Positions 1 through 64,000 of a stretch of 64,000 nt of DNA are shown in pieces. Below the pieces are notes generated by a model, which worked only from the letters and a program-made list of their open reading frames with translations, did no database searches and was not told the DNA's origin. Source of the DNA: Minisyncoccota bacterium (GTDB taxonomy: Bacteria; Patescibacteriota; Minisyncoccia; UBA6257; XYB1-36-10); contig JBAZJH010000002.1 of the NCBI GenBank assembly GCA_041651415.1, forward strand, positions 111,075 through 175,074. Direction: 5' to 3'. Numbering within the stretch: the stretch's first letter is position 1; each line of letters begins with the position of its first letter. The translations under genes and the position numbers were made by a program.

Positions 1-23
1 GAGCGGCATTTTTAATTTCAGAA

Positions 24-980
24 TTGATAAGAAAAAAAACAATCGAAGTAAAAAATATTTTGGGGATTATTTCTTTAGGGGCAATTTTTCAATCAGCGGT
101 CGCCTTTTTCCAATTTAAGTTTCAAAAAAGCTTGGGATTATATTTTTTAGGAGAACCAATGTTAAGTTCAAACACTCCCGGAATAAGCAAAATAACAGCG
201 GATGGCGCAAAAATCATAAGAGCTTACGGAACTTTTTTACACCCGAATATTCTCTCGGCATTTTTAATAATGGGATTTTTAGCGCTTCTTTATTTTTATT
301 TTAAAAAAGAAAATTTGAAGGAAAAAATTTTAATACTTATCTTTTCTTATCCGGTTTTGCTCGCCATAATTTTGACTTTTTCAAGACAGGCGTGGATAGC
401 TCTTCTTATGTCAATTTTCTTTTTATCCATAATGATTATTTTGAAAAAGAAAATGACGGGAGTTAAAAAAATGATTCCTATTTTTCTAGCTTTAGTTTTT
501 GCAGTGATTCCGGCAAAAGATTTTATTTTAGAAAGAGCTCCGATTTCGACAAAGGAAGACGCGGTAACGGAAAGATTAGCCTATAACGAAATGGGAATCA
601 GTTTAATAAAAGAAAATCCATTCGGGAGCGGACTTGGAACACAAGTATCTTACGCTTATAAAAACGGATTTTATGAAAAATTCGGGATGACAAAAAGCTG
701 GCTTTGGCAGCCGATTCATAATATTTATTTATTAATTGCGAGCGAAACGGGGATTTTGGGAATAACGCTATTTCTAGCGTTTGTTTTGAGTTTGCTTATT
801 CCAATAAAAAAAATAAGTTTAGAAATAGCGGTCATAAAAATAAATTTTTTGGCGTTTTTGATAATCGGGATAAGCGACCACTTTTTTTGGACAATCGGAC
901 AGGGACAAATAATGCTTTGGCTTTTGATTGGACTTTTAATGCAAAATTCTTGTAAAATAGAAAATCAAGAGAGTATTTAA
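24..980 (+). CDS. O-antigen ligase/polymerase-like (Wzy_C/WaaL family) polytopic membrane protein; may be N-terminally truncated at the window edge
   Basis: Multiple hydrophobic helices; motif 'WQPIHNIYLLIASETGILG' resembles the Wzy_C H-N-x-Y-L...E-x-G signature. Confidence 0.55.
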   Translation: MIRKKTIEVKNILGIISLGAIFQSAVAFFQFKFQKSLGLYFLGEPMLSSNTPGISKITADGAKIIRAYGTFLHPNILSAFLIMGFLALLYFYFKKENLKEKILILIFSYPVLLAIILTFSRQAWIALLMSIFFLSIMIILKKKMTGVKKMIPIFLALVFAVIPAKDFILERAPISTKEDAVTERLAYNEMGISLIKENPFGSGLGTQVSYAYKNGFYEKFGMTKSWLWQPIHNIYLLIASETGILGITLFLAFVLSLLIPIKKISLEIAVIKINFLAFLIIGISDHFFWTIGQGQIMLWLLIGLLMQNSCKIENQESI

Positions 981-984
981 AAAA

Positions 985-1057
985 GGGCGGTTAGCTCAGC
1001 TGGTAGAGCATCTCGTTTACACCGAGAGGGTCACAGGTTCGAGTCCTGTACCGCCCA
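985..1057 (+). tRNA. tRNA-Val (anticodon TAC)
   Basis: Hand-folded cloverleaf: acceptor GGGCGGT/ACCGCCC, D-arm GCTC...GAGC, anticodon stem TCTCG/CGAGA with loop TTTACAC, T-arm ACAGG-TTCGAGT-CCTGT, discriminator A. Confidence 0.9.
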
Positions 1058-1099
1058 CAAGAAAGTTGTTTCTATTAATAGATATAAATCTTAAAAATA

Positions 1100-1128
1100 T
1101 TGACACTCCCCTATTAAGAGAGTAGAAT
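1100..1128 (+). promoter_or_regulatory. sigma-70-like promoter (TTGACA-17-TAGAAT)
   Basis: Consensus -35 and near-consensus -10 with 17-nt spacer, downstream of tRNA-Val and upstream of the small ORFs. Confidence 0.4.
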
Positions 1129-1244
1129 AAAAAAAGCACGGGAGGTTTTCCTTAAAAATTCAGAAGGGAGGGAAATGATGTTGGTTGAGGAAATAAGGAA
1201 GGCCTCAGATAGCACATTCTAAAAAAACACGGGAGACGCAAAAA

Positions 1245-1451
1245 ATGGGAAAATCAAAAGAACAAAACGACGGAATGGTGGTAATGGAAAAACCGAAGGC
1301 GCCGGAGGGAACGTGCCGATGCTGTGGCATAAAAATAGCAGTCGGCGAAGTAAAAAAGAGCGAACCTGGATATTGCTTATCTTGCTCTCAAAAAATATGG
1401 AGAGCAAGAAAAATCGGAGAAGGAACCTGTATTAAAATGGTTTTCGCCTGA
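1245..1451 (+). CDS. small Cys-rich (CxxC...CxxC) zinc-ribbon protein, hypothetical
   Basis: ORF with two CxxC pairs (CRCCG...CLSC); followed by a rho-independent terminator. Confidence 0.4.
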   Translation: MGKSKEQNDGMVVMEKPKAPEGTCRCCGIKIAVGEVKKSEPGYCLSCSQKIWRARKIGEGTCIKMVFA

Positions 1452-1459
1452 TAGCACAA

Positions 1460-1497
1460 TCCCCTGTCTCATATAAAATGAGGCAGGGGATTTTTTG
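1460..1497 (+). terminator. intrinsic terminator
   Basis: GC hairpin tcccctgtctc-loop-gaggcagggga followed by TTTTTTGTTT. Confidence 0.6.
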
Positions 1498-1536
1498 TTT
1501 GTTCGGAAGTTCGGCAATTGCCGAAGGAAAGGCAAA

Positions 1537-2012
1537 TTTGTTTCACGTGAAACAAATAAATTATATTATCAATAAGATAATAATGTATTTCTTCGACAAA
1601 CTCAGAAAGTAAGTCGAGTGTTTGACGTGAAACATTGTTTTTTATGATTGTTTATTTATGCGGTTTTTTATAAATAGTGTTTTACGTGAAACACTATTTT
1701 TATTTTTTAGGCAGTTTTAATGTTTAACGTGAAACATTGTAATTGCCTGTTTTGACGTTTCACGTGAAACAATTTTTTAGAATTGGCTTATTTATGAGAA
1801 TATCCGGTTAAAAATTAAAGAGAAGACAAAATTTAAATATTTTTAGTGTTTTACGTGAAACATTAAAAAGGAGAGAAAGAAGGTTTTTGAGGTGTTTTAA
1901 TTGTTTCACGTGAAACAATATTATAGATATCCTTTATTTATGCGGATATCGGGTTTCTTTTTTGAGTGATATAATGATTTTAAGATAGTTTTAATGTTTG
2001 ACGTGAAACATT
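1537..2012. repeat. parS: array of 8 parS (ParB/Spo0J-binding centromere) sites, each matching TGTTNNACGTGAAACA
   Basis: Eight 16-20 bp palindromes at about 1537-1556, 1617-1637, 1675-1696, 1721-1740, 1757-1776, 1844-1867, 1900-1919 and 1993-2012. Two are the perfect consensus TGTTTCACGTGAAACA; the rest differ only at position 6. Irregular 33-93 bp spacing. Confidence 0.7.
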
Positions 2013-2015
2013 GCA

Positions 2016-2414
2016 ATGGCTAAACATATAGAAATAGGACGAAAAGGAGAAGAAATCGCTTGTGGATATCTTTTAAAAAAAGGGTATAAGTTGGTAGAAA
2101 GAAATTATCGAGAAAAATATGGAGAAATTGATATTATCGCTATAAATAAGGCTAAAATCTTAGTTTTTGTTGAGGTTAAAACATTAAAAATAGCGAATAT
2201 TGCCGAAGTGGATAATTCGGCAAAATTGGGGATAACTCCGGAAGATAACCTAACGGGAGTAAAATTGGCTAAAGTTAGGAGAACTGCTGAATTCTATGCC
2301 AATAGCCATCCGGAATTTATAAAAGAGGGAAAAGGATGGCAAATAGATCTTCTAGCGATTTTTTCAGAGGAAGAAGGCAGATATTTAATAAGGCATTATG
2401 AGAATGCGTCATAA
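2016..2414 (+). CDS. YraN family (UPF0102) putative endonuclease
   Basis: 132-aa protein with the YraN pattern ...GEEIACGYLLKKGYKLVERNY...GEIDIIA...VFVEVK. Confidence 0.65.
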   Translation: MAKHIEIGRKGEEIACGYLLKKGYKLVERNYREKYGEIDIIAINKAKILVFVEVKTLKIANIAEVDNSAKLGITPEDNLTGVKLAKVRRTAEFYANSHPEFIKEGKGWQIDLLAIFSEEEGRYLIRHYENAS

Positions 2415-2784
2415 AAGTAAAAAGTTTTTAAAGTTAGTAAAGTTTAAAGAGGGAAGAGGGTTTGTTTGACAAATTATTTATTTTATATCGTGATAAAAAA
2501 GTAGCTTGGCGCACACCTTTCAAGGAAGATTTTTTATTGACAAAAGATTTAAGAGGAGTAGAATTATTTGTAAGTATGATCCGCTAATGATAAGCGGATT
2601 TGTTTTATATTTAGGGAGGTAAAAATTAAGGTATCCCCATGCCTACCGGTAGGCAGAGCAGGCAAGCTTCGACAAGTTCAGGGATTAAAGTAAAAAATAA
2701 AGTTTTTTAAATAGGTTTTAAAAATAAAAAATTATAATTAAAAAAATAAATATAGATTCCCGCTTGCGCGGGAATGACATAATT

Positions 2785-3945
2785 ATGGATTTAAAAGAAT
2801 TAGCAAAAATAGTGCGAATGCTGGCGGAAGAAAAAAAAATAGACGAGGGAAAAATAATCGAGGTGATTGAGGCATCGCTCGCCGCGGCTTACCGAAAAGA
2901 ATACGGGCATAAAGGAATGGCGGTAAAAGCGACTCTTGATTTAAAAACCGGAGAGGTTAATTTTAAACAAACCAAAACAGTGGTCGACGAAACAATGGTT
3001 CGAATAGTGGAAGAAGGAGAAGAAGAACAAACAGAAACAGCGCCGGAAGAAGACGGAGTTTTGCCAAGATATAATTCAGACAGACACATATTTTTAGAAG
3101 AAGCGAAAAAAATAAAAAAGGACGCAAAATTGGAAGATGAAATTTCTTTTCCGCTCGAAGCGCCAAAAGAAGAGTTCGGAAGAATTGCGGCGCAAACCGC
3201 TAAACAAAATATTTTACAAAGATTAAGAGAAGTGGAAAGAGAATCTATAACGGATGAATTTAAAGGAAAAGAGGAAGCGATTATAAGCGGAACAGTAAGA
3301 AGGTTTGAAAGAGGAAGCGTTTACGTTGATTTAGGAAGAGCAGAAGGAGTGATGTTTGCAAGCGAATCAATGCCCGGAGAACATTACAGAATAGGGGAGA
3401 GATTAAAATTTTTTATTATCGCCGTGCAAAGCGAGGGAAGAGGGGCGGGAATTATTTTATCAAGAAGACATCCGAAATTCATAAGCAAGCTTTTTGAAAC
3501 GGAAGTGCCGGAAATCGCAGACGGAACCGTGGAAATAAAAGCAATCGCGAGAGAAGCGGGAAGCAGAACAAAAGTGGCGGTGTTTTCCAACGATGAAAGC
3601 GTGGATGCCGTCGGAAGCTTTGTGGGGCAACGCGGAACAAGAGTGATGGCGGTGAATAATGAAATCGGACAGGAAAAATTAGACATCATAGAATGGTCGG
3701 AAAATCCGGAAGTGTTTGTGACGCATGCTTTGTCTCCAGCAAAAGTTTCCAGAGTGGAAATGGGAGACAGAAGAGAGATTGTGGTTTTTGTTCCGGAAGA
3801 CCAATTGTCGCTTGCAATCGGAAGAGGCGGACAAAATGTGAGATTGGCGGCGAAACTTACCGGATTAAAGATAGACGTGCGGTCGGAATCAAATCCAGAA
3901 GAAAAGATAGAAGGCGGAATAGCAGAAGCGGAAGAGGAAGTTTAA
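2785..3945 (+). CDS. nusA: transcription termination/antitermination factor NusA
   Basis: N-terminal MDLKELAKIV...IEASLAAAYRKEYG, S1 and KH-like regions. Start moved to the Met at 2785, which fits the NusA N-terminus better than the track start at 2764. Confidence 0.85.
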   Translation: MDLKELAKIVRMLAEEKKIDEGKIIEVIEASLAAAYRKEYGHKGMAVKATLDLKTGEVNFKQTKTVVDETMVRIVEEGEEEQTETAPEEDGVLPRYNSDRHIFLEEAKKIKKDAKLEDEISFPLEAPKEEFGRIAAQTAKQNILQRLREVERESITDEFKGKEEAIISGTVRRFERGSVYVDLGRAEGVMFASESMPGEHYRIGERLKFFIIAVQSEGRGAGIILSRRHPKFISKLFETEVPEIADGTVEIKAIAREAGSRTKVAVFSNDESVDAVGSFVGQRGTRVMAVNNEIGQEKLDIIEWSENPEVFVTHALSPAKVSRVEMGDRREIVVFVPEDQLSLAIGRGGQNVRLAAKLTGLKIDVRSESNPEEKIEGGIAEAEEEV

Positions 3946-4074
3946 ATAATGTAATCCTTCAACAAGCTCAGAAACTAATAGTCGTTTTACTTTATTCAAA
4001 TAGACCGAGCAGAAAAAAAGTTGAAAAAAACAAAAAAATCAATTATAAGTTTCTTAAAATTAAACCAATAAATT

Positions 4075-6069
4075 ATGATTAATTATTTAATATTTGTTCC
4101 AGTCGCGGCAGCTCTTTTATACAGCGTCTATTTAATATTGTGGATAAAGAAGCAAAAACCAGGGAACGAAAAGATGGAAAAAATATCAAGAGCGATATTA
4201 GAGGGTTCAAGAGCTTATTTAAACAGGCAATATAAAACAGTGGCAGCAGTAGCAATAGTTTTATATTTAATCATTTGGTATGCCTTAGGAATAACAACGG
4301 CCGCCGGATTTTTAACCGGAGCCATAGCTTCAGCTTTAGCCGGATACATCGGAATGAATGTGGCGGTGAAATCAAATTCAAAAACCACAGCGGCGGCGGA
4401 AAACGGATTAAAGAGCGCTTTAAATTTAGCCTTTAAGGCAGGGTCCGTGACCGGATTTATGGTGGTGGCTTTGGCGCTTCTTGCGGTGGCTTCATTTTAT
4501 ATTTACACAAAAGAAATAAGCGCGCTTATCGGACTTGGATTCGGAGCAAGCTTAATTTCAATTTTTGCAAGATTAGGAGGAGGAATTTATACAAAAGGAG
4601 CGGATGTCGGAGCAGACTTAGTGGGAAAGGTGGAAGCGGGAATTCCGGAAGACGACCCGAGAAATCCAGCCGTGATAGCCGACAACGTAGGAGACAACGT
4701 GGGTGATTGCGCGGGAATGGCGGCAGACCTTTTTGAAACTTATGCCGTAACAATAACGGCGGCGATTTTACTCGGAACATCGGTTCTTTCATCGGGCGCA
4801 GGAAGCATTTACACAACTTTTCCTTTAGTTCTCGGAGGACTCGCGATTATTGCTTCCATAATCGGTTCATGGTTTGTGAGAGCGGGAAAAGAAGACGACC
4901 TTTCAGCCACAAATATTATGGGAGCTCTTTATAAAGGGCTGTGGGCGTCTCTTATAATTTCAGGAATATTTTTCTTTTACGCTTCAAAATATTTTTTCCA
5001 AGAAAATTATGAAAATATTTTTTATTCATCTTTGATCGGACTCATAGTGACAATATTGATGGTTTTGGCAACCGATTTTTACACTTCAAAAAAATACAGA
5101 CCGGTTAAAGAAATCGCCAAGTCATCAAATTCCGGACATGGAACAAACATAATCATGGGACTTTCAATCGGAATGGAAGCAACAGTTATACCAATCTTAA
5201 TAATTACAGCCGGAATGCTTGCTAGTTTTTATTTAAACGGAATTTATGGGGTGGCGATAGCGGCCGTCGGAATGCTGTCGGTGGCTGGGATAGTGGTGGC
5301 AATAGATTCATTCGGACCGATAACCGACAATGCCGGAGGAATAGCAGAGATGTCGGAGGCGCCTGAAAAGATCAGAAGAGTAACAGACGCGCTTGACGCC
5401 GTCGGAAACACGACAAAAGCGGTAACAAAAGGATACGCCATCGCTTCGGCTGGACTTGCGGCTATAGTGCTTTTTTCCGGATATGTGGAAGAATTGGCAA
5501 AAATGGCGAAAGAAGCAACATTTGGATTAGAAAATCCATATATTTTAGCCGGATTGTTTTTAGGAGCAGCAGTGCCTTATTTATTTGCTTCTATCGCAAT
5601 GAAAGCGGTAGGAAAGACAGCCGGTTCGGTAGTGGATGAAGTGAGAAGACAATTTAAAGAAAAACCGGGAATAATGGATTTTAAAGAAAAACCGGATTAT
5701 GGAAAAGCGGTGGATATTGTGACAAAGGCAGCCATAAAAGAAATGGTGTGGCCGGCTCTTATTCCAATAGTAACAGTTGTGGCAGTGGGACTTATTCTTG
5801 GCGCAGAAGCTTTGGGAGGATTTTTAATCGGTTCAATAATTACCGGAATGTTTGTGGCTTTATCAATGACTTCAGGAGGAGCGGCTTGGGATAATGCCAA
5901 AAAGTTTATAGAAGACGGAAATTACGGCGGAAAAGGGTCAGAAGCCCACAAGGCGGCAGTGACCGGAGACACAGTAGGAGACCCATATAAAGACACAGCG
6001 GGACCGGCGATAAATCCTTTAATAAAAGTGATGAATATTATTGCTCTTCTTTTGGCTAAATTTCTCTAA
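4075..6069 (+). CDS. hppA: membrane-bound H+/Na+-translocating pyrophosphatase
   Basis: 664 aa with ~15 TM helices and signature motifs [20 protein letters not shown] and DNVGDNVGD. Confidence 0.9.
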
Positions 6070-6072
6070 AAT

Positions 6073-7116
6073 ATGGATTTAAAGATAAATAAAAAAAGCG
6101 GCTCAGAGGCCGAAGTGGAAGCATCACTCACCGAAGAAGAGTTCGGAGAGTTTTTTGAAAACTCAGCCCGAGACGAAATGGCAAAGGTGGAAATAAAAGG
6201 ATTCAGAAAAGGACAAGCGCCGGAAAAAATAGCCAGAGAATATATCAACTATGATAAAGCGTTTGAAAAGGCGGCGGAAAGAGCGATAAAGGCAATTTTA
6301 AAAAAAGCGACGGAAGAAAACGAATGGGATTTGATAGACGCGCCGAAAGTGGAAATTTTAGAAGCAAAAGAAGGATTTAAATTTAAAGCGAATTTGGTTT
6401 TTTTGCCGGAAGTAAAATTAAACGATTATAAAAAAATCGCGAAGGAGGCAAACAAAGAAGCAAAAGAAAAAATAGAAAAAATAACAGTGGAAAAGAAGGA
6501 GGTGGAAGAAGCGGTTGATTGGCTGATGCATTCAAGGGAACACGACCACAAAGAAGGAGAAAAATGCGAGCACCAAGAGGAAGAAAAAAAAGAATTGACC
6601 GACGAGATGGCTAAGACTTTCGGAGATTTTAAAACAGCGGAAGAACTTAAAAAAAGCATTGAAGAAGGAATAAAAGCGGAAAAAATAATAAGGGAAGCCG
6701 ACAAAAACAGGGCAAAAATAATAAATAAGATTTCAGAAGAAGCTAAAATAGACGTGCCGGAAGTGATGATAAAAAAGATGGCAGAAAATATGAAAGAAGA
6801 AATAAAAGAAAGTTTAGGAGGAGAAGAGAAGTATAATGAGTATATAAAAAAGAATTTTGAAGGGAAAGAAGATGAGCTTTTAAAAAAATTCAGCGACCAA
6901 TCATTAAAAGAAATAAAAGCTCATTTAATAATTGATGAGATAGCAAGAGGGGAGAGAGTGATGCCGGAAGAAAAAGAAGTGGAAGAAGAAATGACAAAGA
7001 TATTAAACACAGTGGCGCCAGATAAAAGAAGCGAAGCAAATTTAAAAAGAATTTACGATTATAGTTTCGGAAAAGTAAAAAATGAAAAGGTTTTCAAATT
7101 TTTAGAAAAAATTTAA
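6073..7116 (+). CDS. tig: trigger factor, short form apparently lacking the FKBP PPIase domain
   Basis: N-terminal ribosome-binding signature GFRKGQAP (TF 'GFRxGxxP'); immediately upstream of clpP as in the conserved tig-clpP order; only 347 aa. Confidence 0.65.
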
Positions 7117-7120
7117 AAAT

Positions 7121-7708
7121 ATGAATTTAATACCAACAGTTATAGAAAAAACAAGCGGAGGAGAAAGGGCTTACGATATTTATTCAAGATTGCTTAAAGA
7201 AAGAATAATTTTTCTTGGCGGACCGATAAACGACGCCATAGCCAACACGATAATCGCTCAATTAATACTTCTAGAGCATGAAGACCCAAAGAAAGACATA
7301 AAGCTTTACATCAATAGCCCAGGCGGGTCAGTGACGGCAGGAATGGCAATTTATGACACGATGCAAATAATAAAGCCGGACGTAACAACTGTGTGCGTGG
7401 GAATGGCAGCTTCAATGGCGGCGGTATTGCTTGCGGCTGGAAAAAAAGGAAAAAGAATCGCTTTGCCAAATTCAGTGATTTTACTGCATCAGGTGATGGG
7501 AGGAGTGGAGGGACAAGCGACAGAAATAGAGATAACCGCAAGACAGATATTAAAAATCAAACAAAGATTAAATGAGATTTTAGCGAAACACACCGGACAA
7601 TCCTTATCTAAAATAGAGAAAGACACAGACCGAGATTTTTATATGAGCTCAGAAGAAGCAAAAAAATACGGAGTGATAGATGAAATAATAAAGAGTAATA
7701 AGAAATAG
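7121..7708 (+). CDS. clpP: ATP-dependent Clp protease proteolytic subunit
   Basis: [56 protein letters not shown] is canonical ClpP with the catalytic Ser context. Confidence 0.9.
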
Positions 7709-7732
7709 GGAACAGAAAGGTAAAAAAATCTA

Positions 7733-8167
7733 TTATTCTAAAATCGGTTTAATGACAACATGACGCATTTTTCCTTCGCCTTCGCTTTCAGTTTTAATAT
7801 CGGGGCGCATGGCAAGTTCCATATGAATAAGACGCCTTTCGTAAGAATTCATAATAGGGAGAGCAATAATGTCCTTAGTCATTAAAGCTTTTCTCGCGGC
7901 GGCTTTAGCCAGTTCGGCAATTATTTTTTCTCTTTCCAAACGATAATTATTGACATCGACAGTAAAAGCAGGGGAGTTCAATCTTCGGCTAACCAGCTGA
8001 CCAAGAAGATTAAAGTTTTCAATAATTCCCGGAATGTTTTTTTTGATTAAAGGGTCTTCGCTTAAAAAAAGACTGAGGCGGCGGCCTTCTTCATTTATTT
8101 CAACGCTAAATTCACCGATGTTCATCAGTCTTAAGAGTTCCTCGAAGATTTTCTTTATCTCGGTCAT
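7733..8167 (-). CDS. jag: Jag/KhpB-like R3H-domain RNA-binding protein
   Basis: C-terminal R3H motif (YERRLIHMEL); located downstream of yidC as in the classical rpmH-rnpA-yidC-jag cluster. Confidence 0.7.
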   Translation of the reverse strand: MTEIKKIFEELLRLMNIGEFSVEINEEGRRLSLFLSEDPLIKKNIPGIIENFNLLGQLVSRRLNSPAFTVDVNNYRLEREKIIAELAKAAARKALMTKDIIALPIMNSYERRLIHMELAMRPDIKTESEGEGKMRHVVIKPILE

Positions 8168-8864
8168 TTTTTTTAAGAGAATTATTGATAATTATCTGTT
8201 GAAGAGAAGAAAAGATGGAAGTGGTTATCCAATAAAGCCCAACAACGGAAGGAAGGCTATAGAGAATAAAAAAGGTCAAAAAAGGACCGATTAAAACCAT
8301 CTTTTTCCCTAAATCCTCCGCCGGGTTTTGTGATTTACCGCGAGAAGCGGGAAGACTTAGCCAGCCTTGAAAGTATTGAAAAGCAGCCGCTAAGACAACA
8401 ACAATAATACTAGGTTCTTTTAAATTTATCAAGCCAAGAAAAGAAAAATTAAAACTTTCCGGCTTAGGAACAAAAGAATAGAGGAGGGAAAAACTATCAG
8501 TTGAAGAAAGCCCATAATAAAAAACGTGAAAAAGGGCTAAAAGAATAGGGAGCTGAATCAGCAAAAGAAGAATGCCGGAAAAAGGATTAATCTTATTTTC
8601 CTTATAAATTTCCATTATTCTTTTTACTTGCTCCTCTTTATTATCTTTGAAATTATCAGAAATTTCTTTTATTTTAGGCTGAATTTTTTGAATAATAGCC
8701 TGATTTTTACTGCCTTTATGAAAAAGAGGGAAGAGAATTAAGCGAATAAAGACAGTTAAAAGAATAACCGCCAAACCAAGGTCTTCAAAAGAAATAAAAT
8801 CATAAATAAAAACTAAAGCGTTTAAAAGAGGACGATAAAGAAATTCATTATATAAAAAGGACAT
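8112..8864 (-). CDS. yidC: membrane protein insertase YidC/Oxa1 family
   Basis: 250-aa polytopic membrane protein adjacent to rnpA; YidC-like core helices. Confidence 0.8.
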   Translation of the reverse strand: MSFLYNEFLYRPLLNALVFIYDFISFEDLGLAVILLTVFIRLILFPLFHKGSKNQAIIQKIQPKIKEISDNFKDNKEEQVKRIMEIYKENKINPFSGILLLLIQLPILLALFHVFYYGLSSTDSFSLLYSFVPKPESFNFSFLGLINLKEPSIIVVVLAAAFQYFQGWLSLPASRGKSQNPAEDLGKKMVLIGPFLTFFILYSLPSVVGLYWITTSIFSSLQQIIINNSLKKNDRDKENLRGTLKTDEHR

Positions 8865-8868
8865 TTTA

Positions 8869-9207
8869 TTATTTTAGGCTCTCAAAGGCTGTTTTTAAAC
8901 AGTCTAAAAATATTTTTATGCCAAGAACCGACTTAGAAGAGGGGTTAATTATGATTAAAGTGTCATTTCCTTTAGGAAGAGATGGAAGATTGAGTCGAAT
9001 CCATTCAAAAATAGCTCTTTTTAACTTATTGCGATAAACCGATCTTTTATCGTATTTTGAGGAAATAATAAGGTTAAATCTGCTAAAATCCTTATTATTA
9101 GGGATTATTTTAAGAGAGAGATGACTTTTTTTAACGATTTTTAAGGGGGAAGCTTTTTTAAAGCTTTCAACAGAAAACTTATATTTTTTCTTTAACATAA
9201 AAGCCAA
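8869..9207 (-). CDS. rnpA: ribonuclease P protein component
   Basis: 112-aa basic protein with the RnpA-like motif KLKRAIFEWIR; lies between rpmH and yidC. Confidence 0.75.
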   Translation of the reverse strand: MAFMLKKKYKFSVESFKKASPLKIVKKSHLSLKIIPNNKDFSRFNLIISSKYDKRSVYRNKLKRAIFEWIRLNLPSLPKGNDTLIIINPSSKSVLGIKIFLDCLKTAFESLK

Positions 9208-9210
9208 AAA

Positions 9211-9345
9211 CTAAACAGAAAGCTTTTTTCTTCCTTTTCTTCTTCTGTTTTTTAGAACTTTTCTGCCAGTCGGACTCTTTTTTCTGACTAAAAAGCCGTG
9301 GGTTTTGCTTCTTTTTCTCTTTTTTGGTTGATAAGTTTGAGACAT
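9211..9345 (-). CDS. rpmH: 50S ribosomal protein L34
   Basis: Hand translation of the minus strand gives [44 protein letters not shown] (44 aa), a classic L34. The ORF-track entry 9179..9364 is a different, spurious frame. Confidence 0.85.
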
Positions 9346-9443
9346 AACCAGTTAAATTTAACATTGAAGAATTTTTTTTGCAAATTTTGGCAAGTTATTA
9401 CCTTTTAAAACAAAAAACATGGGTTTGTAAAATAATTTTAATG

Positions 9444-9452
9444 ATATCCACA
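9444..9452 (+). promoter_or_regulatory. DnaA box (ATATCCACA, 8/9 match to TTATCCACA) in the rpmH-dnaA intergenic region
   Basis: Sequence match in the 266-bp AT-rich spacer between rpmH and dnaA. Confidence 0.4.
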
Positions 9453-9611
9453 GGAAATGCACAAAAGGGGAAAAAACGGTTTTTTGAACTTTGAGGAGTA
9501 TGAGAGTAAAATGTGAGGAGATTTTGTTTTTCGTTAAAAAAAAATAATTTTTATTGAATAATTTTAGAAATATTTAACGGGGTAAATTATAATTTTAAAA
9601 AAATAAAAAAT

Positions 9612-10976
9612 ATGGATCTCGAAAAGATTTGGGAAACAGTTTTGGCAGAAATGGAAATAAATATTTCTCACGCTAATTTTCATACTTGGCTAAAAAACAG
9701 CAAATTAATCAATAAAGACGAATCAGGAAACTTCGTGGTAGCTTTGCCAACTAATTTTTCCAAAGAGTGGGTGGAAAATAAATATCAAAAGAATATTTTA
9801 CATATTTTGAGAGATTTAGACAGCCAGGCCAAAAAAATAGATTTTGTGGTACAGGGAAATATATTTAATTCAAACCAAAATCAGAAAACTTCAAAGGGAA
9901 GTTTCAGCCCAATTCCAGCACAAATGGCTTTTCCAGAGTTTAAAGTGGACCCGGAAACAAATCTAAATCCAAAATACACTTTTCAAAATTTTATAGTCGG
10001 TTCATCAAATGAACTGGCTTTTGCCGCAGCGCAGGCAATAGTCAAAGAAGTGGGGTCAAAATATAATCCATTGTTTTTTTACGGGGGAGTGGGTTTGGGA
10101 AAAACCCATTTAATTCAAGCAATCGGCAATGAAATAATAAAAGATTATAAAAACAGTCTGAAAGTAAGATATGTGACTTCAGAAAAATTTACCAATGACG
10201 TGGTTTGGGCAATAAAAAACAAGAGAATGGAGGATATAAAGAAAAAATACAGAGATATAGACATTTTAATAATAGACGATATCCAGTTTATAAGCGGAAA
10301 AGAAAAAACACAGGAAGAATTTTTTCATACCTTTAATTCTTTATACGCTTTAAATAAACAAATAATCATATCTTCAGACAGACCACCGCATGCTTTACCA
10401 ACACTTCATGAAAGATTAAGGTCAAGGTTTGAAGGAGGAATGACGGTTGATATAATTCAACCCGATTATGAGATGAGAGTGGCGATAATAAGCACAAAAT
10501 TACAAGAGTGCAAACATGAATTACCCAATAAAATAATAGGGATAATAGCCGGAAAAGTAAGTGAAAATATAAGAGAAATAGAAGGTTTATTAAATAAACT
10601 TATTTTTATAAAGGAAAATAAAGGGGTAGAAATAGATGAAGGGATAATAAACGAGGTAATAAATAAAAATACGCAAGTAAATAAAAATATAAACCCGAAT
10701 AAAATAATAAAAGCAGTGGCAGATTTTTTTGAAATTTCCATAAATGAATTAATAGGAAAATCAAGAAAAAAAGAGATTGTGGAACCGAGACAAATAACAA
10801 TGTTTTTACTTCGAAACATATTAAACACATCTTTTCCTTTTATTGGGGATAAGATGGGGAAGAGAGACCACACAACTGTGATGCATGCCTGTGAAAAAAT
10901 AAACAAAGAAATGGAAAAAAATATCAATACCAGCCAGAAAGTTAATTTAATAAAAGAGTCGATATATAAAAGTTAA
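9612..10976 (+). CDS. dnaA: chromosomal replication initiator protein DnaA
   Basis: Walker A GGVGLGKTHL, AAA+ core and a C-terminal DNA-binding domain; followed by dnaN. Confidence 0.95.
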   Translation: MDLEKIWETVLAEMEINISHANFHTWLKNSKLINKDESGNFVVALPTNFSKEWVENKYQKNILHILRDLDSQAKKIDFVVQGNIFNSNQNQKTSKGSFSPIPAQMAFPEFKVDPETNLNPKYTFQNFIVGSSNELAFAAAQAIVKEVGSKYNPLFFYGGVGLGKTHLIQAIGNEIIKDYKNSLKVRYVTSEKFTNDVVWAIKNKRMEDIKKKYRDIDILIIDDIQFISGKEKTQEEFFHTFNSLYALNKQIIISSDRPPHALPTLHERLRSRFEGGMTVDIIQPDYEMRVAIISTKLQECKHELPNKIIGIIAGKVSENIREIEGLLNKLIFIKENKGVEIDEGIINEVINKNTQVNKNINPNKIIKAVADFFEISINELIGKSRKKEIVEPRQITMFLLRNILNTSFPFIGDKMGKRDHTTVMHACEKINKEMEKNINTSQKVNLIKESIYKS

Positions 10977-10991
10977 GAGGTTATCCACTAG

Positions 10992-11130
10992 TTAAGAACA
11001 AAGTGATAATTTAAAAAGGCATTTAAAAAGAGGGTAAAAAAGACTTTTTAACTTTTTAAAGAATGCGTAATTATAACTACTAATTAATATAAATAATAAT
11101 AATTATATTAATTAATAAATTAAACATAAA
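10992..11130 (+). promoter_or_regulatory. candidate oriC module: DnaA box TTATCCACT plus a ~70-bp nearly pure A/T tract (possible DNA unwinding element)
   Basis: TTATCCACT at 10992-11000, a degenerate box (AAGTGATAA) at 11011-11019, then taattatataactactaattaatataaataataataattatattaattaataaatt at 11070-11130. Confidence 0.4.
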
Positions 11131-11132
11131 AA

Positions 11133-12242
11133 ATGAAAGTAATAGTAATAAGAGGAAATTTAAAGAAAGCTCTTGATTCAGTAGTAAGAGTGACAGGAGA
11201 AAATTCTAATTTACCTATTTTAAAAAATATTTTAATAAAGACTTCCGGAAGCGGATTGATTTTTTCTTCAACTAATTTAGAAATAGCCTTATCTTATAAA
11301 TTATCGGGAAAAGTGATTGAAAACGGCGAAATAACAGTGCCGGCGGCGATTTTTTCTTCAATAATAAATAATTTAAACAATGAAGTTATTAATTTAGATA
11401 TAATAGAAAAAAATAATTTAAGAATAAAAACCGATAATTACGAAGCGACGGTCAATACTTTACCCACAGAAGATTTTCCGATAATTCCGAGTATTTCCAA
11501 AGAAAATAACAGTTTTAAAATAGATGCCGAAAAAATAAAAGGATTTTTAGAACAAGTTTTAAGTTCCACGCAATTTTCAGATTTAAGGCCGGAAATAAAC
11601 GGAATTCTGTTTAATTTTGATGGGAATGTTTTAAAACTGGCTGGAACAGACAGTTTTAGACTTTCAGAAAAAACCATAACAAGCTCAGATTTTAATTCAG
11701 ATATAAAAGAGGGTTTTAAAGCAATTATTCCATTAAAAGCAATAATTGAGTTTTTAAAGGTTTTTCAAGAAGGAATAGTAGAATTTTATTTTGATAATAA
11801 CCAAGTTTTGTTTAAAAATGAGGAAGTAGAGATGGTTTCAAGATTGATAGACGGCGATTTTCCGGACTATGAACAAATTCTTCCAAAATCGGCCGAAATA
11901 GAAGCAGTGGCGGATAAAGAAGAAATGATAAACGCTTTAAAAGTGACAGGAATATTATCGGGAAAAGTTCATGATGTTTTGATAAAAATTAAAAAAGACA
12001 ATAAATATATAGAAATTTTTTCTTTAAATCAGGGAATTGGAGAAAATAAATATATAATTCCGGCAAAAATAAAAGGGGAGGATTTGGAAATTAATTTTAA
12101 TTGGCAATATTTGCTTAGCGGAATAAAATCTTTCAAGGGAGAAAAAATAATATTGGGATTTAACGGGAGCGACCGACCGACAATAATAAAATCAATAGAA
12201 GATGAAATGTATTTTTATATTTTAATGCCGGTAAAGAATTAG
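11133..12242 (+). CDS. dnaN: DNA polymerase III beta sliding clamp
   Basis: 369 aa, three-domain clamp-like sequence, immediately after dnaA. Confidence 0.9.
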   Translation: MKVIVIRGNLKKALDSVVRVTGENSNLPILKNILIKTSGSGLIFSSTNLEIALSYKLSGKVIENGEITVPAAIFSSIINNLNNEVINLDIIEKNNLRIKTDNYEATVNTLPTEDFPIIPSISKENNSFKIDAEKIKGFLEQVLSSTQFSDLRPEINGILFNFDGNVLKLAGTDSFRLSEKTITSSDFNSDIKEGFKAIIPLKAIIEFLKVFQEGIVEFYFDNNQVLFKNEEVEMVSRLIDGDFPDYEQILPKSAEIEAVADKEEMINALKVTGILSGKVHDVLIKIKKDNKYIEIFSLNQGIGENKYIIPAKIKGEDLEINFNWQYLLSGIKSFKGEKIILGFNGSDRPTIIKSIEDEMYFYILMPVKN

Positions 12243-12465
12243 TTTATCAGTTTACTTGTTAATTTATTTTAATTTATTAAAAGTTATGGATTTAAGCGAT
12301 ATTCTGACATATTAAAACAGCGGCCGGAAGAGCTTGACAATAACTTTCCATATAATATACTTCAACCCATTGGAATTTTTGTTGCAATAAATAAAACTTC
12401 CAAAAAGATAAATTTTAAACAAAAGGTCGTTTTATAACCTGTTTAAAAACGGGAAAATAAAAAAA

Positions 12466-12600
12466 ATGGAATTAGAAGTTAAAACGATTCTTAATCAAGA
12501 GGAGGATGAAGATGAAACAGTGGAATTAGACGAAGAAGAAAATTTGGATGAAGAAGATGAAGGGGAAGAAGATGATGACGATGACACAAACGAAGAATAA
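12466..12600 (+). CDS. 44-aa extremely acidic peptide (MELEVKTILNQEEDEDETVELDEEENLDEEDEGEEDDDDDTNEE), hypothetical
   Basis: ORF below the 60-aa track cutoff; RBS-like GGGAAAA upstream; followed by a clean intrinsic terminator at 12634-12666. Confidence 0.3.
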   Translation: MELEVKTILNQEEDEDETVELDEEENLDEEDEGEEDDDDDTNEE

Positions 12601-12633
12601 ACAATTTACTTAATTAATTTTGAAATTTAAAAT

Positions 12634-12666
12634 ATCCTGCCTTTAAACAATAGGCAGGATATTTTA
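12634..12666 (+). terminator. intrinsic terminator
   Basis: atcctgcc-tttaaacaat-aggcaggat followed by ATTTT. Confidence 0.55.
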
Positions 12667-12687
12667 TAATGTTCTAAACAAGAATAA

Positions 12688-14799
12688 ATGAAAAACTTTC
12701 TTTTCTTTTCTTTTTTAATAATACTTTTCGTTTTTTCGGTGGCTTTTATTTACGCTTCTTATTTGGCTTTAAAAATTCCCGATTTTGAAGAAATAGAAAA
12801 CAGAAAAATCAGCCAATCAACGAAAATATATGACCGAAGCGGAGAAACAATGCTTTATGAAGTGCATGGAGAAGAAAAGAGAACCATAATTCCTTTTGAA
12901 AAAATTCCGGAGAATGTAAAAAAGGCCACAATTGCGGCGGAAGATAAAAATTTTTATACGCATATGGCTTTTGATTGGAAAGCAATTTTAAGGTCAGCTT
13001 TTATAGATTTGTTTTATAACAAAAGAGTGGGAGGGTCGACAATAACGCAGCAACTCGCAAAAAATTCATTTTTATCTTCCGATAAAATTTTAACCAGAAA
13101 GGTGAAAGAGCTTTTTTTAGCGATTAAACTGGAAAAAAGATACAATAAAGACGAGATACTTTCTTTTTATTTAAACCAGATTCCGTATGGCGGAAATGCT
13201 TATGGAATTCAAGCGGCGGCGCAGACTTATTTTAATAAAAATGTTTCCGATTTAACTTTGGCGGAAACGGCAACTCTTGCGGCATTGCCGCAGGCGCCGT
13301 CTTTTTATTCGCCATACGGAGCGCATGTGGAAGATTTAAAAGAGAGAACCAGTTATGTGTTAGGGCAGATGAAAGACATCGGGTATATAACAGAAGAAGA
13401 AAAGAAAGCGGCGGAAGAAGAAAAATTGGTTTTTGCGCCGCAATCAAAATCTATCAAAGCGCCTCATTTTACAATGATGGTGATGGAATATTTAAGAGAA
13501 AAATACGGAGAGGATATGATTGAAACCGGAGGACTTCGAGTAACCACGACTTTAGACGAAAAATTACAGAAGATAGCGGAAGAAGAAGTGGAAAAGGGGG
13601 CGGCAAACAACGCGGAGCTTTATAAAGGGAAAAATATGGCCTTAGTGGCGCAGGACGCAAAGACAGGACAGATACTTGCTTTAGTCGGTTCAGCTAATTA
13701 TTTTGACGTGGAAAATGAAGGAAATTTTAATGTGGCTTACCAGGGACTAAGACAGCCTGGGTCGGCTTTCAAGCCGTTCGCTTATATCGAAGCTTTTAAA
13801 AAAGGATATACGCCGGAAACGGTTTTATTTGACGTGCCAACGGAATTTACAGCGGATAATCCAAATTGCCCGATAAGAGAAGAAGAATTCAACAGTGAAA
13901 ACGAAAAGTGCTATCACCCGCACAATTTCGACGGAGTATTCAGGGGTCCGGTCAATTTAAGAAACGCTTTAGCACAATCGATAAACGTGCCGGCAGTAAA
14001 GACTTTATATTTGGCAGGCATAGAAGACACTTTAAAATTGGCGGAAAGTTTTGGAATAAGCACGCTTTCTGATAGAAGCCGATTCGGATTATCTTTAGTT
14101 TTGGGAGGCGGAGAAGTAAAACTGACAGAACTGGTTAACGCTTACGCAGTTTTTGCGCAAGACGGGGAAAAACATAAACAAGCGATTATATTAAAAGTTG
14201 AAGATAGCAATGGAAAAATTATAGAAGAATATAGAGACGAGAAAGAAAAGGCGGTTGAGGAACAATATGCCAGAATGATAAATGATGTTTTATCGGATGC
14301 GGAAGCAAGAGCGGGACTTTTTCAAGGAAGCTTAAATTTAACAATTTTTCCGGAGCATGAAGTGGCAATGAAAACCGGAACGACAAACGATTATGTCGAC
14401 GCGTGGACAATGGGATATACGCCGTCACTTGTCGTTGGAGTATGGGCGGGAAATAACAGAAGGGAGCCGATGGAAAAACAAGGAGGTTCGATTTTAGCGG
14501 CTATGCCAACCTGGAGCGCTTTTTTGAGAAGAGCTTTGGAAAATTATGAACCGGAAACATTCAATAAACCGGAACAGGTTATTCGGGAAAAACCGATTTT
14601 AAGAGGAGATTATCTAAATAATAAACAAATCCATTCAATACTTTATTATGTCGACAAAGACAACCCATTAGGATTAAATCCGGTATATCCAGCCGGAGAC
14701 CCGCAGTTCCAAAATTGGGAAGGGCCAGTGATCGAGTGGGCAAAAAAGAACATTCCTGATTTTGCAACTTATAATTTGGGAATCGGGACAACAAATTAA
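12688..14799 (+). CDS. class A penicillin-binding protein (transglycosylase + transpeptidase), PBP1A family
   Basis: GT51 motifs (EDKNFYTH, GGSTITQQLAKN) and transpeptidase motifs (SAFKPF = SxxK, KTGT); N-terminal TM anchor. Confidence 0.9.
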   Translation: MKNFLFFSFLIILFVFSVAFIYASYLALKIPDFEEIENRKISQSTKIYDRSGETMLYEVHGEEKRTIIPFEKIPENVKKATIAAEDKNFYTHMAFDWKAILRSAFIDLFYNKRVGGSTITQQLAKNSFLSSDKILTRKVKELFLAIKLEKRYNKDEILSFYLNQIPYGGNAYGIQAAAQTYFNKNVSDLTLAETATLAALPQAPSFYSPYGAHVEDLKERTSYVLGQMKDIGYITEEEKKAAEEEKLVFAPQSKSIKAPHFTMMVMEYLREKYGEDMIETGGLRVTTTLDEKLQKIAEEEVEKGAANNAELYKGKNMALVAQDAKTGQILALVGSANYFDVENEGNFNVAYQGLRQPGSAFKPFAYIEAFKKGYTPETVLFDVPTEFTADNPNCPIREEEFNSENEKCYHPHNFDGVFRGPVNLRNALAQSINVPAVKTLYLAGIEDTLKLAESFGISTLSDRSRFGLSLVLGGGEVKLTELVNAYAVFAQDGEKHKQAIILKVEDSNGKIIEEYRDEKEKAVEEQYARMINDVLSDAEARAGLFQGSLNLTIFPEHEVAMKTGTTNDYVDAWTMGYTPSLVVGVWAGNNRREPMEKQGGSILAAMPTWSAFLRRALENYEPETFNKPEQVIREKPILRGDYLNNKQIHSILYYVDKDNPLGLNPVYPAGDPQFQNWEGPVIEWAKKNIPDFATYNLGIGTTN

Positions 14800-15260
14800 A
14801 AACGAGAATTGGCGGCGAGGATAGCGGCGGCCAGGGCGTCGGAAATATCATCGACGCCTTTTATTTTTTTATTGAGAATCAGCTCAACCGTTTTTTGAAC
14901 TTCTTTTTTATCGGCGCGTCCGGAGCCGGTAAGACAACTTTTTATTTCAGTGGGGGAAAATTCCAGAAAGGGAACAGAGTTGTTTTTTAAAGTTAAAATA
15001 AGCACGCCGCGGGCTTCCGCAACCTGTAAACCGGTTTTTTTGTTTTTCATAAAAAAAAGTTTTTCAATCGAGGCTAAGCCGGGCTTAAATTCTTTGATTA
15101 TTTTTTCCAAGTCCTTGGAAATTTCAGAAAGAATTTCCGATTCGTTTTCCGAAAACGATTTCAAAATACCGCCGGCGAGAAAAGATAATCTGCCTCCTTC
15201 TTTATTGACGAGGCCAAAGCCGGCTCTTTTTGTTCCCGGGTCGAGGCCTAAAATAATCAT
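14796..15260 (-). CDS. ruvC: crossover junction endodeoxyribonuclease RuvC
   Basis: MIILGLDPGTKRAGFGLV... canonical RuvC N-terminus; downstream of yebC. Confidence 0.85.
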   Translation of the reverse strand: MIILGLDPGTKRAGFGLVNKEGGRLSFLAGGILKSFSENESEILSEISKDLEKIIKEFKPGLASIEKLFFMKNKKTGLQVAEARGVLILTLKNNSVPFLEFSPTEIKSCLTGSGRADKKEVQKTVELILNKKIKGVDDISDALAAAILAANSRF

Positions 15261-15263
15261 CAG

Positions 15264-15800
15264 TTAAAAATTGACGTTAGTATAAACGTTTTCAACATCG
15301 TCATGGTCTTCAAGAGAAGAAATTATTGTTTTAAGCTTTTCTAAATTTTCAGAACTTATAGATTGAGGAAATTTTGAAGACCAAGTTTTGGTTTCTATGT
15401 TTTGTTCGAAAGCCCAAAGAACGCTGCCAGGGCTGGCAAATTTAGCATCAAGTTTAGTTAAAATAGTTTTTATTTCAGAAATAGTCCGATTTTTATTGTC
15501 AGTGATGGCGGTAATTAAAAGAGCGGAACCTTCTGGGCCATAGGCTTCAAGAACAACATCTTCAAGATTATTTCCGGCTTCTTTAACTTTTTTTATAGCG
15601 CGTTCAATATTGTCCAGAGGAACATTAGAGGCGCGAGCTTTTTCCACGACGGCGCGAAGACGGGGATTAAAATCGGGATTCGGCTCGTCTTTAGCGGCAA
15701 TAGTTACGGCTTTTAAAAGTTTGCCAAAAAGAGCGCCTTTCTTTTTATTATCGCCTTCTTTTTTTCTGGCGACGTTTTTTGCGTGGGAATGACCGGACAT
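15264..15800 (-). CDS. YebC/PmpR family DNA-binding regulator (short form)
   Basis: N-terminal MSGHSHAKNVARKK...GKLLKAVTIAAK resembles YebC; yebC-ruvC linkage is conserved. Confidence 0.7.
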   Translation of the reverse strand: MSGHSHAKNVARKKEGDNKKKGALFGKLLKAVTIAAKDEPNPDFNPRLRAVVEKARASNVPLDNIERAIKKVKEAGNNLEDVVLEAYGPEGSALLITAITDNKNRTISEIKTILTKLDAKFASPGSVLWAFEQNIETKTWSSKFPQSISSENLEKLKTIISSLEDHDDVENVYTNVNF

Positions 15801-15897
15801 ATAAAATTTAAATGAGAAATAACTAATTTTTAATGACTAAAAATCGTTTATGAGAAGATTTTAGCTTAAAATTTTAAAAATTCCAAGTTTTAAAAAA

Positions 15898-16025
15898 TGA
15901 AACTCCACGGCTTTACGGCCGTAGAATCTTAAAGTTTCACCCCGCCTACGACGGGGTTTTATTAAATCTTTATCATTTCAACTCCCGCGCTAATGCACGG
16001 GGTTTTCGTGGAGATTTAATAAAAA
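15898..16025 (+). repeat. copy A of a ~125-bp structured intergenic repeat (MITE/REP-like family, 5 copies in the window)
   Basis: AAACTCCACGGCyTTACGGCCGTAGAATCTTAAAGTTTCACCCCGCCTACGACGGGGTTTTATTAAATCTT ... GAGATTTAATAAAA; two GC hairpins plus an 11-bp inverted pair TTATTAAATCT/AGATTTAATAA. Confidence 0.7.
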
Positions 16026-16147
16026 AAAATTTTGACTGGTTTGTAAAAAAGATTTTTTGCCAGTTTTTTATTGACTTTGAGTTTTGAAAGAGAGATACTG
16101 TTTAGGAAAAGTTAATAAAAAGGATAAATTATTCATAAAAATCCAAG

Positions 16148-17833
16148 ATGCTCAACAATTCCACATATGTTAAGCAGAAGTTAGTCCGCTTTAATTCGGA
16201 AGCGGAGGAGCGAGACGCGGAAAGAAGGGCAGTAAGACAAAAAAAACAGCATCTTGATTTAGTAACGACACCAATTGAAATAGACGCCCTTAGTTTAATA
16301 CCAGAAGAAAGAGCAAAAGAGCTCGAGATGGCCGCCATAAATCTAATTAACCAGGATTTAATTGTGGCGGCTTTTGATTTTGAGAGGGAAGGCATTAAAG
16401 AAGAAATAAAAAAACTGGAAGAACGAGGATTTAAAATAAGGCCGGTCATAGTTTCGAAAGCAAGCTTGAGGCATGCTTTCAGTTTTTACCGCTTTGTTTC
16501 AAAAAAACAGGAAGAAATAACGGGGAGAGTTTTAATCTCCGGAGAAAAAATAAAAAAATTTGAAAAGGAACTCGGAACAATTCAGCTTATAAAGAAAGAA
16601 ATAGAATCGATAAATTTCAATAAAGTCACAGTTTCCGATTTTTTGGAGCTTGTTTTGGGAGGGGCGCTTTCAATCGAAGCTTCCGACATTCATTTTGAAC
16701 CGATAAGAGAAGCGGGGGTTTTAAGATATAGAATAGACGGAGTTTTGAATGAAATAACAGAAGGAGTGGAAAGAAACTTTTATAAAAAAATTGTTTCGAG
16801 AATAAAATTATTAGCGGGATTAAAAATGAACGTGACGGATGAAACGCAGGACGGAAGATTCACTATTTCCTTAGAAGGCAAAGACGTGGAAGTGAGAGTA
16901 GCGATAGCGCCGGCGGAGTTTGGAGAAGTGGCGGTTTTAAGAGTGCTTGACCCGAAAGCAATAAGTTTAGGGTTGGCGGAATTGGGATTTTTTGAAAGCG
17001 ATTTAAAAATAATAAAGGAAGAGTTAAAACGGCCAAACGGAATGATTTTAAACACCGGGCCGACCGGAAGCGGAAAAACAACAACGCTTTACGCTTTTTT
17101 AAAAGAGAAAGCGACAAAGGAAATAAAGGTGATAACAATTGAAGACCCGATTGAATATCATTTAGCCGGAATAGAACAGACGCAAGTGAATGAAGAGGCG
17201 GGATACACTTTTGCCGAAGGATTAAAATCGGCATTGCGGCAAGACCCGGACGTGATATTGGTCGGCGAGGTAAGAGATGAGGACACGGCGAGGACGGCAG
17301 TTGATTCGGCTCTGACCGGGCATTTGGTTTTTTCAACTTTACACACTAATGATTCGGCGGGGGCGATACCAAGACTGATTGATTTGGGAGTCAAAGAAAA
17401 CATAATCGGGTCGGCTTTAAATCTAGTGATCGCGCAAAGATTAGTGAGAAGAATTTGTTCAAATTGCAAAATAGCGGAAAAAGCCGGTTTGGAATTTCAG
17501 GAAAAAGCAAAAAAGTTTTTAGAGAAACTGCCGGAGAGAGCCGGAAAGGAAAATTTTTTAAAAGATTTGAAAGCATATAAAGCAAAAGAAGGCGGATGCG
17601 AAAAATGCAACGGAACCGGATATAAAGGGAGAGTGGGGCTTTATGAGCTTTTTCAAGTAAATGACGAAGTGCAGGAAGCGATTGAAAAGAAAAACTCGGT
17701 TTTAGAAATAAAAGAAATGGCCAGAAAACAAGGAATGATAACGATGCAAGAAGACGGAGTGTTGAAGGCGCTACTTGGAATCACGAGTTTGGAAGAGGTG
17801 GAAGCAGCGACTGGAGTGATAGAAGAACTTTAA
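16148..17833 (+). CDS. pilB: type IV pilus / type II secretion assembly ATPase (PilB/GspE family)
   Basis: Walker A GPTGSGKTTT, Asp box ILVGEVRDEDTA, His box, and a C-terminal tetracysteine motif (CxxC...CxxC). Confidence 0.85.
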   Translation: MLNNSTYVKQKLVRFNSEAEERDAERRAVRQKKQHLDLVTTPIEIDALSLIPEERAKELEMAAINLINQDLIVAAFDFEREGIKEEIKKLEERGFKIRPVIVSKASLRHAFSFYRFVSKKQEEITGRVLISGEKIKKFEKELGTIQLIKKEIESINFNKVTVSDFLELVLGGALSIEASDIHFEPIREAGVLRYRIDGVLNEITEGVERNFYKKIVSRIKLLAGLKMNVTDETQDGRFTISLEGKDVEVRVAIAPAEFGEVAVLRVLDPKAISLGLAELGFFESDLKIIKEELKRPNGMILNTGPTGSGKTTTLYAFLKEKATKEIKVITIEDPIEYHLAGIEQTQVNEEAGYTFAEGLKSALRQDPDVILVGEVRDEDTARTAVDSALTGHLVFSTLHTNDSAGAIPRLIDLGVKENIIGSALNLVIAQRLVRRICSNCKIAEKAGLEFQEKAKKFLEKLPERAGKENFLKDLKAYKAKEGGCEKCNGTGYKGRVGLYELFQVNDEVQEAIEKKNSVLEIKEMARKQGMITMQEDGVLKALLGITSLEEVEAATGVIEEL

Positions 17834-18124
17834 AATTTTCAGAAAAAAAGAATTTTCAGCTGTTTGAAAAGTTCTTTAAAAACAAAAAAGCTTGGATCTG
17901 TGGGCGAAAACTCTTTTAAGAGTTTAAAAAATCTTCGTGAAGGAAGAGGTTAAAACGCTCCTGAGGTAAGAACCAGCTAAAAGCCAATTCTCCCTTGGCG
18001 TCGGAGGGTTCCTGCCCACAGATCCAAACTTTTTCAAAATCTTGACTATTATAGCATACAATAAGAACGGAGTCAAGAAAGGGAAAAAAAGGGTTTTTTG
18101 GCTTGCTTTTAAAAAAATGGCTTT

Positions 18125-19219
18125 GTGGCGGATATTTTTTGTTATATGATAAGGGCAATGGGAAAGGATAAATTTGAAGAAAAAGACATAAATTTAGGAA
18201 AAGACGGGAAAAGCCAAGAAAATGGGGGAGATTTTTCCACTTTTGACCAAGCGCTTCGGCCGACAGATTGGGACGGATATGTAGGACAAGAAAAAATAAA
18301 AGATAATTTAAAAATAATAATAGAGGCGGCAAAAGGAAGAGAGGAACCAGTCGACCATCTGCTTTTTTACGGGCAGGCGGGGTTGGGAAAAACGACTCTC
18401 GCGGGGCTTGTGGCAAGCGAGATGGGAAGAGGAATAAAAATAACTTCAGGGCCGACTCTAAAAAAAGTGGGAGATTTAGCGGCGATTGTTTCTAATTTGG
18501 AGCCGGGGGAAGTTCTGTTTATAGACGAAGCGCATCGGTTAAACAGAATGGTGGAAGAATTTTTGTATCCGGCGATGGAGAGCAGAAAACTGCATTTGAT
18601 AATCGGAAAAGGGCCGGGAGCGAGGACTTTGTCTTTGGATTTACCGCCATTTACAATTGTGGCGGCGACAACAAGGGCGGATTTGTTATCAAGCCCGCTT
18701 CGGTCAAGATTCGGAGCTTCTTTTAAGCTGGATTATTATTCGGTCGCCGATATTGAAAAGATTTTAAAGCGGTCGGCAAGACTGCTTAATGTGGAAATAG
18801 AGGAAGGAGGTATAGAGGTTTTAGCGAGAGCGGCAAGAGCAACGCCGAGAATCGCCAACAGATTGTTAAAGCGGGCGAGAGATTACGCCGAGGTGAGGAG
18901 AAATGGAAAAATAACAAGGGAAACAGCAGAGGAGACATTAAAACTCCTAGAGGTGGACGTTTTGGGGCTTGAGCCGCATGACAGGAGATTACTTGAAGTG
19001 ATAATAGAGAAGTTCAGGGGCGGGCCGGTAGGGATAGAAACTTTAGCAGCGGCATTAAATGAAGAGAGAGGAGTGATTGAAGAAGTGCATGAGCCGTATC
19101 TTATGAGCGTGGGATTTTTGCAAAGGACACCGGCAGGGAGAACCGTGACGGAGGCGGCGTATAAGCATTTAGGAATAAAAACCAGAGAACAAAAACTTTT
19201 AGACGAGTCAGGATTTTAG
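18125..19219 (+). CDS. ruvB: Holliday junction branch-migration helicase RuvB
   Basis: LRPTDWDGYVGQEK, Walker A GQAGLGKTTLA and an AAA+ core; the true start may be the internal Met at 18160. Confidence 0.9.
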   Translation: MADIFCYMIRAMGKDKFEEKDINLGKDGKSQENGGDFSTFDQALRPTDWDGYVGQEKIKDNLKIIIEAAKGREEPVDHLLFYGQAGLGKTTLAGLVASEMGRGIKITSGPTLKKVGDLAAIVSNLEPGEVLFIDEAHRLNRMVEEFLYPAMESRKLHLIIGKGPGARTLSLDLPPFTIVAATTRADLLSSPLRSRFGASFKLDYYSVADIEKILKRSARLLNVEIEEGGIEVLARAARATPRIANRLLKRARDYAEVRRNGKITRETAEETLKLLEVDVLGLEPHDRRLLEVIIEKFRGGPVGIETLAAALNEERGVIEEVHEPYLMSVGFLQRTPAGRTVTEAAYKHLGIKTREQKLLDESGF

Positions 19220-19322
19220 AAAACTTTATGACTTAAATGTTTATTTTTAGGAAATAAATATATTAAGAAAGGTGATCTAAAAAAAATTGCGAAAAAGATG
19301 AGAAGATGTTATTTTAATATTT

Positions 19323-20084
19323 ATGATAATTTATCGATTAAAATCGAAAAATGTAGTTTATGACCTTTATTTGCCGGAAGAAAGTAATGGTAAGGCGGTT
19401 TTGTATGTACCAGGTTTACCTGGGCATCCTCGCCGAAAAGCTTTAGGAGAAACATTTGCCTCAAATGGTTTTAGCTTCTTTGAGATGAGATTTCCAGGCA
19501 GTTGGGAAAGTAACGGCGAATTTACGATGGATAACTGCGTCAAAAGCTTAGAAGAAGCTTATGACTTTATAAAAAGCGGTTTGGGAACAGAACTGCGAAG
19601 AGAGATAAAAAAAGAATGGGAACACAAAGAGATAATATTTTTAGGCAGCAGTTTCGGAGGCGGAGTAATCTTAAGCAGCCAAATTAAAGAGCCGCTTAAA
19701 TTCGCACTTCTGGCTCCGGTGACTAAAATAAAAAACGTAAAAGATTCTTTAGTAATGCTTTCTTCTGGCGAGGACGATTTATTTAACTTACTTACTAAAG
19801 GATACGCTAATGCATATAGAGGACTTAATAAAAAAGATTGGAATAGATTTTTGGACGGGGAATCACTAATTAATCCCGAGAAAAACACAGATAACCTAAA
19901 AAATAAAAAATTGCTGTTTTTACAAGGGACGGATGATGATGTAATTTTTGACAAACATACTTCCGAATACGTAAATAATCTTAAAAAAGCGGGAGTTGAA
20001 GTTGAGTTTATATTAATTTCGGGAGCCGGACACGGAGGGGACTTAGAGGAAAAAGCAGCGCAAACTTTGGTAGATAGTCTTTAA
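19323..20084 (+). CDS. alpha/beta-hydrolase fold protein (dienelactone hydrolase / S9 peptidase-like)
   Basis: Nucleophile elbow GSSFGGG, with later GTDDDV and GAGHG motifs. Confidence 0.55.
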   Translation: MIIYRLKSKNVVYDLYLPEESNGKAVLYVPGLPGHPRRKALGETFASNGFSFFEMRFPGSWESNGEFTMDNCVKSLEEAYDFIKSGLGTELRREIKKEWEHKEIIFLGSSFGGGVILSSQIKEPLKFALLAPVTKIKNVKDSLVMLSSGEDDLFNLLTKGYANAYRGLNKKDWNRFLDGESLINPEKNTDNLKNKKLLFLQGTDDDVIFDKHTSEYVNNLKKAGVEVEFILISGAGHGGDLEEKAAQTLVDSL

Positions 20085-20134
20085 TTAAACAAAAAACCAC
20101 GTGAAGTTTTTAGAAATACTTCACGTGGATATAT

Positions 20135-20890
20135 TTAAGAAAAGAAACGACATTTCTTGTTTTCGGATACTTGCTGACGCATTAAACTGTAAACTTGTTC
20201 GTGAATAGCGAGACATTGTTGCAGAAAATTCAGGGTATCTTTACTTGATGACGGGACAGTCCATTCGGTTAGAAGTTCTTGGAGAAATTCTAATTCTTTG
20301 GGAGAAAAATCGTATAAATATTTAGCTGCTTGGCTAAAAATTTCCGATTCCTCTTGGATCAAACTTCCTTGGGACATTAGAAGATCTTTAAGAACAACGA
20401 TAGTTCTTTTTCTGGTTTGCCTAATCTCTTTTTCGGAAATTGGTTCTATCTTAAAGATGAGATTGCGGAGTTGAAAAGTGTACTGCTGGACTTTTTGGAG
20501 CAAGCTTAACTGGAGGTGATAGTCTGATGGGCCGTTAACGACATCAAAAATATTTTTACCAAACAGGGTTTCGGCTTGTCTCAGATGGCAGACAAAGAAT
20601 GAACCGCAAGTATGGATTGAAAAGTAATCGGCATTGGTGGGTATTTCCTCAAGATAGATGAGATGAAGGTGAATCGGCAGTTCAAACATCCTTAAATCTA
20701 TAACAAGTTCTCGAAGTTTAAGACAGTCCCCTGAACTCTTTTTCTTTAGAATGATAATCAGATCAACATCCTGCGGAATTAAGTGAGGATTAAACAATAG
20801 AGAGCCATGAAGAAGAACGCAGACTATGTTATTAGTTCCAAAAGTAGAGACGATTTTTTCGCTAAGCTTTTTTAAGGATTCTCTACTCAT
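20135..20890 (-). CDS. nucleotidyltransferase-fold protein (pol-beta/ANT-like minimal NTase) with a C-terminal helical domain
   Basis: LLHGSLLFNPHLIPQDVDLIII matches the G-S-x(9-13)-DxD NTase signature; overlaps the upstream gene by TAATG (translationally coupled). Confidence 0.5.
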   Translation of the reverse strand: MSRESLKKLSEKIVSTFGTNNIVCVLLHGSLLFNPHLIPQDVDLIIILKKKSSGDCLKLRELVIDLRMFELPIHLHLIYLEEIPTNADYFSIHTCGSFFVCHLRQAETLFGKNIFDVVNGPSDYHLQLSLLQKVQQYTFQLRNLIFKIEPISEKEIRQTRKRTIVVLKDLLMSQGSLIQEESEIFSQAAKYLYDFSPKELEFLQELLTEWTVPSSSKDTLNFLQQCLAIHEQVYSLMRQQVSENKKCRFFS

Positions 20891-22041
20891 TAGATACTCC
20901 TTTCTATTAGTAAGCTTTGGTATGGAGATAACGAAACAGAAGTTTCTCGACGGAGGTTGGTAATGAGTTCATTAATCAGATTCCCATCCATAGTATTTAT
21001 TATTTTAGGGAAAGATAAAATATCATCTATGGGGCGGCTGATTAACGCTTTATTGTCTGAAGCTTTAAGTGCCCAGAAAATAAAATTGGAATTTACGATT
21101 ACTTCTTTCTGATTCCATTTTAATCCACTAGCGACCAAGAGTTTAGTAGGCAGTCGGCCGTATCGATCAACGAGTTCTTTGAGATTATTAATGTTTGGAT
21201 GTTGCGACTCATCACTTTCAAATTTTACAAAAGGCGTGACGATGACAGTTGTGTCTTTCAAATTTGCAAATAGCTTCTGGGAGATTCCCAATGACCAAAC
21301 TAGAGGTTTAAACGAACGATTGCTGATAACGACTGCTGACGGATAAAATCCATCTTCAATCAAGGAACAAAAGAGCAGGGACCAACAAAAGTCTGTATCC
21401 AACTGCCAAGTTTTACCGAATAGTGATATTCGGCGATCACCTTTCTTTTTTCTGGAGATTAATAGTGGATAGTTAAAATCTTTCCGTAGCTTCTCAATTT
21501 CTTTTAAATAGAACAGTGGGAGCACGTTAAGATTAGTTTTTTTGAAGTTGCTTTTTAATATCAGACAAGCTTCATCTTTTGGTTCAAGCGGCATGTCACA
21601 TAAAGCACAAAACGCTTTTTCATTTTTCCAATATAGAACTTTGTAATCCATCGACCAATCAGAATGGAGAGAATCTTTCAACACTTCAACGGCTCCGCAT
21701 TGACAGATAAAAATTTGTGAATTTTCGACTTTTAACTCTCCATCAGTAGCCAGTTTTTCACAATAGGTTTGCAGGCGATTGGCGTGACTGTTGTTGTTAT
21801 CAAACCAGTAATGGTTGATAGTTGAATCCAGACGATATAAGAGTTTCTGGAAGTTCTCAAATCTTTGGGCGATTTGATTAATTTCCAAATTTTTATATCG
21901 ATGACCGGTTAGGTTTACACAGCATACTGATGCGAGACCAGTGAGCTTCGATATTGCAGAAACCACAAAAGGAGTCAGAACAAGTCCGGTTTTTACTTTT
22001 TCTGGAATTGTTATTGGTAAACACAGGATGGAGTTTTTCAC
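20890..22041 (-). CDS. hypothetical 383-aa Cys/Trp-rich protein (possible zinc site CQCG...CALC), middle gene of a 3-gene operon
   Basis: Long ORF with RBS AGTGAGGTG upstream; amino-acid composition unlike the Lys/Glu-rich host proteins. Confidence 0.45.
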   Translation of the reverse strand: MKNSILCLPITIPEKVKTGLVLTPFVVSAISKLTGLASVCCVNLTGHRYKNLEINQIAQRFENFQKLLYRLDSTINHYWFDNNNSHANRLQTYCEKLATDGELKVENSQIFICQCGAVEVLKDSLHSDWSMDYKVLYWKNEKAFCALCDMPLEPKDEACLILKSNFKKTNLNVLPLFYLKEIEKLRKDFNYPLLISRKKKGDRRISLFGKTWQLDTDFCWSLLFCSLIEDGFYPSAVVISNRSFKPLVWSLGISQKLFANLKDTTVIVTPFVKFESDESQHPNINNLKELVDRYGRLPTKLLVASGLKWNQKEVIVNSNFIFWALKASDNKALISRPIDDILSFPKIINTMDGNLINELITNLRRETSVSLSPYQSLLIERSI

Positions 22042-22050
22042 TTTAACACC

Positions 22051-22746
22051 TCACTTTCTTTGTAATAGTTCTTCTGCTTTACGGACAGCAATTTCTGTTG
22101 CTAGTAAAGCATTATTTGATTGGATAAATAAGGCAACAAAAGAACCGAAAAAAGTATCTCCGGCTCCCAGAGTGTCTTTAGCTTCAATGGGATTGCTTTT
22201 AACAAAGTCTTGTCTTCCATGATGCCAAATTTCTACTCCTTTTTGACCGTGAGTGATAAGCAAAATACGAGACTGAAAAAGTTTAATAACTTTTTTTGGT
22301 ACGTATTTTGATTCTCTTTGGTTGACTTTAAGAGCGACGACATTCTTTAAATCTTTAGGACAACAATCCCAAAAATGGACAAGATTTTCTCCTTTGACTC
22401 GGATGTATCCTTGAGCGTCTAGAAAAATACAACAATCTCTTTCAGATAATTGCTCAAGATTGAATTCTCCCAGTATAGGTGAGAGTAAAATGTTTCGTGA
22501 AAATAAACGTTTTGGGAGCATTATTTTCCCGACTCTTTTAATCCGTATTTTTTCATGTTGGTCTTTGATAATTATGTGTACAGTTACCGGATTTTTAGGT
22601 GTTAGAAGACAGACTTTACAGCCAAGTGCATTTAAGGCTTCTTTGCAATAAAGGGCTGGACCTCCTGACCTAACCAATTTAACAGCTTTATCTAGATTGT
22701 TGATGTGATCCACAGTTTTTGTTGCTATGAGAGTTATAGATTTCAT
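22051..22746 (-). CDS. PfkB-family carbohydrate/nucleoside kinase (short, 231 aa)
   Basis: N-terminal GGPALY and C-terminal PfkB signature DTLGAGDTFFGSF. Confidence 0.7.
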   Translation of the reverse strand: MKSITLIATKTVDHINNLDKAVKLVRSGGPALYCKEALNALGCKVCLLTPKNPVTVHIIIKDQHEKIRIKRVGKIMLPKRLFSRNILLSPILGEFNLEQLSERDCCIFLDAQGYIRVKGENLVHFWDCCPKDLKNVVALKVNQRESKYVPKKVIKLFQSRILLITHGQKGVEIWHHGRQDFVKSNPIEAKDTLGAGDTFFGSFVALFIQSNNALLATEIAVRKAEELLQRK

Positions 22747-22996
22747 TTTTAGCTCCTTTTCAGCTATTTTTAGTTGTAAATTTTGCTACTTGTAAGATAT
22801 AATTTTTATTGTTTTTTGTCAATTTCTGGTGGTTTTCAGGGAGTACTGCACTTGTTATATTTTAGCTCTAAAATAGACACAAACCATTATCAGCTTCTCA
22901 TGACAAATCCCAATATTTGCTGTCGGGGCGATTCTTTTGCAGTTGACACAAGGCTGGAGTTTTTTATTTTTATGCGGAGTAGGATATTATTTTTAA

Positions 22997-23578
22997 ATGG
23001 CGGTTTTGATAAATGAGATATTTCCGAATCCGGCGGGGAAGGATGCGGACGGAGAATTTATTGAAATTTTTAACAACGGAAGCGAGACGATTTTTTTGGA
23101 CAGCTTCAGATTAGAAGACGAAAGCGGGAAGAAGTTTAGTTTAGCGGGAAAGAAAATCGACGGCGGAGAATATCTGGCGTTTAGTTATAAGGAAACGGGA
23201 ATATCAATAAACAATTCGGATGAGAAGATTTTTTTATACGACGGGAATAATTTAGCGGACAAGGCGGAGATGGAAGGAATGGCGGAAGAAGGAAGCAGTT
23301 TTTCAAGAAAAGGAGAAGAGTTTTTATTTACAAGCCAAATAACCAAGGGAGAAAGAAATCTTTTTGACGAAGAAAAGGTTTCGGGATATCTTCAGGGGGA
23401 AGCTTTAAAGAGTTCCGTAAAAACCGGAAATTTTGAGGCGAGAGATGTTATGGCGATTTTAATTATGGGAGTTTTAGCGGGACTGATAGCGGTTTACGCT
23501 TATAGTTTAATTTTTAAGAAAGAAAAAAATGAAGAAAATAAAGAAGGTTATTTTGAATGGCGAGGAGGAGACGATTAA
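22997..23578 (+). CDS. lamin-tail-domain (LTD) protein with a C-terminal TM anchor
   Basis: LINEIFPNPAGKDADGEFIEIFNNGSETIFLDSFRLED matches the LTD consensus (INE..pNP.g.D..EfIEL.N...); hydrophobic helix near the C-terminus. Confidence 0.6.
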   Translation: MAVLINEIFPNPAGKDADGEFIEIFNNGSETIFLDSFRLEDESGKKFSLAGKKIDGGEYLAFSYKETGISINNSDEKIFLYDGNNLADKAEMEGMAEEGSSFSRKGEEFLFTSQITKGERNLFDEEKVSGYLQGEALKSSVKTGNFEARDVMAILIMGVLAGLIAVYAYSLIFKKEKNEENKEGYFEWRGGDD

Positions 23579-23984
23579 ATTTGCCGCCGATTTTGCCAGA
23601 AAAATAACAGAAAAAAATAAAAAAAGAAAAACGGCTTTAGTGATTTCTTTAATCGGGGAACTGGGAGCGGGGAAGACGACTTTCGCGAGGGGGTTTTTAC
23701 ATAAACTTGGAGTAAAGAAAAAAATAACCAGCCCGACTTTTGTTTTAATTAAAAGATATAAATTGCTGAAAGGAGGAAGTTTTAAAGAAGCGTTTCATAT
23801 TGACGCTTACAGATTAAAAGACGGGGATTTAAATATGCTCGAGTGGCAGGAAATAATAAAAAATCCGGAAAACATTATTTTGATAGAATGGCCGGAAAGA
23901 GTGAGAGAAGCGAAAATAAAAGGGGCGGTTGAGATAAAGATAAAGCATTTGAAAGAGGGAAGAGAGATAGAAATAAATGATTAA
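23529..23984 (+). CDS. tsaE: tRNA threonylcarbamoyladenosine biosynthesis protein TsaE (YjeE)
   Basis: LIGELGAGKTTFARGFLHKLG P-loop typical of TsaE; ~150 aa. Confidence 0.8.
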   Translation: MKKIKKVILNGEEETIKFAADFARKITEKNKKRKTALVISLIGELGAGKTTFARGFLHKLGVKKKITSPTFVLIKRYKLLKGGSFKEAFHIDAYRLKDGDLNMLEWQEIIKNPENIILIEWPERVREAKIKGAVEIKIKHLKEGREIEIND

Positions 23985-24046
23985 TTTCTAATTACTAATA
24001 TCTGATTAATGACTAATTAAAAAATTTTAGTAAATTTTTAAGAATA

Positions 24047-24099
24047 AAAATAGCTTTGAAAAACAGGGCTAATCACCAATCGTTTTTCAAAGCTATTTT
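24047..24099 (+). terminator. terminator hairpin with conserved loop CAGGGCTAATCACCAATCG (family X)
   Basis: agctttgaaaaa-[loop]-tttttcaaagct followed by ATTTTT; the same loop sequence recurs at 27491, 42784 and 42905. Confidence 0.5.
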
Positions 24100-24313
24100 T
24101 ATTCTATAAATTATTCAGTAGAGAGAGGGATGGTGGTAATAATGCCCCGATGGAATACGGGGTAAATATTTTACTTCGTAAAAAATTATTTTTTAAATAA
24201 TTTTAATTGTGGAGATTTTTTATTTTTAAGGAGAAAAAATAGAAAAATAAGGGAGCTGTCTTCCGCTCTCCGCCAGTTGGCGGAGCGGATTTAATGGCAA
24301 CTTTGATTTTGTT

Positions 24314-24341
24314 TTGACTTTTTTAAATAAGCTGGTATAAT
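24314..24341 (+). promoter_or_regulatory. sigma-70-like promoter TTGACT-16-TATAAT
   Basis: Near-consensus hexamers 35 nt upstream of the 24376 ORF. Confidence 0.5.
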
Positions 24342-24375
24342 AAAGACAGAACTTAAAAATTTTTTTGGAGGTGAA

Positions 24376-24816
24376 ATGATGACTTTTCTTAATAAAGAGG
24401 AGCAACAAATTTTTAATCATTATGAAACTGCGAAATATATCTTCACTTTTAAGGGATTATCCTCTGGACTTCATGAAGAATTGAGATTGTTTTTAACTGG
24501 AGAAAGAATGAGAAGAGTGGGGAGATTTAGCATGATTTTGTTCTTAATAAGAATAGAAGAACAAAATAAATTAAGCTCTGAAAGAATAAATAATTTATGG
24601 GGAAAATTCTTGAGGGGTGAACAAGAGACAGAACCGTCTTGTTGGAAAAAGGGGAGTTGCGGCGCGCCAACTCAGGTTTGTGATGCTGATGTTATGTATC
24701 ATGGAAAAAGGGATGTTGATGCTTTTGGGTGGAGTGGCGCCACCAACTGGATTGACTTAAAAAGGGCGGTTTCTGGCGATTACTTTAGTGATTATGTCTT
24801 TAATTATGATACTTGA
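24376..24816 (+). CDS. hypothetical protein (146 aa)
   Basis: ORF with its own promoter and a downstream terminator (24826-24855); no recognizable domain. Confidence 0.45.
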   Translation: MMTFLNKEEQQIFNHYETAKYIFTFKGLSSGLHEELRLFLTGERMRRVGRFSMILFLIRIEEQNKLSSERINNLWGKFLRGEQETEPSCWKKGSCGAPTQVCDADVMYHGKRDVDAFGWSGATNWIDLKRAVSGDYFSDYVFNYDT

Positions 24817-24975
24817 AGACAAATAAAGGCGGGAGAAAAACCGCCTTTTTATTTTGGAATGAAGGGAGGGTATAATATAGATAATTAGAAATTAAAATTT
24901 GAAATATTTGAGCAACTCCGACCTAAGTCGGAGCGCTCAAATTCTTAAATAAATTAAAATTTATAAGAATTTGGC

Positions 24976-27456
24976 ATGAAAACATTGATTTTAATAGACG
25001 CAAACTCGCTGATACACAGGTGTTTTCATGCTTTGCCGCCACTGACAAATAAAAAAGGGGAGCCGACAAACGCGCTTTACGGGTTGTCTTCCGTTTTGAT
25101 GAAAATTTTTAGAGAATACAAACCGGATTACGCGGCGGCTTTTTTTGACCGGCCGGAGGAAACAAACAGAAAAAAAGATTACGCGGAATATAAAGCGGGA
25201 AGAGTGAAAGCGCCGGATGAATTAATAGAGCAAATTATAAAAGCAAAAGAAGTTTTCAGGGCTTTTGGAATAAAAACATTTGAACTGCCCGGGTTTGAAG
25301 CGGATGATTTGATCGGAACGGCGGCGGAAAGATTCAAAGGAAAAGAAGAAAAAATAATCATATTGACGGGGGATTTAGACACGACACAGCTCGTGAGCGA
25401 TAAAGAAAATGTAACAGTAGAGACATTTAAAAAAGGAATAACGGAAATGATGGTTTATGACGAAAAGGCGGTAAAAGAGAGGTTTGGAGTAGAAGCAAAA
25501 CAAGTAGTGGATTATAAGGGGCTAGCGGGAGACAGCTCGGATAATATAAAAGGAATACCGGGGGTGGGGCCGAAAACAGCGGTGCCGCTTTTAAACGAAT
25601 TTGGAACAATAGAGGGGATATTTAAAAATATAGACGAGAAAGATAAGAGATTTAAAAAATTTATCGGTTTTGAAAAAGAGGCGATGGCTTCCAAAAAGCT
25701 GGCGATAATAGAAAGAGATGCGCCGATTGATTTAGGCGGATTAGAAAATTTAAAAACAAACGAATCAAAAGAGAAAGATTTAAAAGGTTTTTTTGAGGAG
25801 ATGGGATTTCAAAGTTTGATAAAGAGAATAGGGGGCGAGGAAAATAAAAAAGCGGAAAATAAGGGACTATTTGAAAAGAAAGAAAGCAAGGCGCAATTAT
25901 TTAATTTTGACGCAAGGCAAAGCAGAGAAGAAGCAGAATTTATTTTAGAGGGAGAAAAATTAGAGGAGGAAAAAAGAAAAAGTAAAAAAATAAAAGTGGG
26001 ATTTTCTTTAAAAGAAATAATAAAAGAACAAGGATTGGAAGGCCCATATTTTGATTTAGGAATAGCATTCTGGCTTTTAGATTCTGACGTAGGAGATTAT
26101 AGCCCGGATTATGTTTTTAAAAGATTTTTAAAAAAAGAGTGGGGAAACAAAGAAGAGGATTTGTTTTTTGCTTATAAATGGGCTGAGGGAGAACTTAAAA
26201 AAAATAATTTAACGAAAGTTTTTAAGGAAATAGAAATGCCGCTTTTGCCAATTTTAGCGGAGATGGAAAATTGGGGAATAGAAATAGACAAAGAAAAGCT
26301 TGAGAGATTAAAAGAGAAAGTACGAGAAGGCGTGAACGAACTGGTAAAAAAAATATATAAATTAGCGGGGGGAGAATTTAATATAAATTCTCCGAAACAG
26401 ATGGGAGAAGTTTTATTCAAAAAACTTAATATTGCGGCTAAAAAAATAAGAAAGACAGCAGGGGGAGCGATGTCAACAAGTTATGAAAATCTGATAAGGA
26501 TAAAAAACGAACATAAAATAATCGAGCTTATTTTAGAATATCGGGAGCAATTTAAAGTGCTTTCCACTTATATTGAGCCGATTATTGAATTAACCGACAA
26601 AAAAGGAAGATTGCACACGTCCTATATTCAAACGGGAACAGCGACAGGAAGATTGTCTTCAGAACATCCCAATTTGCAAAATATTCCGCAAGGAGGAGAT
26701 TTAGCCCAGCCTTTAAGAGAAGCGTTTTTAGGGGGAGAAGGAAAGGAGCTTGTAAGTTTTGATTATTCGCAAATGGAACTTCGGATTCTCGCGTCTCTTT
26801 CTCGGGATGATAAAATGATAAAAGCTTTCAGGGAAGGAAAAGATATTCATGCGGCGACGGCATCTTATGTTTTTAATGTGCCATTTGAAGAGGTGGATAG
26901 AGAAAAGAGACGTGTGGCAAAAGTGCTTAATTTCGGGATTGTTTATGGAATGGGAGTAAATGCTTTTGCGGAATCCTCAGGACTTAAGAGGGAAGAGGCA
27001 AAAAAATTCATTGAAGAATATTTTAAGGAATTTTCAGAAATAAAAAGATGGCAGGAAAATATAAAAAAGGAGGCGAGGACTTTAGGGTATGCGACAACTT
27101 TAAACGGACGACGCCGGCTGGTTCCAGATTTAATGTCATTATCACCGAGATTTGCGGCGCAAGCGGAAAGAATAGTGATTAATATGCCGACGCAGGGACT
27201 GGCGGCTGATGTAATGAAAATAGCGATAATAAAAACGAAGGAGATGCTTGAAAAAGAGGAATGGTGGGGAAAAGAAGTAAAAGTGCTTTTAACGATTCAC
27301 GACGAGCTTTTATTTGAAGTAGAAAAAAAGGTGAAAGAAAAAGCGGCTAAAAAGATTAAGAGAGAAATGGAAGAGGCGTTTAAACTTTCCGTGCCACTAC
27401 TTGTAGAAATAAAGGAAGGAAAAAATTGGGGAAGTATGAAAAAAGTGGAAGTTTAA
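24976..27456 (+). CDS. polA: DNA polymerase I (5'-3' exonuclease + polymerase domains)
   Basis: N-terminal FEN/5'-exo motifs (LILIDANSLIHRCFHAL, GIPGVGPKTA) and C-terminal family A polymerase motifs (RRVAKVLNFGIVYG, HDELLFE). Confidence 0.9.
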   Translation: MKTLILIDANSLIHRCFHALPPLTNKKGEPTNALYGLSSVLMKIFREYKPDYAAAFFDRPEETNRKKDYAEYKAGRVKAPDELIEQIIKAKEVFRAFGIKTFELPGFEADDLIGTAAERFKGKEEKIIILTGDLDTTQLVSDKENVTVETFKKGITEMMVYDEKAVKERFGVEAKQVVDYKGLAGDSSDNIKGIPGVGPKTAVPLLNEFGTIEGIFKNIDEKDKRFKKFIGFEKEAMASKKLAIIERDAPIDLGGLENLKTNESKEKDLKGFFEEMGFQSLIKRIGGEENKKAENKGLFEKKESKAQLFNFDARQSREEAEFILEGEKLEEEKRKSKKIKVGFSLKEIIKEQGLEGPYFDLGIAFWLLDSDVGDYSPDYVFKRFLKKEWGNKEEDLFFAYKWAEGELKKNNLTKVFKEIEMPLLPILAEMENWGIEIDKEKLERLKEKVREGVNELVKKIYKLAGGEFNINSPKQMGEVLFKKLNIAAKKIRKTAGGAMSTSYENLIRIKNEHKIIELILEYREQFKVLSTYIEPIIELTDKKGRLHTSYIQTGTATGRLSSEHPNLQNIPQGGDLAQPLREAFLGGEGKELVSFDYSQMELRILASLSRDDKMIKAFREGKDIHAATASYVFNVPFEEVDREKRRVAKVLNFGIVYGMGVNAFAESSGLKREEAKKFIEEYFKEFSEIKRWQENIKKEARTLGYATTLNGRRRLVPDLMSLSPRFAAQAERIVINMPTQGLAADVMKIAIIKTKEMLEKEEWWGKEVKVLLTIHDELLFEVEKKVKEKAAKKIKREMEEAFKLSVPLLVEIKEGKNWGSMKKVEV

Positions 27457-27490
27457 AATAAATTATTTTTTTAAAAACGGAGTAAATAAG

Positions 27491-27548
27491 AAAAAAACAG
27501 CTTCAGAAAACAGGGCTAGTCGCCATCATTTTCTGAAGCTGTTTTTTT
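27491..27548 (+). terminator. terminator hairpin, family X (loop CAGGGCTAGTCGCCATCA)
   Basis: cagcttcagaaaa-[loop]-ttttctgaagctg followed by TTTTTTT, directly after polA. Confidence 0.5.
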
Positions 27549-27652
27549 CTTTAATTTTAAAAGGGTGGTAGAAGGTGATAATAAGCCCCGCCTATAAAAG
27601 GCGGGGTAAAGTAGTTCTGACGTAAGGTCGGAGCTTTTTATCTTTTTAAATA

Positions 27653-27681
27653 TTGACAGGTTTGGGAAATTTGTGTAGATT
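27653..27681 (+). promoter_or_regulatory. conserved promoter TTGACA-17-TAGATT (copy 1 of a duplicated promoter + leader module)
   Basis: Near-identical ~125-bp promoter + leader also at 43060-43187; partial copies at 31596-31649 and 60985-61040. Confidence 0.55.
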
Positions 27682-27778
27682 TGGCTTAGAATCAGGTTAG
27701 TTAAAAAATGAAATCCGCCTATGGCGAGATAAAGTCCGCCTAAGCTAAAAACTACGGCGAGACAAAAGGAGAAGAAAA

Positions 27779-27991
27779 ATGGAAACAAATCAGGTTTGTG
27801 AATTGAGAGATTTAGATTTGGTAAAAAAATTGGTTAGCACAATTGAGACATATGAGAGAAATTGGGAATACATGACAAAAGAAGATAGGGAGAAACAAAA
27901 AAAAGAACAAGAGGTTTTAGAAGGGGAGATTTTGAAGAGGCTAGGGGAAAGACAAGTGTTTAAAGAGATTGTTGCGACTACTATTTCTTAA
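27779..27991 (+). CDS. hypothetical 70-aa protein, paralog of the 43186 ORF
   Basis: Shares LxDLxxLxxxLVKKL and EILKRLGE-like segments with the 43186 product; same conserved leader upstream; terminator at ~27995-28040. Confidence 0.5.
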   Translation: METNQVCELRDLDLVKKLVSTIETYERNWEYMTKEDREKQKKEQEVLEGEILKRLGERQVFKEIVATTIS

Positions 27992-28070
27992 AAAAGATGA
28001 CCCCGATTTTTGCCAGTTGGCGAAGTCGGGGTTTTTTATTAAAAAGTTTGGTGAGGTATAATAGAGAGAG

Positions 28071-29408
28071 ATGGGGGATTTTAAAAATTTTTGGGACGAG
28101 GCGATTTTTTATTTCAAACAACCGGAGATGCGGCTGTTTTGGATTTTTTTGTTTTTAGCTTTTTCAATATCGGGAATAGAACTTTTTTATCTGCCGGGAT
28201 ATTTATCTTTAGTGACGTCTTTGATATTTATAGGAATAGCGGGAATCGTATTTTTCAGTAGTTTTAAACTGGCAAAAAATAATTTTGCGGTGCAGTTTGA
28301 AAAAAGACAATTGGAAGGAATGGTAACTAATCTTTATGACGGGATAATAGCCTATGACACTAATTTTAGAGTGATGATGTTTAATAAGACGGCGGAAGCG
28401 ATATTTTTAATAAAAAAAGAGGAGATTATGGGAAAAGAGTTTACGCCGCAGTTTGCCCAAAATCCGAGATACACGAGACTGGCGCAGATAATGTTTCCGT
28501 CGCTTGCGCCGGTAGTGATAACGCGGTCGGAAGCGGGAGTTTTTCCGCAGATAGTGGATTTGTCTTTTTCAGAACCAACAGCGGAGTTCAGAGTGACGAC
28601 GGTAAAAATGACGGATGAAAACAAAAAACTTTTGGGATTTATGAAAATAGTAAGAGACAGAACAAGAGAAATAGAAGCGGGAAAATCAAAAAGCGAGTTT
28701 GTGACGGTGGCGGCTCATCAACTTCGAACGCCATTAAATGCGGTTTCGTGGACTTTTGAAACTTTGTCGGGGGAAAATAATTTGCCGGATGATTTGAAAG
28801 AACTGATAAAAAACGGCCGAGTGGCAACGGAGAAAGTTTTAAAAACGGTAAATGATTTGCTGGATGTGGCAAAAATTGAAGAAGGAAATTTCGGATACGC
28901 GATGGAGGAAGTGGAGTTTACCGGATTTTTAGAAAATATTTTGGCGCAAAAAATGATTGCGGCCAAACAATACGGAATAAGAATGTATTTTGACCGGCCG
29001 CAGGATAAAAACTTAAAGATGAAAATAGACGTAAAAAGAATGACAATGGCGCTCGATAATATTTTAGACAATGCCATAAAATATAACGTAAAAAATGGAG
29101 AGGTGACCGTAAAACTTGAAAAATTAGAGGGAAAACCATTCATACAGGTAAGCGTGACTGATACGGGAATAGGAATACCGCCCGAGGAAGTGAAAAAGCT
29201 TTTTACCAAGTTTTTCAGGGGAACAAATGTGCTGAAGTTTCAAACGGAGGGGACGGGGCTGGGGATTTATATCGCTAAGAATATAATCAGGAGACACGGA
29301 GGGGAAATTTACGCCGAATCGACTTTGAATCGAGGAACAACGATTTATTTTTCTTTACCAACGGACCCAAATTTGATTCCAATAAAAGAGGTTTTTGTGG
29401 AGGAATAA
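28071..29408 (+). CDS. sensor histidine kinase (N-terminal TM helices, PAS-like domain, HisKA + HATPase_c); orphan, no adjacent response regulator
   Basis: H-box FVTVAAHQLRTPLNAV; G-boxes GTGLGIYIAKNIIRRHGGEIYAES. Confidence 0.85.
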   Translation: MGDFKNFWDEAIFYFKQPEMRLFWIFLFLAFSISGIELFYLPGYLSLVTSLIFIGIAGIVFFSSFKLAKNNFAVQFEKRQLEGMVTNLYDGIIAYDTNFRVMMFNKTAEAIFLIKKEEIMGKEFTPQFAQNPRYTRLAQIMFPSLAPVVITRSEAGVFPQIVDLSFSEPTAEFRVTTVKMTDENKKLLGFMKIVRDRTREIEAGKSKSEFVTVAAHQLRTPLNAVSWTFETLSGENNLPDDLKELIKNGRVATEKVLKTVNDLLDVAKIEEGNFGYAMEEVEFTGFLENILAQKMIAAKQYGIRMYFDRPQDKNLKMKIDVKRMTMALDNILDNAIKYNVKNGEVTVKLEKLEGKPFIQVSVTDTGIGIPPEEVKKLFTKFFRGTNVLKFQTEGTGLGIYIAKNIIRRHGGEIYAESTLNRGTTIYFSLPTDPNLIPIKEVFVEE

Positions 29409-29485
29409 GAAAAGTCAGTTAAAAGTTTAAAGTTTATAAAGTTAAAAGGAAAAAAATCATTAAATAAATGGATTGGAATAAAAAG

Positions 29486-29514
29486 TTGAAAGTTTCCAGC
29501 GGGCGTGCTATAAT
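29486..29514 (+). promoter_or_regulatory. promoter TTGAAA-17-TATAAT, giving a ~125-nt 5' UTR for rnj
   Basis: Consensus -10 with good spacing. Confidence 0.5.
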
Positions 29515-29641
29515 GAAGCAAAGTTTATTAACTCCTTTATTATTAAAGATATAAGCGACTCACTTTAAACAAAGAGATTTCGGGCGGAAGTTTTGTTTTT
29601 AAACAAACAACCGCAGGCTTTGTTTATAACGGGTAAAAAAT

Positions 29642-31390
29642 ATGAGAAAAAAGATAGAGAGCGAAGAATTCGGAGAAAGAGGCGTTTTTGAGTATTCAAA
29701 AAGACAGAAAAAAGCATCAACCGGAAAGAACGAAGCGGTTCGTTTTGTGCCGCTCGGAGGGCTGGAAGAAGTGGGAAGAAATATGATGTTTTTTGAATAT
29801 CAGGACGAAATAGTGATAATTGACGCCGGATTGCAATTTCCAGAGGAAGAAACGCCGGGAATAGATTTCATTATTCCAAACGTTTCTTATTTAGAGGAAA
29901 ACAAAGAAAGGGTAAAAGCTTTAATAATCACGCACGCGCATTTAGACCATATCGGGGCGATTCCTTACATAATCCATAAGATAGGAAATCCGATAATTTA
30001 TGCCACTAATTTAAGCAAAGAGCTGATTGTTAAAAGACAGGAAGAATTTCCGGCAAAAGTAAAACTTAATTTTCAAATAGTAAAAGAAGGAGATTCTTTT
30101 AAGATATCGGATAATTTTGAAGCGAAATTTTTCGGAGTGCCGCACACGGTGCCGGATTCGGTAGCGGTGATTTTAAAAACGCCGGTGGGGAACATGTGCA
30201 ACTTGGGGGATTTCAGAGTAAATTATGACAAAAAAGGAAATCCGCTGGGACTGGATAATTTTGAGAGAGTGGCGAAAGAGAATATTCATTCGCTCTTTAT
30301 GGATAGCACAAACGCGGAGAGGCCGGGGAAAACGGTTTCGGATGAAGTTGTCGAACAAAATTTGGAAAAGATATTCAGAGAAGCAAAAGGAAGAATAATT
30401 GTCGGAACTTTCGCTTCACTGCTTGATAGGATATATAAAGTGATTCAGATAGCCGATAGATTAGGAAGAAAGGTGGCGGTTTCCGGAAGGTCAATGCAGG
30501 AAAACATAAGAATCGCGCAAGGGTTAGGGTATATAAAAACAAAAAAAGGGGTTCTGATAGGACTTGATGAAATTCATAAATACAGAGACGATAAGCTTTT
30601 AATCTTATCGACAGGAGCGCAGGGGGAGCCGAACGCCAGTTTGATGAAAATAATAAACGGCGAGCATCGGCAGATAAGGATAAAGCCGGGAGATATGGTG
30701 ATATTTTCTTCATCCATAATTCCGGGGAATGAGAGAAGCGTGCAAACTTTGAAAGATAATTTAGCGAGGCAGGGAGCGATAATCCATCATTCGATGCTGA
30801 TGGATTTGCATGCCAGCGGACACGGATTTCAAGAAGATATTAAAACGGTAGTAAGAATTTTGAAGCCGAAATATTTCTTTCCGATTCACGGATATTATTT
30901 TATGAGATATTCAAATATAAACAATGCGGTGGAAGCGGATATGAAAAAAGAAAACTGCATAATAATGGATAACGGGCAGGTGGCGGAAATACAGAAATCG
31001 AAAATAGGAATTTTGCCGGAAACCGTGCCGGCTTATTACGTGATGGTGGACGGATTGGGCGTGGGGGATGTGGGAGAGGTGGTGCTTCGCGACCGGAAAA
31101 TGCTGTCGCAGGAAGGAATGCTTGTAATCATAACCACGCTTGATAAACAGACGGGAAGAATTTTGAAAAATCCGGATATTATTTCAAGAGGATTTATTTA
31201 TCTAAAAGAAAACAAGGAGATTTTAGACGAAGTGAGAAAAAGGATAAGAGGAATGCTTGGGAGAATGCCGGTTGACCAGCCGGTTGATTCGGATTATTTC
31301 AGAGGAATGATACGCGACCAGATCGGACAATTCTTATTTACAAAAACGAAGAGGCGGCCGATGATATTGCCGGTCATAATAGAGGTGTAG
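29642..31390 (+). CDS. rnj: ribonuclease J (metallo-beta-lactamase / beta-CASP)
   Basis: HxHxDH motif ITHAHLDHIGAIPYI, beta-CASP motifs and C-terminal domain; 582 aa. Confidence 0.9.
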   Translation: MRKKIESEEFGERGVFEYSKRQKKASTGKNEAVRFVPLGGLEEVGRNMMFFEYQDEIVIIDAGLQFPEEETPGIDFIIPNVSYLEENKERVKALIITHAHLDHIGAIPYIIHKIGNPIIYATNLSKELIVKRQEEFPAKVKLNFQIVKEGDSFKISDNFEAKFFGVPHTVPDSVAVILKTPVGNMCNLGDFRVNYDKKGNPLGLDNFERVAKENIHSLFMDSTNAERPGKTVSDEVVEQNLEKIFREAKGRIIVGTFASLLDRIYKVIQIADRLGRKVAVSGRSMQENIRIAQGLGYIKTKKGVLIGLDEIHKYRDDKLLILSTGAQGEPNASLMKIINGEHRQIRIKPGDMVIFSSSIIPGNERSVQTLKDNLARQGAIIHHSMLMDLHASGHGFQEDIKTVVRILKPKYFFPIHGYYFMRYSNINNAVEADMKKENCIIMDNGQVAEIQKSKIGILPETVPAYYVMVDGLGVGDVGEVVLRDRKMLSQEGMLVIITTLDKQTGRILKNPDIISRGFIYLKENKEILDEVRKRIRGMLGRMPVDQPVDSDYFRGMIRDQIGQFLFTKTKRRPMILPVIIEV

Positions 31391-31649
31391 AAAATTAGTT
31401 AAAAGTTTAAAGTTTATAAAGTTAAAAGGAAAAAGCTAGTAGATAATAGGTTGAGTAGATAAAGTTTTATAGTGGGATGGAGAATGATAAAAAGATAGCT
31501 CCTCTGATTATATCGGAGGAACTTTTGGTTTAAGGAGTAAAAAAGATTTGACCTTTTTTATGTTTAGTTATATAATATGGGAAGAATTTTGAAGCTAAAT
31601 TAAAGAAGTCCGCTTACGCTAAAACTATGGCGAGAAAAAGGAGAAAGAA

Positions 31650-32138
31650 ATGAACAGAGAAAAAATACTTGAAGGAGCCAAAGAATTTTTTTTTGAGGGG
31701 ATGTTGGCGAGATATTTCGGTCACCGAGATGGAAAAAAAATAACAAAGATAGAATCATCCGATGGTTGTAATGATATTGTGTTTAGAGATGGAGATTTTA
31801 AAGTGGTTGACCGGTTTTACATAACTCCGGATTCCGATTTTTCAGCGGGGACAACGACGATTTTCTTTGAGAACAAGCCGGTGTGGTGGATGGCTTATGG
31901 GGGATGTTATCCTGCTGAAGCCATTGCTTTTTTAAAAATGGCTTTAAAGGAGAATTATGAGAGAGGTACTTTTTTAGGGGGGAGAGGGCCAAAGTTAGTG
32001 GAAGAAGAAAATTTTGTTTATCGGAATGAAGTCAGAATGTCAGATTTCAAAATTTTTAATGGGCGGGAAAGTATTGTGGATTTAGAAGCTGAAAAGGAAT
32101 TGGGTTTTCATGAATATTTTGGCATGGCTTTAATATAG
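31650..32138 (+). CDS. hypothetical protein (162 aa) carrying a partial copy of the conserved leader
   Basis: Upstream ...AAGTCCGCTTACGCTAAAACTATGGCGAGAAAAAGGAGAAAGAAATG matches the leader family. Confidence 0.5.
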   Translation: MNREKILEGAKEFFFEGMLARYFGHRDGKKITKIESSDGCNDIVFRDGDFKVVDRFYITPDSDFSAGTTTIFFENKPVWWMAYGGCYPAEAIAFLKMALKENYERGTFLGGRGPKLVEEENFVYRNEVRMSDFKIFNGRESIVDLEAEKELGFHEYFGMALI

Positions 32139-32188
32139 CCAAACCAAAAGCAAAGAACTCTAAAGCCTGGAAATTTTTCCGGGCTTTT

Positions 32189-32314
32189 TTATTAAATCTC
32201 CGCTTCAAACTTCGCGCGCTATCTTAAGGGGTTTGAAGCGGTAAAGATTTAATAAACCCACGCCTAGGGCGGGGTGAAACTTGAAGAAACCACGGCCGTA
32301 AGGCCGTGGAGTTT
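32189..32314 (-). repeat. copy B of the ~125-bp MITE/REP-like repeat (inverted orientation), abutting the ileS stop codon
   Basis: Reverse complement matches AAACTCCACGGCCTTACGGCCGTGG...CACCCCGCCCTAGGCGTGGGTTTATTAAATCTTT...GAGATTTAATAAA. Confidence 0.7.
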
Positions 32315-35300
32315 TATTTTAGAGAAACAGAGATTTCGCCGAAGTTTTCAAAAGGGGAGGTTTTATTGATTCTTTGAGTATTAGCTTTTGAATAAAAGAT
32401 TTTTTTAAGGGAGCAGGCGGAACAGATTTCTTTTTCTTTGGCAGAAAAAATAGAGGAAAGATTTTCGGGAGCGGATTCAATATAAAGATTAACAAGCTCA
32501 CCAGGCTTTAAGTCGGCTTCACCGCGGAGAGATTGAATAAGGCGGATGAATTCACGAACGAGGCCTTCGGATTTCAATTCGGGAGTGATATTCAAATCAA
32601 GCCAAACTTCTTTTTTGTCAGGAAGATTATTTTCGAAAGATACTTTTTTAACGTTGACTTCGTCTTTTAGAATTTCGAGAAGATTGGCGGATATTTTTTC
32701 CGCTGATTTTATTTTCATTTCAGAAAGAGGCTGACGGACTTTGATGCCTAAAGCAGAGCGTTCGGCAAGGCCGAGGCTGGACCAATCTTTTACAAGAGTC
32801 ATTTCTTTTAAAAGCTTTTCGTTAAATTTTTCAGCTTTTGGCCAAGAAGAAAGATGAACGGAATTTTTGAAACCGGATTCTTTTTTAAGGGAATTAAGGG
32901 AGAGATAAAGATAGTCGGAAAAGAAAGGCGCAAAAGGAGCCATAATTTTACTTAGGGCGAGGAGAGAATTATAAAGGGCAAAAGAAGCGTCAAGGCGGTC
33001 CCGACCGAAACGTCGGGACAAATTGCCTGAAGCGATTTGAAACCTTGAGCGGGAACGGCGGATAAACCAGCGGGAGATATCGCTTAAAAGTTCTTCAATT
33101 TTTCTGCCAGCCGGAGGAATGTCATATTTTTCAATAAGTTCTTCCGTTTCTTTTATGGTTTTAGAGACGCGGGAAGTGAGCCATAAATCCAGAGGATTAG
33201 TGAATTTTTTTACTGACCCAGAAAGAGAGCCGTAAGTTTTCAAATAAAGAAGGCAATTTTTGACGATATTAAAAACATTAAGCGAGACTTTTTTTAGGTC
33301 GTCCTCGTTAAAATTTTTAGTTTCACCAGCGTCGTTTAAAGTGAAAAGATACCAGCGGACAGAATCGGCGCCGTATTTATCAAACATTTCCCAAGGGTCG
33401 ACGATATTGCCGCGGGACTTGGACATTTTTTTGCCGTTTTTGTCGTTGATCAAGCCAAGAGAAATGACGTTTTTATAAGGAGCGCCTTTTTCAAGAAGGG
33501 TGGAGATGGCAAGAAGAGTGTAGAACCAGCCGCGGGTTTGATCCATAGCTTCCGAAATATAGTCGGCAGGGAAAATTTTTTTCTTATCAATCAGGTCCTT
33601 ATTTTTGAAAGGATAACCAGAGGCGGCAAAAGGCATAGCGCCGGAATCAAACCAGACGTCGACAAGTTCCGGAATTCTTTTCATTTTTTCGCCGCAAGAA
33701 CAAGGAATTTTGATTTCATCGATAAAAGGGCGGTGCGGGTCAAGAAATCCGTCGTCGTTTAAAGGAATATTTTTAAAAGGCAGAGGTTTCCATTCGGCAT
33801 TTTTCAGAAAAAAATCTTTAACTTTAAGATTGTTTCCGCTTAAAGATTCCGCGAGAACGCGAAGAGGGTCTTCGTGCCCGACGATGAGAATATTTTTGCC
33901 GTCATATTTTTTGTCGATTTCTTTCAGAGCTTTCATTATTCTTTTTCTGACTTGATTCAGATTTTCTCCGTTTGCCGGGGACTGCTCGTATTTTTCTTTA
34001 AAAGAAGAAAAAAGCTTTTTGTAAGAAGAAGCGGATTTTTCATTTAATTCTCCAAAATCGGTTTCGCGAAGACGTCTGTCAAAAATTAAAGTTTTTATTT
34101 TCAGGGATTTTTTGATAATTTCGGCGGTTTCTTTGGCTCTTTTTAAGTCAGAAGAAAAAATAATATCGATATTCAACTTCTTTAATTTTTCGGCGGATTT
34201 TTCAACTTGAAGACGGCCTTTTTTAGTAAGAGAATTGGCTGTTTTTTCAGGCCAAGAGGAATTGAATTTGTTTTTATTAGAAAGAGCTTCGCCGTGGCGG
34301 ATGGCAAAAAAAGAGTTTTTTGAAGGAAGGGGAGAATCGGCGAGCTCTTTTAAAGAGCTGATTATTTTTTCTTGTCCGCATTTATGGCATTGCCAGATGG
34401 GAAGAGGTGTGCCCCAATATCTTTCTCTTGAGAGCGCCCAATCTTTGATGTCTTTCAGCCATTCGCCAAAACGGCCTTCTTTGATGTGAAAAGGAATCCA
34501 GTTGATTTTTTCGTTATTTTTTAAGAGAGCGTCTTTTAAAGAAGACATTTTAATAAACCAAGAGGAGCGGGCGAAATAAATGACCGGAGTGTCGCAGCGC
34601 CAGCAGAAAGGATAGTCGTGCTCGTAAAGATTTTCCGACAAAAAGAAATTATTTTTTTTCAAATAAGCAATTATTTTTTCTTCGGTTTCTTTTGATTTAA
34701 CGAAAAGGCCGGACAGTTCCGGAACAAAATCTTTAAAGTGACCGGACTCGTCGACGGTATGAACTTCGGGGAGACCGACTTCTTGGCCGAGGCGATAATC
34801 ATCTTCGCCATACATAACGGCGGTGTGGACGACGCCGGTGCCGTCAGTCGTTGTGACAAAATCGGCGGGATAAACCTGATAAGATTTTTCTGATTGCAAT
34901 TCTTTTATTTTGAAAAGAGGTTCGTATTTTAAGCCAACCAAGTCGGCGCCGGAAAATTCTCTAATTTTTTCTCCAGTAAAAATATTTTTATCAGAAAGAG
35001 GAGAAGCAATAAAGGCTTCTTCGCCATCAACAGACTTTAAAAGCGAATACTTTATTTTTTTTCCGACAGCTAAGGCGACGTTTCCGGGAAGAGTCCAAGG
35101 AGTGGTGGTCCAAGATAAAATAAAAGTTTTATTGCCGATTCTAAAGTCGCCGATTTTTTGGCCGGGAAGGAGCTTAAACTTCAAAAAAACAGAATTGTCT
35201 TTAACGATTTTATAACCTTGGGCAAGTTCGTGGCTGGAAAGACCGGTGCCGCAGCGAGGGCACCAGGGAATTATTTTGTGTCCTTGATAGAGAAGATTTT

Positions 35301-35823
35301 TTTTATAAATTTCCGAAAGAAGCCACCAAACGCTTTCAATATATTCTGGCTTGTAGGTGATATAAGGATTTTCAGTATCAAGCCAAAAACCCATTCTGCT
35401 TGTGAGATTTTCCCAGAGTTCTTTATATTGCCAAACGGAAGCGCGGCATTTTTCGTTGAATTTTTTTATGCTTTCCGTTTTATCTTTCGGAACCAGATTT
35501 TCAATCTCTTTTTTGCTTTTCAAACCGAGTTCTTTTTCAACCTGGAGTTCAACCGGAAGGCCGTGTGTGTCCCAGCCGGCTCGGCGGGGAACATTGAATC
35601 CGCGCATATTTTTGTAGCGGCAAATGATGTCTTTATAAGAACGGGCTAAGACATGATGAAGACCGGGTTTGCCATTTGCGGTCGGGGGACCTTCGTAAAA
35701 AACGAAGGTTTTGTTTTTGGCGTTTTGTTTAAGGGATTTTTCAAAGATTTTTTCTCTTTCCCATTTAGCGAGGATTTCTTTTTCAAGTTCGGGCAGGCTT
35801 TTATTTTTTTTTTCTTCCGACAT
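32314..35823 (-). CDS. ileS: isoleucyl-tRNA synthetase (type 2) with a ~170-aa histidine-phosphatase (PGAM-like) domain inserted at about aa 500-670
   Basis: HIGH-type PGLHHV, KMSKS, CP1 editing domain, zinc-knuckle halves WQCHKCG ... IPCSCGEKM. Between them: AIRHGEALSN (RHG motif), RETDFGEL, ILIVGHEDPL - a histidine phosphatase superfamily fold. Confidence 0.9.
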   Translation of the reverse strand: MSEEKKNKSLPELEKEILAKWEREKIFEKSLKQNAKNKTFVFYEGPPTANGKPGLHHVLARSYKDIICRYKNMRGFNVPRRAGWDTHGLPVELQVEKELGLKSKKEIENLVPKDKTESIKKFNEKCRASVWQYKELWENLTSRMGFWLDTENPYITYKPEYIESVWWLLSEIYKKNLLYQGHKIIPWCPRCGTGLSSHELAQGYKIVKDNSVFLKFKLLPGQKIGDFRIGNKTFILSWTTTPWTLPGNVALAVGKKIKYSLLKSVDGEEAFIASPLSDKNIFTGEKIREFSGADLVGLKYEPLFKIKELQSEKSYQVYPADFVTTTDGTGVVHTAVMYGEDDYRLGQEVGLPEVHTVDESGHFKDFVPELSGLFVKSKETEEKIIAYLKKNNFFLSENLYEHDYPFCWRCDTPVIYFARSSWFIKMSSLKDALLKNNEKINWIPFHIKEGRFGEWLKDIKDWALSRERYWGTPLPIWQCHKCGQEKIISSLKELADSPLPSKNSFFAIRHGEALSNKNKFNSSWPEKTANSLTKKGRLQVEKSAEKLKKLNIDIIFSSDLKRAKETAEIIKKSLKIKTLIFDRRLRETDFGELNEKSASSYKKLFSSFKEKYEQSPANGENLNQVRKRIMKALKEIDKKYDGKNILIVGHEDPLRVLAESLSGNNLKVKDFFLKNAEWKPLPFKNIPLNDDGFLDPHRPFIDEIKIPCSCGEKMKRIPELVDVWFDSGAMPFAASGYPFKNKDLIDKKKIFPADYISEAMDQTRGWFYTLLAISTLLEKGAPYKNVISLGLINDKNGKKMSKSRGNIVDPWEMFDKYGADSVRWYLFTLNDAGETKNFNEDDLKKVSLNVFNIVKNCLLYLKTYGSLSGSVKKFTNPLDLWLTSRVSKTIKETEELIEKYDIPPAGRKIEELLSDISRWFIRRSRSRFQIASGNLSRRFGRDRLDASFALYNSLLALSKIMAPFAPFFSDYLYLSLNSLKKESGFKNSVHLSSWPKAEKFNEKLLKEMTLVKDWSSLGLAERSALGIKVRQPLSEMKIKSAEKISANLLEILKDEVNVKKVSFENNLPDKKEVWLDLNITPELKSEGLVREFIRLIQSLRGEADLKPGELVNLYIESAPENLSSIFSAKEKEICSACSLKKIFYSKANTQRINKTSPFENFGEISVSLK

Positions 35824-35937
35824 GGTGGCTTTATTCTATTATAAACAAAGGGTTTTGTTAAGATTGACGAGTTTAAATAAAAAGAGTATAAAACAAGCAG
35901 AAGTTTGAGAATAAAAAATGAAAGGGAGAAAGAAAAA

Positions 35938-36117
35938 ATGTTTTCACAATCTAACTGGAAATGGAAGTGCAAAGAATGCGGGCACGAGTTTTATGGATTG
36001 ACGGAAAAAGAAGTACCAATAAAATATAATTGTCCAAAATGTGGGAGTAAAGAAGTAGAGAGTAAAGGGCCGATAGTTCACGACATGCCGTTAGAAAATC
36101 CTCATATAAAATACTGA
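35938..36117 (+). CDS. small zinc-ribbon protein (CxxC...CxxC), hypothetical
   Basis: KCKECGHEF...NCPKCGSKE; likely start at the MFSQSNW Met inside the track ORF 35905..36117. Confidence 0.45.
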   Translation: MFSQSNWKWKCKECGHEFYGLTEKEVPIKYNCPKCGSKEVESKGPIVHDMPLENPHIKY

Positions 36118-36302
36118 AAGGAGAAAGAAGAAAGGTTTTATTCTTTATGTTTTTGTTGTTCTAGGATTTTTTTTCTTTGTATCTTTTGTTTTGGGTGTTG
36201 TTTTCAAAATTATCTTAATTATCTTATTTCATGAGAAATGGCCGGAAATTTTTATTTATGAATTTCCGATATTGATATTCGCGGTTTCGAGAGGGGCCGC
36301 TT

Positions 36303-36420
36303 TTTTATTAAATCTCTGCGAAATCCCCGCGCTAACGCGCGGGGATAAAGCGATAAAGATTTAATAAACCCCACCTTTGGCGAGGTGAAGCTTCACGGCT
36401 TTATGGCCGTGGAGCTTCAT
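36303..36420 (-). repeat. copy C of the ~125-bp MITE/REP-like repeat (inverted orientation)
   Basis: Reverse complement: ...GCTCCACGGCCATAAAGCCGTGAAGCTTCACCTCGCCAAAGGTGGGGTTTATTAAATCTTTATCGC...GAGATTTAATAAAAAA. Confidence 0.65.
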
Positions 36421-36454
36421 TTGTGAAAACAGCCGATTTTGCTATATTTTAGGT

Positions 36455-36904
36455 ATGGCATTAGCAGAAAACAGAAAGGCGAGGTTTGATTATGAGATTT
36501 TAGACGAATTTGAAGCGGGAATAGAGCTTTTAGGAGGGGAAGTAAAATCAGCGAGAGAGGGAAGGATGAACTTGACCGGAGCGTACGCGATAATAAGGGG
36601 AGGGGAGATTTACCTTGTCGGAGCGGATATTCCTTTGTATCAGCCAAAAAACGCCTTAGAAGGTTATGACCCGCAAAGAACGAGACGGCTGCTTTTGCAT
36701 AAAAAAGAGATAGAAAGATTGGCGCAAAACGTGGAAGAGAGAGGGTTGACACTTGTGCCATTAAAAGTGTATGATAAATCCGGAAAAGTTAAGATTCTAC
36801 TTGGACTTTCCAGAAGAAAAAAGAAGCAGGATAAGAGAGAAAAGATAAAGAAAGAGGAAGTAAAGAAAGAAATGAAAAGAATATTGAAAAGAATTCGGGA
36901 ATAA
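36455..36904 (+). CDS. smpB: SsrA-binding protein SmpB
   Basis: ENRKARFDYEILDEFEAGIELLGGEVKS... canonical SmpB. Confidence 0.9.
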   Translation: MALAENRKARFDYEILDEFEAGIELLGGEVKSAREGRMNLTGAYAIIRGGEIYLVGADIPLYQPKNALEGYDPQRTRRLLLHKKEIERLAQNVEERGLTLVPLKVYDKSGKVKILLGLSRRKKKQDKREKIKKEEVKKEMKRILKRIRE

Positions 36905-36941
36905 ACCGAATATCCAGTTAAAAAGATTTAACCGGAAAAAT

Positions 36942-37319
36942 GGGGATGTAAGGAATCGACGATTTAAGGACGGTAGAAATGGCAGGCAGGATTGAAGATC
37001 CTCAAAATCTTCAAAAAAGAAAAGTGCCAACTTTAATAGGCAGCCAGCTTTTGCTTTTGCTTAAGCTTGGAAGCCGTCTTTTATAGGCGGCCGCTCACTC
37101 TTTCTTTTTGCCTGAAGAGGTAAGAGGAGCGAAAAAAAATTCAGGCTTTTCCGACTCTTTTCTCGGTTTTATGGGAAGGAGAAAAAATAAAAGCCGAACA
37201 AACAGAATTTTCTGACGCGCTTCAAGTTTTGTTTGTAAAAAAAAGAGCGCGCCTAAGCCATGTAGAAATTTTTATCAGTCGTAAATCGGACATGGGTTCA
37301 AATCCCATCATCTCCACCA
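36942..37319 (+). ncRNA. ssrA: tmRNA (SsrA); predicted tag reading frame ...ANFNRQPAFAFA*
   Basis: 5' GGGGATGTAAGGAATCGACG and 3' tRNA-like end GGACATGGGTTCAAATCCCATCATCTCCACCA; internal ORF gcc aac ttt aat agg cag cca gct ttt gct ttt gct taa; directly downstream of smpB. Confidence 0.8.
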
Positions 37320-37366
37320 GGGAAAAGTTTAAATTTTATAAAGTTAGAAAATAAAAAAACAAAAAA

Positions 37367-37903
37367 TTGCAAAATAGAAATTTTAGAGGAGGATTCTTTC
37401 GAAGGGGGCCTTTAGCAAATGAAGAAATAAAAGCGGAAGAGCTAAGAGTTATTGGCGACCAAGGAGAAAATCTGGGCGTGATGAAAAAGGAGGAGGCGAT
37501 CAATTTGGCGAAGGAAAGGGGGCTAGACTTAGTTTTAGTGAGCGGAGAAACAAGCCCGCAGATTGCCAAAATCATAAGTTTTGACAAATATCGCTATCAA
37601 CTGGAAAAAAGCGAGAAGGAAAAAAGAAAAAAAATGAAAACTTCGGAGCTTCGGGGAATAAGGATAACACCACGGGCGGCCAAAAATGATTTAGAGGTAA
37701 AAATGAAGAAGGTAGTTGAATTTTTAGAAAAAGGTGATAAAGTAGAAATCCAGCTTTTTATGAGGGGGAGAGAAAAAGGAAATAAGGATTTTGCCCGAGG
37801 AAAGCTAGAAGAGTTCTTAAAAATGGTGCCGGTGGAGCATAAGATAACCGCTCCGATAAAGTTTGCCGGCAGAGGGTTTAATGTGCAAATTTCAAAGAAA
37901 TAA
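37367..37903 (+). CDS. infC: translation initiation factor IF-3 (start codon uncertain; IF-3 often uses a non-ATG start)
   Basis: EELRVIGDQGENLGVMKKEEAINLAKERGLDLVLVS... ; infC-rpmI-rplT operon order. Confidence 0.85.
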   Translation: MQNRNFRGGFFRRGPLANEEIKAEELRVIGDQGENLGVMKKEEAINLAKERGLDLVLVSGETSPQIAKIISFDKYRYQLEKSEKEKRKKMKTSELRGIRITPRAAKNDLEVKMKKVVEFLEKGDKVEIQLFMRGREKGNKDFARGKLEEFLKMVPVEHKITAPIKFAGRGFNVQISKK

Positions 37904-37907
37904 CAAA

Positions 37908-38084
37908 ATGAAAAAAACATTCAAAAGCAGAGTAAAAACAACAAAGACAGGGAAAGTTTTAAGAAGAATGATGGGAGCATCTCATTTTCGGTCGAAAAAG
38001 TCTTCAAAATATAAGCAGTCAAGAAGAAAAACGGTAGGCCTGGGATATTTGATGAAGGCGATACAAAAAAGAGTAAAAAGATAA
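37908..38084 (+). CDS. rpmI: 50S ribosomal protein L35
   Basis: MKKTFKSRVKTTKTGKVLRRMMGASHFRSKK... basic ~58-aa L35; internal Met of track ORF 37863..38084. Confidence 0.85.
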   Translation: MKKTFKSRVKTTKTGKVLRRMMGASHFRSKKSSKYKQSRRKTVGLGYLMKAIQKRVKR

Positions 38085-38093
38085 AATAAAAAT

Positions 38094-38438
38094 ATGCCAA
38101 GAGTAAAAAGAGGAACAACAGCCAATAAAAAAAGAAAGAGCGTATTAAAGCTCACGAAAGGTTTTAAATGGGACAGAAAGTCAAAAGAAAGAGCGGCGAA
38201 AGAAGCGTTATTGCACGCTTTGTCGAGGTCTTTCAGAGGACGAAAAGAAAAGAAAGGAGATTTTAGGAGATTGTGGCAGGTGAAAGTGAGCGCGGCGGCA
38301 AGAGAAAATGGAATGAGCTACAGTGTTTTCATAAAAAAACTGAAAAACGCCAATATAGTTTTGAACAGAAAGATGCTGGCGGAATTAGCGGAAAAGCATC
38401 CGGAGGCGTTTAAAAAAATTATAGAGGAAGTGAAATAA
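38094..38438 (+). CDS. rplT: 50S ribosomal protein L20
   Basis: MPRVKRGTTANKKRKSVLKLTKGFKWDRK... canonical L20. Confidence 0.9.
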   Translation: MPRVKRGTTANKKRKSVLKLTKGFKWDRKSKERAAKEALLHALSRSFRGRKEKKGDFRRLWQVKVSAAARENGMSYSVFIKKLKNANIVLNRKMLAELAEKHPEAFKKIIEEVK

Positions 38439-38440
38439 AA

Positions 38441-38478
38441 AAAAGAACTGCCCGGAAGGGCAGTTTTGGTTTAATTAA
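38441..38478 (+). terminator. intrinsic terminator after rplT
   Basis: gaactgcccggaagggcagtt followed by TTGGTTT. Confidence 0.55.
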
Positions 38479-38517
38479 ATAATTTTCAACTAATCTGCTA
38501 TCTGCAGAATTGAAAAA

Positions 38518-39042
38518 TTATAGTTTTTGGTCGGGGGGAAGACGGAAGAACGGATTTTTGCGAATAAAAGGTTTTTTTAAAGGATTCTTTTTCGGAAAGA
38601 TTTTAGGACGATTAAAATTACTGACAAGCCGGCCGGCTTTTTTGAGAATTTCAAAAGTGTTTTTGTGCTTACCTAAAACGGTTTTAGCTTCGGATAATCT
38701 AAACCAACCGAATCCCTCTTCGCGGGGGTCGATTTTAACTTCTTTTTGCTTGGTTTCGGCGAGATAAAAAGTGACGATTTTGAAGACTTTGTCTTTGCTT
38801 TCGCGGTCGTTAAAGGTGAATCTTTCAGAAACGCGGAAATTTCTAATGAGATGAAGATTGATTGATTTAATGCCGGTTTCTTCTTCCACTTCGCGAAAAG
38901 CGGTTTCAATGCTTCTTTCATTTTCCTCCATTTTTCCTTTAGGAAAATTCCAATAGTTGTTTCCATGATAAAGGAGAAGAAATTTTATTCCTTCTTCAGA
39001 ACGTCTGAAGATTATAATGCCGGAAGAAATTTGAGTTTTCAT
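38518..39042 (-). CDS. NUDIX hydrolase
   Basis: Nudix box GKMEENERSIETAFREVEEETGI. Confidence 0.75.
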   Translation of the reverse strand: MKTQISSGIIIFRRSEEGIKFLLLYHGNNYWNFPKGKMEENERSIETAFREVEEETGIKSINLHLIRNFRVSERFTFNDRESKDKVFKIVTFYLAETKQKEVKIDPREEGFGWFRLSEAKTVLGKHKNTFEILKKAGRLVSNFNRPKIFPKKNPLKKPFIRKNPFFRLPPDQKL

Positions 39043-41546
39043 AATTTTTTAGAGATGAAAACAATCTTATCATTTTCCAGAATTGCTTCAAGTTTATCTC
39101 CTTTTTTAATTTCTCCTCTTAAGATTTTTTCAGCCAGAGGATTTTTAAGATAGTCATTAATAGCTTCGTTCAAAGGGCGGGCGCCGAAGACCGGGTCGAA
39201 ACCAAGCTCGGAAACTTTTTTCACAACATCTTTTCCGAGAGAAATACCAATGGACTTATTTTCTTCAATTTCTTTCATAAGAGAGCCGATTTTAAGTTCG
39301 GCGATTTTTTCGATATCTTCCGGAGAAAGATTTTTAAAAGCGATTATTTTGGAAAAACGGTTTAAAAGTTCCGGACGGAAAAAGGCGGTGAGCTTTTTTT
39401 TGAGTTCTTCAGAAATTTCTTCCATTTTTTCTCCGGAATCGATTTTTTCTTTTATCCAATCGGAATGGGCGTTTGAAGTGGCGATAATAATGGCGTTTTT
39501 AAAACTAACGACGCGACCGAAGTTGTCGGTTAAGCGTCCGTCGTCCAGAACTTGCAGAAAAAGATTTAAAATATCGGGATGAGATTTTTCGAACTCATCG
39601 AGGAGAACGAGAGAAAAAGGCTTCTCTGAAATAGCTTCAGTCAAGGAGCCGACAACTTTCCCATCGGGAGAGCCGATGAGCCGGAAAAAACTTTGCTTGT
39701 CCTGAAATTCCGACATATCAAGGCGAATCATTTCTTTTTTGGAACCGAATTCGATTTCAGCGATGATTTTGGAAAGTTCGGTTTTGCCGACGCCAGTCGG
39801 GCCGACAAAAAGAAAAGAGGCGATCGGTCCTTCTTGATTAATAAGGCCGCTTCTGTATTGGCGGAGACTGGAAGAGACGGCAGAGACAGCTTCTTTTTGG
39901 TCGATTAATTTAGCATGAATTATTTCTTCTAAATTAATAAGTTTTTCCGATTCGGAAGCGGTGGTGTCGTGAAGGGGAACGTTTATTTTTCTTTCAGCAA
40001 TTTTAACAATGGAAGAAGCATTCACTTCTTTTTCCCGATTTTGATAAGCGTCAGCGGCAGCTTCTTTTAACAATTTTGAAGCGCTACCCGGAAGCATAAC
40101 TTTTCCAAAATACTGGCGGGCGATTTTTACCGCTTTATTAATGGCGGGAATAGTAATAAGCAATTTATTTTTATATTGATTTTCAAGAATTATTCCTTCA
40201 AAAACGAGAATAGCGGAAGCTTCCTCATCGGTGATTTCTTCAAGCATAATCGGAGAAAAAGCGCCGGAAAAATCGGAATTGTTTTCAATAAGATTTTTAT
40301 ATTCACGCGGAAAAGTGGTGCCGATAACAGAAAAGGAACTGGAGGAGATGGCAGGAATGAGGGTGTCGGCAATAGAAATCGAACCGGGCGAAGAGGATTT
40401 CAAGAGATTGTGAATGTTTTCAATAACGAGAACAATATTTTTAGCTTCGATAATTTCTTTAATAATGTCGGAAACTCTTTTTTGAATTTCTTCATCTTTA
40501 GCGCCGGCAATCAGACTGCCAATTTCGAGAGAAACGAGGCGGTGGTCAAAAAGAGGTTCAGCCACTTCGTCTTTTATAATTTTGAAAGCGAGGTGGGAGA
40601 TGACGGTAGATTTTCCGGAGCCGACTTCTCCAATAAGAAGAGCGTTTGGTCTTTCAGGCTTAGAAATAATATCTTCCAACTCGTCATATTCTTTGGCATG
40701 GCCTATCAGAAGGCCGATACGTTCGTTTCTCGCAAGAAAAGTCAAATCAGTAGAATATTTATCGAGAACGGGGGTGGGAAGGGCAGTCCAGGCGCGATTC
40801 ATAATGATGGGTTTTTCAGAAAAAGAGCGGGGAGCAAAACCGCCAATTGAAGAAGGAAGGCGTTTTAAAAATCCAAGACGCTTTTTATTGGCATTCCAGA
40901 TTATGGCTTTATTAATATCTTCTGGAAGAAGGGAAAAAAAAGAAAGAGCTTCTTTAATTTTTTCGTTTTCGGAAAGAAGAATACCCATAAAAAGATCATG
41001 AATTTCGATGAAGGAATTTTTATTTTGGAGGGCGCTTTTTGCCGAGGCAACACAAATTTTTTCCAAATCAAGATATATTTCTTCTCTAGAAGTTTTGGCG
41101 GTTTCTCTTAAACTGATTGTTTTTGAGAGGAGCTCTTTTTGAGGCGATTCGAGACGAGAGAGAGATTCGGATATTTCTCTTTTTTGAATCAAGTTTTCAA
41201 AGAGGTTTAAAGAAAAACTTTCTTTAGAAATTAGAGATTTATCCAGGCAAGCTTCAAGAGCGTTTAAGGAACGGGAAGTGAGAAAGAGAGAGGAATTTAT
41301 AGGACTTTTTTTGCAATTCAGAAAATTTTTTTCAGCTTTTTTCAAGTGGAAAGAGCGGTCAAGAAGAAAAAGAAAAAGGCCGAGAGCGGGCCAGAAGAGG
41401 TAAGAGATTTTAGAAAAAAAGACGGTGGCGACGAAAGCGATAAGCAGGCTGTAAAAAATATAGGAAATGACGCGGAAAAGAATTCTTTCCAAAAAAGACA
41501 TAGAGAGGCGCGGATTCTTAAAATATATTTCGAAATCAGATTTCAT
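39039..41546 (-). CDS. ClpA/ClpB/ClpC-family double-AAA+ ATPase with an N-terminal membrane anchor (2 predicted TM helices) in place of a canonical Clp_N region
   Basis: Two Walker A motifs (LLIGEVGSGKST and LFVGPTGVGKTEL) and a sensor/ClpB_D2-small region; hydrophobic N-terminus ILFRVISYIFYSLLIAFVATVFF...WPALGLFLFLL. Confidence 0.8.
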   Translation of the reverse strand: MKSDFEIYFKNPRLSMSFLERILFRVISYIFYSLLIAFVATVFFSKISYLFWPALGLFLFLLDRSFHLKKAEKNFLNCKKSPINSSLFLTSRSLNALEACLDKSLISKESFSLNLFENLIQKREISESLSRLESPQKELLSKTISLRETAKTSREEIYLDLEKICVASAKSALQNKNSFIEIHDLFMGILLSENEKIKEALSFFSLLPEDINKAIIWNANKKRLGFLKRLPSSIGGFAPRSFSEKPIIMNRAWTALPTPVLDKYSTDLTFLARNERIGLLIGHAKEYDELEDIISKPERPNALLIGEVGSGKSTVISHLAFKIIKDEVAEPLFDHRLVSLEIGSLIAGAKDEEIQKRVSDIIKEIIEAKNIVLVIENIHNLLKSSSPGSISIADTLIPAISSSSFSVIGTTFPREYKNLIENNSDFSGAFSPIMLEEITDEEASAILVFEGIILENQYKNKLLITIPAINKAVKIARQYFGKVMLPGSASKLLKEAAADAYQNREKEVNASSIVKIAERKINVPLHDTTASESEKLINLEEIIHAKLIDQKEAVSAVSSSLRQYRSGLINQEGPIASFLFVGPTGVGKTELSKIIAEIEFGSKKEMIRLDMSEFQDKQSFFRLIGSPDGKVVGSLTEAISEKPFSLVLLDEFEKSHPDILNLFLQVLDDGRLTDNFGRVVSFKNAIIIATSNAHSDWIKEKIDSGEKMEEISEELKKKLTAFFRPELLNRFSKIIAFKNLSPEDIEKIAELKIGSLMKEIEENKSIGISLGKDVVKKVSELGFDPVFGARPLNEAINDYLKNPLAEKILRGEIKKGDKLEAILENDKIVFISKKL

Positions 41547-41922
41547 AGTTTTTGAAATTTAAAATGTTCAGCGCTGGAAAAAATATTTCGGATGATTTTA
41601 AAATAATTAAAAGAGGGAGAATCGACCAAAGGAGAAAGAGGATAACAGCAAGAGAAATGATTATGATGTAAAGCAAAAGACCGAAAAAGAGAAGAATTAT
41701 TCTAAAAGGAAAACCAATCAGGCGCCCAAGGAGAGTGTAGTCTTGAAAAAGAGGCTGAAAGAGGTTGAGGGTAGTTATTTTGACGGCAAAGAAGCTGTCA
41801 AAAAACGCCAAGATGAAAATTGTTTTTCTAATGAAGAAAAAAAAGCCGTCAGAGTACCAATGTTTAAAAAATAGAAAGAGGCGGAGAAAGAAGGATTGAA
41901 TAATGAAGACAGGCAAATACAT
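41536..41922 (-). CDS. hypothetical membrane protein (128 aa)
   Basis: Hydrophobic ORF upstream of and overlapping the Clp ATPase start. Confidence 0.4.
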   Translation of the reverse strand: MYLPVFIIQSFFLRLFLFFKHWYSDGFFFFIRKTIFILAFFDSFFAVKITTLNLFQPLFQDYTLLGRLIGFPFRIILLFFGLLLYIIIISLAVILFLLWSILPLLIILKSSEIFFPALNILNFKNYEI

Positions 41923-42111
41923 AAGGATATTATATAATGGCTGGTTAAGAATTTCTAATTTGTATAAAAGAAGGTAATAATTAGCATTTTTGAATTATTA
42001 AAGCCAACTGGCAGTCTTTCAAAAAACCGCGAATCGCGAAAATTTTTCAAGACTGCCAGTTGGCTTGACTTATATTTTAGAGAGTGGGGGTGGGAGAGAA
42101 GGAAGGAAGGA

Positions 42112-42753
42112 GTGGAAAGAGGGGGAAAAGAGAGATATATTTTAGGTATGGAAATAAGCGAAAAAGAAAAACAAGAAAGATATGAGGCGATGAAAAAGAT
42201 AAGAGACGAGGTGATAAATTTGAAAGAATCGCCGCTTTATGCGACGAGAGTAAAACCGGTAATCGGGGAGGGAAGCCATTTTTCCAAAATTATGTTTATC
42301 GGGGAGGCGCCCGGAAAAAACGAGGCGGAGACGGGCAGGCCTTTCTGCGGAGCGGCGGGGAAAATTTTAGATGAGCTTTTAGAATCGGCCGGAATAAAGC
42401 GGGAAGAGGTTTATATAACAAATATTGTGAAAGACCGTCCGCCAAATAACCGCGACCCGTTGCCGGAGGAAATAAGGCTTTACGCGCCGTTTTTAGACAG
42501 ACAGGTGGAGATTATAAAGCCAGAGATAATAGCGACTTTAGGGAGATATTCGATGGTTTATATAATGGAAAGATATGGACTAGCGGAAATGGTGGAACCA
42601 ATAAGCAAGGCGAGGGGAAAAGTTTATGAAACGATTATGCCTTATGGAACGGTAAAAATAGCGCCGCTTTATCATCCGGCCGTGGCGGTTTATAACAGAA
42701 CAATGATTGAGGCATTGAAGGAGGATTTTAAAGTTTTAAAGGAATTAGTTTAA
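42112..42753 (+). CDS. uracil-DNA glycosylase, family 4
   Basis: GEAPGKNEAETGRPFCGAAGKILDELL matches the family-4 UDG motif GE-PG..E...G-PF-G-AG. Confidence 0.8.
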   Translation: MERGGKERYILGMEISEKEKQERYEAMKKIRDEVINLKESPLYATRVKPVIGEGSHFSKIMFIGEAPGKNEAETGRPFCGAAGKILDELLESAGIKREEVYITNIVKDRPPNNRDPLPEEIRLYAPFLDRQVEIIKPEIIATLGRYSMVYIMERYGLAEMVEPISKARGKVYETIMPYGTVKIAPLYHPAVAVYNRTMIEALKEDFKVLKELV

Positions 42754-42783
42754 AAGGGACTTTATTAAGAGAACGGGTTGTAA

Positions 42784-42977
42784 AAAAACAAAAACATCTC
42801 TGAAAAACAGGGCTAATCGCCATCATTTTTCAGAGATGTTTTTGTTTTATAAATTATAAAGAATTGGTTTAAATTAAGGAGAAATAAATATTAAAACCAA
42901 AAACAATCCTTCAAAACAGGGCTAATCACCAATTCCATCAAAGACGGACAGGCTGTTTTTAGGAATGTTTTTGGTTT
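42784..42977 (+). terminator. two tandem family-X hairpins (loops CAGGGCTAATCGCCATCA and CAGGGCTAATCACCAATTCC...) after the UDG gene
   Basis: 42784-42848: stem catctctgaaaaa/tttttcagagatg + T-run; 42889-42977: longer stem aaaaccaaaaacaatcc/ggaatgtttttggtttt. Confidence 0.5.
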
Positions 42978-43059
42978 TAGTAAAAACTTTTTTAGAGGGG
43001 GAGGAGGTGATAATAATGTAACTCCGACCTTGCGTCGGAGTTTCTCATCTTTTTAGAAG

Positions 43060-43088
43060 TTGACAGGTTTAGGAAATATGTATATATT
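43060..43088 (+). promoter_or_regulatory. conserved promoter TTGACA-17-TATATT (copy 2 of the promoter + leader module)
   Basis: ~125 bp nearly identical to 27653-27778. Confidence 0.55.
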
Positions 43089-43185
43089 TGGCTTAGAATT
43101 AGGTTAGTTAAAAAATGAAATCCGCCCATGGCGAGATAAAGTCCGCCTAAGCTAAAAACTACGGCGAGACGAAGGGAGAAGGAAA

Positions 43186-43482
43186 ATGGCTGAATTACAG
43201 GATTTAGCTTCGCTTAGTAATGAGATTTTAGTAAAAAGATTGATGGAGGTGGTATCAGCTTGTAAAGTAGCGAGAGTAGAAGGTTTTGTTGGGGTGTCTC
43301 GACTTGAGTATGGGTTGATGGAAAAAAATAAAAATGAATTAGAGGCGGAGGTTTTGAGGAGGTTGGAGGAAGCGGAAGAATTAAAATCACATTCAAAGCC
43401 TTCTTTCTCTGGGATTCCATATGAGGTTGCTCTTGAGGCCGGAATGATTGCAACTGAAATGAGGGAGTTTGAAGAGCTTTAA
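43186..43482 (+). CDS. hypothetical 98-aa protein, paralog of the 27779 ORF
   Basis: Shared leader and shared sequence blocks; terminator at 43499-43525. Confidence 0.5.
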   Translation: MAELQDLASLSNEILVKRLMEVVSACKVARVEGFVGVSRLEYGLMEKNKNELEAEVLRRLEEAEELKSHSKPSFSGIPYEVALEAGMIATEMREFEEL

Positions 43483-43564
43483 AAATGTTTTAAAATGACC
43501 TGCGAGAAACCGCAGGTTTTTTTTATATTTGCTTTTTTTAAAAAGTTCTGTATTATGTACGGGT

Positions 43565-43831
43565 ATGCCAAATACCAGCACAGCCAAAAGGGCTTTAAGA
43601 AAAAATAAAAAAAACAGGGCGATTAATCTTGTCAAAAAGGACGCTTTAAAGGCGGCGATAAAAGAATACAAAAAAATAGCGTTAGCGGGGAAAGGAGACG
43701 AGGCAAAGGCCAAACTTCCGGCGATCTATAAAAAAATAGACAAAGCAGCTAAAATAAATTTGATAAAAAAGAACAAGGCGGCGAGGTTGAAGTCAAGATT
43801 AGCCAAGAAAATAGCAGTCCCAGTGAAATAG
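43565..43831 (+). CDS. rpsT: 30S ribosomal protein S20
   Basis: MPNTSTAKRALRKNKKNRAINL...KNKAARLKSRLAKK; internal Met of track ORF 43529..43831. Confidence 0.8.
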   Translation: MPNTSTAKRALRKNKKNRAINLVKKDALKAAIKEYKKIALAGKGDEAKAKLPAIYKKIDKAAKINLIKKNKAARLKSRLAKKIAVPVK

Positions 43832-43923
43832 TTGCTAAAGCGAATTTCACGAGATAAATTAGTTTTTTAGTTCGTTAGTTGAAAAAACAGAAATCAAAAA
43901 AACAGCGGAAGCTGTTTTTTTGA

Positions 43924-44712
43924 TTATAAAACCAGTTGAAGCAGGGCTTCTTCGTATTCCAAACGGCCGGATTTTACATCCAAGTCGGCTTCGGCCAGTT
44001 TAGATTTTTTCGCGCCATTTTGGTAAGCGAGAGAGTTTAAAATTTTTCCCGGGTCTTCTTTTTGAATAAAAAGGAGTTCAAGAGCAGAAAGACGCTTGCC
44101 AATTTCTTTTTCGGAAAGATTTTTAAGGAGATAAAAAAAATCGTAGTTTTTAGAAAGGCCGATTTTTCGTAAAAGTGAGGCATCTATTTTTTGGCGGATA
44201 AGGGAGAGTTTTTCAAGTTCCGAAACAAGACCCCAAGAATCGCCGGAAAAAGTTTCAGAAATTATTTTTAAAGAAGGTTCGTCAAAGGAAAGATTGAGAT
44301 TTAGAGATTCTTCCAAAATAAAATTTTTCCAAGAATCATCTTTCAAGAGGTCGATTTTTTCAGATTTTACAGGAGGAGAAAGGAGAAAAGAAAAAGGCTT
44401 AGGGGGCAGAGAGGAGTGAGAAATAATAATGATAAAATTATCATTTTTTAAATTGGCTTCAAGGATTTTTTTAAAGTCCTTTTGAAAGTCCGATTCAAAA
44501 GGATTTTTTATAACGCAAAGCTTGGAAGTTTCAAAAAGGGATTGGGAGCCGGAAAAATCTTTGAAGGAAAAAAAGTCTTCTTGATTATCCTTTTCTTTAA
44601 AATCAAATCGTTTGAAAGAAAAGCCGGCAAATTTTTCCAGATATTTAGAAACGATATGCTTTTCTTTTTTTTGGCGGCGGTAGGAGTCGGGACCGTAGAG
44701 GAAAATAATCAT
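43924..44712 (-). CDS. holA: putative DNA polymerase III delta subunit (HolA-like)
   Basis: N-terminal IIFLYGPDSY... resembles HolA; divergent adjacency to rpsT is a conserved arrangement; weak. Confidence 0.45.
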   Translation of the reverse strand: MIIFLYGPDSYRRQKKEKHIVSKYLEKFAGFSFKRFDFKEKDNQEDFFSFKDFSGSQSLFETSKLCVIKNPFESDFQKDFKKILEANLKNDNFIIIISHSSLPPKPFSFLLSPPVKSEKIDLLKDDSWKNFILEESLNLNLSFDEPSLKIISETFSGDSWGLVSELEKLSLIRQKIDASLLRKIGLSKNYDFFYLLKNLSEKEIGKRLSALELLFIQKEDPGKILNSLAYQNGAKKSKLAEADLDVKSGRLEYEEALLQLVL

Positions 44713-44815
44713 AGTTTAAGCTAATAGTATACGAAGAAAAGAAAAAGTAAAAAAGATGATTTTTCTCTTATAAGTGGTATAGTAGTTTTAGAACACTATC
44801 AGAAAGGAAAAGAAG

Positions 44816-45010
44816 ATGAAAACAGATAAGAAGGGGCTTTTGAAACAGCGGGAGCAGACGCCGGAGGAAATTATTGGCGGAGTTTTAAGACAATTTCCTT
44901 TGTTGTTTTCGAGACTTAAGAAAAGGGTGGGATGTTATTTTGCGGGATCGGGATATGGGAAGCCTTTTAATGAGTCTCCTGAAACGTGGAAGAACTATCT
45001 TAAGGAATAA
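44816..45010 (+). CDS. hypothetical small protein (64 aa)
   Basis: ORF followed by the terminator aaagcggtttctaaaaagaagccgctttttt (45028-45058). Confidence 0.3.
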   Translation: MKTDKKGLLKQREQTPEEIIGGVLRQFPLLFSRLKKRVGCYFAGSGYGKPFNESPETWKNYLKE

Positions 45011-45160
45011 GACTTGGGTATTTATTAAAGCGGTTTCTAAAAAGAAGCCGCTTTTTTATAAAAAGAACAGTGGGAAGATAGAGAAGATTGGGTTTTAAAA
45101 TTTAAATTCTGATGTTCCGATATGATCGGAACATCATTTTTACTCTGAGTAAAAATGATG

Positions 45161-45244
45161 TGGGGATGGGGAGAGTTGAACTCCCATGGGTGTGAGCCCA
45201 TACGCTCCTGAAGCGTACGCGTATACCAGTTCCGCCACATCCCC
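45161..45244 (-). tRNA. tRNA-Leu (anticodon CAG), long variable arm
   Basis: Reverse complement folds: acceptor GGGGATG/CATCCCC, anticodon stem TACGC/GCGTA with loop TTCAGGA, variable arm ~16 nt, T-arm GGGAG-TTCAACT-CTCCC, discriminator A. Confidence 0.85.
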
Positions 45245-45269
45245 GAAAATAAAAAAAGAACTTGCTTAA

Positions 45270-45298
45270 ATACTAAGAGAAGAATGAAGGAGTGTCAA
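45270..45298 (-). promoter_or_regulatory. promoter for tRNA-Leu (TTGACA-17-TAGTAT on the minus strand)
   Basis: Reverse complement cTTTGACActccttcattcttctctTAGTATtt immediately upstream of the tRNA. Confidence 0.45.
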
Positions 45299-45300
45299 AG

Positions 45301-46953
45301 CTATTTTAGTTCACGGGCGGTTTTAACAAACCAGTTGTTGATGTCGTCAAAGCGACTAGGAGGAGTGATAATAAGTTTTGTTCCAAAACCGTTTAGATTT
45401 TTTGAAGTGATATAAACATAGTAAGGAGAATAAAGAAAGACGGCGGGGACATCTTTGCCAATAAGAGATTGGAGAGCGGAAAGGTCGCCTATCCGTTCTT
45501 CTTCATCAGAGGTTTTTCTGATTTCTTCAATCAGTTTGTCGACAGTTTTATTTTCGAATAAAGAAAGGTTTAATCCGGGGTGCAGTTTTTCCGAAGAATG
45601 CCAGAAGGAAAAAATGTCGGGACTGCCTCCCAGGATATTACCGAAAATCAGAAGTTCGTAATTGCGGTTTTTGATAGCGTCGTTATTTATTTCTTCGGGA
45701 GAAATAATGATGATGTTAGTTTTGACGCCGATTTCCCGCCAAGCTTTTTCGAGATAGTTGGCAGTGTTAACCAAAAAATCCACTTCCGGAACAACGAGAT
45801 TAAATTCAAGGGAAACGGTCTTATTTTTTATTTTCTTTTCGCGGACTTCATTTTCAATCAGTTTCCAGCCGGAATTTTCGAGAATTTCTTTGGCTTCAAG
45901 AGCTTCGTTATTGGAAACTTCACTGATATTTCGGCCGATAAAATTGGGAGTGATGGGACCAAAGATGGGGTCGGCCCAGCCGCCGAATATTTTTTCAATC
46001 AAATCTTTTTTATTGACGGCGGCATCAAGAGCAAGGCGGACATTTTTGTCCTGCAGGGCGGGGTTGACACTTTGGTTCATAAAAACGGCATAATAGCGGG
46101 GGGTGGCCATTTTATAGATATTGTTGGAGCGGGAAATAAAATCATATTCACTTTTAGTGAGTCCGCCCAAGCCGTCGATTTTAGCAAAATTAAAATCTTC
46201 ACTGGCCTTTTTCAAACTGGTATAGAAATTAATATCCAAATTTTCGACAAAAGGAGAGGATTTAAAATATTTATCGTTAGCAACGAGAGAATATTTAGTG
46301 ATGAAGCCGTCTGATTTCTTTTTGTAGGAATCAAACTTATAAGCGCCGCAGCCGACCGGCTGGAGATTATAATCAGAGAGCCGCCAGTTGTTTAAGGGAA
46401 TGTCGGCATAAATATGTTTGGGAATAATATAAAGCTTTTTCAAATTTTCTTCAAAAAAAGCGTAAGGAGAACTCAGTTTGATGGAAATTTCCAATTCGCT
46501 GACGCGATTCATAACGATGCCTTGCCAGGTGGCGCTCAAGGGAGAATGAAATTCCGGGTCCTGAATTTTATTTAAAGTGAAAATAATATCGTCGCTTGTT
46601 AGTTTTTCACCATCGTGCCAAAAGAGATTATCTTTCAGCCGGATTTGCCAGGATTGATTGTTGTTAGTCGGTTCTATTTTTTCCGCCACTTCAAAGGCGT
46701 TGCAAAAGATAAGAGAAATGAGGTCGCGGTCGGCGTCATTATTGCCGGAAATGATGGGGTTAACAAAAACCGGCTGACCGACAATTCCTTCCGTAAAAAG
46801 TCCGCCTTTTAGAGGGACGGGAACAGTAAATTTATTGAAAAGAATAAAACCAAGAAAAATAAGGGAAGCGAGGGAGACAAAGAAAAAAGTCAAAAAAAGC
46901 TTCCACTCAGAAGGCTTTAAATTTCTGACAATGGCTTTAGCTTTATACCACAA
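45301..46953 (-). CDS. ABC transporter substrate-binding protein, family 5 (peptide/nickel type), membrane-anchored
   Basis: 550 aa with N-terminal TM helix; SBP_bac_5-like sequence; no adjacent permease or ATPase genes. Confidence 0.65.
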   Translation of the reverse strand: MWYKAKAIVRNLKPSEWKLFLTFFFVSLASLIFLGFILFNKFTVPVPLKGGLFTEGIVGQPVFVNPIISGNNDADRDLISLIFCNAFEVAEKIEPTNNNQSWQIRLKDNLFWHDGEKLTSDDIIFTLNKIQDPEFHSPLSATWQGIVMNRVSELEISIKLSSPYAFFEENLKKLYIIPKHIYADIPLNNWRLSDYNLQPVGCGAYKFDSYKKKSDGFITKYSLVANDKYFKSSPFVENLDINFYTSLKKASEDFNFAKIDGLGGLTKSEYDFISRSNNIYKMATPRYYAVFMNQSVNPALQDKNVRLALDAAVNKKDLIEKIFGGWADPIFGPITPNFIGRNISEVSNNEALEAKEILENSGWKLIENEVREKKIKNKTVSLEFNLVVPEVDFLVNTANYLEKAWREIGVKTNIIIISPEEINNDAIKNRNYELLIFGNILGGSPDIFSFWHSSEKLHPGLNLSLFENKTVDKLIEEIRKTSDEEERIGDLSALQSLIGKDVPAVFLYSPYYVYITSKNLNGFGTKLIITPPSRFDDINNWFVKTARELK

Positions 46954-47152
46954 CGTTTAAGATCGATAAAATCACAAAACAGACGAGAGAAACGACGGTT
47001 AAAATAAAAATTATTTTTTCCACGCCTCTTCTTCTCCCGCGAAAAGCCGATTCGCCTCCCCCGAAAGTTCCAGAAAGACCGGATGACCTTTCTTGAATCA
47101 GAACGAGAGCAACGAGAATTATTGAGAAAATTATTTGAAGGGTAGTAATCAT
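46943..47152 (-). CDS. secG: preprotein translocase subunit SecG
   Basis: Two TM helices flanking the Gly-rich loop LIQERSSGLSGTFGGGESAF. Confidence 0.7.
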   Translation of the reverse strand: MITTLQIIFSIILVALVLIQERSSGLSGTFGGGESAFRGRRRGVEKIIFILTVVSLVCFVILSILNVVV

Positions 47153-47514
47153 TTTTTATAGACAGATCTAGCGGAAAAGCCGATTAACAGGCTTAAAGCG
47201 CTGAAAATGACAGTGGCAACCAAAAGATCGCTTATCGAATTGATTTTAATGTCATCGCTCAAAAAGTCAAGAAGGTAGAGAAGTCCGGCATTGATAAAAA
47301 AACTTAAAATTCCAAAAGTAATAAAGATAAAAGGAGAGAGAAAAAACTTTATTAAAGGTTTCAGAAAGATATTAATCAAGGCGAGAGCTCCGGCTAAAGA
47401 AAAAAGAGCTTCCAAATTTTCTTTAACTTCAAAGCCGGAAAGATAGCGATTGGCAATCAAGATGGCAACAATATTAGTTAAAAGCGAAAGAAAGAGTTTA
47501 GAGATGATTTTCAT
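47149..47514 (-). CDS. small polytopic membrane protein (phage-holin-4_2/DUF-like), hypothetical
   Basis: 121 aa, four predicted TM helices. Confidence 0.4.
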   Translation of the reverse strand: MKIISKLFLSLLTNIVAILIANRYLSGFEVKENLEALFSLAGALALINIFLKPLIKFFLSPFIFITFGILSFFINAGLLYLLDFLSDDIKINSISDLLVATVIFSALSLLIGFSARSVYKK

Positions 47515-49049
47515 CTTATTATGTATTTTAGCAGACTTTGTCCGGTCATATCGTTCGGTTTTTCCACTCCCAAAAGTTCAAGAACGGTTGGAGCGACATC
47601 AGAAAGAAGACCGACAGTGGTTGATTCTTCGGAAGAGACTTCGCTTTCGCTTTTTTTTCTTTCATATTCGCGAGCTATGAGAATAAAAGGGACAGAATTT
47701 TTAGTATTTTTAGTTTCGGGTAAGCCGGTTTCCGGGTCCACCATTTCTTCGATGTTGCCGTGACTGCCGACTAAAATAACGGGAGTGTCGCTTTCCATAG
47801 CGGAACGGATAACTTTATTAACTTCGTCATCTATTATTTTGACAGTGTTTTTAGCAGCCGCGAGATTGCCGGTGTGGCCGATAATATCAAAGTTGGCATA
47901 GTTGACGACAATCAGATTAAAAACATTTTCATTAATGGATTGAATGGCGCGAGCGGTGATTTCCGAGGCGCGCATAGCGGGAAACTGTTCCTGGTGAGGG
48001 GTGCTGTTAGAAGGAACGAGAACCCGATATTCGTTTGGAAAAGGCTTTTCGTTAAAACCGTTCAGAAAATAAGTAAGAGGATAATATTTTAAAGTTTCTC
48101 CGATTTTAATTTGGGTTTTTCCCTGGTTGGAAATGATTTTTCCAAGAGGATTTTTTATGGAATCTTGAGGAAAGGCGACGGAAGCGGAAAAACCGGGGTC
48201 ATATTCGGTAAAAGTAACAAAAGAAATATCCTTGAGCGGAAGACGGGTAAATTCTTCAAATGATTTATCGATAAAAGAAGAGGCGAGCTGCCAAGAGCTG
48301 TCTTCGCTGAAGTTGAAGAAAATAACGGAATCGTTGTCTTTTATTATTTGCGGATTTTCTCCAACAAGAGACGATTCAACAAATTCATCACTTAAGTTGC
48401 GGCTGTAAGCGGACTCAAGAATTTCCGGAACACTTTTTGAAATTTTATTCTGGCCGGTTAAGGTTTTGTAAACTTTTTCAGTGCGGTCCCAGTTTTCATT
48501 TTCGTCCATAGCGTAAAAGCGGCCGGAGAGAGAAGAAACTTTGCTTGGGTCGGGAAGCTTTTTTATCAGAGCGGCGGCGGATTTAGCCGGACTATCTTTG
48601 CCGTCAGTAAACAAGTGGAGAGAGTAAGAAGCGTTTTCCGAATCGGCCATTTTAATCAAAGCTTCAAGGTGTTCAAAGGAAGAATCAATATTAGAAGAGC
48701 TTAAAAGTCCGACGAAATGAAGACCGGCATTTTTTTCTTTGGCGGATTTTATAGCTTCGAGAATTTTTTCATTTTTAAAAAATTCGCCGCTTTTTATAAA
48801 GAGAGAGATGCGGGGATATGATTGATAAATAATTTTTCCAGCGCCAATCGAGAGATGGCCGATTTCACTATTGCCCGGTTCTCCCCAAGGGAGGCCGACG
48901 GCAATGCCGGCAGATTGAAGGGAGCCACCCGGAAAATTTCTTTTTAAATATTCAAGGGTTTTGGGATCGGCTGAGTGGAGAGGGTTGTTTTCTTCCCTTT
49001 TTCCGACACCCCAACCGTCTAAGATTAAAAGAACAAGATTTTTTTTCAT
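47511..49049 (-). CDS. gpmI: 2,3-bisphosphoglycerate-independent phosphoglycerate mutase
   Basis: LLILDGWGVGKREENNPLHSADPKTLEYL... and metal-binding Ser/His/Asp motifs. Confidence 0.9.
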   Translation of the reverse strand: MKKNLVLLILDGWGVGKREENNPLHSADPKTLEYLKRNFPGGSLQSAGIAVGLPWGEPGNSEIGHLSIGAGKIIYQSYPRISLFIKSGEFFKNEKILEAIKSAKEKNAGLHFVGLLSSSNIDSSFEHLEALIKMADSENASYSLHLFTDGKDSPAKSAAALIKKLPDPSKVSSLSGRFYAMDENENWDRTEKVYKTLTGQNKISKSVPEILESAYSRNLSDEFVESSLVGENPQIIKDNDSVIFFNFSEDSSWQLASSFIDKSFEEFTRLPLKDISFVTFTEYDPGFSASVAFPQDSIKNPLGKIISNQGKTQIKIGETLKYYPLTYFLNGFNEKPFPNEYRVLVPSNSTPHQEQFPAMRASEITARAIQSINENVFNLIVVNYANFDIIGHTGNLAAAKNTVKIIDDEVNKVIRSAMESDTPVILVGSHGNIEEMVDPETGLPETKNTKNSVPFILIAREYERKKSESEVSSEESTTVGLLSDVAPTVLELLGVEKPNDMTGQSLLKYIIR

Positions 49050-49336
49050 AAATTGCCGATTTTTGACAAGAAGGGAATAATTAGTATATTATTATTGTAT
49101 CATATTTTAAAAGAGTCATTTTGAAAAAAGAAATTAAACGAGCTTCTTAGCTTGCGGTTTCTGGAAAAAAAATAAATTTATGTTTTTTGCAAGGAATTCT
49201 TTAAAGCAATTTTTAACCTTACTAAAAAAGGAAAAAAGAGCTGCTTTTAAAAAAGTTTTAAACTTCATAGGAGGGCGAAATTAAACATTTTCTTATTTTT
49301 ATCTTTCAGAAAAACGCTTAAGGGGCGCTAAATTTT

Positions 49337-50866
49337 ATGATTTTAGAAAATAACTTGGTTTTTTTGGCGGGGCTGGCGGCGGTTTCGGCGATAATCGGAT
49401 TTTTTCTTAACCGGCTGATTTCTATTTATTTGACGGGAACGGCGGAACAGACGGCAAAAAAGAGAATAGAGGAGGCGCAGACAAACGCGCAAGATTTGGT
49501 TTTAAAAGCCAAAGAAAAGGCAGTGCAGATTTTAGAAGAGGCAAAGGAGGAGGAAAGGGTGAAAAAGGCCCAGCTTGATAAAATGGAAGAAAGGATTTTA
49601 AAGAAAGAAGACCAGTTGGAAGAAGGAACAAAAGAAGTGGAAAAACAGAAAGTGAAAATAGTTCAGGATGTGGAAAAGTTGAAATTGGCCAAACAGCAGA
49701 TAGAAGAAATGAAAGGAAGAGTGGCGGAGGAATTAGAAAAGGCGGCGGGAATGAAGAGAGAGGAGGCGAAAGAAAAATTAATGAAAGAGATAAGAGAAGC
49801 AAGTCGAGAAGATTTGGCGATATTGTCGCAAAAACTAGAAAAAGAAAGAAGAGAGGAAATAGAAAAAAAGAGTTTGGAAATCATAACTTCTTCAATTCAG
49901 AGATACGCAAGGTCAAATATTTCGGAGATGACAACAAGCGTTTATCATTTGCCGGACGAGGATTTAAAGGGAAAAATCATCGGACGGGAAGGGAGAAATA
50001 TAAGAACAATAGAGAGAATGACCGGAGTGGAGTTGATAGTTGATGAAGCGCCGGACAGCGTGGTGCTTTCTTCTTATGACCCGATGCGAAGAGAAATAGC
50101 GAGAATAGCTCTTGATAAACTTTTAAAGGATGGAAGAATACAGCCGGCAAAAATAGAAGAGAAAGTGGAAGAAGCCAAGCAAGAACTGGCAAAAAGAATG
50201 CAGGAAAAGGGAGAAGAAGCGGCTCTTGAGGTGGGGGTTTATGATTTGCCGAAAGAAATAATCCAGCTGCTCGGAAGATTATATTTCAGAACAAGTTATG
50301 GGCAGAATGTTTTGAATCATTCAGTGGAAATGGCGCATATCGCGAGAATGATTGCGTCAGAGCTTGGATTAAACGCGGAGATAACCAAAAAGGCGGCTTT
50401 GCTTCACGATATTGGGAAAGCGATAGACCACGAAGTGGAAGGAACGCACGTGGAAATCGGAAGAAAGATATTGAAAAAATACAATATAGACGAACAAGTG
50501 ATCAGAGCGATGGAATCGCATCACGATGATTATCCATATTCTGTGCCGGAAGCTTTTGTGGTGGCTGCGGCAGACGCCTTATCGGCGGCAAGGCCGGGAG
50601 CAAGAAGAGAGACGGTAGAGAACTTTATAAAGCGGTTGGAAGAATTAGAGCAAGTGGCTAAGAGCTTTAACGGAGTGCGCGATGTTTACGCTATTTCAGC
50701 AGGAAGAGAGCTGAGAGTGTTTGTGATTCCGGAAAAAATAGACGATTTTGGAGCGCTGACACTGGCAAGAGATATCGCTAAAAAAATAGAATCAGAGCTT
50801 AAATATCCGGGAGAAATAAAAGTGAATGTAATAAGGGAGATGAGAGCGGTGGAATACGCAAAATAA
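49337..50866 (+). CDS. rny: ribonuclease Y
   Basis: N-terminal TM helix, coiled-coil, KH domain (GKIIGREGRNIRTIE) and HD domain (LLHDIGKA...H). Confidence 0.9.
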   Translation: MILENNLVFLAGLAAVSAIIGFFLNRLISIYLTGTAEQTAKKRIEEAQTNAQDLVLKAKEKAVQILEEAKEEERVKKAQLDKMEERILKKEDQLEEGTKEVEKQKVKIVQDVEKLKLAKQQIEEMKGRVAEELEKAAGMKREEAKEKLMKEIREASREDLAILSQKLEKERREEIEKKSLEIITSSIQRYARSNISEMTTSVYHLPDEDLKGKIIGREGRNIRTIERMTGVELIVDEAPDSVVLSSYDPMRREIARIALDKLLKDGRIQPAKIEEKVEEAKQELAKRMQEKGEEAALEVGVYDLPKEIIQLLGRLYFRTSYGQNVLNHSVEMAHIARMIASELGLNAEITKKAALLHDIGKAIDHEVEGTHVEIGRKILKKYNIDEQVIRAMESHHDDYPYSVPEAFVVAAADALSAARPGARRETVENFIKRLEELEQVAKSFNGVRDVYAISAGRELRVFVIPEKIDDFGALTLARDIAKKIESELKYPGEIKVNVIREMRAVEYAK

Positions 50867-51097
50867 GAGAAGAAAATCATTTAATTTTTACTGGTAGAAA
50901 GTTAAATAAAAGAGGAGGGTGGGGTGATAATATTGCCCCGATAAAATACGGGGTAAATATTTTTCTTTGTAAAAAAGACCGTTTGGATTTTAAGGTTTTT
51001 GAGGAATTTGGCTTTTTTATTCAGGAAATGCTATAATCAAGCCATAATTAGAAAAGCAGGAAAGGTCGTTTTAGCTTTTAAACTTTAAAATTTCTCA

Positions 51098-51373
51098 ATG
51101 AATAAGGAAAAATTGGTTGATGTAGTAATGGAGGCGGCGGGACTGGAAACAAGAACTTCCGCCAAAACCGCGGTTGACGCTGTTTTTGACGCTATCACAA
51201 AGGAACTCTCAAACGGAGAGGAGGTAGCGATCGCCGGCTTTGGAACTTTCAAAGCTTCAAAGAGAGCTGCAAGAATGGGAGTAAATCCCAAAACTGGAGC
51301 AAAAATCCAGATTGCGGCGACAACAGTTCCGAAATTCAAAGCTGGAAAAGCTTTGAAGGATGCAGTAAAGTAA
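51098..51373 (+). CDS. hup: DNA-binding protein HU
   Basis: MNKEKLVDVVMEAAGL...GFGTFKASKRAARMGVNPKTGAKIQIAA... canonical HU beta-arm. Confidence 0.85.
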   Translation: MNKEKLVDVVMEAAGLETRTSAKTAVDAVFDAITKELSNGEEVAIAGFGTFKASKRAARMGVNPKTGAKIQIAATTVPKFKAGKALKDAVK

Positions 51374-51400
51374 ACGAAAAATTAGGCAAACTAATAAAAA

Positions 51401-51432
51401 ATTCCTCCGCTTTAGACGGAGGAATTTTTTTA
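51401..51432 (+). terminator. intrinsic terminator after hup
   Basis: attcctccg-ctttaga-cggaggaat followed by TTTTTTTAT. Confidence 0.6.
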
Positions 51433-51439
51433 TAAAAAG

Positions 51440-52342
51440 TTAAAAACCTAATATTTTTTCAACGGACTTACTGACTTTAAAAAAATCCTGATAAGCTTCT
51501 TTTATTTTATCAAGTGATTCTTTGATAAGCTTATCGGCAAATTCTTTTTCTTCTTCCGGTTTCACTTCTTCTTTTTCTTCAGTTTTTTCGGATGTTTCTT
51601 TATCTTCCCCTTTTACTTCTTGGTTAGAAATTAAAGCATCGGGAGTGGAAGTGGCAGATGTCTCTTCAATAAACTTTTTAAAGTCTTCATTAATTAAAGA
51701 ATAAGCTTTGTTGTTCAGTTCTGAAGCGGCGCTTATTTTTTTAGATGAGCTTGAAAGAAGGTTATTTATTTCTTTATTTTCGATAGAAAGCATTTTCTTA
51801 AGAGAAGAGGAAATTTTAGCCAGCCGGACTTCGGCAGTTCCAATAATATTTTTTTGTTTGAAGAAATAAGTAAAATTCACCACTTTTTTAATAAGGGGAG
51901 AATAAACATTTTGGCGCCAATCAAGAATCTCTTTGGCAAGTTCTTTTATTTTTTCCCGGTCGTCTTTTATTTCTTTAAAGACGTTATTTTTTTCTTCAAA
52001 AAATTTGAAAAACTCATCTATTTTCAGGAGAAAAACTTCTCTTATTTTTCCATCTTCATCTCCCAGTTTTTTGAGGTTGTTAAGTTCCGATTTTATTTCT
52101 TCCAGCTCTTTTCCGGAGCAAGAGATAATGGAATCAAGAAGAATTTTTTTAGCTTCAAATTCAAGGTCGGATTTTTTCTCTTCGGAAAGCTTAAGGTCAT
52201 CTTTAACAAGAAGAAGATTGTTTAATTTTTCTTCAATTTGTTCATTGCAGGTTTTTTCAGCAGCCAAGGCGGTAAAATTTGAAAAAGAAAACAAACCAAG
52301 AATAGCAAGTAATAAAGAAGAAGTTTTAATTATTTTTCGCAT
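51440..52342 (-). CDS. secreted coiled-coil protein, hypothetical (signal peptide)
   Basis: N-terminal MRKIIKTSSLLLAILGLFSFSNFTALAAE; highly charged helical repeats. Confidence 0.45.
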   Translation of the reverse strand: MRKIIKTSSLLLAILGLFSFSNFTALAAEKTCNEQIEEKLNNLLLVKDDLKLSEEKKSDLEFEAKKILLDSIISCSGKELEEIKSELNNLKKLGDEDGKIREVFLLKIDEFFKFFEEKNNVFKEIKDDREKIKELAKEILDWRQNVYSPLIKKVVNFTYFFKQKNIIGTAEVRLAKISSSLKKMLSIENKEINNLLSSSSKKISAASELNNKAYSLINEDFKKFIEETSATSTPDALISNQEVKGEDKETSEKTEEKEEVKPEEEKEFADKLIKESLDKIKEAYQDFFKVSKSVEKILGF

Positions 52343-52346
52343 TAGT

Positions 52347-52826
52347 TTAATCTAAAATTTCGCTTAAAGCTTTATCGATGTTTTTGCCGGTCGGATCTTC
52401 CAGTTTAAGAAGATTTGTTTCTTTATCCAAAATGACTTCTTCAAAATAAACAGGGTCGTCTTTAATGGTTTGGTTTAAGGCGGTTTTAACAGTTTGGTTG
52501 GATTCTTGATAATAAGCGAGTTTAGAGATGTTGACATCAATGCCTAAGCTTTCCGCTTCGGCTTCAAGTGTTTTGAGGTCAAGGCCGGCAATAACCATTG
52601 GAAGATTTGATTTTTCGAGATAGTTAAATCCGCCAAGAATAAGAACAATAAGAGCGGCAGTCAGGGAAGTAGCGGTTAAGTATCTGAAAATTTCAGAAAC
52701 TTGGCTGGGCATCCAGTAAATAAGTTTTCTATTGGAGGAAAGCACTAAAAAGCGGGACTTCTCGGAAAAGTTTTTGTCAGGAATAATGCTTTTTAAGCTT
52801 TTAAGTTGTTCAATTATTTTCTCCAT
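52347..52826 (-). CDS. putative membrane-spanning anti-sigma factor
   Basis: Single TM helix; overlaps the stop of the upstream ECF sigma gene. Confidence 0.4.
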   Translation of the reverse strand: MEKIIEQLKSLKSIIPDKNFSEKSRFLVLSSNRKLIYWMPSQVSEIFRYLTATSLTAALIVLILGGFNYLEKSNLPMVIAGLDLKTLEAEAESLGIDVNISKLAYYQESNQTVKTALNQTIKDDPVYFEEVILDKETNLLKLEDPTGKNIDKALSEILD

Positions 52827-53364
52827 TTTCTTCTTTTAGAATTTTCTTTAATTTGTTTACGGCTCTAAATTGAATAAGTTTTACCGCGCCGATACTTTTA
52901 TCAAGAGCAAGAGCAACTTCTTTTATGGGCAGGTCTTCAACAAAGCGCATAATCAGGACATCTTGCTGTTCTTCGGTTATTTTAGCCATCGCATTCCTTA
53001 TTCTCTCAAGTTCCATTGATTTTTCAGCAAGCAGTTCTGGAAAGGAAGAACTTTCGATAGCATTTTCGTCCATAGATTCAAAACTGGAAACCGGTTTTTT
53101 TGAGCGATAATAATCAATAACTTTATTTTTCGCTATTTTATAAAGCCAGCTGGAAAAAGGAACTTCTTTTATTCTGAAACTTTTTATATTCTGCCAAGCG
53201 CTTAAAAAAACCTGGTGAGTAATATCTTCTGATTCTTCTCTATTGCCTACTTTGAGAAAAATAAAACGATAAATTCTTGGCTGGTGAAAGTCGTAAAGTT
53301 CTCCAAAACTTTCCCTTTTTCCGGCACAAGCTTGCCTTATTAGATTTTCTTCTTTTTCTATCAT
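52810..53364 (-). CDS. ECF-type RNA polymerase sigma-70 factor
   Basis: Region 2 (RIYRFIFLKVGNREESEDITHQVFLSAWQNIKSF) and region 4 HTH (LPIKEVALALDKSIGAVKLIQFRAVNKL); start placed at the MIEKEENL Met. Confidence 0.75.
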   Translation of the reverse strand: MIEKEENLIRQACAGKRESFGELYDFHQPRIYRFIFLKVGNREESEDITHQVFLSAWQNIKSFRIKEVPFSSWLYKIAKNKVIDYYRSKKPVSSFESMDENAIESSSFPELLAEKSMELERIRNAMAKITEEQQDVLIMRFVEDLPIKEVALALDKSIGAVKLIQFRAVNKLKKILKEENGENN

Positions 53365-53472
53365 ATTACAACGATTTTTTAAGGGATAAGTTACCCAAAA
53401 GAACCGATAAAATGCTCTAAAACACAAGATTATTTAAAGAGAGAGCAAGTTTTCCAAGTGGAAACATTAAGA

Positions 53473-53760
53473 TTATTGTTTATCAATTTCTTGAGAAAAA
53501 TCATCAAGAGAAGAGGACTCGGATTCAAGGTCGCTAAATATGTCTTTTACTGAACCAGTTTGCGGCTTGGAGTTATCAATTTTTTCGTTTTGGTTATCAT
53601 TTAGACTCTTTTTTTCGGAATTAGTTATGGGTTCTGCCAAATTGGCATTTTCCTCCGGAGCGGGAGTTTGGGATTTAATGAGATAATGAACAAAAAAAAC
53701 TATAAAAATGATAGCTAAAACAATGGAAAGAGTCCAAAAGATATTTATTTTTTTAGGCAT
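53473..53760 (-). CDS. small membrane protein, hypothetical
   Basis: N-terminal TM helix; low-complexity C-terminus. Confidence 0.3.
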   Translation of the reverse strand: MPKKINIFWTLSIVLAIIFIVFFVHYLIKSQTPAPEENANLAEPITNSEKKSLNDNQNEKIDNSKPQTGSVKDIFSDLESESSSLDDFSQEIDKQ

Positions 53761-53918
53761 AGACGATTAAAGCACAAAATACAAATTTAAAATGACAAAT
53801 ATTAATAAAAAACGATGTTTTTATTATACAACGGCAATTTAAGAATTACTAACAAAAAAGCAAATTGAGGAAAACAATCTAATTTATATATAACCAGAGA
53901 AAAATAAAAGAATAATCT

Positions 53919-53992
53919 TGGAGCGGGATACGGGAATCGAACCCGCGTCTTCTGCTTGGAAGGCAGGCGCACTGCCACTGTGCTAATCCCGC
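53919..53992 (-). tRNA. tRNA-Gly (anticodon TCC), CCA encoded
   Basis: Reverse complement GCGGGAT-TA-GCAC-AGTGGCA-GTGC-G-CCTGC-CTTCCAA-GCAGA-AGAC-GCGGG-TTCGATT-CCCGT-ATCCCGC-T-CCA. Confidence 0.9.
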
Positions 53993-54104
53993 TTTTTTCT
54001 TGATATTAAAGATAATACTTTGATTTTTTTTATAAAGCAAGAGCTTAAAAGAAGCTTTTTAGCAAGATTGATTATTTTTTTGAAAGGAGATAAGATGCTT
54101 CAAG

Positions 54105-54713
54105 ATGAATATGCGGTTTTTTGATTTTCCGAACAAAATTAAATTTCCGGCTTTGTTTATTGCCATAATTCTTTTGGCTTATTTGTTTTGGAGAATAGTT
54201 TTAGTCGGAGGGTCTTTTGTGCCAAAGGAATTTTTAGAAGCAAATCAGCAAGGAGCTTTAATAGCCACTCAAATAGTGGATTTTTCAAAAAAATCGGTTA
54301 GCAATATTGATAAAATCAATGATTTAGACAGAGAGGAAAATTATTCCGAGGCGCTCAATCTGATTATGGAAGAAATAAGCAGAAACGAAGAGATGAAAAA
54401 AGAAGCTTATAATCTTTCGTTTGAATTGGCTAAAATGGCGGAAACTTTAAAAGAAATAAAACCGAAAGTGGCAACGGAAACAGCTTTGCGAGGAATAAAT
54501 TATGAAACTTCTTTAATAATCCGGTTGATAAACTACAACGCTTTTATGGGAAATCTATTAATAACTTTGAGAGATAAATTTACGGGGAAGATGGTGGAGG
54601 AAGGAAAAGTGGGAGAGATAATCAAAAAAATAAACGACGAGGCGACGGCGATAAATGATTTAAACGAACAGTATAAGGCGGCGATGAATGAGTTTGATGA
54701 GAAAATAAAATGA
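54105..54713 (+). CDS. hypothetical membrane-anchored protein (202 aa)
   Basis: N-terminal TM helix; coiled C-terminal region. Confidence 0.45.
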   Translation: MNMRFFDFPNKIKFPALFIAIILLAYLFWRIVLVGGSFVPKEFLEANQQGALIATQIVDFSKKSVSNIDKINDLDREENYSEALNLIMEEISRNEEMKKEAYNLSFELAKMAETLKEIKPKVATETALRGINYETSLIIRLINYNAFMGNLLITLRDKFTGKMVEEGKVGEIIKKINDEATAINDLNEQYKAAMNEFDEKIK

Positions 54714-54838
54714 AACTTCACGGCCTTAAGGCCGTAGAATCTTAAAGTTTCACCCCGACCAAAGTCGGGTTTTATTAAATCTTTACCGCGAAAACTTCTA
54801 AACTGACATGCGGGGTTTGAAGCTGAGATTTAATAAAA
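54712..54838 (+). repeat. copy D of the ~125-bp MITE/REP-like repeat, followed by a CTCCGA-type terminator (54841-54868)
   Basis: GAAACTTCACGGCCTTAAGGCCGTAGAATCTTAAAGTTTCACCCCGACCAAAGTCGGGTTTTATTAAATCTTTACCGCG...GAGATTTAATAAAAG. Confidence 0.7.
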
Positions 54839-54871
54839 GATCCTCCGATACAATCGGAGGATCTTTTATGT

Positions 54872-55208
54872 TGGTGCCGCGAGAGGGAATCGAACCCCCG
54901 ACACGATGCTCTTCCAAATAATGAATCTCAAATTACTTTGAGGATTGGACTATATCATCACCCATATAAATGGGGCTAGGCGCTTCCTCCAACCTAACGT
55001 CGGAGTACTCCGTTAAGGATAGTCTCTGAACCTTTCTAGCTCCAGTTCATAAAAAAACTGGGGCTGGACTTGGCTGCTGATTGCCCAGCTTCAGTTTTTA
55101 AAAAAACTGAAGCTGGGTTTCCAGCAATTCACCTAGTTTTCATTTCCAAATTACTTCGGAACGGCCCAAAGAGTTTAGGCATCTGCTCTACCACTGAGCT
55201 ACCGCGGC
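54872..55208 (-). tRNA. tRNA-Phe (anticodon GAA) interrupted by a group I intron in the anticodon loop; exons at 55177-55208 and 54872-54914
   Basis: 5' exon GCCGCGGTAGCTCAGTGGTAGAGCAGATGCCT and 3' exon GAAGAGCATCGTGTCGGGGGTTCGATTCCCTCTCGCGGCACCA join to a canonical tRNA-Phe (loop CUGAAGA, variable loop GUGUC). Confidence 0.7.
54915..55176 (-). ncRNA. group I self-splicing intron (262 nt) within tRNA-Phe
   Basis: 5' splice after U33, with exon GCCU pairing to a GGGC internal guide near the intron start. The intron ends in G. The core contains CAGAGACTA ... ATATAGTCC, matching the P7 strands of characterized group I introns (cf. Tetrahymena CAGAGACUA / AUAUAGUC). Confidence 0.65.
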
Positions 55209-55258
55209 TAACAAAAAAAGCTTATAATATTTTTCAAATCTATTCAATACTTAATAAA

Positions 55259-55288
55259 ATAAAACTTATTTGTCGGGCTGCTGGGAAT
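55259..55288 (-). repeat. duplicated 3' fragment of tRNA-Pro plus flank (direct repeat of 55401-55430)
   Basis: TAAAACTTATTTGTCGGGCTGCTGGGAATT occurs twice, 112 bp apart; the second copy is the genuine 3' end of tRNA-Pro. Confidence 0.5.
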
Positions 55289-55415
55289 TTCACTACTCCT
55301 CGCCTACGGCTCGTGCGTTTTAAAACCCCTCGGTTTTAATATTTCCGCTACGGGAAAACTCCCGTTTTCCCGACCCCTTTCCCGTTCAATTCCCTAAATA
55401 AGTAAAACTTATTTG

Positions 55416-55486
55416 TCGGGCTGCTGGGAATTGAACCCAGTCTGCTTGCTCCCAAAGCAAGTGTACTACCGGTATACGACAGCCCG
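55416..55486 (-). tRNA. tRNA-Pro (anticodon TGG)
   Basis: Reverse complement CGGGCTG-TC-GTAT...anticodon stem CTTGC/GCAAG with loop TTTGGGA, T-arm CTGGG-TTCAATT-CCCAG, acceptor CAGCCCG, discriminator A. Confidence 0.85.
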
Positions 55487-55559
55487 TTTCAAGACTCACT
55501 CTAACAAAAAATTGCTTGCGAAACAAGCAGTAAAATGATAAATTATAATCGTTAAATTT

Positions 55560-55631
55560 GCCCCCGTAGCTCAATGGATAGAGCAGTAGCCTTCTAAGCT
55601 ACTGATGAGGGTCCGATTCCTTCCGGGGGTA
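55560..55631 (+). tRNA. tRNA-Arg (anticodon TCT)
   Basis: GCCCCCG-TA-GCTC-AATGGAT-AGAGC-A-GTAGC-CTTCTAA-GCTAC-TGAT-GAGGG-TCCGATT-CCTTC-CGGGGGT-A; terminator hairpin at 55634-55662. Confidence 0.85.
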
Positions 55632-55949
55632 CAAAAAATCCCGAAATTATTTTCGGGATTCAACAGGGAGAGAAAAAATTTTGCATTCAGTTTTTTTATT
55701 TTTTTCGTTTGGTTTTTCCTGAAGAATGTGGCGGATTTTTGGTCGGCCGAATTTGGGGCTTGAAGGAAGCGAATAGACGGTTGCTTTTAAGCCGAGTGTT
55801 CGATCTCTGAAGTGAAGTATAAAAAGTTTTTCCATTTTTTCTCCTTATTTTAAGAGCTGATTTTTTTATACAGGTTTTGAGAAACAAAAGCAAATTTAAA
55901 AATTGACCGAAGGAGATTTTTAAGATAGGATTTTAAAGAAAATTAAGAT

Positions 55950-56022
55950 GGTGCCTATAGTTTAACGGTTAGAACTTCCCCCTGTGGAGGGGACGGTTCG
56001 GGTTCGATTCCCGATAGGCACC
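55950..56022 (+). tRNA. tRNA-His (anticodon GTG) with G-1:C73
   Basis: G-1 + GTGCCTA acceptor paired to TAGGCAC, anticodon stem TCCCC/GGGGA with loop CTGTGGA, T-arm TCGGG-TTCGATT-CCCGA, discriminator C. Confidence 0.85.
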
Positions 56023-56174
56023 CTAGGTTCTAATGATATTAAGTTAGGGGGAAAAATTGGGCGAGGTTGGAAATTAAATATATTTTAGAAGAACTCAGGA
56101 TTGATTGACAAGTTTGGTTTTATTTTGTATTTTGTAATCAGAAAAGTTGAAAACTAAATAAAGGAGAGAAGGGG

Positions 56175-56510
56175 ATGGCTGAGATAATTGAGTTGTTTAA
56201 GAAAAAAGATGAAGAACCTGCTTCTGAAAAAGATTCCAAAAGAGAAGATTTGCCTGGGTATTTTCCTTGTCTTAATGACTTTTTTGCGTTAAAGGAAGGA
56301 ATTGAACCAGAAAAAATGGATTTAATAAGAAATTTAAAAGGAAGTTGCGGAATTTCGGAGTCTTCTTTAAATGGCGCAAGAGCGTTAGTAGGAAAATATT
56401 CAAAGGAGGAATTGATCTCTATGATTAATAAATCTTCTGACATTCTCATAAGGTCAAAACCAGCATTTTTTATTGCGGCATACGAAAAAGTTATTTCCCG
56501 AGAAGAGTAG
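56175..56510 (+). CDS. hypothetical protein (111 aa)
   Basis: Strong RBS AAAGGAGAGAAGGGG before the ATG; no recognizable domain. Confidence 0.45.
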   Translation: MAEIIELFKKKDEEPASEKDSKREDLPGYFPCLNDFFALKEGIEPEKMDLIRNLKGSCGISESSLNGARALVGKYSKEELISMINKSSDILIRSKPAFFIAAYEKVISREE

Positions 56511-56613
56511 AAAAAGGGGAGTGTAAAAGACAAAAAATAATCCTCGCACTAAGCGGGGATTTTTATTTATATTTTTATAGAACAGGTTCTAATTTGAAGG
56601 GTTTTTGATGATA

Positions 56614-56642
56614 TTGACAAGATATGTAAAATATGCTATACT
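56614..56642 (+). promoter_or_regulatory. promoter TTGACA-17-TATACT
   Basis: Near-consensus hexamers 65 nt upstream of the 56709 ORF. Confidence 0.5.
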
Positions 56643-56708
56643 TTTAATAGCTTTTTAAAATCATTAAGATTGACTCTTAATGAAAAAACTTCTTGACGGA
56701 GGATTATC

Positions 56709-57200
56709 ATGACAGAATTCAAGTTCGGGCAGTTTGTGGCAAGCGCAATCAGGGTAGTGGATGTTATACTTTCGGGAAATTATCCGATAGAACAGGTTTT
56801 TGATCTGGTTTCTCATAAAAGGGTAAATTTTTTACCTCCAGATTGGAATGCTGAAAAAGGATATTTCATCGGTCGGGTAGAGGCTGATGAAGAGAGAGGT
56901 GTTCAAAGCGAAGATTCGCAATGCCTTGAAAGAGAAATTAGAATTTGGATAAATAATGGCAATCACAAAGAGAAAAATTTGATTACCATTATTTTCCGGC
57001 AAAGATATCTTGATGGGGACGAATTTGCTGGTTGGACAAAGTGGAAGATCGAGGAATTTCACTACAGAGACTTTTCTTCTGAAGAAAAAGAAGAATCTTG
57101 GAAGAAAATCAGTTTCTTGCGCGAGGGGAGAGTTTTAAGTCATGAAGATTGGATGGAGATGAAAGATTCTCGTTCATGGATTGTTGTTGTCGGTTGTTAG
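56709..57200 (+). CDS. hypothetical protein (163 aa)
   Basis: ORF with promoter and a downstream terminator (gggagttgcgaaattgcagctccc + T-run at 57226-57266). Confidence 0.5.
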   Translation: MTEFKFGQFVASAIRVVDVILSGNYPIEQVFDLVSHKRVNFLPPDWNAEKGYFIGRVEADEERGVQSEDSQCLEREIRIWINNGNHKEKNLITIIFRQRYLDGDEFAGWTKWKIEEFHYRDFSSEEKEESWKKISFLREGRVLSHEDWMEMKDSRSWIVVVGC

Positions 57201-57303
57201 TTTAGTAGAGTAGTCCAAAGTCAAAAAAATAGGGAGTTGCGAAATTGCAGCTCCCTTTTATTTTTTACTTGACTTTGATGTTAGAAAGGACTAACATTGG
57301 AAT

Positions 57304-57879
57304 ATGTTAAAAAAATCTAACAATAAGGGCATAAGTTTGAGGAGTTTTAAAATTATAAAAATTGCGGTGGCGATGATTATAGCCATGGTTGCAAGCAGGT
57401 CGATAATAGTCGGGGGGTTTATTCTGCCGATTATCACGATGGCGGCAGGATTTCTAATCGTTTTTTATTTTAAAAAACAAGTGAAAGAAGTCATGGCAGA
57501 TGAGAGAGATTATGAGGCGGGAGGGGTGGCGGCAAGATGGGCGATTCAGATATTCGGGATAGCGGCGGTTGTCATAATGTTTGTTCTTTACGCTTATCGA
57601 GAGATCAATCCTTTTTATGAAGCGGTGGCGGGAACTTTGGCTTATGCGGTTTGTTTTCTTTTAATTCTTTATTCTTTGATTTTTCATTATTACGAGAAGG
57701 CGAAGTTTTTTAGATGGAAAACTTCTTATATAGTTTTTGCGGCGATTATAGGAATAGTTGTTTTTTTGGCCGGAGCGAGATTGTTTTCAGGAGAGGACGA
57801 TTGGATTTGCAGAGGCGGAGAATGGGTGAAGCACGGCAATCCGAGTTTTGAAGCGCCAAGCGTGCCATGCAAAAAATAA
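57304..57879 (+). CDS. 4-TM membrane protein with Cys-containing C-terminal tail, hypothetical
   Basis: Four hydrophobic helices; its 3' end overlaps the start of the downstream XRE regulator. Confidence 0.5.
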
Positions 57880-57883
57880 AGAT

Positions 57884-58072
57884 ATGAAAAACAGAATAAA
57901 GGAACTCAGAGTAAAAAGAGGAATGACGCAGGAGGAGTTGGCGGAAATGGCGGGAGTGAGGAGAGAGACGATTGTTTTTTTAGAGCAGGGGAAATATAAT
58001 CCGTCGCTTAATTTGGCGCATAGCGTGGCAAAAATCTTAAAAACCAAAATAGAAGATTTGTTTTTGTTTTAA
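57884..58072 (+). CDS. XRE-family helix-turn-helix transcriptional regulator (62 aa)
   Basis: [52 protein letters not shown] is a canonical Cro/C1-type HTH. Confidence 0.75.
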
Positions 58073-58076
58073 AAAA

Positions 58077-58204
58077 TAAAACTCTACGGCCGTTAGGCCG
58101 TAGAATCTTAAAGTTTCACCCCGCCTACGACGGGGTTTTATTAAATCTTAGCCGTGAAAATTCCTAAGTTGACATACGGGGTTTTCTCGGAGATTTAACA
58201 AAAA
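58077..58204 (+). repeat. copy E of the ~125-bp MITE/REP-like repeat, lying between convergent genes
   Basis: AAACTCTACGGCCGTTAGGCCGTAGAATCTTAAAGTTTCACCCCGCCTACGACGGGGTTTTATTAAATCTTAGCCG...GGAGATTTAACAAAAAA. Confidence 0.7.
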
Positions 58205-58236
58205 AGCCCGAGGGAGTCGGGCTAAGAGAGGGGAGA

Positions 58237-58494
58237 TTAAAGTTTTTCTAGGATGTCTTTTAAAAGGTCTTTGTCGCGAAGAGCGAGTTTTTTTGAAGAT
58301 CCAAGCCATTCTTCCGGAGTTATCTCATTAGTTTCCGGGATTGATTCATCGAAAGAAACTAAAGGATCAGTTTCTATCTTGACTGGCAGGTTAAGAGAGG
58401 AGAATAGATTATTCGGGTCGATACCGTGAATTTCCTCAAAGTGTTCAAAAAAGTCTTCATCTGTATAGGGTTTTCCTTTGTAAACGTCGGGCAT
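58237..58494 (-). CDS. small acidic protein (85 aa), second of a tandem paralog pair
   Basis: RBS AAAGGAGAG; shares the N-terminal pattern MP...P(W/Y)(M/T)DE.F...DP.N with the upstream ORF. Confidence 0.45.
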   Translation of the reverse strand: MPDVYKGKPYTDEDFFEHFEEIHGIDPNNLFSSLNLPVKIETDPLVSFDESIPETNEITPEEWLGSSKKLALRDKDLLKDILEKL

Positions 58495-58495
58495 A

Positions 58496-58696
58496 TTATT
58501 TCTCTCCTTTCTGGAAAGTGTTTGGATTGAGGAGTTCGTCTGTTATTTCGCGAAGCAGAGGCGCATCTCTTGTGATAAGAGTTAGAAAATTTTCTGAAAA
58601 TCTTGGTCCAAGTGGGTAAAGATTGGGATTATTTGAAGGATCAAGGTCTCCAAATTTTTCATCCATCCATGGTTCAGCAGCTAAAATTCCAGGCAT
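58496..58696 (-). CDS. small acidic protein (66 aa), first of a tandem paralog pair
   Basis: RBS AAAGGAGAAC 8 nt upstream of the ATG; its stop abuts the downstream paralog's start. Confidence 0.45.
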   Translation of the reverse strand: MPGILAAEPWMDEKFGDLDPSNNPNLYPLGPRFSENFLTLITRDAPLLREITDELLNPNTFQKGEK

Positions 58697-58911
58697 AGCA
58701 GTTCTCCTTTCTTTTTATTAGATTCAAAAGTGAGAGCTATTTATTTTTTAACTAATCTAGGTTCTGATTTAATAATAAGAGTTTTTTAGAAAAAGAAAAG
58801 AAATGTAATCTTTAGACAAGATTAGAAACTAATCTTGTAAAATAGGAAAGGCAGTTGTTTTTAAGAAGAAGCGTGGTAAAGTAAAGGCAAATTATAATTA
58901 GCTTTTAAAAT

Positions 58912-59682
58912 ATGGAAGAATTACTTTTTTACGGGGAGATTGTTTTAGGGATTATCGTTCTTGCAGTGCTGTTTTTGAGACAAGTAAACCAATATGAAAG
59001 AGGTGTGAAATTCACAATGGGAAGGTTTGTCGGGATAAAAAATTCGGGATGGAGAATTGTTGTGCCGGTATTCCAATCGATGACAAGGGTGGATATGAGA
59101 GTAAAGGCGGTAGATGTGCCGGATCAAAAGGCGATAACTAAAGATAATATATCAGTTGGAGTAAATGCAGTTATTTATTATAAAGTAATGGATGCGGGAA
59201 AGGCGATTATGGAAGTGGAAAATTTCCGCTACGCGGTTTCGCAACTGGCGCAGACAACAATGAGAAACACAGTAGGCGAAGTGGAGCTTGACGAACTCTT
59301 AAGCTCAAGAGAAAAAGTTTCGGAGAGAATCAGGAGCGTGGTAGATGCGGCGAGCGATCCATGGGGAATAAAAGTGGACAATGTGGAATTGAAAGATGTG
59401 TCTTTGCCGGAGAATATGGAAAGAACAATCGCCAAACAAGCGGAAGCGGAAAGAGAAAAGAGAGCGGTGATTATAAAAGCGGAGGGAGAAGTGGCGGCGG
59501 CAGAAAATATGGCAAAGGCGGCGGGCATATTAGCTTCTTCGGAAGGAGCTTTGCATCTAAGAACGCTGCAATCAATAAACGACATAAGTTCGGACCAATC
59601 AAACACGGTGGTGTTTGCGATTCCGCTTGAAGTGCTTCGGGCATTTGAGGGATTAAAAAAGAAGAAGGAAGGAAACGAATAG
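58912..59682 (+). CDS. SPFH/band-7 (stomatin/prohibitin-like) membrane protein
   Basis: N-terminal TM helix, then YERGVKFTMGRF...RVDMRVKAVDVPDQKAITKDNISVGVNAVIYYKV, typical of the SPFH domain. Confidence 0.8.
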   Translation: MEELLFYGEIVLGIIVLAVLFLRQVNQYERGVKFTMGRFVGIKNSGWRIVVPVFQSMTRVDMRVKAVDVPDQKAITKDNISVGVNAVIYYKVMDAGKAIMEVENFRYAVSQLAQTTMRNTVGEVELDELLSSREKVSERIRSVVDAASDPWGIKVDNVELKDVSLPENMERTIAKQAEAEREKRAVIIKAEGEVAAAENMAKAAGILASSEGALHLRTLQSINDISSDQSNTVVFAIPLEVLRAFEGLKKKKEGNE

Positions 59683-59769
59683 AAAATTTTATTAAATAGC
59701 GGAGTAAAAAATCCCGGCTGGAAAATGGCTGGGATTTTTTATTTTTTTATTTGGCGGTAAAATTAAAGA

Positions 59770-60300
59770 ATGGATATGAAAAAAGCTTTGGGAATTTTAT
59801 TAATTTTATTAATTGCGGGAGCCGTTGGGTATTACTTTTTAAATAAAAGCGGGAACTTGAAGGGAGGAGAAACGGGCGAAGTTATAGACCCTCTAAATGC
59901 GGTTTATAAAGCAGAAGGAGGAATTTTTTCTATGGAAAATGGAACAGCAAAAGAAAAAGTCAATTCAATGAGCGGGGAAGCGGCGGAAGTTAAAATTTTT
60001 GGACAGCCAGTTTTCGGAGATTTAAACCAAGATGGAAAGGAAGAGGCGGCGGTTATAATCAGCTATAAAAATAAAAAAGGAGAAGCGTTTTATGCGGCGG
60101 CGGCTGTCAGAGATAAAAACAGCCAAGAAACAAAAGGAACTAATGCTTTGATTTTAGGGGAAGGAGTGGTGCCGAAGAAAATCTTAATAGAAGGAGGGAA
60201 GATATTGGTGAGTTATGAGGTAAAAACGAAAGAACTAACTCCGGTTATAATAGTTGGGAGATTTAGAGTGGAGGAGACGGAGCTAAGGCCGTCTAATTAA
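59770..60300 (+). CDS. hypothetical membrane-anchored/secreted protein (176 aa)
   Basis: N-terminal TM/signal helix. Confidence 0.4.
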   Translation: MDMKKALGILLILLIAGAVGYYFLNKSGNLKGGETGEVIDPLNAVYKAEGGIFSMENGTAKEKVNSMSGEAAEVKIFGQPVFGDLNQDGKEEAAVIISYKNKKGEAFYAAAAVRDKNSQETKGTNALILGEGVVPKKILIEGGKILVSYEVKTKELTPVIIVGRFRVEETELRPSN

Positions 60301-60357
60301 GAAAAAGGGGGAATTCTTGCAAAAAAGCTTCTTTTTAGGGCATACTTTGAAAGAGGG

Positions 60358-60843
60358 GTGTTTTTATATAAAAAGATGACAAAAGTAAAAGTTCCATTTT
60401 TCAAGCAGGATACTGTTTATTCCTGCGGGCCGACGGCATTACAAATGGTCTTTCTTTTCTTTGGAAAGATGAAAAGCGAGGAAGAATTGATAAAAAAGCT
60501 TAAAACAAGGAAAGATGAAGGAACCAGCCATACAAAAATGAAGGAGGGAGCCAGAAAATGCGGTTTTAGAGTTATAACAAGGGAAGGCGCAACGATAACA
60601 ACGATTAAGAGTTTTTTAAAGAAAAACAGGCCGGTGATTGTTAATTACATTGAAACAGAAAATAACGAAGGCCATTATGCAGTAGTGACCGGTATAAACA
60701 AGGGATATATTGTAATGAATGACCCGTGGTATGGAAAAAATTTTAAAATGGAGAAAGGAGAATTTGTGAAAAGATGGAGAAGCGAATATGAAGAAAGCAG
60801 AAAATGGCTGATGGTGATTTCGGAGAAAAGACAGGAGGCTTAG
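60358..60843 (+). CDS. standalone papain-like cysteine peptidase domain (peptidase C39-like)
   Basis: VPFFKQDTVYSCGPTALQMVFLFFG (catalytic Cys context) and EGHYAVVTGINKGYIVMNDPW (His). Confidence 0.55.
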   Translation: MFLYKKMTKVKVPFFKQDTVYSCGPTALQMVFLFFGKMKSEEELIKKLKTRKDEGTSHTKMKEGARKCGFRVITREGATITTIKSFLKKNRPVIVNYIETENNEGHYAVVTGINKGYIVMNDPWYGKNFKMEKGEFVKRWRSEYEESRKWLMVISEKRQEA

Positions 60844-61040
60844 CAAGTTTATATTTTGATAGTAAAAAACAGCCGAAAAATATTTTTAGCGGTTGATTTT
60901 TTTCGGATATCGAGAGGTGTATAATAAGGACAGAATTTTGAGATAAAAAAACCTTGCCAGACAGCGGGGTAAAGTCCGCCTACATTATGGTTATAGTGAG
61001 ACATCCCGACGCAAGAGTCGGAGCAAGAAGGAGAAAGGCG

Positions 61041-61583
61041 ATGAGTGCGGAAAAAGAAAGGAAAAAAAATGAATTTTTTGGAGGGAATGAAAAACTTTTG
61101 GAAGTGAGAAATAGAATAATTATTCCCTCTTCTTTTGATATTAAAGGAAGAGGGATAACTGGGTTATTGGAAAATAATGAAGTAGAGATAAGAAACGGAG
61201 CGGGGGAGATGGATTGGATAAGAGGCGGATATGGAGAGACTTCTGAATCAGGAGTTTTAACAATTAAGATTTTAGATCCTCTTAATGCATCCGATATAAT
61301 AAGAACAGAAAAAAAGGGGAGAGAGTTTTTAATTAAGAGAACTTTAACTCCTTTACAGGTTTCTTTTGTTCTTATTTCTGAGGCGGGCAGATTTTTAGAG
61401 AAGAAAGGCGGTTATAATTATTTGTTCTTTATTTTCAATCCGGATAGAAAAGAAGAGGAAGGAAAACTTTTTGTTTTAGAGATAAGCTGGCTTTCTTCGG
61501 AAAAAAGATGGCAAGGATCTTTGACTGGAGAAAATTTTCCCAATAAAAAAGATCCGGGAAGTTTGATATTTTTGAAAAATTAA
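61041..61583 (+). CDS. hypothetical protein (180 aa; start moved to the Met with RBS)
   Basis: RBS GGAGAAAGG before ATG 61041; upstream region carries a partial copy of the conserved leader (AAGTCCGCCTACATTATGGTTATAGTGAGAC). Confidence 0.4.
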   Translation: MSAEKERKKNEFFGGNEKLLEVRNRIIIPSSFDIKGRGITGLLENNEVEIRNGAGEMDWIRGGYGETSESGVLTIKILDPLNASDIIRTEKKGREFLIKRTLTPLQVSFVLISEAGRFLEKKGGYNYLFFIFNPDRKEEEGKLFVLEISWLSSEKRWQGSLTGENFPNKKDPGSLIFLKN

Positions 61584-61746
61584 GGGCAGGAACTGTTTTG
61601 TTCCTCCGATACAGAAAGCGTGCCGGAGGATTTTTTTTCCAATAATTTTTTATGTAGTTTGACTTTTTAAAAAATAATGTTATATTTAAGAAAAAGAAAT
61701 ATCGGCAAAAGAATGGAATTTTAACCTTATTTTTTTGTATTTATAA

Positions 61747-62316
61747 ATGGAATTGGAAAACAAAACAGAAAAAAGCGATGAACAACTTATTTCCCTGATA
61801 AAAGAAGGGGGGGTTGAACATTTTCGAGAAATCATGGAAAGATACGAAAAAAAGATATTTTTTTACGTGCGGAGATTTTTAAATAATCAAGACGATGCAA
61901 GAGATTTGACGCAGGATGTTTTTATAAAAGTTTATAAGAATATCCAAAGTTTTGATTCGGAAAAAAGATTTTCCCCGTGGATTTACAGAATTGCCCATAA
62001 CGAGGCGATAAACACCATAAAGAAAAAAATAAAAGAGCCGCTGAATTTTTTCGACCCGGAGGTTTTGTTTCCGCATCCGATGGCCGCTGAAGACCCGCAA
62101 AATGACGCGGAAAGAAGCGAGATAAAAAAAGCGCTCGGAGAATGTTTGGAGGATGTCGATGAAAAATACAAGGAAGTTTTGGTTTTAAGATATTTTGAAG
62201 ATATGGATTATAAAGACATTGCGGAAATTTTGAAAATTCCGGTTGTGACGGTTGGGGTAAGACTAAACCGGGGAAAAGACAAATTAAGGGAAATTTACGA
62301 AAAAAAATTCAAATAA
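61747..62316 (+). CDS. ECF-type RNA polymerase sigma-70 factor
   Basis: Region 2 (DLTQDVFIKVYKNIQSFDSEKRFSPWIYRIAHNEAIN) and region 4 (KEVLVLRYFEDMDYKDIAEILKIPVVTVGVRLNRGKDKL). Confidence 0.8.
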   Translation: MELENKTEKSDEQLISLIKEGGVEHFREIMERYEKKIFFYVRRFLNNQDDARDLTQDVFIKVYKNIQSFDSEKRFSPWIYRIAHNEAINTIKKKIKEPLNFFDPEVLFPHPMAAEDPQNDAERSEIKKALGECLEDVDEKYKEVLVLRYFEDMDYKDIAEILKIPVVTVGVRLNRGKDKLREIYEKKFK

Positions 62317-62319
62317 AAA

Positions 62320-63021
62320 ATGGAAAACGAAAAACAAAATAAAATTGCGGACGAGATTCTCGGCAAAATAAAAAGAGGGGAAGTGAAGATGTTGCCGAAA
62401 TCTTACTTTTTAATGAAGTCGATTCTTTACGCGGCGGTTTCGGTTTTTGCGATTGTTTTCGCGACATTTTTTGCGGCCTTAGTTTTTTATATTCTAAAAA
62501 TAAACGGATTTTTGAGTTTGCCGCAATTCGGTTTGAAGGGGCTGCGCGATTTTGTTTTGTCTTTGCCGGTTTTCCTTTTAGCGACAGCGATTTTATTCAT
62601 AGTGGCGGCGACAATGTTTTTATCAGAATATCCGGCAACTTACAGAAGGCCGCTCATATACTCCGTTGGAAGTTTACTCATTATCTTAAGCTTGGGACTT
62701 TTATTCATAACAAAAGCAGTTTCTTTTAGAAGGGTAGTTTATAACGAAATAGAAAGCGGGGAGGTGCCGGTTATTTCTTCTTTTTACGATTATATAAAGG
62801 AGACGAATCCGAGGAATGTTTTAAAAGGAAGAGTGGAAAATGTTTATAGCAACAGCTTTTTGATGGACGTGGGAGACGGGGAAGAAGTGAGGGTGGTTTA
62901 CGGGCCGCAAACTTCGGTTTATTCGGAGGGAGGGATAAGAAGCGGGGATTATGTGATAGTGCATGGAAGAAGAAACGGAAATTCAATAGGGGCTTTTGTA
63001 GTGGAGAGGGTGGAGGAATAA
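62320..63021 (+). CDS. putative membrane anti-sigma factor / DUF protein cotranscribed with the ECF sigma
   Basis: Starts 4 nt after the sigma stop; 3-4 TM helices; C-terminal beta-rich domain. Confidence 0.4.
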   Translation: MENEKQNKIADEILGKIKRGEVKMLPKSYFLMKSILYAAVSVFAIVFATFFAALVFYILKINGFLSLPQFGLKGLRDFVLSLPVFLLATAILFIVAATMFLSEYPATYRRPLIYSVGSLLIILSLGLLFITKAVSFRRVVYNEIESGEVPVISSFYDYIKETNPRNVLKGRVENVYSNSFLMDVGDGEEVRVVYGPQTSVYSEGGIRSGDYVIVHGRRNGNSIGAFVVERVEE

Positions 63022-63319
63022 AAAGATTTTTGTTTAATTTTAGAGAATAATTGTAGGGATAAAAAAATCAGAATATGATTTTAAGAGAGCGCTCCAAGGC
63101 CGCTAGGCCGGTCTTACTCTCCTAAAATCATATTCTGATTTTTCTTTAAAATTATTTTGAAAGAGGGGGAAGAGGTGATAATAAGGAAGCTCCGACACAA
63201 GGTTGAAGTTTTTATTTTATTTGAAAAGAAAAGAAGCAGAGAGTAAGATTAAAAAATAATAAATTTTAATGTAATCCTTCGATAAACTCAGGAAATAATA
63301 TCAAGACTGATAAAAAAAT

Positions 63320-64000
63320 ATGAAATTCAGCTATTTGGATAAAAAGGACAAGAAGCTTTCAGAGCTTATAAAGAAAGAGATAAAGCGGCAGGAGGAGACG
63401 CTTGATTTGATCGCTTCGGAAAATTTAGCGCCGAGAGGAGCGCTTGAGGCGCTGGGGTCGCCCTTAGTCAATAAATATTCAGAAGGATATCCGGGAGCGA
63501 GATATTATCCGGGAAACAAGTTTTATGACAAAATAGAAATTTTAGCGCAAGAAAGAGCGCTTAAAGCTTTTCAATTGAAACCGGAAGAGTGGGGAGTGAA
63601 TGCGCAGCCGTATTCCGGGTCGCCGGCAAATTTGGCGGTTTATATGGCTTTAATTCAGCCGGGAGATTTGATTATGGGAATGAATCTATCTTCAGGGGGG
63701 CATTTGACGCATGGGCACAAGGCGTCGGCGACGGGAAAAATTTTTAAATCAATCCAATACGGAGTGGGAGAAGACGGTAGAATAAATTATGACGAGGTTT
63801 TGAAATTAGTAATGGAGCATAAACCAAAAATAATAATAACGGGAGCGACGGCTTATTCGAGAGAAATAGATTTCAAAAAATTCGGAGAGATTGCCAAAAA
63901 AGCGGGAGCTTATCACGTGGCAGATATTTCGCATATTGCGGGACTTGTGGCAGCGGGAGTCCATATGTCGCCCTTTCCATATGCGGACGCGGTGACGATG
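63320..64000 (+). CDS. glyA: serine hydroxymethyltransferase (5' portion; continues past the window end)
   Basis: LIASENLAPRGALEALGSPLVNKYSEGYPGARYYPGNKF...SGSPANLAVYMAL... canonical SHMT. Confidence 0.9.
   Translation, partial: MKFSYLDKKDKKLSELIKKEIKRQEETLDLIASENLAPRGALEALGSPLVNKYSEGYPGARYYPGNKFYDKIEILAQERALKAFQLKPEEWGVNAQPYSGSPANLAVYMALIQPGDLIMGMNLSSGGHLTHGHKASATGKIFKSIQYGVGEDGRINYDEVLKLVMEHKPKIIITGATAYSREIDFKKFGEIAKKAGAYHVADISHIAGLVAAGVHMSPFPYADAVTM

Follow-up and report, generated by a model that had tools for sequence, protein, structure and literature searches.

The DNA analyzed here belongs to a metagenome-assembled genome of Candidatus Paceibacterota, a member of the candidate phyla radiation (CPR) from groundwater with a tiny genome. 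Candidatus Paceibacterota is now placed under phylum Minisyncoccota (CPR/Patescibacteria). NusA of the window matches, at 100% identity, a protein recorded at NCBI for a 'Candidatus Paceibacterota bacterium' MAG, and by NusA comparison the nearest named relatives are Liptonbacteria and Wolfebacteria. The whole 64-kb stretch that was analyzed is referred to as the window, and loci from other genomes and assemblies are designated by L numbers. A non-coding stretch, bounded on its left by an intrinsic-terminator-like hairpin behind a 68-aa Cys-rich ORF, extends to yraN and is occupied by a tight array of parS-like palindromes (Table 1). On the 3' side of yraN lie nusA and the genes for an H+-pyrophosphatase, tig and clpP, followed on the opposite strand by jag, yidC, rnpA and a 61-aa ORF without a Pfam match, and then by dnaA and dnaN. 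The start of dnaA is at position 9612, 7.6 kb from the array. Both the non-coding setting between a small ORF and a YraN-family gene and the distance of about 7.6 kb to dnaA had been given in a preliminary description of this DNA, and both hold.

Table 1 Features of the parS-like array and its borders in the window
Feature	Coordinates	Strand	Description
Intrinsic-terminator-like hairpin	1458..1492	+	15-pair stem, then T run
16-bp perfect palindrome TTCGGCAATTGCCGAA	1510..1525	.	Left border of array; second conserved site type
parS site 1	1539..1554	.	TGTTTCACGTGAAACA, perfect
parS-like site 2	1619..1634	.	TGTTTGACGTGAAACA, position 6 C>G
Interleaved motif, partial copy	1651..1663	+	TTTATTTATGCGG; repeat family D5
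parS-like site 3	1678..1693	.	TGTTTTACGTGAAACA, position 6 C>T; palindrome extends 7 bp on each side
parS-like site 4	1721..1736	.	TGTTTAACGTGAAACA, position 6 C>A; 35-bp-spaced pair with site 5
parS-like site 5	1756..1771	.	CGTTTCACGTGAAACA, position 1 T>C; 14-bp core perfect
Interleaved motif copy	1787..1809	+	CTTATTTATGAGAATATCCGGTT; long gap between sites 5 and 6; repeat family D4
parS-like site 6	1847..1862	.	TGTTTTACGTGAAACA, position 6 C>T
parS site 7	1902..1917	.	TGTTTCACGTGAAACA, perfect
Interleaved motif copy	1931..1955	+	CCTTTATTTATGCGGATATCGGGTT; long gap between sites 7 and 8
Extended -10-like box	1967..1975	+	TGATATAAT (TGnTATAAT); 20 nt upstream of site 8
parS-like site 8	1995..2010	.	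TGTTTGACGTGAAACA, position 6 C>G; 5 nt to yraN ATG
yraN (UPF0102, PD-(D/E)xK endonuclease family)	2016..2414	+	PF02021, E 1.6e-19; gene adjoining the array in this clade

A search for TGTTNCACGTGAAACA allowing up to two mismatches returned eight 16-mers spanning 472 bp (1539-2010) and no further match in the 64 kb, as compared to an expectation of 0.07 for the whole window from dinucleotide shuffles, which bears out the eight-site array in under 480 bp reported earlier. Two sites are the perfect universal parS, as had also been reported, and the other six each carry one mismatch. All six had been described as position-6 variants; this is correct for five, in which C is replaced by G, T, A, T and G in order, while the sixth, at 1756, is changed at position 1. 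The remaining 14 positions are invariant across all eight copies. All five position-6 changes fall on one and the same arm, and every site retains at least one intact GTGAAACA arm (the GTTTCAC half-site). The start-to-start spacings are irregular, at 80, 59, 43, 35, 91, 55 and 93 bp. The array is real and no assembly artefact, since positions 1400-2100 are base-for-base the same in an independent ENA assembly (L001); a Logan contig (L002) begins inside the array and agrees with the window wherever the two overlap. A 53-nt unit consisting of a site and an interleaved motif occurs twice, 146 bp apart and with 81% identity (family D4), which shows that the array grew by duplication. The same-arm bias of the five position-6 variants was discarded as evidence, as its p value is 0.06 and descent via duplication accounts for it.

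Two further motif types beside the palindromes had been noted previously, and both are real and kept in relatives. The first, CGGCAATTGCCG, lies at 1512-1523 rather than at 1518-1529 as described, and forms the inner part of the TTCGGCAATTGCCGAA palindrome, which is present as a single copy in the window. L207-L209 and L139 have the same palindrome bordering their arrays on the left, and TTCGGCAAATTGCCGAA is its counterpart in L211. Within 260 bp upstream of the array, six of eight related loci contain 2-8 copies of CGGCAA/TTGCCG half-sites versus 0.1-0.5 expected, and these half-sites accumulate beside the arrays of L136, L139 and L141. The second motif, TTTATTTATG... (TATTTATGCGG...GGGTT), is indeed present in three copies in the window array, with positions now refined and one of the copies only partial (Table 1). 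The long gaps of the window array and of the arrays in L205, L207, L211, L125 and L210 contain it in the conserved form TATTTA(T/A)GC...GG(G/T)T. A mini-ORF within this motif was considered and rejected, as it is not conserved and its ATG is absent from L205.

GC skew stays above zero throughout the window, to either side of the array as well as of dnaA, and the same is true of L210; neither GC skew nor gene orientation switches at the array. The array is therefore placed as dnaA-proximal, with the skew switch lying elsewhere, so that the earlier term ori-proximal is retained in the sense of proximity to dnaA, while the skew on either side of the array and of dnaA does not bear it out. The array was also rejected as oriC itself, given the lack of a switch in skew or orientation and the finding that a nearby DnaA-box-like TGTGGATAT is conserved yraN coding sequence.

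Orthologous loci, whose comparison had been proposed as a check, were collected with a metagenome scan using NusA and with look-ups of closer NusA homologues. The array was recovered in relatives, which retain 6-8 sites in a similar spacing pattern upstream of yraN/nusA. The loci L207-L209 (NusA 72% identical), which represent three independent samples with one SNP in 610 bp, contain eight perfect parS sites, the last ending 5 nt before the yraN ATG, and share the gene order of the window (Wzy, tRNA, small ORF, TTCGGCAATTGCCGAA, array, yraN). Four perfect sites in 196 bp are left on the contig of L205 (NusA 87%). Upstream of nusA, L210 (NusA 69%) has six sites with the cores CACGTG, AACGTG, AACGTT and CACGTT, and L125 (NusA 68%) has eight, with the additional cores GCCGGC, GTCGTT and GTCGGC; in the latter, yraN is a decayed remnant and the array is intact. 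The seven sites of L211 (NusA 68%) take the form GTTT-RYCGRY-AAAC. Further away, L136, L139, L130 and L141 (NusA 59-61%) contain 2-5 sites each directly upstream of yraN, with the cores CGCGCT in L136, TCCGTA in L139 and L130, and GTCGCT/AGCGCT in L141. CA(T/C)(A/G)TG cores occur within and near yraN in L144, L165 and L151, and GTGAAAC half-sites are scattered upstream of yraN in L134. In the more distant L170 and L187, perfect 16-mers are dispersed, some of them in coding sequence and one in the 3' end of nusA. Such dispersal is typical of classical chromosomal parS and implies a ParB in the lineage.

Spacing and sequence are conserved to different degrees within these arrays. Site starts are separated by 35, 100, 64, 35, 93, 35 and 101 bp in L207 and by 60, 44, 34, 82, 34 and 83 bp in L211, and a pattern of two sites 33-35 bp apart and then a gap of 82-114 bp recurs between arrays. 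When the window was aligned with L207, 92 of 96 site-on-site columns (96%) were identical as compared to 180 of 346 non-site columns (52%), and so purifying selection, as judged from this alignment, acts on the array sites but not on the spacers. At the site aligned to window site 8, position 6 is C in L207 and L205 and A in L125. A survey of 55 array sites from 10 genomes, in which the search required GTTT-N6-AAAC only, found T1 in 54, A16 in 53 and the central CG (C8G9) in 54 of the 55, with variation at positions 6, 7, 10 and 11.

To place this variation in context, a natural set of 496 parS sites (at most two mismatches; 992 half-sites) was drawn from 120 listed unrelated loci. Position 1 varies in 21% of half-sites and position 5 in 6.4%, and C6 is replaced in 0.3%. 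The window array does not obey this C6 constraint, with five of eight sites replaced on one arm only, and the earlier treatment of the position-6 variants as ordinary consensus sites had to be abandoned on the strength of the 0.3% figure. We know of no characterized chromosomal ParB that binds cores like TCCGTA, CGCGCT or RYCGRY. Because C6 changes are rare in natural parS and the cores drift in relatives, the position-6 variants and drifting cores suggest, at the level of sequence, a relaxed or co-evolving specificity.

The density of the array was compared with other bacteria by scanning GTDB, with each species represented by a single genome, for sets of three parS-like cores within about 120 bp, which returned at least 120 loci. 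Tight triplets among the loci listed come from Collinsella, Streptomyces, Planctomycetota, Lachnospiraceae, Bacilli, Flavobacterium, Bradyrhizobium and others, and most of these loci have three sites per 500 bp. Among those listed, L047 and L077 reach six sites per 500 bp, L038 eight and L058 ten, and the arrays of all four are regular tandem repeats of perfect parS. The L038 array lies upstream of parA-parB, that of L077 between mnmG and rsmG, that of L047 after mnmG-rsmG, and that of L058 between dnaX and a deaminase gene adjoining gyrA. In L024, ten sites after gyrA extend over about 2 kb, with at most five per 500 bp. ParB was present within the 8-kb locus in 78 and ParA in 79 of the 120 listed loci, and none of those listed comes from a CPR genome. 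Dense chromosomal parS arrays exist and go with ParB, and the rule that parS sites are clustered in plasmids and dispersed in chromosomes (PMC5450999) is a tendency only. Since dense arrays occur on unrelated chromosomes, the window array is not plasmid-like as such.

The window array resembles those of four other bacterial MAGs, namely L058 (10 x 55 bp, from uncultured Bacilli), L038 (8 x 46 bp, from Lachnospiraceae), L077 and L047, which have 6-10 chromosomal parS sites in 500 bp in dnaA/gyrA/rsmG neighborhoods. The repeats of those four loci are regular, near-identical tandem copies of perfect parS without long palindromic flanks, which points to recent duplication, whereas the Paceibacterota array is irregular, older and variable in its cores, and is conserved across relatives with 68-87% NusA identity. 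Plasmid centromeres such as F sopC (12 x 43 bp) and P1 parS (with an IHF site) likewise hold many binding sites in less than 0.5 kb, and P1 parS resembles the window array in being a composite of more than one motif type. The window array does place many sites (eight in 472 bp) in less than 1 kb, but where a plasmid or secondary replicon would supply its own parAB and rep, the array is flanked by a tRNA, yraN, nusA...dnaA and dnaN, housekeeping genes in synteny, with no rep or par genes. Its spacing of 35-93 bp is irregular, and its site sequence is the marker of the chromosomal family. The proposal of a plasmid-type centromere was consequently dropped, in view of the housekeeping neighbors, the conserved chromosomal synteny and the equally dense arrays on unrelated chromosomes.

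Among known systems, the chromosomal ParB(Spo0J)-parS systems of Bacillus subtilis, Caulobacter crescentus, Corynebacterium glutamicum and Myxococcus xanthus share the identical 16-bp TGTTTCACGTGAAACA with the window. They are likewise dnaA-proximal and chromosomal with several sites, and relatives of the window have dispersed perfect sites, even in genes. In those systems, however, the sites are spread over kilobases to hundreds of kilobases instead of eight in 472 bp. Other points of difference are that parAB is not nearby in the window, that C6 is replaced in five of eight sites as compared to 0.3% of natural half-sites, that two extra conserved motif types are present, and that many sites have long palindromic flanks. 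The Bsr ParB/parS families of Burkholderiales secondary replicons have a T-rich 5' arm, a central CG and a variable 6-bp core, and an asymmetric parS is repeated identically (PMC5450999). Clustered 16-bp sites, the T-rich 5' arm, the central CG, a 6-bp core that differs between systems and the identical repetition of asymmetric sites are common to Bsr and CPR arrays. The Bsr diversity, however, separates co-resident replicons in one cell, each cluster lying beside its own parAB, whereas the CPR diversity is found between orthologous chromosomal loci, and within one array in L125 and L211, with no adjacent par genes. Drifting cores thus have a precedent in the Bsr families. Tolerance of one imperfect arm likewise has a precedent in half-parS binding, as single GTTTCAC half-sites are bound in vivo by the ParB of Pseudomonas aeruginosa (PMC10419367). 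One GTTTCAC arm suffices there, and each window site keeps one perfect arm; the P. aeruginosa half-sites, however, are scattered genome-wide and do not nucleate spreading, while the imperfect sites of the window are concentrated in a single array.

A search for the cognate proteins was made at several levels. Neither ParA nor ParB was found in the 64-kb window using motif regexes, HMMs built from the 78 ParB and 79 ParA sequences of the other loci, Pfam searches of some 40 ORFs, and hhalign comparisons of the ORFs left without annotation, in agreement with the earlier statement that no parA or parB gene is present. The gene calls of the window and of the 10 kb to its right contain no SMC, ParA or ParB, and the HMMs detected no ParB or ParA in 80 related nusA-centered loci (L125-L204). 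All of these regions are one genomic neighborhood, so that the negative results weigh little against a ParB in the genome. As parB is near dprA in published Parcubacteria gene tables, the CPR loci examined were also searched by regex for DprA, with none found. A literature search on ParB or parS in CPR, Patescibacteria, Saccharibacteria and Parcubacteria returned no study on the topic. We take COG1475 to be the Spo0J/ParB COG, under the older name 'predicted transcriptional regulators'. Of 17 Parcubacteria genomes, 13 have COG1475 and 14 have SMC (Nelson & Stegen 2015, Table S1, PMC4508563), and COG1192 (ParA) is absent from the supplementary files (PMC4508563). COG1475 and SMC without COG1192 would fit a ParB-SMC role without a core ParA.

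The exact universal parS, found here and in the closest relatives, indicates a ParB-family reader and a role as centromere or loading site, which is further supported by the dispersed parS sites of distant relatives, selection on the sites and the strong genome-wide link of tight clusters with parAB. The array is probably a clustered chromosomal centromere of this Paceibacterota (CPR) genome, acting as a high-density loading platform for ParB-family CTPase clamps. The ParB nucleation super-site suggested previously is thereby the best reading, the sites being real, selected and of parS type. The sites with their conservation, architecture and context are what is shown here; CTP-gated clamp loading, sliding and SMC recruitment are established ParB biology, and the binder and the steps downstream of binding are what we infer from it. 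ParB dimers would recognize each 16-bp site, bind CTP, close into clamps and slide onto the flanking DNA on the yraN-nusA-dnaA side; the clamps would then form one partition complex, most likely an SMC-loading one, and ParA may be dispensable. By analogy with known systems, the ParB loaded at the array probably feeds SMC. The array itself expanded as a unit of about 146 bp, comprising a site pair and a spacer with the second motif, was duplicated locally, and it has then been maintained by selection on the sites only. The reader protein in this clade would tolerate or co-evolve with changes at positions 6/7 and 10/11 and would require T1-GTTT, the central CG and AAAC-A16. As a secondary effect, occupancy of site 8 may also dampen yraN transcription. 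If the centromere reading is true, TGTTTNNCGNNAAACA should occur genome-wide as one array or a few sites near the GC-skew minimum.

The proximity of the last site to yraN raises the alternative, which we consider unlikely, that the array is a set of operators for a regulator of yraN and, in relatives, also of the divergent dksA-like/comM genes. Such a regulator, either a ParB-family repressor resembling KorB or a dimeric HTH protein of another kind, would serve to tune competence/recombination genes, not to segregate the chromosome. In six genomes (the window, L207, L205, L141, L130 and L211), 5-22 nt separate the last site from the start of yraN, and in L144 the two overlap. The TGnTATAAT box stands just upstream of site 8, a GATATAAT box occupies the same position in L205, directly by the last site, and site 8 would accordingly be read as part of the early transcribed region of yraN, where site occupancy could hinder transcription. 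TATAAT is found within about 20-25 nt of the start codon in many window genes. In L136, L139 and L141, yraN and a DksA/TraR-type gene are divergent, and the array takes up the region between them; the DksA/TraR-type gene is followed by ComM in L141 and, in L139, by a ComM-like fragment. The GTTTAGCGCTAAAC of L141 presumably resembles RK2 KorA/KorB operators. YraN is reported to be a transformation endonuclease acting on ssDNA and to work with ComM in transformation, in D-loop processing (bioRxiv 10.1101/2024.02.06.579203). YraN itself was rejected as a site-specific binder, given its reported activity as an ssDNA endonuclease and the persistence of the array in L125, where yraN has decayed. 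The preliminary description had proposed that ParB gates yraN, as no room is left for a Shine-Dalgarno motif in a 4-nt gap before the ATG. The gap is 5 nt (site 8 ends at 2010 and the ATG is at 2016), and the argument fails, as any SD-like motif is present in only about 10 of 39 window genes; its absence at yraN is uninformative because most window genes lack one. Seven or eight sites over about 480 bp far exceed the needs of a promoter, and close relatives use the exact universal parS. L125 keeps eight sites despite its decayed yraN, which shows that the array is more than an operator of yraN, and retention in both L125 and L210 without a functional yraN leaves regulation as at most a side effect.

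The palindromes could instead act as single-strand hairpins or extruded cruciforms rather than as double-strand protein sites, either in DNA (replication, transformation) or in the yraN leader RNA, with the GTTT/AAAC arms as stem and the variable hexamer as loop. This we regard as very improbable, even though many array sites sit within longer palindromes whose flanks differ from site to site, and several are perfect palindromes of at least 30 bp with unique flanks. Flank complementarity was 149 within sites as compared to 126 +/- 7 across sites (p about 0.001), and no long palindromic flanks were found in the regular tandem parS arrays of Bacillota. ParB binding needs no extended flanking palindrome. 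Some aligned sites have changed symmetrically on both halves (CACGTG in L210, GCCGGC in L125), which would fit a dimeric reader or a structural constraint, and the variable positions are central, where a loop is expected. A stem, however, requires complementarity only and no fixed GTTT sequence, yet T1 and A16 are kept almost throughout the 55 sites, as is the central CG in the would-be loop. Position 6 in the window is opposite G11, giving G-G or A-G in three sites, T runs do not follow the palindromes consistently, and quasi-palindrome correction, a mutational process, can also create extended palindromes. No Rfam covariance model matched 1400-2100 at gathering thresholds, so a known structured RNA family was likewise set aside. 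Finally, it is hardly credible that the array is the decaying relic of an ancestral eight-site parS, as in L207, left after ParB loss or change. The sites of L207 and L205 are all perfect, six of eight are altered in the window and L125 is altered further, and no ParB was seen in the window, but neutral decay would strike all positions. The changes in the window are limited to position 6 (five times) and position 1 (once), while the spacers have meanwhile diverged by about 50%, and T1, GTTT, CG, AAAC and A16 stay fixed across 10 genomes. Neutral decay is unlikely because the remaining positions are fixed and the spacers are about half diverged.

A more elaborate form of the centromere reading is possible, although we put it forward only tentatively: a composite, fixed-position centromere of this CPR clade, with CGGCAA-type borders, 6-8 T-GTTT-NN-CG-NN-AAAC-A sites and TATTTAWGC...GGGTT motifs, in which the core hexamer is rewritten between and within genomes. 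Its ParB would have a relaxed or co-evolving specificity and would probably act as a ParA-free SMC loader, with at least one partner protein on the accessory motifs. If true, the clade would offer a natural series from canonical parS to new cores. Chromosomal parS is regarded as a near-invariant bacterial chromosome marker, dispersed around the origin, and changes in ParB-family specificity have been studied chiefly via the Noc paralogue and multi-replicon Burkholderia systems. The locus provides a one-clade series at the same chromosomal address, from eight perfect parS sites through single-arm position-6 variants to fully rewritten cores, and this comparative series, more than the window alone, is its main interest. 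Together with matching ParB sequences, it would be a direct test bed for centromere-reader co-evolution, and it bears on chromosome organization and segregation in ultra-small CPR cells.

Several other classes of repeat were considered and rejected. TIGR arrays (tandem interspaced guide RNA arrays, associated with CPR) alternate two repeats of 8-12 nt, separated by 9-nt spacers, and adjoin a tas gene with a Nop domain (PMC12045711); the spacing here is irregular at 35-93 bp and a Nop-domain gene is absent. CRISPR, integron attC and uptake sequences were ruled out on spacing, copy distribution or motif orientation. The dispersed palindromes of the REP/BIME class were rejected on distribution, as all eight GTTTNNCGNNAAAC matches of the 64 kb fall inside the array and a 10-kb rightward extension contains no array motif of this type. 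The array is also a predictable break point for short-read assemblies, and contigs of other assemblies begin at the tRNA or within the array.

In one relative (locus L125), the eight-site parS array upstream of yraN is intact and the gene itself persists only as a remnant (about 800-900), in which GGGGATATCTTTTATAAAAATGGGTATAAC matches the 5' coding sequence of the window yraN. Several relatives have, upstream of the array, a gene for a DksA/TraR-type zinc-finger protein of about 100-120 aa; in the window, an unrelated 68-aa Cys-rich ORF occupies this position. Within the long gaps of the array, the motif TATTTA(T/A)GC...GG(G/T)T is kept in six genomes; it yielded no Rfam match and does not represent a conserved ORF. 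A second conserved site type, the palindrome TTCGGCAATTGCCGAA, was observed at the left border of the array and is common to the window, three relatives' loci (L207-L209) and a fourth, L139. Clusters of up to eight CGGCAA/TTGCCG half-sites are found at the array border of L139 and of two further relatives, L136 and L141.

Coordinates of features in the window, in loci of relatives (L125, L136, L139, L141, L205, L207, L210, L211), in further related loci (L144, L173) and in parS-rich loci of unrelated bacteria (L024, L038, L047, L058, L077)
Feature	Locus	Position (strand)	Remark
Gap motif	Window	1787-1809, 1931-1955	
Gap motif	L205	about 113-140	
Gap motif	L207	1019	
Gap motif	L211	2685	
Gap motif	L125	647	
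Gap motif	L210	9651	
TTCGGCAATTGCCGAA border palindrome	Window	1510-1525	
TTCGGCAATTGCCGAA border palindrome	L207	722-737	
Border site type	L139	9300-9440	
Border site type	L136	1640-1730	
Border site type	L141	9170-9260	
DksA/TraR-type gene	L136	1202-1546 (-)	Divergent
DksA/TraR-type gene	L139	8952-9278 (-)	Divergent
DksA/TraR-type gene, then comM	L141	8778-9143 (-), 7209-8729 (-)	Divergent
DksA/TraR-type gene	L211	1582-1887 (+)	Co-directional
Regular parS array	L058	5384-5894	
Regular parS array	L038	1014-1353	
Regular parS array	L077	6325-6709	
Regular parS array	L047	7246-7498	
Regular parS array	L024	5922-7979	
AATTTTCAA/TTGAAAATT repeats	L144	3219-3791	Elsewhere than nusA-upstream ORF
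AATTTTCAA/TTGAAAATT repeats	L173	1573-1632	Elsewhere than nusA-upstream ORF

Perfect parS sites also form regular tandem arrays of up to 10 copies in MAGs of uncultured Bacilli, Lachnospiraceae and Eubacteriales. The units recur every 55, 46, about 57 or 34 bp, and the arrays are located at chromosomal gyrA, parAB and mnmG-rsmG loci. No description of natural regular tandem parS arrays was found in the literature searched. In the MAGs of the window's genome and its relatives, the array locus is a systematic break point of assembly: short-read contigs of three independent assemblies (the Logan contig L002 and the relatives' loci L205 and L206) have their start within the array, and the independent ENA contig L001 starts at the tRNA upstream of it (window 984).

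GC skew was positive on either side of dnaA both in the window (1-64000; dnaA at 9612) and in the relative's locus L210 (1-21347; dnaA at 15333), so dnaA does not lie at the skew switch. The replication origin of these genomes may lie upstream of dnaA, at a distance of more than 10-15 kb. When the start regions of 39 window genes were inspected, about three quarters were found to have no Shine-Dalgarno-like motif, and many carried a TATAAT box no more than about 20-25 nt from the start codon. Together, these features suggest that SD-independent initiation on short leaders is the norm in this genome.

In the related locus L171, a small ORF directly upstream of nusA has clusters of AATTTTCAA/TTGAAAATT repeats on both sides (9531-9982). 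These repeats bear no relation to parS-type sites.

Elsewhere in the window, a full-length group I intron at 54926-55186 (minus strand) matches Rfam RF00028 with 110 bits. Four tRNA genes are located in the same region, and ARAGORN did not place the intron inside any tRNA. An ORF of 1169 aa at 32314-35823 (minus strand) resembles class I tRNA synthetases. Its tRNA-synt_1/1g matches are separated by a histidine-phosphatase (His_Phos_1) domain, which spans residues 507-678, an unusual fusion or insertion.

Follow-up and report, generated by a model that had tools for sequence, protein, structure and literature searches.

Structured intergenic repeats in a Candidatus Paceibacterota genome as probable miniature derivatives of an IS200-group insertion sequence

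The window analysed here, i.e. the whole 64-kb stretch of DNA, carries near-identical structured repeats of ~125 bp at gene ends and between genes, which raises the question of what these repeats are and what sets their positions and orientations. The initial annotation described them as MITE- or REP-like and considered roles in termination or RNA stability. Our results reveal a real and fairly recent mobile element of a known kind, namely a small, gene-less relative of the IS200/IS605 insertion sequences. We put at roughly 85% the probability that the repeats are non-autonomous (PATE/MITE-like) derivatives of an IS200-group IS200/IS605 element in a Candidatus Paceibacterota (CPR) host, mobilised in trans by TnpA via single-strand 'peel-and-paste' transposition.

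Copies and fold of the repeat family

A covariance model built from the five annotated loci returned exactly five full copies in the 64-kb window (Table 1), 114-127 bp long and scoring 116-154 bits; the remaining matches in the window were reverse-strand or hairpin ghosts of at most 34 bits. The five loci are real, with refined boundaries differing by 1-4 nt from those first given, and have a mean column identity of 73% (MAFFT). We give the strand of each copy as that of the transposon top strand (the tnpA sense in the parent IS), which is the reverse complement of the orientation used initially. The GC content is ~37%. The GC hairpin attributed to each copy, ACGGSC-N4-GSCCGT, was found five times against 0.07 expected; TTATTAAATCT at up to one mismatch occurs 17 times against 7.7 expected, with all nine exact matches inside the five copies. 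Comparison of the fold of each copy with shuffles gave z values from -4.8 to -9.9. The coding capacity of the mini-elements is nil, their only overlap with ORFs being the terminal stop codons of neighbouring genes; a 114-aa ORF beside copy C (36417..36761, minus strand) was rejected as spurious, the real genes there, Zn-ribbon and smpB, both being on the plus strand.

Table 1. Positions of the repeat copies, their insertion targets and other features discussed in the text (window coordinates unless a contig is named)
Feature	Coordinates	Strand	Description
Copy A	15897..16020	-	124 bp; between divergent yebC (15264..15800, -) and GspE/PulE ATPase gene (16148..17833, +)
Copy A, P1/right-end module	15897-15939	+	module read on the + strand
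Copy A, P2 hairpin	15939-15957	+	module read on the + strand
Copy A, P3 hairpin	15958-16022	+	module read on the + strand
Copy B	32191..32317	+	127 bp; between convergent DUF5680 gene (31650..32138, +) and ileS (32314..35823, -)
Copy C	36307..36420	+	114 bp; between Zn-ribbon gene (~35938..36117, +) and smpB (36455..36904, +)
Copy D	54710..54834	-	125 bp; left end abuts terminator of intron-containing tRNA gene (minus strand)
Copy E	58076..58199	-	124 bp; between HTH_3 49-aa gene (~57923..58072, +) and convergent 85-aa ORF (58237..58494, -)
Target of A	16021..16065 (approximate)	-	T9 after weak hairpin ACTGG..CCAGT, dG -4.0; least terminator-like of the five
Target of B	32165..32190	+	DUF5680 terminator hairpin GCCTGGAAATTTTTCCGGGC, dG -11.9, with T6; intact in L067 empty site
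Target of C	36281..36306	+	hairpin GCGGTTTCGAGAGGGGCCGC after Zn-ribbon gene, dG -11.1, with T6; same hairpin with T5 in L067
Target of D	54835..54863 (approximate)	-	hairpin GATCCTCCGATTGTATCGGAGGATC, dG -17.2, with T4; directly after tRNA 3' end ...GCGGCACCA
Target of E	58200..58223	-	terminator AGCCCGACTCCCTCGGGCT with T5-6 of the 85-aa gene
Rearrangement at copy B	L061 3536-3600 and 5790-5850; L008 13511-14068		near-identical strains differ
tRNA gene with group I intron	54866-55208 (intron 54926-55186)	-	intron Rfam RF00028, 109.8 bits; the terminator is the target of D
tmRNA	36942-37319	+	136.7 bits
~43-nt units	1704-2020		five spaced copies, each centred on palindrome GTTTCACGTGAAAC; upstream of ORF 2016..2414
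Second repeat family	24033-24110, 27480-27550, 42777-42845, 42886-42975; also L035 3930-3990		long hairpin, then T-run
176-nt direct repeat	27607-27782 and 43014-43189; also L008 2635-2790		87% identical
Near-perfect palindrome	63063-63143; L067 5314-5372		27-nt arms, AAAAATCAGAATATGATTTTAAGAGAG ... reverse complement

Each copy comprises three hairpins. P1 is long, with an internal loop (lacking in copy C) and the tip CCACGGCC-N4-GGCCGTGG; P2, CACCCCGCC-loop-GGCGGGG, is the second hairpin of the initial annotation and is present in each copy; P3 varies in its distal part, above the base TTATTAAATCT/AGATTTAATAA. Along the top strand, the host terminator hairpin and its T-run are followed by the left-end module P3, i.e. 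AT-TAAATCTCCGCG-AAAA-(GC hairpin) with the closing strand AGATTTAAT, then by AAAA-(P2 hairpin), and finally by the right-end module, in which the P1 hairpin CCACGGCC-GTAA-GGCCGTGG precedes GAGTTTYAT and a T. In the tnpA orientation the mini-element starts with ATTAAATCT directly 3' of the T-run (GTTAAATCT in copy E) and ends ..GAGYTTYAT followed by T, the exceptions being L039, the right end of which is truncated, and L045 (..GGAGTTTCCTTAT). The two ends, ATTAAATCT.. and ..GAGTTTYAT, are not inverted repeats of each other, and the 11-bp inverted pair previously taken as terminal encloses only P3, being the base of one internal hairpin at one end. The variable segment does end in CGGGGTTT, as proposed, in copies A, D and E, but not in C (GGGGATT) or B (CGAAGTTT). 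Copies A and E are 92% identical over their first 75 nt, in agreement with the >90% over ~70 bp noted before, with only 55-74% identity in their 3' parts (the P3 halves).

Analysis of fold conservation, a check that had been suggested for these repeats, was carried out on a model-guided alignment of 10 copies. Helix cells are paired in 91% of cases, compared with 36-54% for slid partners, and nine pairs show compensatory changes, mostly in distal P3 and the P1 tips. Of the 13 pairs in the P3 base, 11 are invariant in the 10 copies; the distal P3 stem of B, D and E is strongly divergent in sequence with pairing kept. These properties, together with the terminator-like scores of P2+TTTTATT and of P1 plus the flanking T-run, favour an explanation in which the repeat is a functional RNA module that selection maintains at gene ends as a 3'-UTR stabiliser, a bidirectional terminator or a small RNA, the likeness to IS ends being incidental or an exaptation. 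The near invariance of P2 and the P3 base in two organisms points in the same direction, as does the location of B, D and E downstream of co-oriented genes. P2 and the P3 base are more conserved than is predicted for a decaying dead transposon, which counts against the transposon reading, as does the strong divergence of the distal P3 stem in B, D and E.

Other aspects of the fold are less consistent with such a module. G.T and A.C helix cells are about equally frequent (23 and 17, respectively), so the pairing is not specific to one strand; we observe a strand symmetry that DNA palindromes or single-stranded DNA intermediates should show, in contrast to a one-strand RNA, and that is uninformative to slightly against an RNA-only interpretation. 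Rfam gave nothing at the gathering threshold and, at a permissive E-value on both strands, a best match of 20 bits against thresholds of 50-95.

Insertion at host terminators

Evidence of a different type comes from the flanks. At all 16 insertion sites compared (six independent IS and 10 mini-element sites) the left flank ends in a T-run, and the right flanks begin with T1-5. A hairpin of dG <= -8 kcal/mol precedes the T-run in 12/16 sites, compared with 13% of control T-runs (Mann-Whitney p = 7e-8; the controls being the 1100 T>=5 runs of the window). The IS and the mini-element share this target, i.e. the T-tract immediately behind an intrinsic terminator, with AT after it. Since the hairpin sequence differs at each of the 16 sites, the hairpins belong to the host, and since they also remain in empty sites (see below) the terminator is the target of insertion and not part of the element. 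What could be taken for an 'own terminator' after each copy is actually the host terminator, i.e. the insertion target on the other strand; a small RNA gene with its own -10-like TAAAAT promoter and own terminator was likewise rejected, TAAAAT being the complement of the target T-run and the element tip. Annotators should be aware that hairpins adjoining such repeats are host terminators. The terminator of copy D is that of a tRNA gene split by a group I intron (5' exon GCCGCGGTAGCTCAGTGGTAGAGCAGATGCC.., 3' exon end ..GGTTCGATTCCCTCTCGCGGCACCA), for which ARAGORN made no call at 54866-55208 (minus strand).

A copy takes its orientation from the strand carrying the targeted terminator, and copies consequently look co-oriented with the convergent neighbouring gene. 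The target terminator on the other strand thus fully accounts for the orientation and position that seemed to favour a selected RNA module, and two copies fit such a module poorly, C lying antisense between two plus-strand genes and A between divergent promoters. The terminator or RNA-stability role suggested initially may be a possible side effect; it is not needed to explain location or orientation. IS608 and ISDra2 are described as having a lagging-strand orientation bias, with the top strand on the lagging-strand template. In the window, the GC skew is positive throughout, which suggests a single replichore, and the copies (two plus, three minus) are without replication-strand bias, a weak observation given that n = 5 and that terminator strand constrains orientation. 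The genes dnaA (9612..10976) and dnaN (11133..12242) are located near a group of ~43-nt units (Table 1), with no sign change of the GC skew in the window.

Copies had been noted to abut the stop codons of ileS and of the 54105 ORF. The relationship is closer than that, as both stops lie inside the terminal ATRAAAC of the element and are supplied by it: the terminal ..TTTTAT of copy B provides the ileS stop (TAA, 32314-32316), and the right end of copy D provides the TGA stop of ORF 54105..54713. The ileS product, an isoleucyl-tRNA synthetase of 1169 aa, has a match to the histidine phosphatase domain PF00300 (His_Phos_1) between two tRNA-synt_1 segments, as is also the case in a relative, L067.

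This relative (NCBI GCA_028709185.1) has an SmpB that is 91% identical to that of the window, keeps the gene order of the window between polA and secG with 84% nucleotide identity, and has no copy of the element anywhere in the locus. Its sequences at the positions of B and C equal those of the window minus exactly the element, leaving the terminator, T5-6, AT and T. The empty B site reads ..CCAGGCTTTTTT-AT-TTTAAAGAAAC.. (shorter excerpt GGCTTTTTT-AT-TTTAAAGAAAC) and the empty C site ..GAGCCGCTTTTT-AT-TTGTGAAAAC.. (shorter excerpt GCCGCTTTTT-AT-TTGTGAAAAC). The empty site has a single AT and the filled site has one at either end, such that the cleavage position is ambiguous by 2 nt; the junctions (slashes) are either TTTTTT/AT..TTTY/AT or TTTTTTAT/..TTTYAT/, neither of which requires a duplication. 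Hence the target-site duplication envisaged in the initial annotation was not observed at B or C beyond the ambiguous AT. Because the right tip of the element mimics the target, the TAA stop codon of ileS was recreated by insertion.

The empty sites are direct evidence for precise insertion after the lineages of the window and L067 split. Together with copies found elsewhere, they bear out the recent mobility proposed from the similarity of A and E. When contigs of the same population with exactly matching proteins were searched, they yielded contig breaks at the repeats and no empty sites. Around copy C, the ~170 nt between the Zn-ribbon gene and the target terminator (36117-36280) are without counterpart in L067 and represent a separate insertion/deletion; the nearby tmRNA has an unusual ARAGORN tag, GRSLFLFA, for which the resume codon may be mis-set.

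The lack of B and C in a close syntenic relative is a further point against an RNA module maintained by selection. Such a module is possible as an exaptation and is contradicted as the primary explanation; overall, we consider it improbable. The proposal of a MITE is correct in kind, the repeat being a structured, non-coding, recently mobile and non-autonomous transposon, but not in anatomy: a classical MITE (DDE-derived, with terminal inverted repeats and target-site duplications) was rejected, because the ends are not inverted repeats and the empty sites show no duplication other than the ambiguous AT.

The probable parent insertion sequence and the composite build of the repeat

The likely source of the mini-element became apparent from a variant contig, L008 (ENA ERZ27247363), which is 99.98% identical to window positions 32275-45823 (13.5 kb) and diverges inside copy B. 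Past the ileS stop codon, it has the same AAAACTCCACGGCCTTACGGCCGTGGTTTCTT (the P1 hairpin) as copy B; the remainder of copy B is then replaced by an oppositely oriented PF01797 gene for a 142-aa protein and by another hairpin, CCACGGGCTTACGCCCGTGG. A tnpA gene is thus present at the site of copy B in a near-identical population, the ileS junction being common to the IS and the mini-element. As judged by sequence comparison, the right end of the mini-element is homologous to that of the IS: P1 of copy B is identical to the IS right end of the variant contig, and its comparison with the right ends of the complete IS copies gave 91-97% identity over 36-44 nt (E ~1e-10), with 95-97% identity between the GC hairpin and the right-end hairpin of the IS. 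By our reading, a weaker resemblance appears to run ~20 nt further, into the 3' end of tnpA.

The 142-aa protein scores 112.6 bits with the IS200/IS605 TnpA model NF033573 (cutoff 55), and the annotated homologues come from Komeilibacteria, Paceibacterota and Patescibacteria. The initial statement that no flanking ORF encodes a transposase is correct for the window, in which tblastn with TnpA detected no tnpA and Pfam analysis of the flanking and large ORFs detected no transposase, TnpB or IscB; it does not extend to the 99.98%-identical variant contig. Complete copies of the IS, which is tnpA-only (IS200 type), and relatives of 74-77% identity occur with precise ends at several loci (L015, L016-25, L049-60), and the complete copies terminate in AGAAACCACGGCCGTAAGGCCGTGGAGTTTCAT. 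In the tnpA orientation the layout is (flank)-ATATGCCTTCAATACC..AAAA-CCACGGGCGTAAGCCCGTGG-tnpA-AGAAA-CCACGGCCGTAAGGCCGTGG-AGTTTCAT-(flank). On L015, which bears a 99%-identical tnpA, a bAvd/23S_rRNA_IVP-type protein is encoded right after the IS (2025-2384); bAvd is an accessory protein family of diversity-generating retroelements.

The left end of the IS folds like P3, with the terminus paired with an internal segment and enclosing AAAA and a GC hairpin; the left end of the mini-element likewise has AAAA and a GC hairpin (4-nt loop) within a terminus-pairing stem. The stem sequence of the mini-element (CCCCGCGC.. of distal P3, or CCCCGCC.. of P2) is, however, unlike the IS hairpin CCACGGGC. 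The likeness of the left ends is architectural, without a sequence match, and recognition by this particular TnpA is therefore only putative.

A Y1 (PF01797) protein encoded between two similar GC hairpins, and tandem dimers of the repeat reminiscent of BIME clusters, might also be taken to indicate a REP/BIME-type repeat that depends on a domesticated RAYT (TnpA-REP) transposase. We regard this as very unlikely, and the REP-like label is not upheld, because the protein scores only 25.6 bits with the RAYT model NF047646 (cutoff 80) while being well above the IS200 threshold, because the tnpA unit is present at several loci with precise ends, as is the behaviour of an IS, and because the repeats are modular and 125 nt long, compared with 20-40 nt for REPs. 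Least credible is a stand-alone omega-RNA-like guide scaffold at the right end of the transposon that a TnpB/IscB nuclease would use in trans, the guide being read from the flank after ..TTTYAT, of which the ~125-nt, multi-hairpin scaffold and the IS200/IS605-type right-end position are reminiscent, but against which stand the tnpA-only parent IS, the lack of a TnpB/IscB-like ORF among the window ORFs tested, the lack of an Rfam match on either strand and the host terminator immediately upstream in that orientation.

A pattern scan of 185,579 species-representative genomes gave seven single matches, all due to chance according to the covariance model, which implies that the source species is not among them, and two viral-contig scans gave only chance AT-rich matches. 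A metagenome scan gave 20 stretches, the real ones being only on four contigs of one JGI sample (Ga0265297), with copies 75-87% identical. The flanks of the Ga0265297 copies have no nucleotide or translated similarity to the window, implying that they come from another organism; copies outside the five window sites thus exist.

Both monomers and tandem dimers were seen, the second unit of a dimer keeping the P1 base (GAAACTC..GAGTTTC) without the CCACGGCC tip. L035 has a copy in which the part of P3 between the 11-bp arms is in inverted orientation. The ENA population variant L061 tracks the window as far as the P3 end of copy B and then enters the terminator of an L27 gene; its solo P3 is perfectly symmetric, without the TAA bulge, and ~2.2 kb beyond it there is a degenerate unit of P1 and P2 that lacks P3. 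The ENA sample has ileS connected to tnpA via P1, and DUF5680 is followed by the solo P3 and then the L27 gene; from the arrangement in L067, the DUF5680-ileS adjacency of the window is ancestral. The breakpoints between these near-identical strains coincide with module borders. Such breakpoints and the separable modules show that two modules make up the ~125-bp element, P1 together with P2 at the right end and the palindromic P3 at the left. The inversion in L035 and the occurrence of the modules apart from each other also argue against an RNA module. It is plausible that recombination between P3 arms was a component of the ENA rearrangement.

Proposed mechanism and comparison with known systems

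In the IS608/ISDra2 paradigm, TnpA binds subterminal hairpins on the top strand, a short guide immediately 5' of each hairpin foot pairs with the cleavage site and thereby allows its recognition, and a single-stranded circle is excised and inserted 3' of the target in single-stranded DNA. By analogy, a Y1 HUH transposase (TnpA, 142 aa), with its gene at another place in the genome or population, would excise the top strand of the mini-element as a single-stranded circle, which would then be pasted 3' of TTTT(AT) in single-stranded DNA. The AAAA just 5' of the left-end hairpin foot would act as a guide by pairing with the TTTT target. Such an AAAA is present 5' of the left hairpin in the IS and 5' of both distal P3 and P2 in the mini-element, either of which may be the left-end hairpin for TnpA. 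At the right end of the IS, GAAAC 5' of the hairpin is predicted to pair with GTTTC near the right tip, the mini-element counterpart being the P1 base (TGAAACT/AGTTTCA). The right tip (..TTTYAT) would mimic the target, such that insertion regenerates it and can preserve a neighbouring stop codon.

A more comprehensive interpretation, which we offer tentatively and think may well be wrong in part or whole, is that a CPR-specific IS200-type lineage and its miniatures home to the T-tracts of intrinsic terminators through pairing of the AAAA guide with TTTT; that the P3 palindrome acts as a structured linker bringing target and guide together; that regeneration of the target and stop codons by the right tip (..TTTYAT) makes insertions nearly neutral; and that recombination and inversion of the modules (P3; P2-P1) make them a main driver of rearrangements in streamlined ~1-Mb genomes. 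The ileS/L27 rearrangement that distinguishes near-identical strains would then be a case in point.

On the preferred reading, i.e. miniature derivatives of an IS200-group element, an anonymous 'structured repeat' becomes a mobile element for which the partner transposase, the target and the polarity of insertion are defined, and the very small CPR/Paceibacterota genomes are also hosts to active single-strand transposons and their miniatures. The repeats provide a natural example of terminator T-tract targeting in which both occupied and empty sites are available and one locus is polymorphic for IS and mini-element; this may be used in testing target choice by IS200-group TnpA proteins.

With respect to known systems, homing 3' of terminator hairpins, a 'safe harbour' that spares genes, is shared with bacterial class C group II introns, which insert just after intrinsic terminator stem-loops. 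Those introns are, however, retroelements with a ribozyme and reverse transcriptase, in contrast to the single-strand DNA transposition proposed here.

PATEs or MITE-like IS200/IS605 derivatives are described in Haloquadratum walsbyi (PMC3119063) and Halanaerobium (PMC7290912), and PATEs with omega-RNA-like ends in a further report (PMC10055086). Like PATEs, the present repeats are short and non-coding, have hairpin ends in place of classical terminal inverted repeats, are homologous at one end to an autonomous IS200/IS605 element, with presumed trans-mobilisation by a Y1 TnpA, and insert sequence-specifically without target duplication. They differ from PATEs in that sequence homology to the known partner IS is confined to the right end, in the additional conserved hairpin P2, in the long palindrome P3, which is invertible and found solo or in tandem units, and in having a CPR bacterium as host. 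Also unusual for a PATE-like element are the use of a host terminator as target, documented by filled as well as empty sites, the assembly from modules and the single site at which IS and mini-element alternate.

The parent resembles the tnpA-only IS200 of Salmonella and other Enterobacteriaceae with respect to the TnpA (~140-150 aa, with HUH and Tyr motifs), the element length (~0.7 kb), the subterminal hairpins and the association of a terminator hairpin with the left end. In Salmonella IS200, a bidirectional rho-independent terminator is located at nt 12-34, within its own left end (PMC4513863), whereas the terminator here is outside the element, differs at 16 sites and stays in empty sites; terminator-like sequences are reported to be over-represented just upstream of IS200/IS605 elements (PMC13548323). 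As with REP/BIME elements and their RAYT (TnpA-REP) proteins (PMC3333891, PMC8266576), the repeats are intergenic, GC-rich palindromes akin to IS200/IS605 end hairpins, sometimes clustered and linked to a Y1 HUH enzyme, but the enzyme is IS200-type and the repeats are longer and composite, with precise insertion polymorphism.

Other repeated structures were observed in the window (Table 1). A second repeat family forms a long hairpin, the stem of which varies by copy, with the conserved loop ACAGGGCTA(A/G)TC(A/G)CCA followed by a T-run; in another organism one copy adjoins a mini-element, and the stretches 27470-27763 and 42753-43519, which hold second-family repeats, are absent or diverged in L067. 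Within a 176-nt direct repeat are a promoter-like pair, TTGACA...TAGAAT, and a structured leader (..GAAATCCGCCYATGGCGAGATAAAGTCCGCCTAAGC..); the repeat lies directly upstream of two different ORF starts (ATG 27781 and 43186) and is preceded by an GGTGATAATAA motif that recurs at 63154, 24132 and 50923. Finally, the near-perfect palindrome at 63063-63143 is 91.5% identical to a non-syntenic sequence of L067 and is possibly a small mobile palindrome.

Follow-up and report, generated by a model that had tools for sequence, protein, structure and literature searches.

The operon at positions 20135-22746 of the window (the whole 64,000-nucleotide stretch of DNA that was analysed), together with the gene converging on it, carries a previously undescribed enzyme module composed of a MetRS-like protein, a Pol-beta-superfamily nucleotidyltransferase (NTase) and an α/β-fold serine hydrolase. 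The MetRS-like protein, encoded by the middle gene of the operon (20890-22041, minus strand, 383 aa), is predicted from its sequence profiles and structural model to be a MetRS-derived class Ia aminoacyl-tRNA-synthetase-fold protein lacking the canonical ATP-binding motifs, and it is not a translational MetRS. In the window's clade the module is supplemented with a short PfkB/ribokinase-family kinase.

The kinase (22051-22746, 231 aa), MetRS-like and NTase (20135-20890, 251 aa) genes are all located on the minus strand, and their translational coupling, proposed originally, was corroborated by the exact ORF coordinates and the structure of both junctions. The stop codon of the MetRS-like gene and the start codon of the NTase gene overlap within TAATG, with a GGAG ribosome-binding site upstream, while at the preceding junction a GAGGTG ribosome-binding site lies across the stop codon of the PfkB gene, 5 nt ahead of the GTG start codon of the MetRS-like gene. 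The PfkB gene has its own ribosome-binding site, AGGAG (22757-22753, 6 nt upstream of ATG), in a non-coding region (22747-22996) common to this gene and a divergent LTD-domain gene (22997-23578, plus strand). The region had been taken for a promoter region and indeed contains a candidate sigma-70-like promoter directed towards the operon (-35 TTGACA, 22822-22817; 17-nt spacer; -10 TATCTT, 22799-22794); however, this assignment is tentative, as only 10 of 12 positions match the consensus and the promoter-like sites found in the region are no more numerous than in shuffled sequence (10 vs 10.2 expected). At the other end of the operon, the intrinsic terminator predicted at 20093-20134, between the convergent NTase and hydrolase genes, was confirmed as a hairpin (inverted repeat I3, 20097-20128) with a perfect 11-bp stem (20097-20107 / 20118-20128, arms CCACGTGAAGT / ACTTCACGTGG) and a 10-nt loop, the length of which explains why it was missed by the consensus terminator scan. 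Its folding energy is -19.6 kcal/mol (z = -6.7), with none of 200 shuffled sequences being equally stable; the stem is followed by a U-run in the minus-strand transcript and, on the plus strand, preceded by an A-run. A hairpin occupies the equivalent position in all 11 related loci checked (dG -16.6 to -25.3), its stem sequences being different.

The 383-aa protein and its family gave no matches in Pfam, NCBIfam, PADLOC or PHROGs, and the protein had been described as belonging to no recognisable family, a view which does not hold at the level of fold. Its AlphaFold2 model (pLDDT 87, pTM 0.87), compared with PDB by Foldseek, retrieved 48 MetRS and two M. mobile LeuRS entries (3ziu) as the best 50 matches, with the best E-value of 2e-13 and TM-scores of 0.65-0.70 to bacterial MetRS at 9-14% (about 11%) sequence identity. 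The profile searches converged on the same family: 12 of 13 matches of a broad-family profile among PDB sequences were MetRS (best E 6.6e-4), and hhalign aligned the protein with E. coli MetG over 293 collinear columns (E 4.3e-4), although these hhalign and HMMER links remain weak, with a probability of 34% and E-values of about 1e-3 to 1e-4, and the motif equivalences given below are based on them and on topology. With bacterial type-1 MetRS (S. aureus 7wpx, M. smegmatis 2x1l, T. thermophilus 1a8h, A. aeolicus 2csx) the modelled protein shares the Rossmann core, a CP insertion in which there is one Cys4 zinc knuckle, the beta-alpha-alpha-beta-alpha stem-contact fold that comes after this insertion and, in collinear order, traces of the motifs ISR, W-L-D-x-x-x-x-Y/W and YG..xR.hL. 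The metal site anticipated in the original prediction corresponds to this knuckle (C113, C115, C145 and C148, CxC...CxxC), which does not vary within the clade and is 97% conserved in the wider family. At 50% identity the family comprises about 290 clusters.

Unlike in type-1 MetRS, the HIGH motif is changed to [K/x]-x-G-[L/F/x] without histidines (K17-T-G19-L20 in the window protein), the KMSKS loop, at about residues 275-281, has become degenerate and variable, the Asp of GTDEHG is apparently replaced (the alignment being uncertain by 1-2 residues), and the anticodon-binding helical bundle is shrunk to about 55 residues or fewer. Neither HxGH nor a KMSKS-like pattern was detected in any of the 68 members of the family, and the KMSKS-equivalent loop is its least conserved region (relative entropy 0.66 vs mean 1.27). 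The most strongly conserved residues are T7/L8/P9, N43/G46, W79/D81, S240 and P270, with which the Rossmann strands end C-terminally, D215, D217 and W220, at the start of the MetRS amino-acid-binding helix, and S196 and R197 of the ISR motif. The Rossmann crevice is therefore constrained rather than decayed, i.e., it is still under selection. The proteins of Patescibacteria are known to be reduced, and, MetRS being the best structural match, the middle gene might be regarded as the organism's own, highly reduced MetRS with unrelated neighbours. This explanation is effectively refuted by the fact that all 68 members lack HIGH and KMSKS, by the missing anticodon-binding domain, and by the rarity of the family, its foreign codon usage and its tight linkage or fusion to the NTase and hydrolase (see below).

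Non-translational relatives of synthetases offer further parallels. MshC and GluQRS keep HIGH/KMSKS-type ATP binding and activate their own amino acids, which the MetRS-like family, judging by its sequence, would be unable to do in the canonical way. With the cysteine ligase MshC and GluQRS/YadB it has in common a class I core, the lack of a functional anticodon-binding domain and a non-translational use (see also PMC2922099). The cupin-associated MetRS paralogue and the MetRS-like domain of bacterial hydrazine synthetases resemble it in that a MetRS-derived domain, residing in a conserved operon or fusion, participates in non-translational small-molecule chemistry (PMC2922099; PMC8664883; PMC12376268). 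The cupin-associated paralogue, known from Actinobacteria, Proteobacteria and Firmicutes, retains the catalytic adenylation residues, has an archaeo-eukaryotic double Zn-ribbon and comes invariably with a linked cupin and lysine N6-monooxygenase (PMC2922099); in contrast, the MetRS-like family has lost the adenylation motifs and is partnered by the NTase and hydrolase, and none of the module loci examined contained cupin or monooxygenase genes.

The NTase was correctly recognised at the outset as a two-domain ANT/KNTase-like enzyme with a G-S...D-x-D motif. Its H28-G29-S30, D41-x-D43 and E82 are invariant, although the match to Pfam Polbeta is sub-threshold (E 5.8e-5, 23.6 vs 26.9), and its AlphaFold2 model (pLDDT 89.8) is closest to AAD(9) (6xxq, E 8e-6), ANT(3'')(9), AadA, KNTase and LinB. 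These aminoglycoside and lincosamide O-nucleotidyltransferases (E 8e-6 to 1e-3, TMq 0.57-0.62, identity about 10-14%) likewise combine a Pol-beta domain with a helical bundle in about 250 aa; unlike them, the module enzyme scores under the cut-offs of sequence models and is always paired or fused with the MetRS-like protein. The fold is nearest to small-molecule enzymes (ANT(9), AadA, ANT(4'), LinB) and not to tRNA/RNA NTases: CCA-adding enzymes, MenT and AbiEii were absent from the best 50 Foldseek matches. The defence NTase HalB (Hailong) was found among the lower-ranked fold matches. Conserved residues of the C-terminal domain are mostly basic (K133, R142, K161, K168, R238).

The operon had been placed between convergent host genes; however, the convergent gene on the plus strand (19323-20084, 253 aa) encodes not a host protein, but the most conserved protein of the module. 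This Peptidase_S9/DLH-like serine hydrolase (Pfam Peptidase_S9, E 1.7e-8, 34.7 bits vs cut-off 22.6) keeps its GSSFGG nucleophile elbow, Asp and GHG His in 11 orthologues, is adjacent and convergent in every clade locus reaching that far (identity 61-73%), and in L022-L025 its orthologues (E 1e-36 to 6e-23) adjoin distant MetRS-like genes. The PfkB assignment of the kinase was also upheld, both by the Pfam match above the cut-off (E 7e-8, 32.5 bits vs 25.8), which covers only the C-terminal half, and by the GGPA, KVNxRE (NxxE) and DTLGAGD motifs kept in nine orthologues. Its top NCBIfam match is ribokinase (E 4e-10, far under the family cut-off), and its sequence matches in PDB are ribokinases, myo-inositol kinase and adenosine kinase. 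The kinase is an accessory member, because the window-type homologue was not detected in several loci (L001, L016, L019, L022-L025); L021 has a different, full-length PfkB.

The MetRS-like, NTase and hydrolase genes occur together in 12 clade loci and in four of six distant ones in varying orders and orientations, their linkage reaching relatives at about 20% identity. The NTase family (41 clusters) shares its contigs with the MetRS-like family, and identities of the module proteins co-vary (r 0.83-0.90; 0.88-0.90 for the hydrolase with the MetRS-like protein and the NTase). The catalytic motifs of kinase, NTase and hydrolase are all intact. The MetRS-like domain is fused to the NTase in three relatives (P0041, P0047 and P0072, counted as independent fusions) and, in one case, to a phosphoribosyltransferase (PRTase) closest to orotate/adenine PRTases. 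The operon with the latter fusion also contains an NTase-like gene, a glycerate-kinase-family gene in place of PfkB and an S66 serine hydrolase, these three enzymes being non-homologous substitutes for the NTase, kinase and hydrolase activities of the module.

Such fusions to the NTase would suit a substrate-presenting subunit, and the MetRS-like protein could accordingly be imagined as binding the tRNA 3'-end and presenting it for nucleotide addition or repair, with the CP zinc knuckle and stem-contact fold touching the acceptor stem, the hydrolase deacylating aminoacyl-tRNA and the kinase modifying a ribose hydroxyl. Synthetase paralogues without the anticodon-binding domain, e.g., GluQRS, can still act on tRNA; the synthetase architecture here is whole except for that domain, though all ATP and amino-acid signatures are gone, and the conserved residues of the family include basic R197, R300, K312 and R364. 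Considering, however, that the missing domain is the chief reader of tRNA-Met identity, that no tRNA gene linked to the module was found, that the NTase fold is nearest to small-molecule ANT, and that the partner kinases and the orotate/adenine-type PRTase are small-molecule enzymes, we regard a tRNA- or RNA-directed system as distinctly unlikely.

The same NTase fold is that of resistance enzymes, and phosphorylation, nucleotidylation and hydrolysis are classical chemistries of antibiotic inactivation, so that the kinase, NTase and hydrolase might each inactivate a hydroxylated antibiotic, be it a natural synthetase inhibitor or some other compound, with the disabled MetRS-like protein serving as a decoy or binding protein. 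The S66 family, represented in the variant operon, includes the microcin C immunity enzyme MccF, and the distribution of the cassette is compatible with a resistance or detoxification role. Nevertheless, the strict co-occurrence of three or four different enzymes, and their fusion, fit a sequential pathway and not redundant inactivation, and detoxification would hardly explain the PRTase fusion. Besides, NCBIfam ANT(9) matches the NTase at only E 0.035 (13 bits vs cut-off 340), and the largely basic conserved residues of its C-terminal domain differ from the acidic aminoglycoside pockets of resistance NTases. We therefore consider this explanation highly improbable.

The suspected compositional peculiarity of the cassette was fully apparent. 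Its tetranucleotide distance (0.346 vs 0.211 +/- 0.039) is unmatched by any other 2.6-kb segment of the window, and synonymous codon usage of the three genes deviates from that of other minus-strand genes (z = -3.4, -6.2 and -3.8), which distinguishes the cassette from its host. Of the residues initially listed as enriched in the operon proteins, Leu and Cys (z 4.6) were confirmed, along with Gln and His, but Ser, Asn and Trp were not; Glu, Gly and Ala are depleted, while Lys is barely reduced. The G+C content is host-like in the window (0.367 vs 0.372), and in other genomes the cassette keeps its own value of 0.43-0.50 with flanks of either 0.39-0.45 or 0.50-0.53. Among the loci compared, no two have flanking genes in common, so the syntenic position is not conserved. 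A search of 185,579 GTDB species representatives yielded only eight loci, each in a MAG labelled as Patescibacteria-type. With the composition deviating from the flanks here and elsewhere and the flanks never conserved, the cassette behaves as a horizontally moving accessory module, unlike genes of type-1 MetRS, and its horizontal acquisition, as was supposed initially, is likely.

Mobility, foreign composition and variable flanks would also suit an anti-phage defence or toxin module. In such a module a signal or a chain terminator, in the form of a modified nucleotide or oligonucleotide, would be produced by the NTase and kinase or PRTase; the MetRS-like protein would be the partner acting as sensor or effector, and the hydrolase would serve as effector or off-switch. 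Several loci do have defence or mobile genes beside the module, namely those for a LexA-methyltransferase fusion, Endonuclease VII, a type I R-M S subunit and RelA/SpoT (L004-L006), AbiEii (L002), a KAP NTPase (L016), and Fic and a transposase (L022), and the above-mentioned HalB match points in the same direction. On the other hand, in many loci the flanking genes are all housekeeping ones (L19, pseudouridine synthase, GatCA, RF, PriA, Def, Fmt, aminoacyl-tRNA synthetases), phage, plasmid and IMG/VR searches revealed no homologues, PADLOC models match none of the three operon proteins, a recognisable killing effector (nuclease, pore, TIR, SIR2) is not present, and the NTase matches antibiotic NTases best rather than CD-NTases or HalB. 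A defence function is thus unlikely, and the defence or antibiotic-modification role suggested in the original prediction is not supported, as no known defence-system model matched and nothing points to an antibiotic substrate.

The kinases nearest to ribokinase, the PRTase nearest to orotate/adenine PRTases and the NTase nearest to small-molecule O-nucleotidyltransferases all speak for a small-molecule pathway, and a ribokinase-family kinase (or PRPP-dependent PRTase) paired with an NTase suggests, by analogy with HldE-type pairs, phosphorylation followed by nucleotidyl activation. The likeness to HldE-type enzymes and to NAD/FAD salvage, which proceeds from riboside kinase or PRTase to adenylyltransferase, is one of logic only: there the NTases belong to the HUP class or GlmU type instead of being Pol-beta enzymes, and synthetase-like or hydrolase partners are lacking. 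ANT-type NTases nucleotidylate hydroxyls and do not make acyl-adenylates, which a synthetase-like transfer step would need; this, as well as the defence-type genes in some flanks (type I R-M S subunit, AbiEii, RelA/SpoT, KAP NTPase), counts against a small-molecule pathway. Many loci do without the kinase, so that phosphorylation cannot be obligatory. With HIGH and KMSKS absent and the ribose-binding Asp apparently gone, the MetRS-like protein might bind no nucleotide at all and could be a non-catalytic scaffold or an RNA-binding subunit.

Taken together, these data lead us to propose, tentatively, that the module makes or remodels a ribose-phosphate- or nucleotide-conjugated small molecule, the order of the steps and the role of the MetRS-like protein being inferred. 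The substrate would be a small molecule with a ribose or sugar(-acid) hydroxyl, which the kinase would phosphorylate, the fused PRPP-type PRTase of the one variant presumably offering an additional route to a ribose-5-phosphate moiety. The NTase would then move NMP from NTP to the substrate. The MetRS-like protein, unable to activate the substrate with ATP, would bind the nucleotide-conjugated intermediate in a rebuilt pocket descending from the aminoacyl-AMP site, and would either pass it to the NTase or perform the transfer step only, like the second half-reaction of synthetases. Finally, the serine hydrolase may cut an ester or amide bond, resulting in release, maturation or recycling of the product.

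The three minus-strand genes were found at exactly the coordinates originally predicted and encode a PfkB-family kinase (22051-22746, 231 aa), a middle protein (20890-22041, 383 aa) and a nucleotidyltransferase (NTase; 20135-20890, 251 aa). Both junctions are tight: the stop codon of the middle gene overlaps the NTase start codon in the expected TAATG, which is preceded by a GGAG ribosome-binding site, and the PfkB gene terminates inside a GAGGTG ribosome-binding site, 5 nt ahead of the GTG codon with which the middle gene begins; an AGGAG site lies 5' of the PfkB gene itself. The promoter region assumed upstream of PfkB yielded a 10/12 sigma-70-like candidate, but the density of promoter-like sites there is not above that of shuffled sequences. 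The predicted terminator hairpin was recovered at 20097-20128 (perfect 11-bp stem, dG -19.6 kcal/mol, z -6.7), having been overlooked by the pattern scan solely because of its 10-nt loop. A hairpin of differing sequence occupies the same position, between the NTase and hydrolase genes, in 11 of 11 related loci checked, and it is therefore regarded as a conserved terminator. The gene converging on the operon from downstream (19323-20084, plus strand, 253 aa), which had been taken for a host gene, instead encodes an α/β-hydrolase that accompanies the operon in the loci of the clade, i.e., of the close relatives of the window protein. Farther along the window, a tmRNA gene with the short tag peptide GRSLFLFA was predicted at 36942-37319 (plus strand).

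The middle protein, thought at first to belong to no recognisable family, is related to methionyl-tRNA synthetase (MetRS), as revealed by Foldseek with its AlphaFold2 model (pLDDT 87, pTM 0.87) and by broad-profile matches. Neither the single sequence nor the narrow-clade profile had a match in Pfam, NCBIfam, PADLOC or PDB sequences, and in PHROGs no match was obtained for the MetRS-like protein or the NTase. Among the best 50 PDB matches of the model, 48 were MetRS and two were LeuRS of M. mobile, the similarity to MetRS reaching E values down to 2e-13 at probability 1.0, TMq 0.54-0.70 and 9-14% identity. A profile of 68 diverse family members searched against PDB sequences hit MetRS in 12 of its 13 matches (best E 6.6e-4); with hhalign, the broad alignment of the family matched E. 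coli MetG weakly, over 293 collinear columns (E 4.3e-4, probability 34%), and the narrow alignment of the clade gave no match (probability 0.3%). The protein comprises a Rossmann-fold catalytic domain and a CP insertion with a MetRS-type zinc knuckle. The suspected cysteine metal site is thereby corroborated: C113, C115, C145 and C148 are invariant in the clade and 97% conserved in the wider family, and the first knuckle was aligned by HMMER with the CxxC of T. thermophilus. The motifs LLxSR and W-LDTDFCWS are likewise invariant in the clade. The first search retrieved 37 clusters, all of about 384 aa and labelled Minisyncoccia or Parcubacteria, an exhaustive HMM search extended the family to 289 representatives clustered at 50% identity, almost all of them 340-400 aa long, and a word-indexed protein search with the broad alignment returned almost only the clade of the window. 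The Arg/Ala-rich composition of some family members suggests high-GC hosts.

The signature motifs of MetRS were mapped onto the protein by hhalign and profile alignments combined with the topology of the model (beta1 2-11, alpha1 18-34, and a beta-alpha-alpha-beta-alpha unit at 271-329, which we take to be the stem-contact fold of class I synthetases). By this mapping, HIGH corresponds to K17-T-G19-L20, with only the Gly kept; ISR (with R233 of E. coli MetRS) to S196-R197; WLDAPIGY to QLDTDFCW, where D215 is invariant and W220 is conserved at 94%; HG[YF] to T-P270-F; KMSKS to a variable loop at about 275-281; and YGxDxLRYYL to RYGRLPTKLL. None of the 68 family members contains HxGH anywhere in the sequence, nor does any of them contain a KMSKS-like pattern, and the loop equivalent to KMSKS is the least conserved segment of all (about residues 275-287; relative entropy 0.66 versus a mean of 1.27). 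Beyond the stem-contact fold, whose end is near residue 329 of 383, about 55 residues or fewer remain, so that the C-terminal helical anticodon-binding bundle (about 150 aa) is essentially gone; no Anticodon_1 match of the kind present in the IleRS of the window was found with Pfam. That IleRS-like class I synthetase (32314-35823, minus strand, 1169 aa; tRNA-synt_1 1.4e-115, Anticodon_1, DUF5915) is peculiar in its own right, as a His_Phos_1 domain (histidine-phosphatase superfamily, 1.2e-34) at aa 507-678 splits its catalytic-domain match, which is unusual for a synthetase. In the MetRS-like family, conservation peaks at the C-terminal tips of the Rossmann strands and at the beginning of the helix to which the amino acid binds in MetRS. 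Since conservation is concentrated at these crevice positions, the crevice is still under selection, and the site has been rebuilt rather than left in a decaying pseudogene product. A housekeeping minimal MetRS is effectively excluded by the absence of the motifs and the anticodon domain, the rarity of the family and its foreign codon usage.

The assignment of the kinase to the PfkB family proved correct (Pfam PfkB 32.5 bits at a cut-off of 25.8), and its motifs GGPA (GG), KVNxRE (NxxE) and DTLGAGD (catalytic Asp) are kept in 9 orthologues. The protein has only 231 aa, however, and the models match its C-terminal half only; all equivalog models for substrate subfamilies (ribokinase, fructokinase, nucleoside kinase) remained far below their cut-offs, the best being the ribokinase model TIGR02152 with 39.5 bits versus 299.65. 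The ANT/KNTase-like character proposed for the NTase was verified in both the catalytic motif and the two-domain fold. All 27 sequences compared share H28-G29-S30, D41-x-D43 and E82, in agreement with the pattern hG[GS]-x(9-13)-DxD, and E82 presumably provides the third carboxylate. In Foldseek the NTase model (pLDDT 89.8) came closest to two-domain O-nucleotidyltransferases that act on small molecules, namely AAD(9), ANT(3'')(9)/AadA, ANT(4')/KNTase and LinB (E 8e-6 to 1e-3 at probability 1.0, TMq up to 0.62), the C-terminal helical domain matching ANT enzymes together with the NTase domain; HalB, TENT5 and MNT antitoxins ranked lower, and no tRNA NTases occurred among the best 50 fold matches. 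Sequence models scored below their cut-offs (Pfam Polbeta 23.6 bits versus 26.9; ANT_9 13.4 bits versus 340). The hydrolase matches Peptidase_S9 (34.7 bits, cut-off 22.6) and has an intact Ser-Asp-His triad, its GSSFGG elbow, the Asp of the QGxxD motif and the His of GHG being kept in 11 orthologues.

The order PfkB, MetRS-like gene, NTase and then the convergent gene for a 253-aa hydrolase was observed in every clade locus extending far enough. Among the four proteins, conservation is highest in the hydrolase (61-73% identity), whose percent identities co-vary with those of the other module genes (r 0.83-0.90), as do those of PfkB and the MetRS-like protein with each other (r 0.95). The context of the wider family was analyzed in six distinct loci. 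With clade HMMs, NTase (E 6e-8 to 5e-37) and hydrolase (E 6e-23 to 1e-36) orthologues were detected next to MetRS-like genes of only about 20% identity at the loci L022, L023, L024 and L025, among which gene order and orientation vary. The window-type PfkB is absent from these four loci and from L001 and L016, and at L021 the gene after a MetRS-like-NTase fusion encodes a full-length PfkB of ribokinase-like type. Fusion of the MetRS-like domain to the NTase, in the gene order of the operon, was found in three distant relatives (P0041, P0047 and P0072). In a fourth one, P0172, the MetRS-like domain is fused to an orotate/adenine-type phosphoribosyltransferase, and the next genes of its operon encode an NTase-like protein (NTP_transf_2, E 0.007), a kinase of the glycerate kinase family and a serine hydrolase of family S66; as predicted from sequence, NTase, kinase and hydrolase activities would thus all be present, with unrelated folds for the kinase and the hydrolase. 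From the distant loci, the PfkB absences, the fusions and the P0172 operon it follows that the core of the module is formed by the MetRS-like protein, the NTase and the serine hydrolase, and that the kinase is a frequent add-on.

Several further observations were made around the module. Two non-identical partial copies, L007 (JBASTM010000023) and L013 (JBASTM010000009), belong to the same Minisyncoccia MAG (MFD03232 bin42); they are located at contig ends, overlap in the MetRS-like/NTase part and reflect either two paralogous copies, heterogeneity among strains or a repeated island at which the assembly broke. At three loci, genuine class I synthetase genes are no more than a few kb away from the module (a 754-aa tRNA-synt_1 protein at L017 10771-13035, a 1047-aa IleRS-like protein at L021 1268-4411 and a tRNA-synt_1b protein at L023 3792-4739); a functional link was rejected, as by a rough estimate such proximity is about what chance gives in small genomes. 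Nucleotide house-cleaning genes for NUDIX and Ham1p-like (ITPase) hydrolases recur near the module in several otherwise unrelated contexts (L018 161-613 and 2619-3182; L019 4508-4978; L022 5870-6430 and 11495-12112), which may reflect non-canonical nucleotide metabolism or coincidence.

The G+C content of the cassette is host-like (0.367 versus 0.372), but its tetranucleotide distance (0.346 versus 0.211 +/- 0.039) makes it the top-deviating 2.6-kb stretch of the 64-kb window, and synonymous codon usage is least host-like in its genes. As the strand asymmetry of the window is very strong (third-position GC skew of +0.39 in plus-strand and -0.42 in minus-strand genes), the codon test was redone against minus-strand genes only; the deviation became larger (z = -3.4, -6.2 and -3.8), and a lagging-strand artefact was rejected as its source. 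The cumulative GC skew climbs monotonically over the whole window, with no sign change at dnaA (9612-10976). Of the amino acid bias described in the original prediction, the enrichment in Cys (z 4.6) and Leu was reproduced, but Ser, Asn and Trp are not enriched; Gln and His are, after Cys. The sole other Cys-rich ORF near the cassette (24376-24816, plus strand, 146 aa; Cys 2.1%, Trp 2.7%) has no Pfam family above threshold and does not accompany the cassette elsewhere. The cassette has a G+C content of 0.43-0.50 in nine related loci, with flanks poorer (0.39-0.45) or richer (0.50-0.53) alike, and in every one of them the cassette-flank tetranucleotide distance exceeds that of same-size flank windows, about 1.4- to 2.8-fold. 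The neighbours in the window (RuvB, an LTD protein and TsaE) do not adjoin the cassette in other loci. Neither host-like codon or k-mer statistics nor lineage-wide synteny was observed, and the deviant composition here and elsewhere, together with the non-recurring neighbours, supports the horizontal acquisition suggested originally. As to the boundaries of a mobile element, flanking repeats were short chance ones only and no tRNA gene adjoins the cassette; searches of phage, plasmid and IMG/VR sequences gave no copies of the module. Mobility, along with defence-island flanks at some loci, would fit a nucleotide-based defence system; we consider this unlikely, as no family of PADLOC-DB v2 matched the kinase, the MetRS-like protein or the NTase at E <= 1, the flanks at many loci are housekeeping genes and no effector was found.

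A MetRS paralogue published earlier keeps the adenylation residues, has a double Zn-ribbon and is invariably coupled to a cupin and to a lysine N6-monooxygenase (PMC2922099); in current terms it is the MetRS-like domain found in hydrazine synthetases (PMC8664883, PMC12376268). Identity of the middle protein with that paralogue was rejected, since the latter has other partners and an intact active site (PMC2922099), whereas in the family described here the adenylation motifs are lost and no cupin or monooxygenase occurs in any of about 20 loci. No description of the synthetase-like/Pol-beta NTase/hydrolase triad was found in the open-access full-text literature, which is absence of evidence only. 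We regard the MetRS-like family as a synthetase paralogue that has taken up a role in a pathway outside translation. Recruitment of such paralogues to metabolism, as in MshC, GluQRS, cyclodipeptide synthases and hydrazine synthetases, has brought new chemistry each time. To our knowledge, all known class I recruited paralogues retain the ATP-binding signatures; the MetRS-like family, in contrast, is devoid of HIGH, KMSKS and the anticodon domain and conserves the crevice. What makes this family unusual is that it has lost both class I signatures and is, at the same time, obligatorily tied to an NTase.

The module is thus a conserved and sometimes fused set in which one rebuilt synthetase scaffold is joined by two or three apparently active enzymes, all of small-molecule type (hydroxyl phosphorylation, nucleotidyl/phosphoribosyl transfer, ester/amide hydrolysis). 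Our tentative proposal, which we regard as quite possible, is that the module builds or remodels a small molecule with a ribose or sugar moiety and that this molecule becomes conjugated to a nucleotide: the NTase would provide the nucleotide-dependent step lost by the MetRS-like protein, the MetRS-derived crevice would hold or transfer the nucleotide-conjugated intermediate, and the hydrolase would mature or recycle it. A function directed at tRNA would accord with the retained acceptor-side architecture, but the small-molecule type of the partners argues against it and renders it distinctly improbable. Antibiotic detoxification with a decoy synthetase seems very unlikely. It is also rather doubtful that the synthetase reaction has been split, such that the NTase activates, the motif-less MetRS core performs only the transfer half-reaction, with a ribose hydroxyl as acceptor, either in a small molecule or at the tRNA 3' end, and the hydrolase edits or releases; if true, this would be a previously unknown means to produce or modify a compound of the aminoacyl/acyl-nucleotide type, and the product could be an antibiotic, signal or defence molecule, horizontally exchanged by ultra-small Patescibacteria.

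Taken together, the MetRS-like proteins constitute a sizeable family (about 290 clusters at 50% identity) that is not represented in Pfam, NCBIfam, PADLOC or PHROGs and is obligatorily coupled to an NTase of the Pol-beta type and a serine hydrolase, with fusion to the NTase three times. It offers a directly testable case of what becomes of a class I synthetase active site after nucleotide activation has been outsourced. In addition, the module points to an accessory pathway that Patescibacteria exchange horizontally. These bacteria are thought to be nearly devoid of biosynthetic capacity, and the few mobile enzyme modules that they possess are therefore probably important in how they interact with hosts, phages or competitors.
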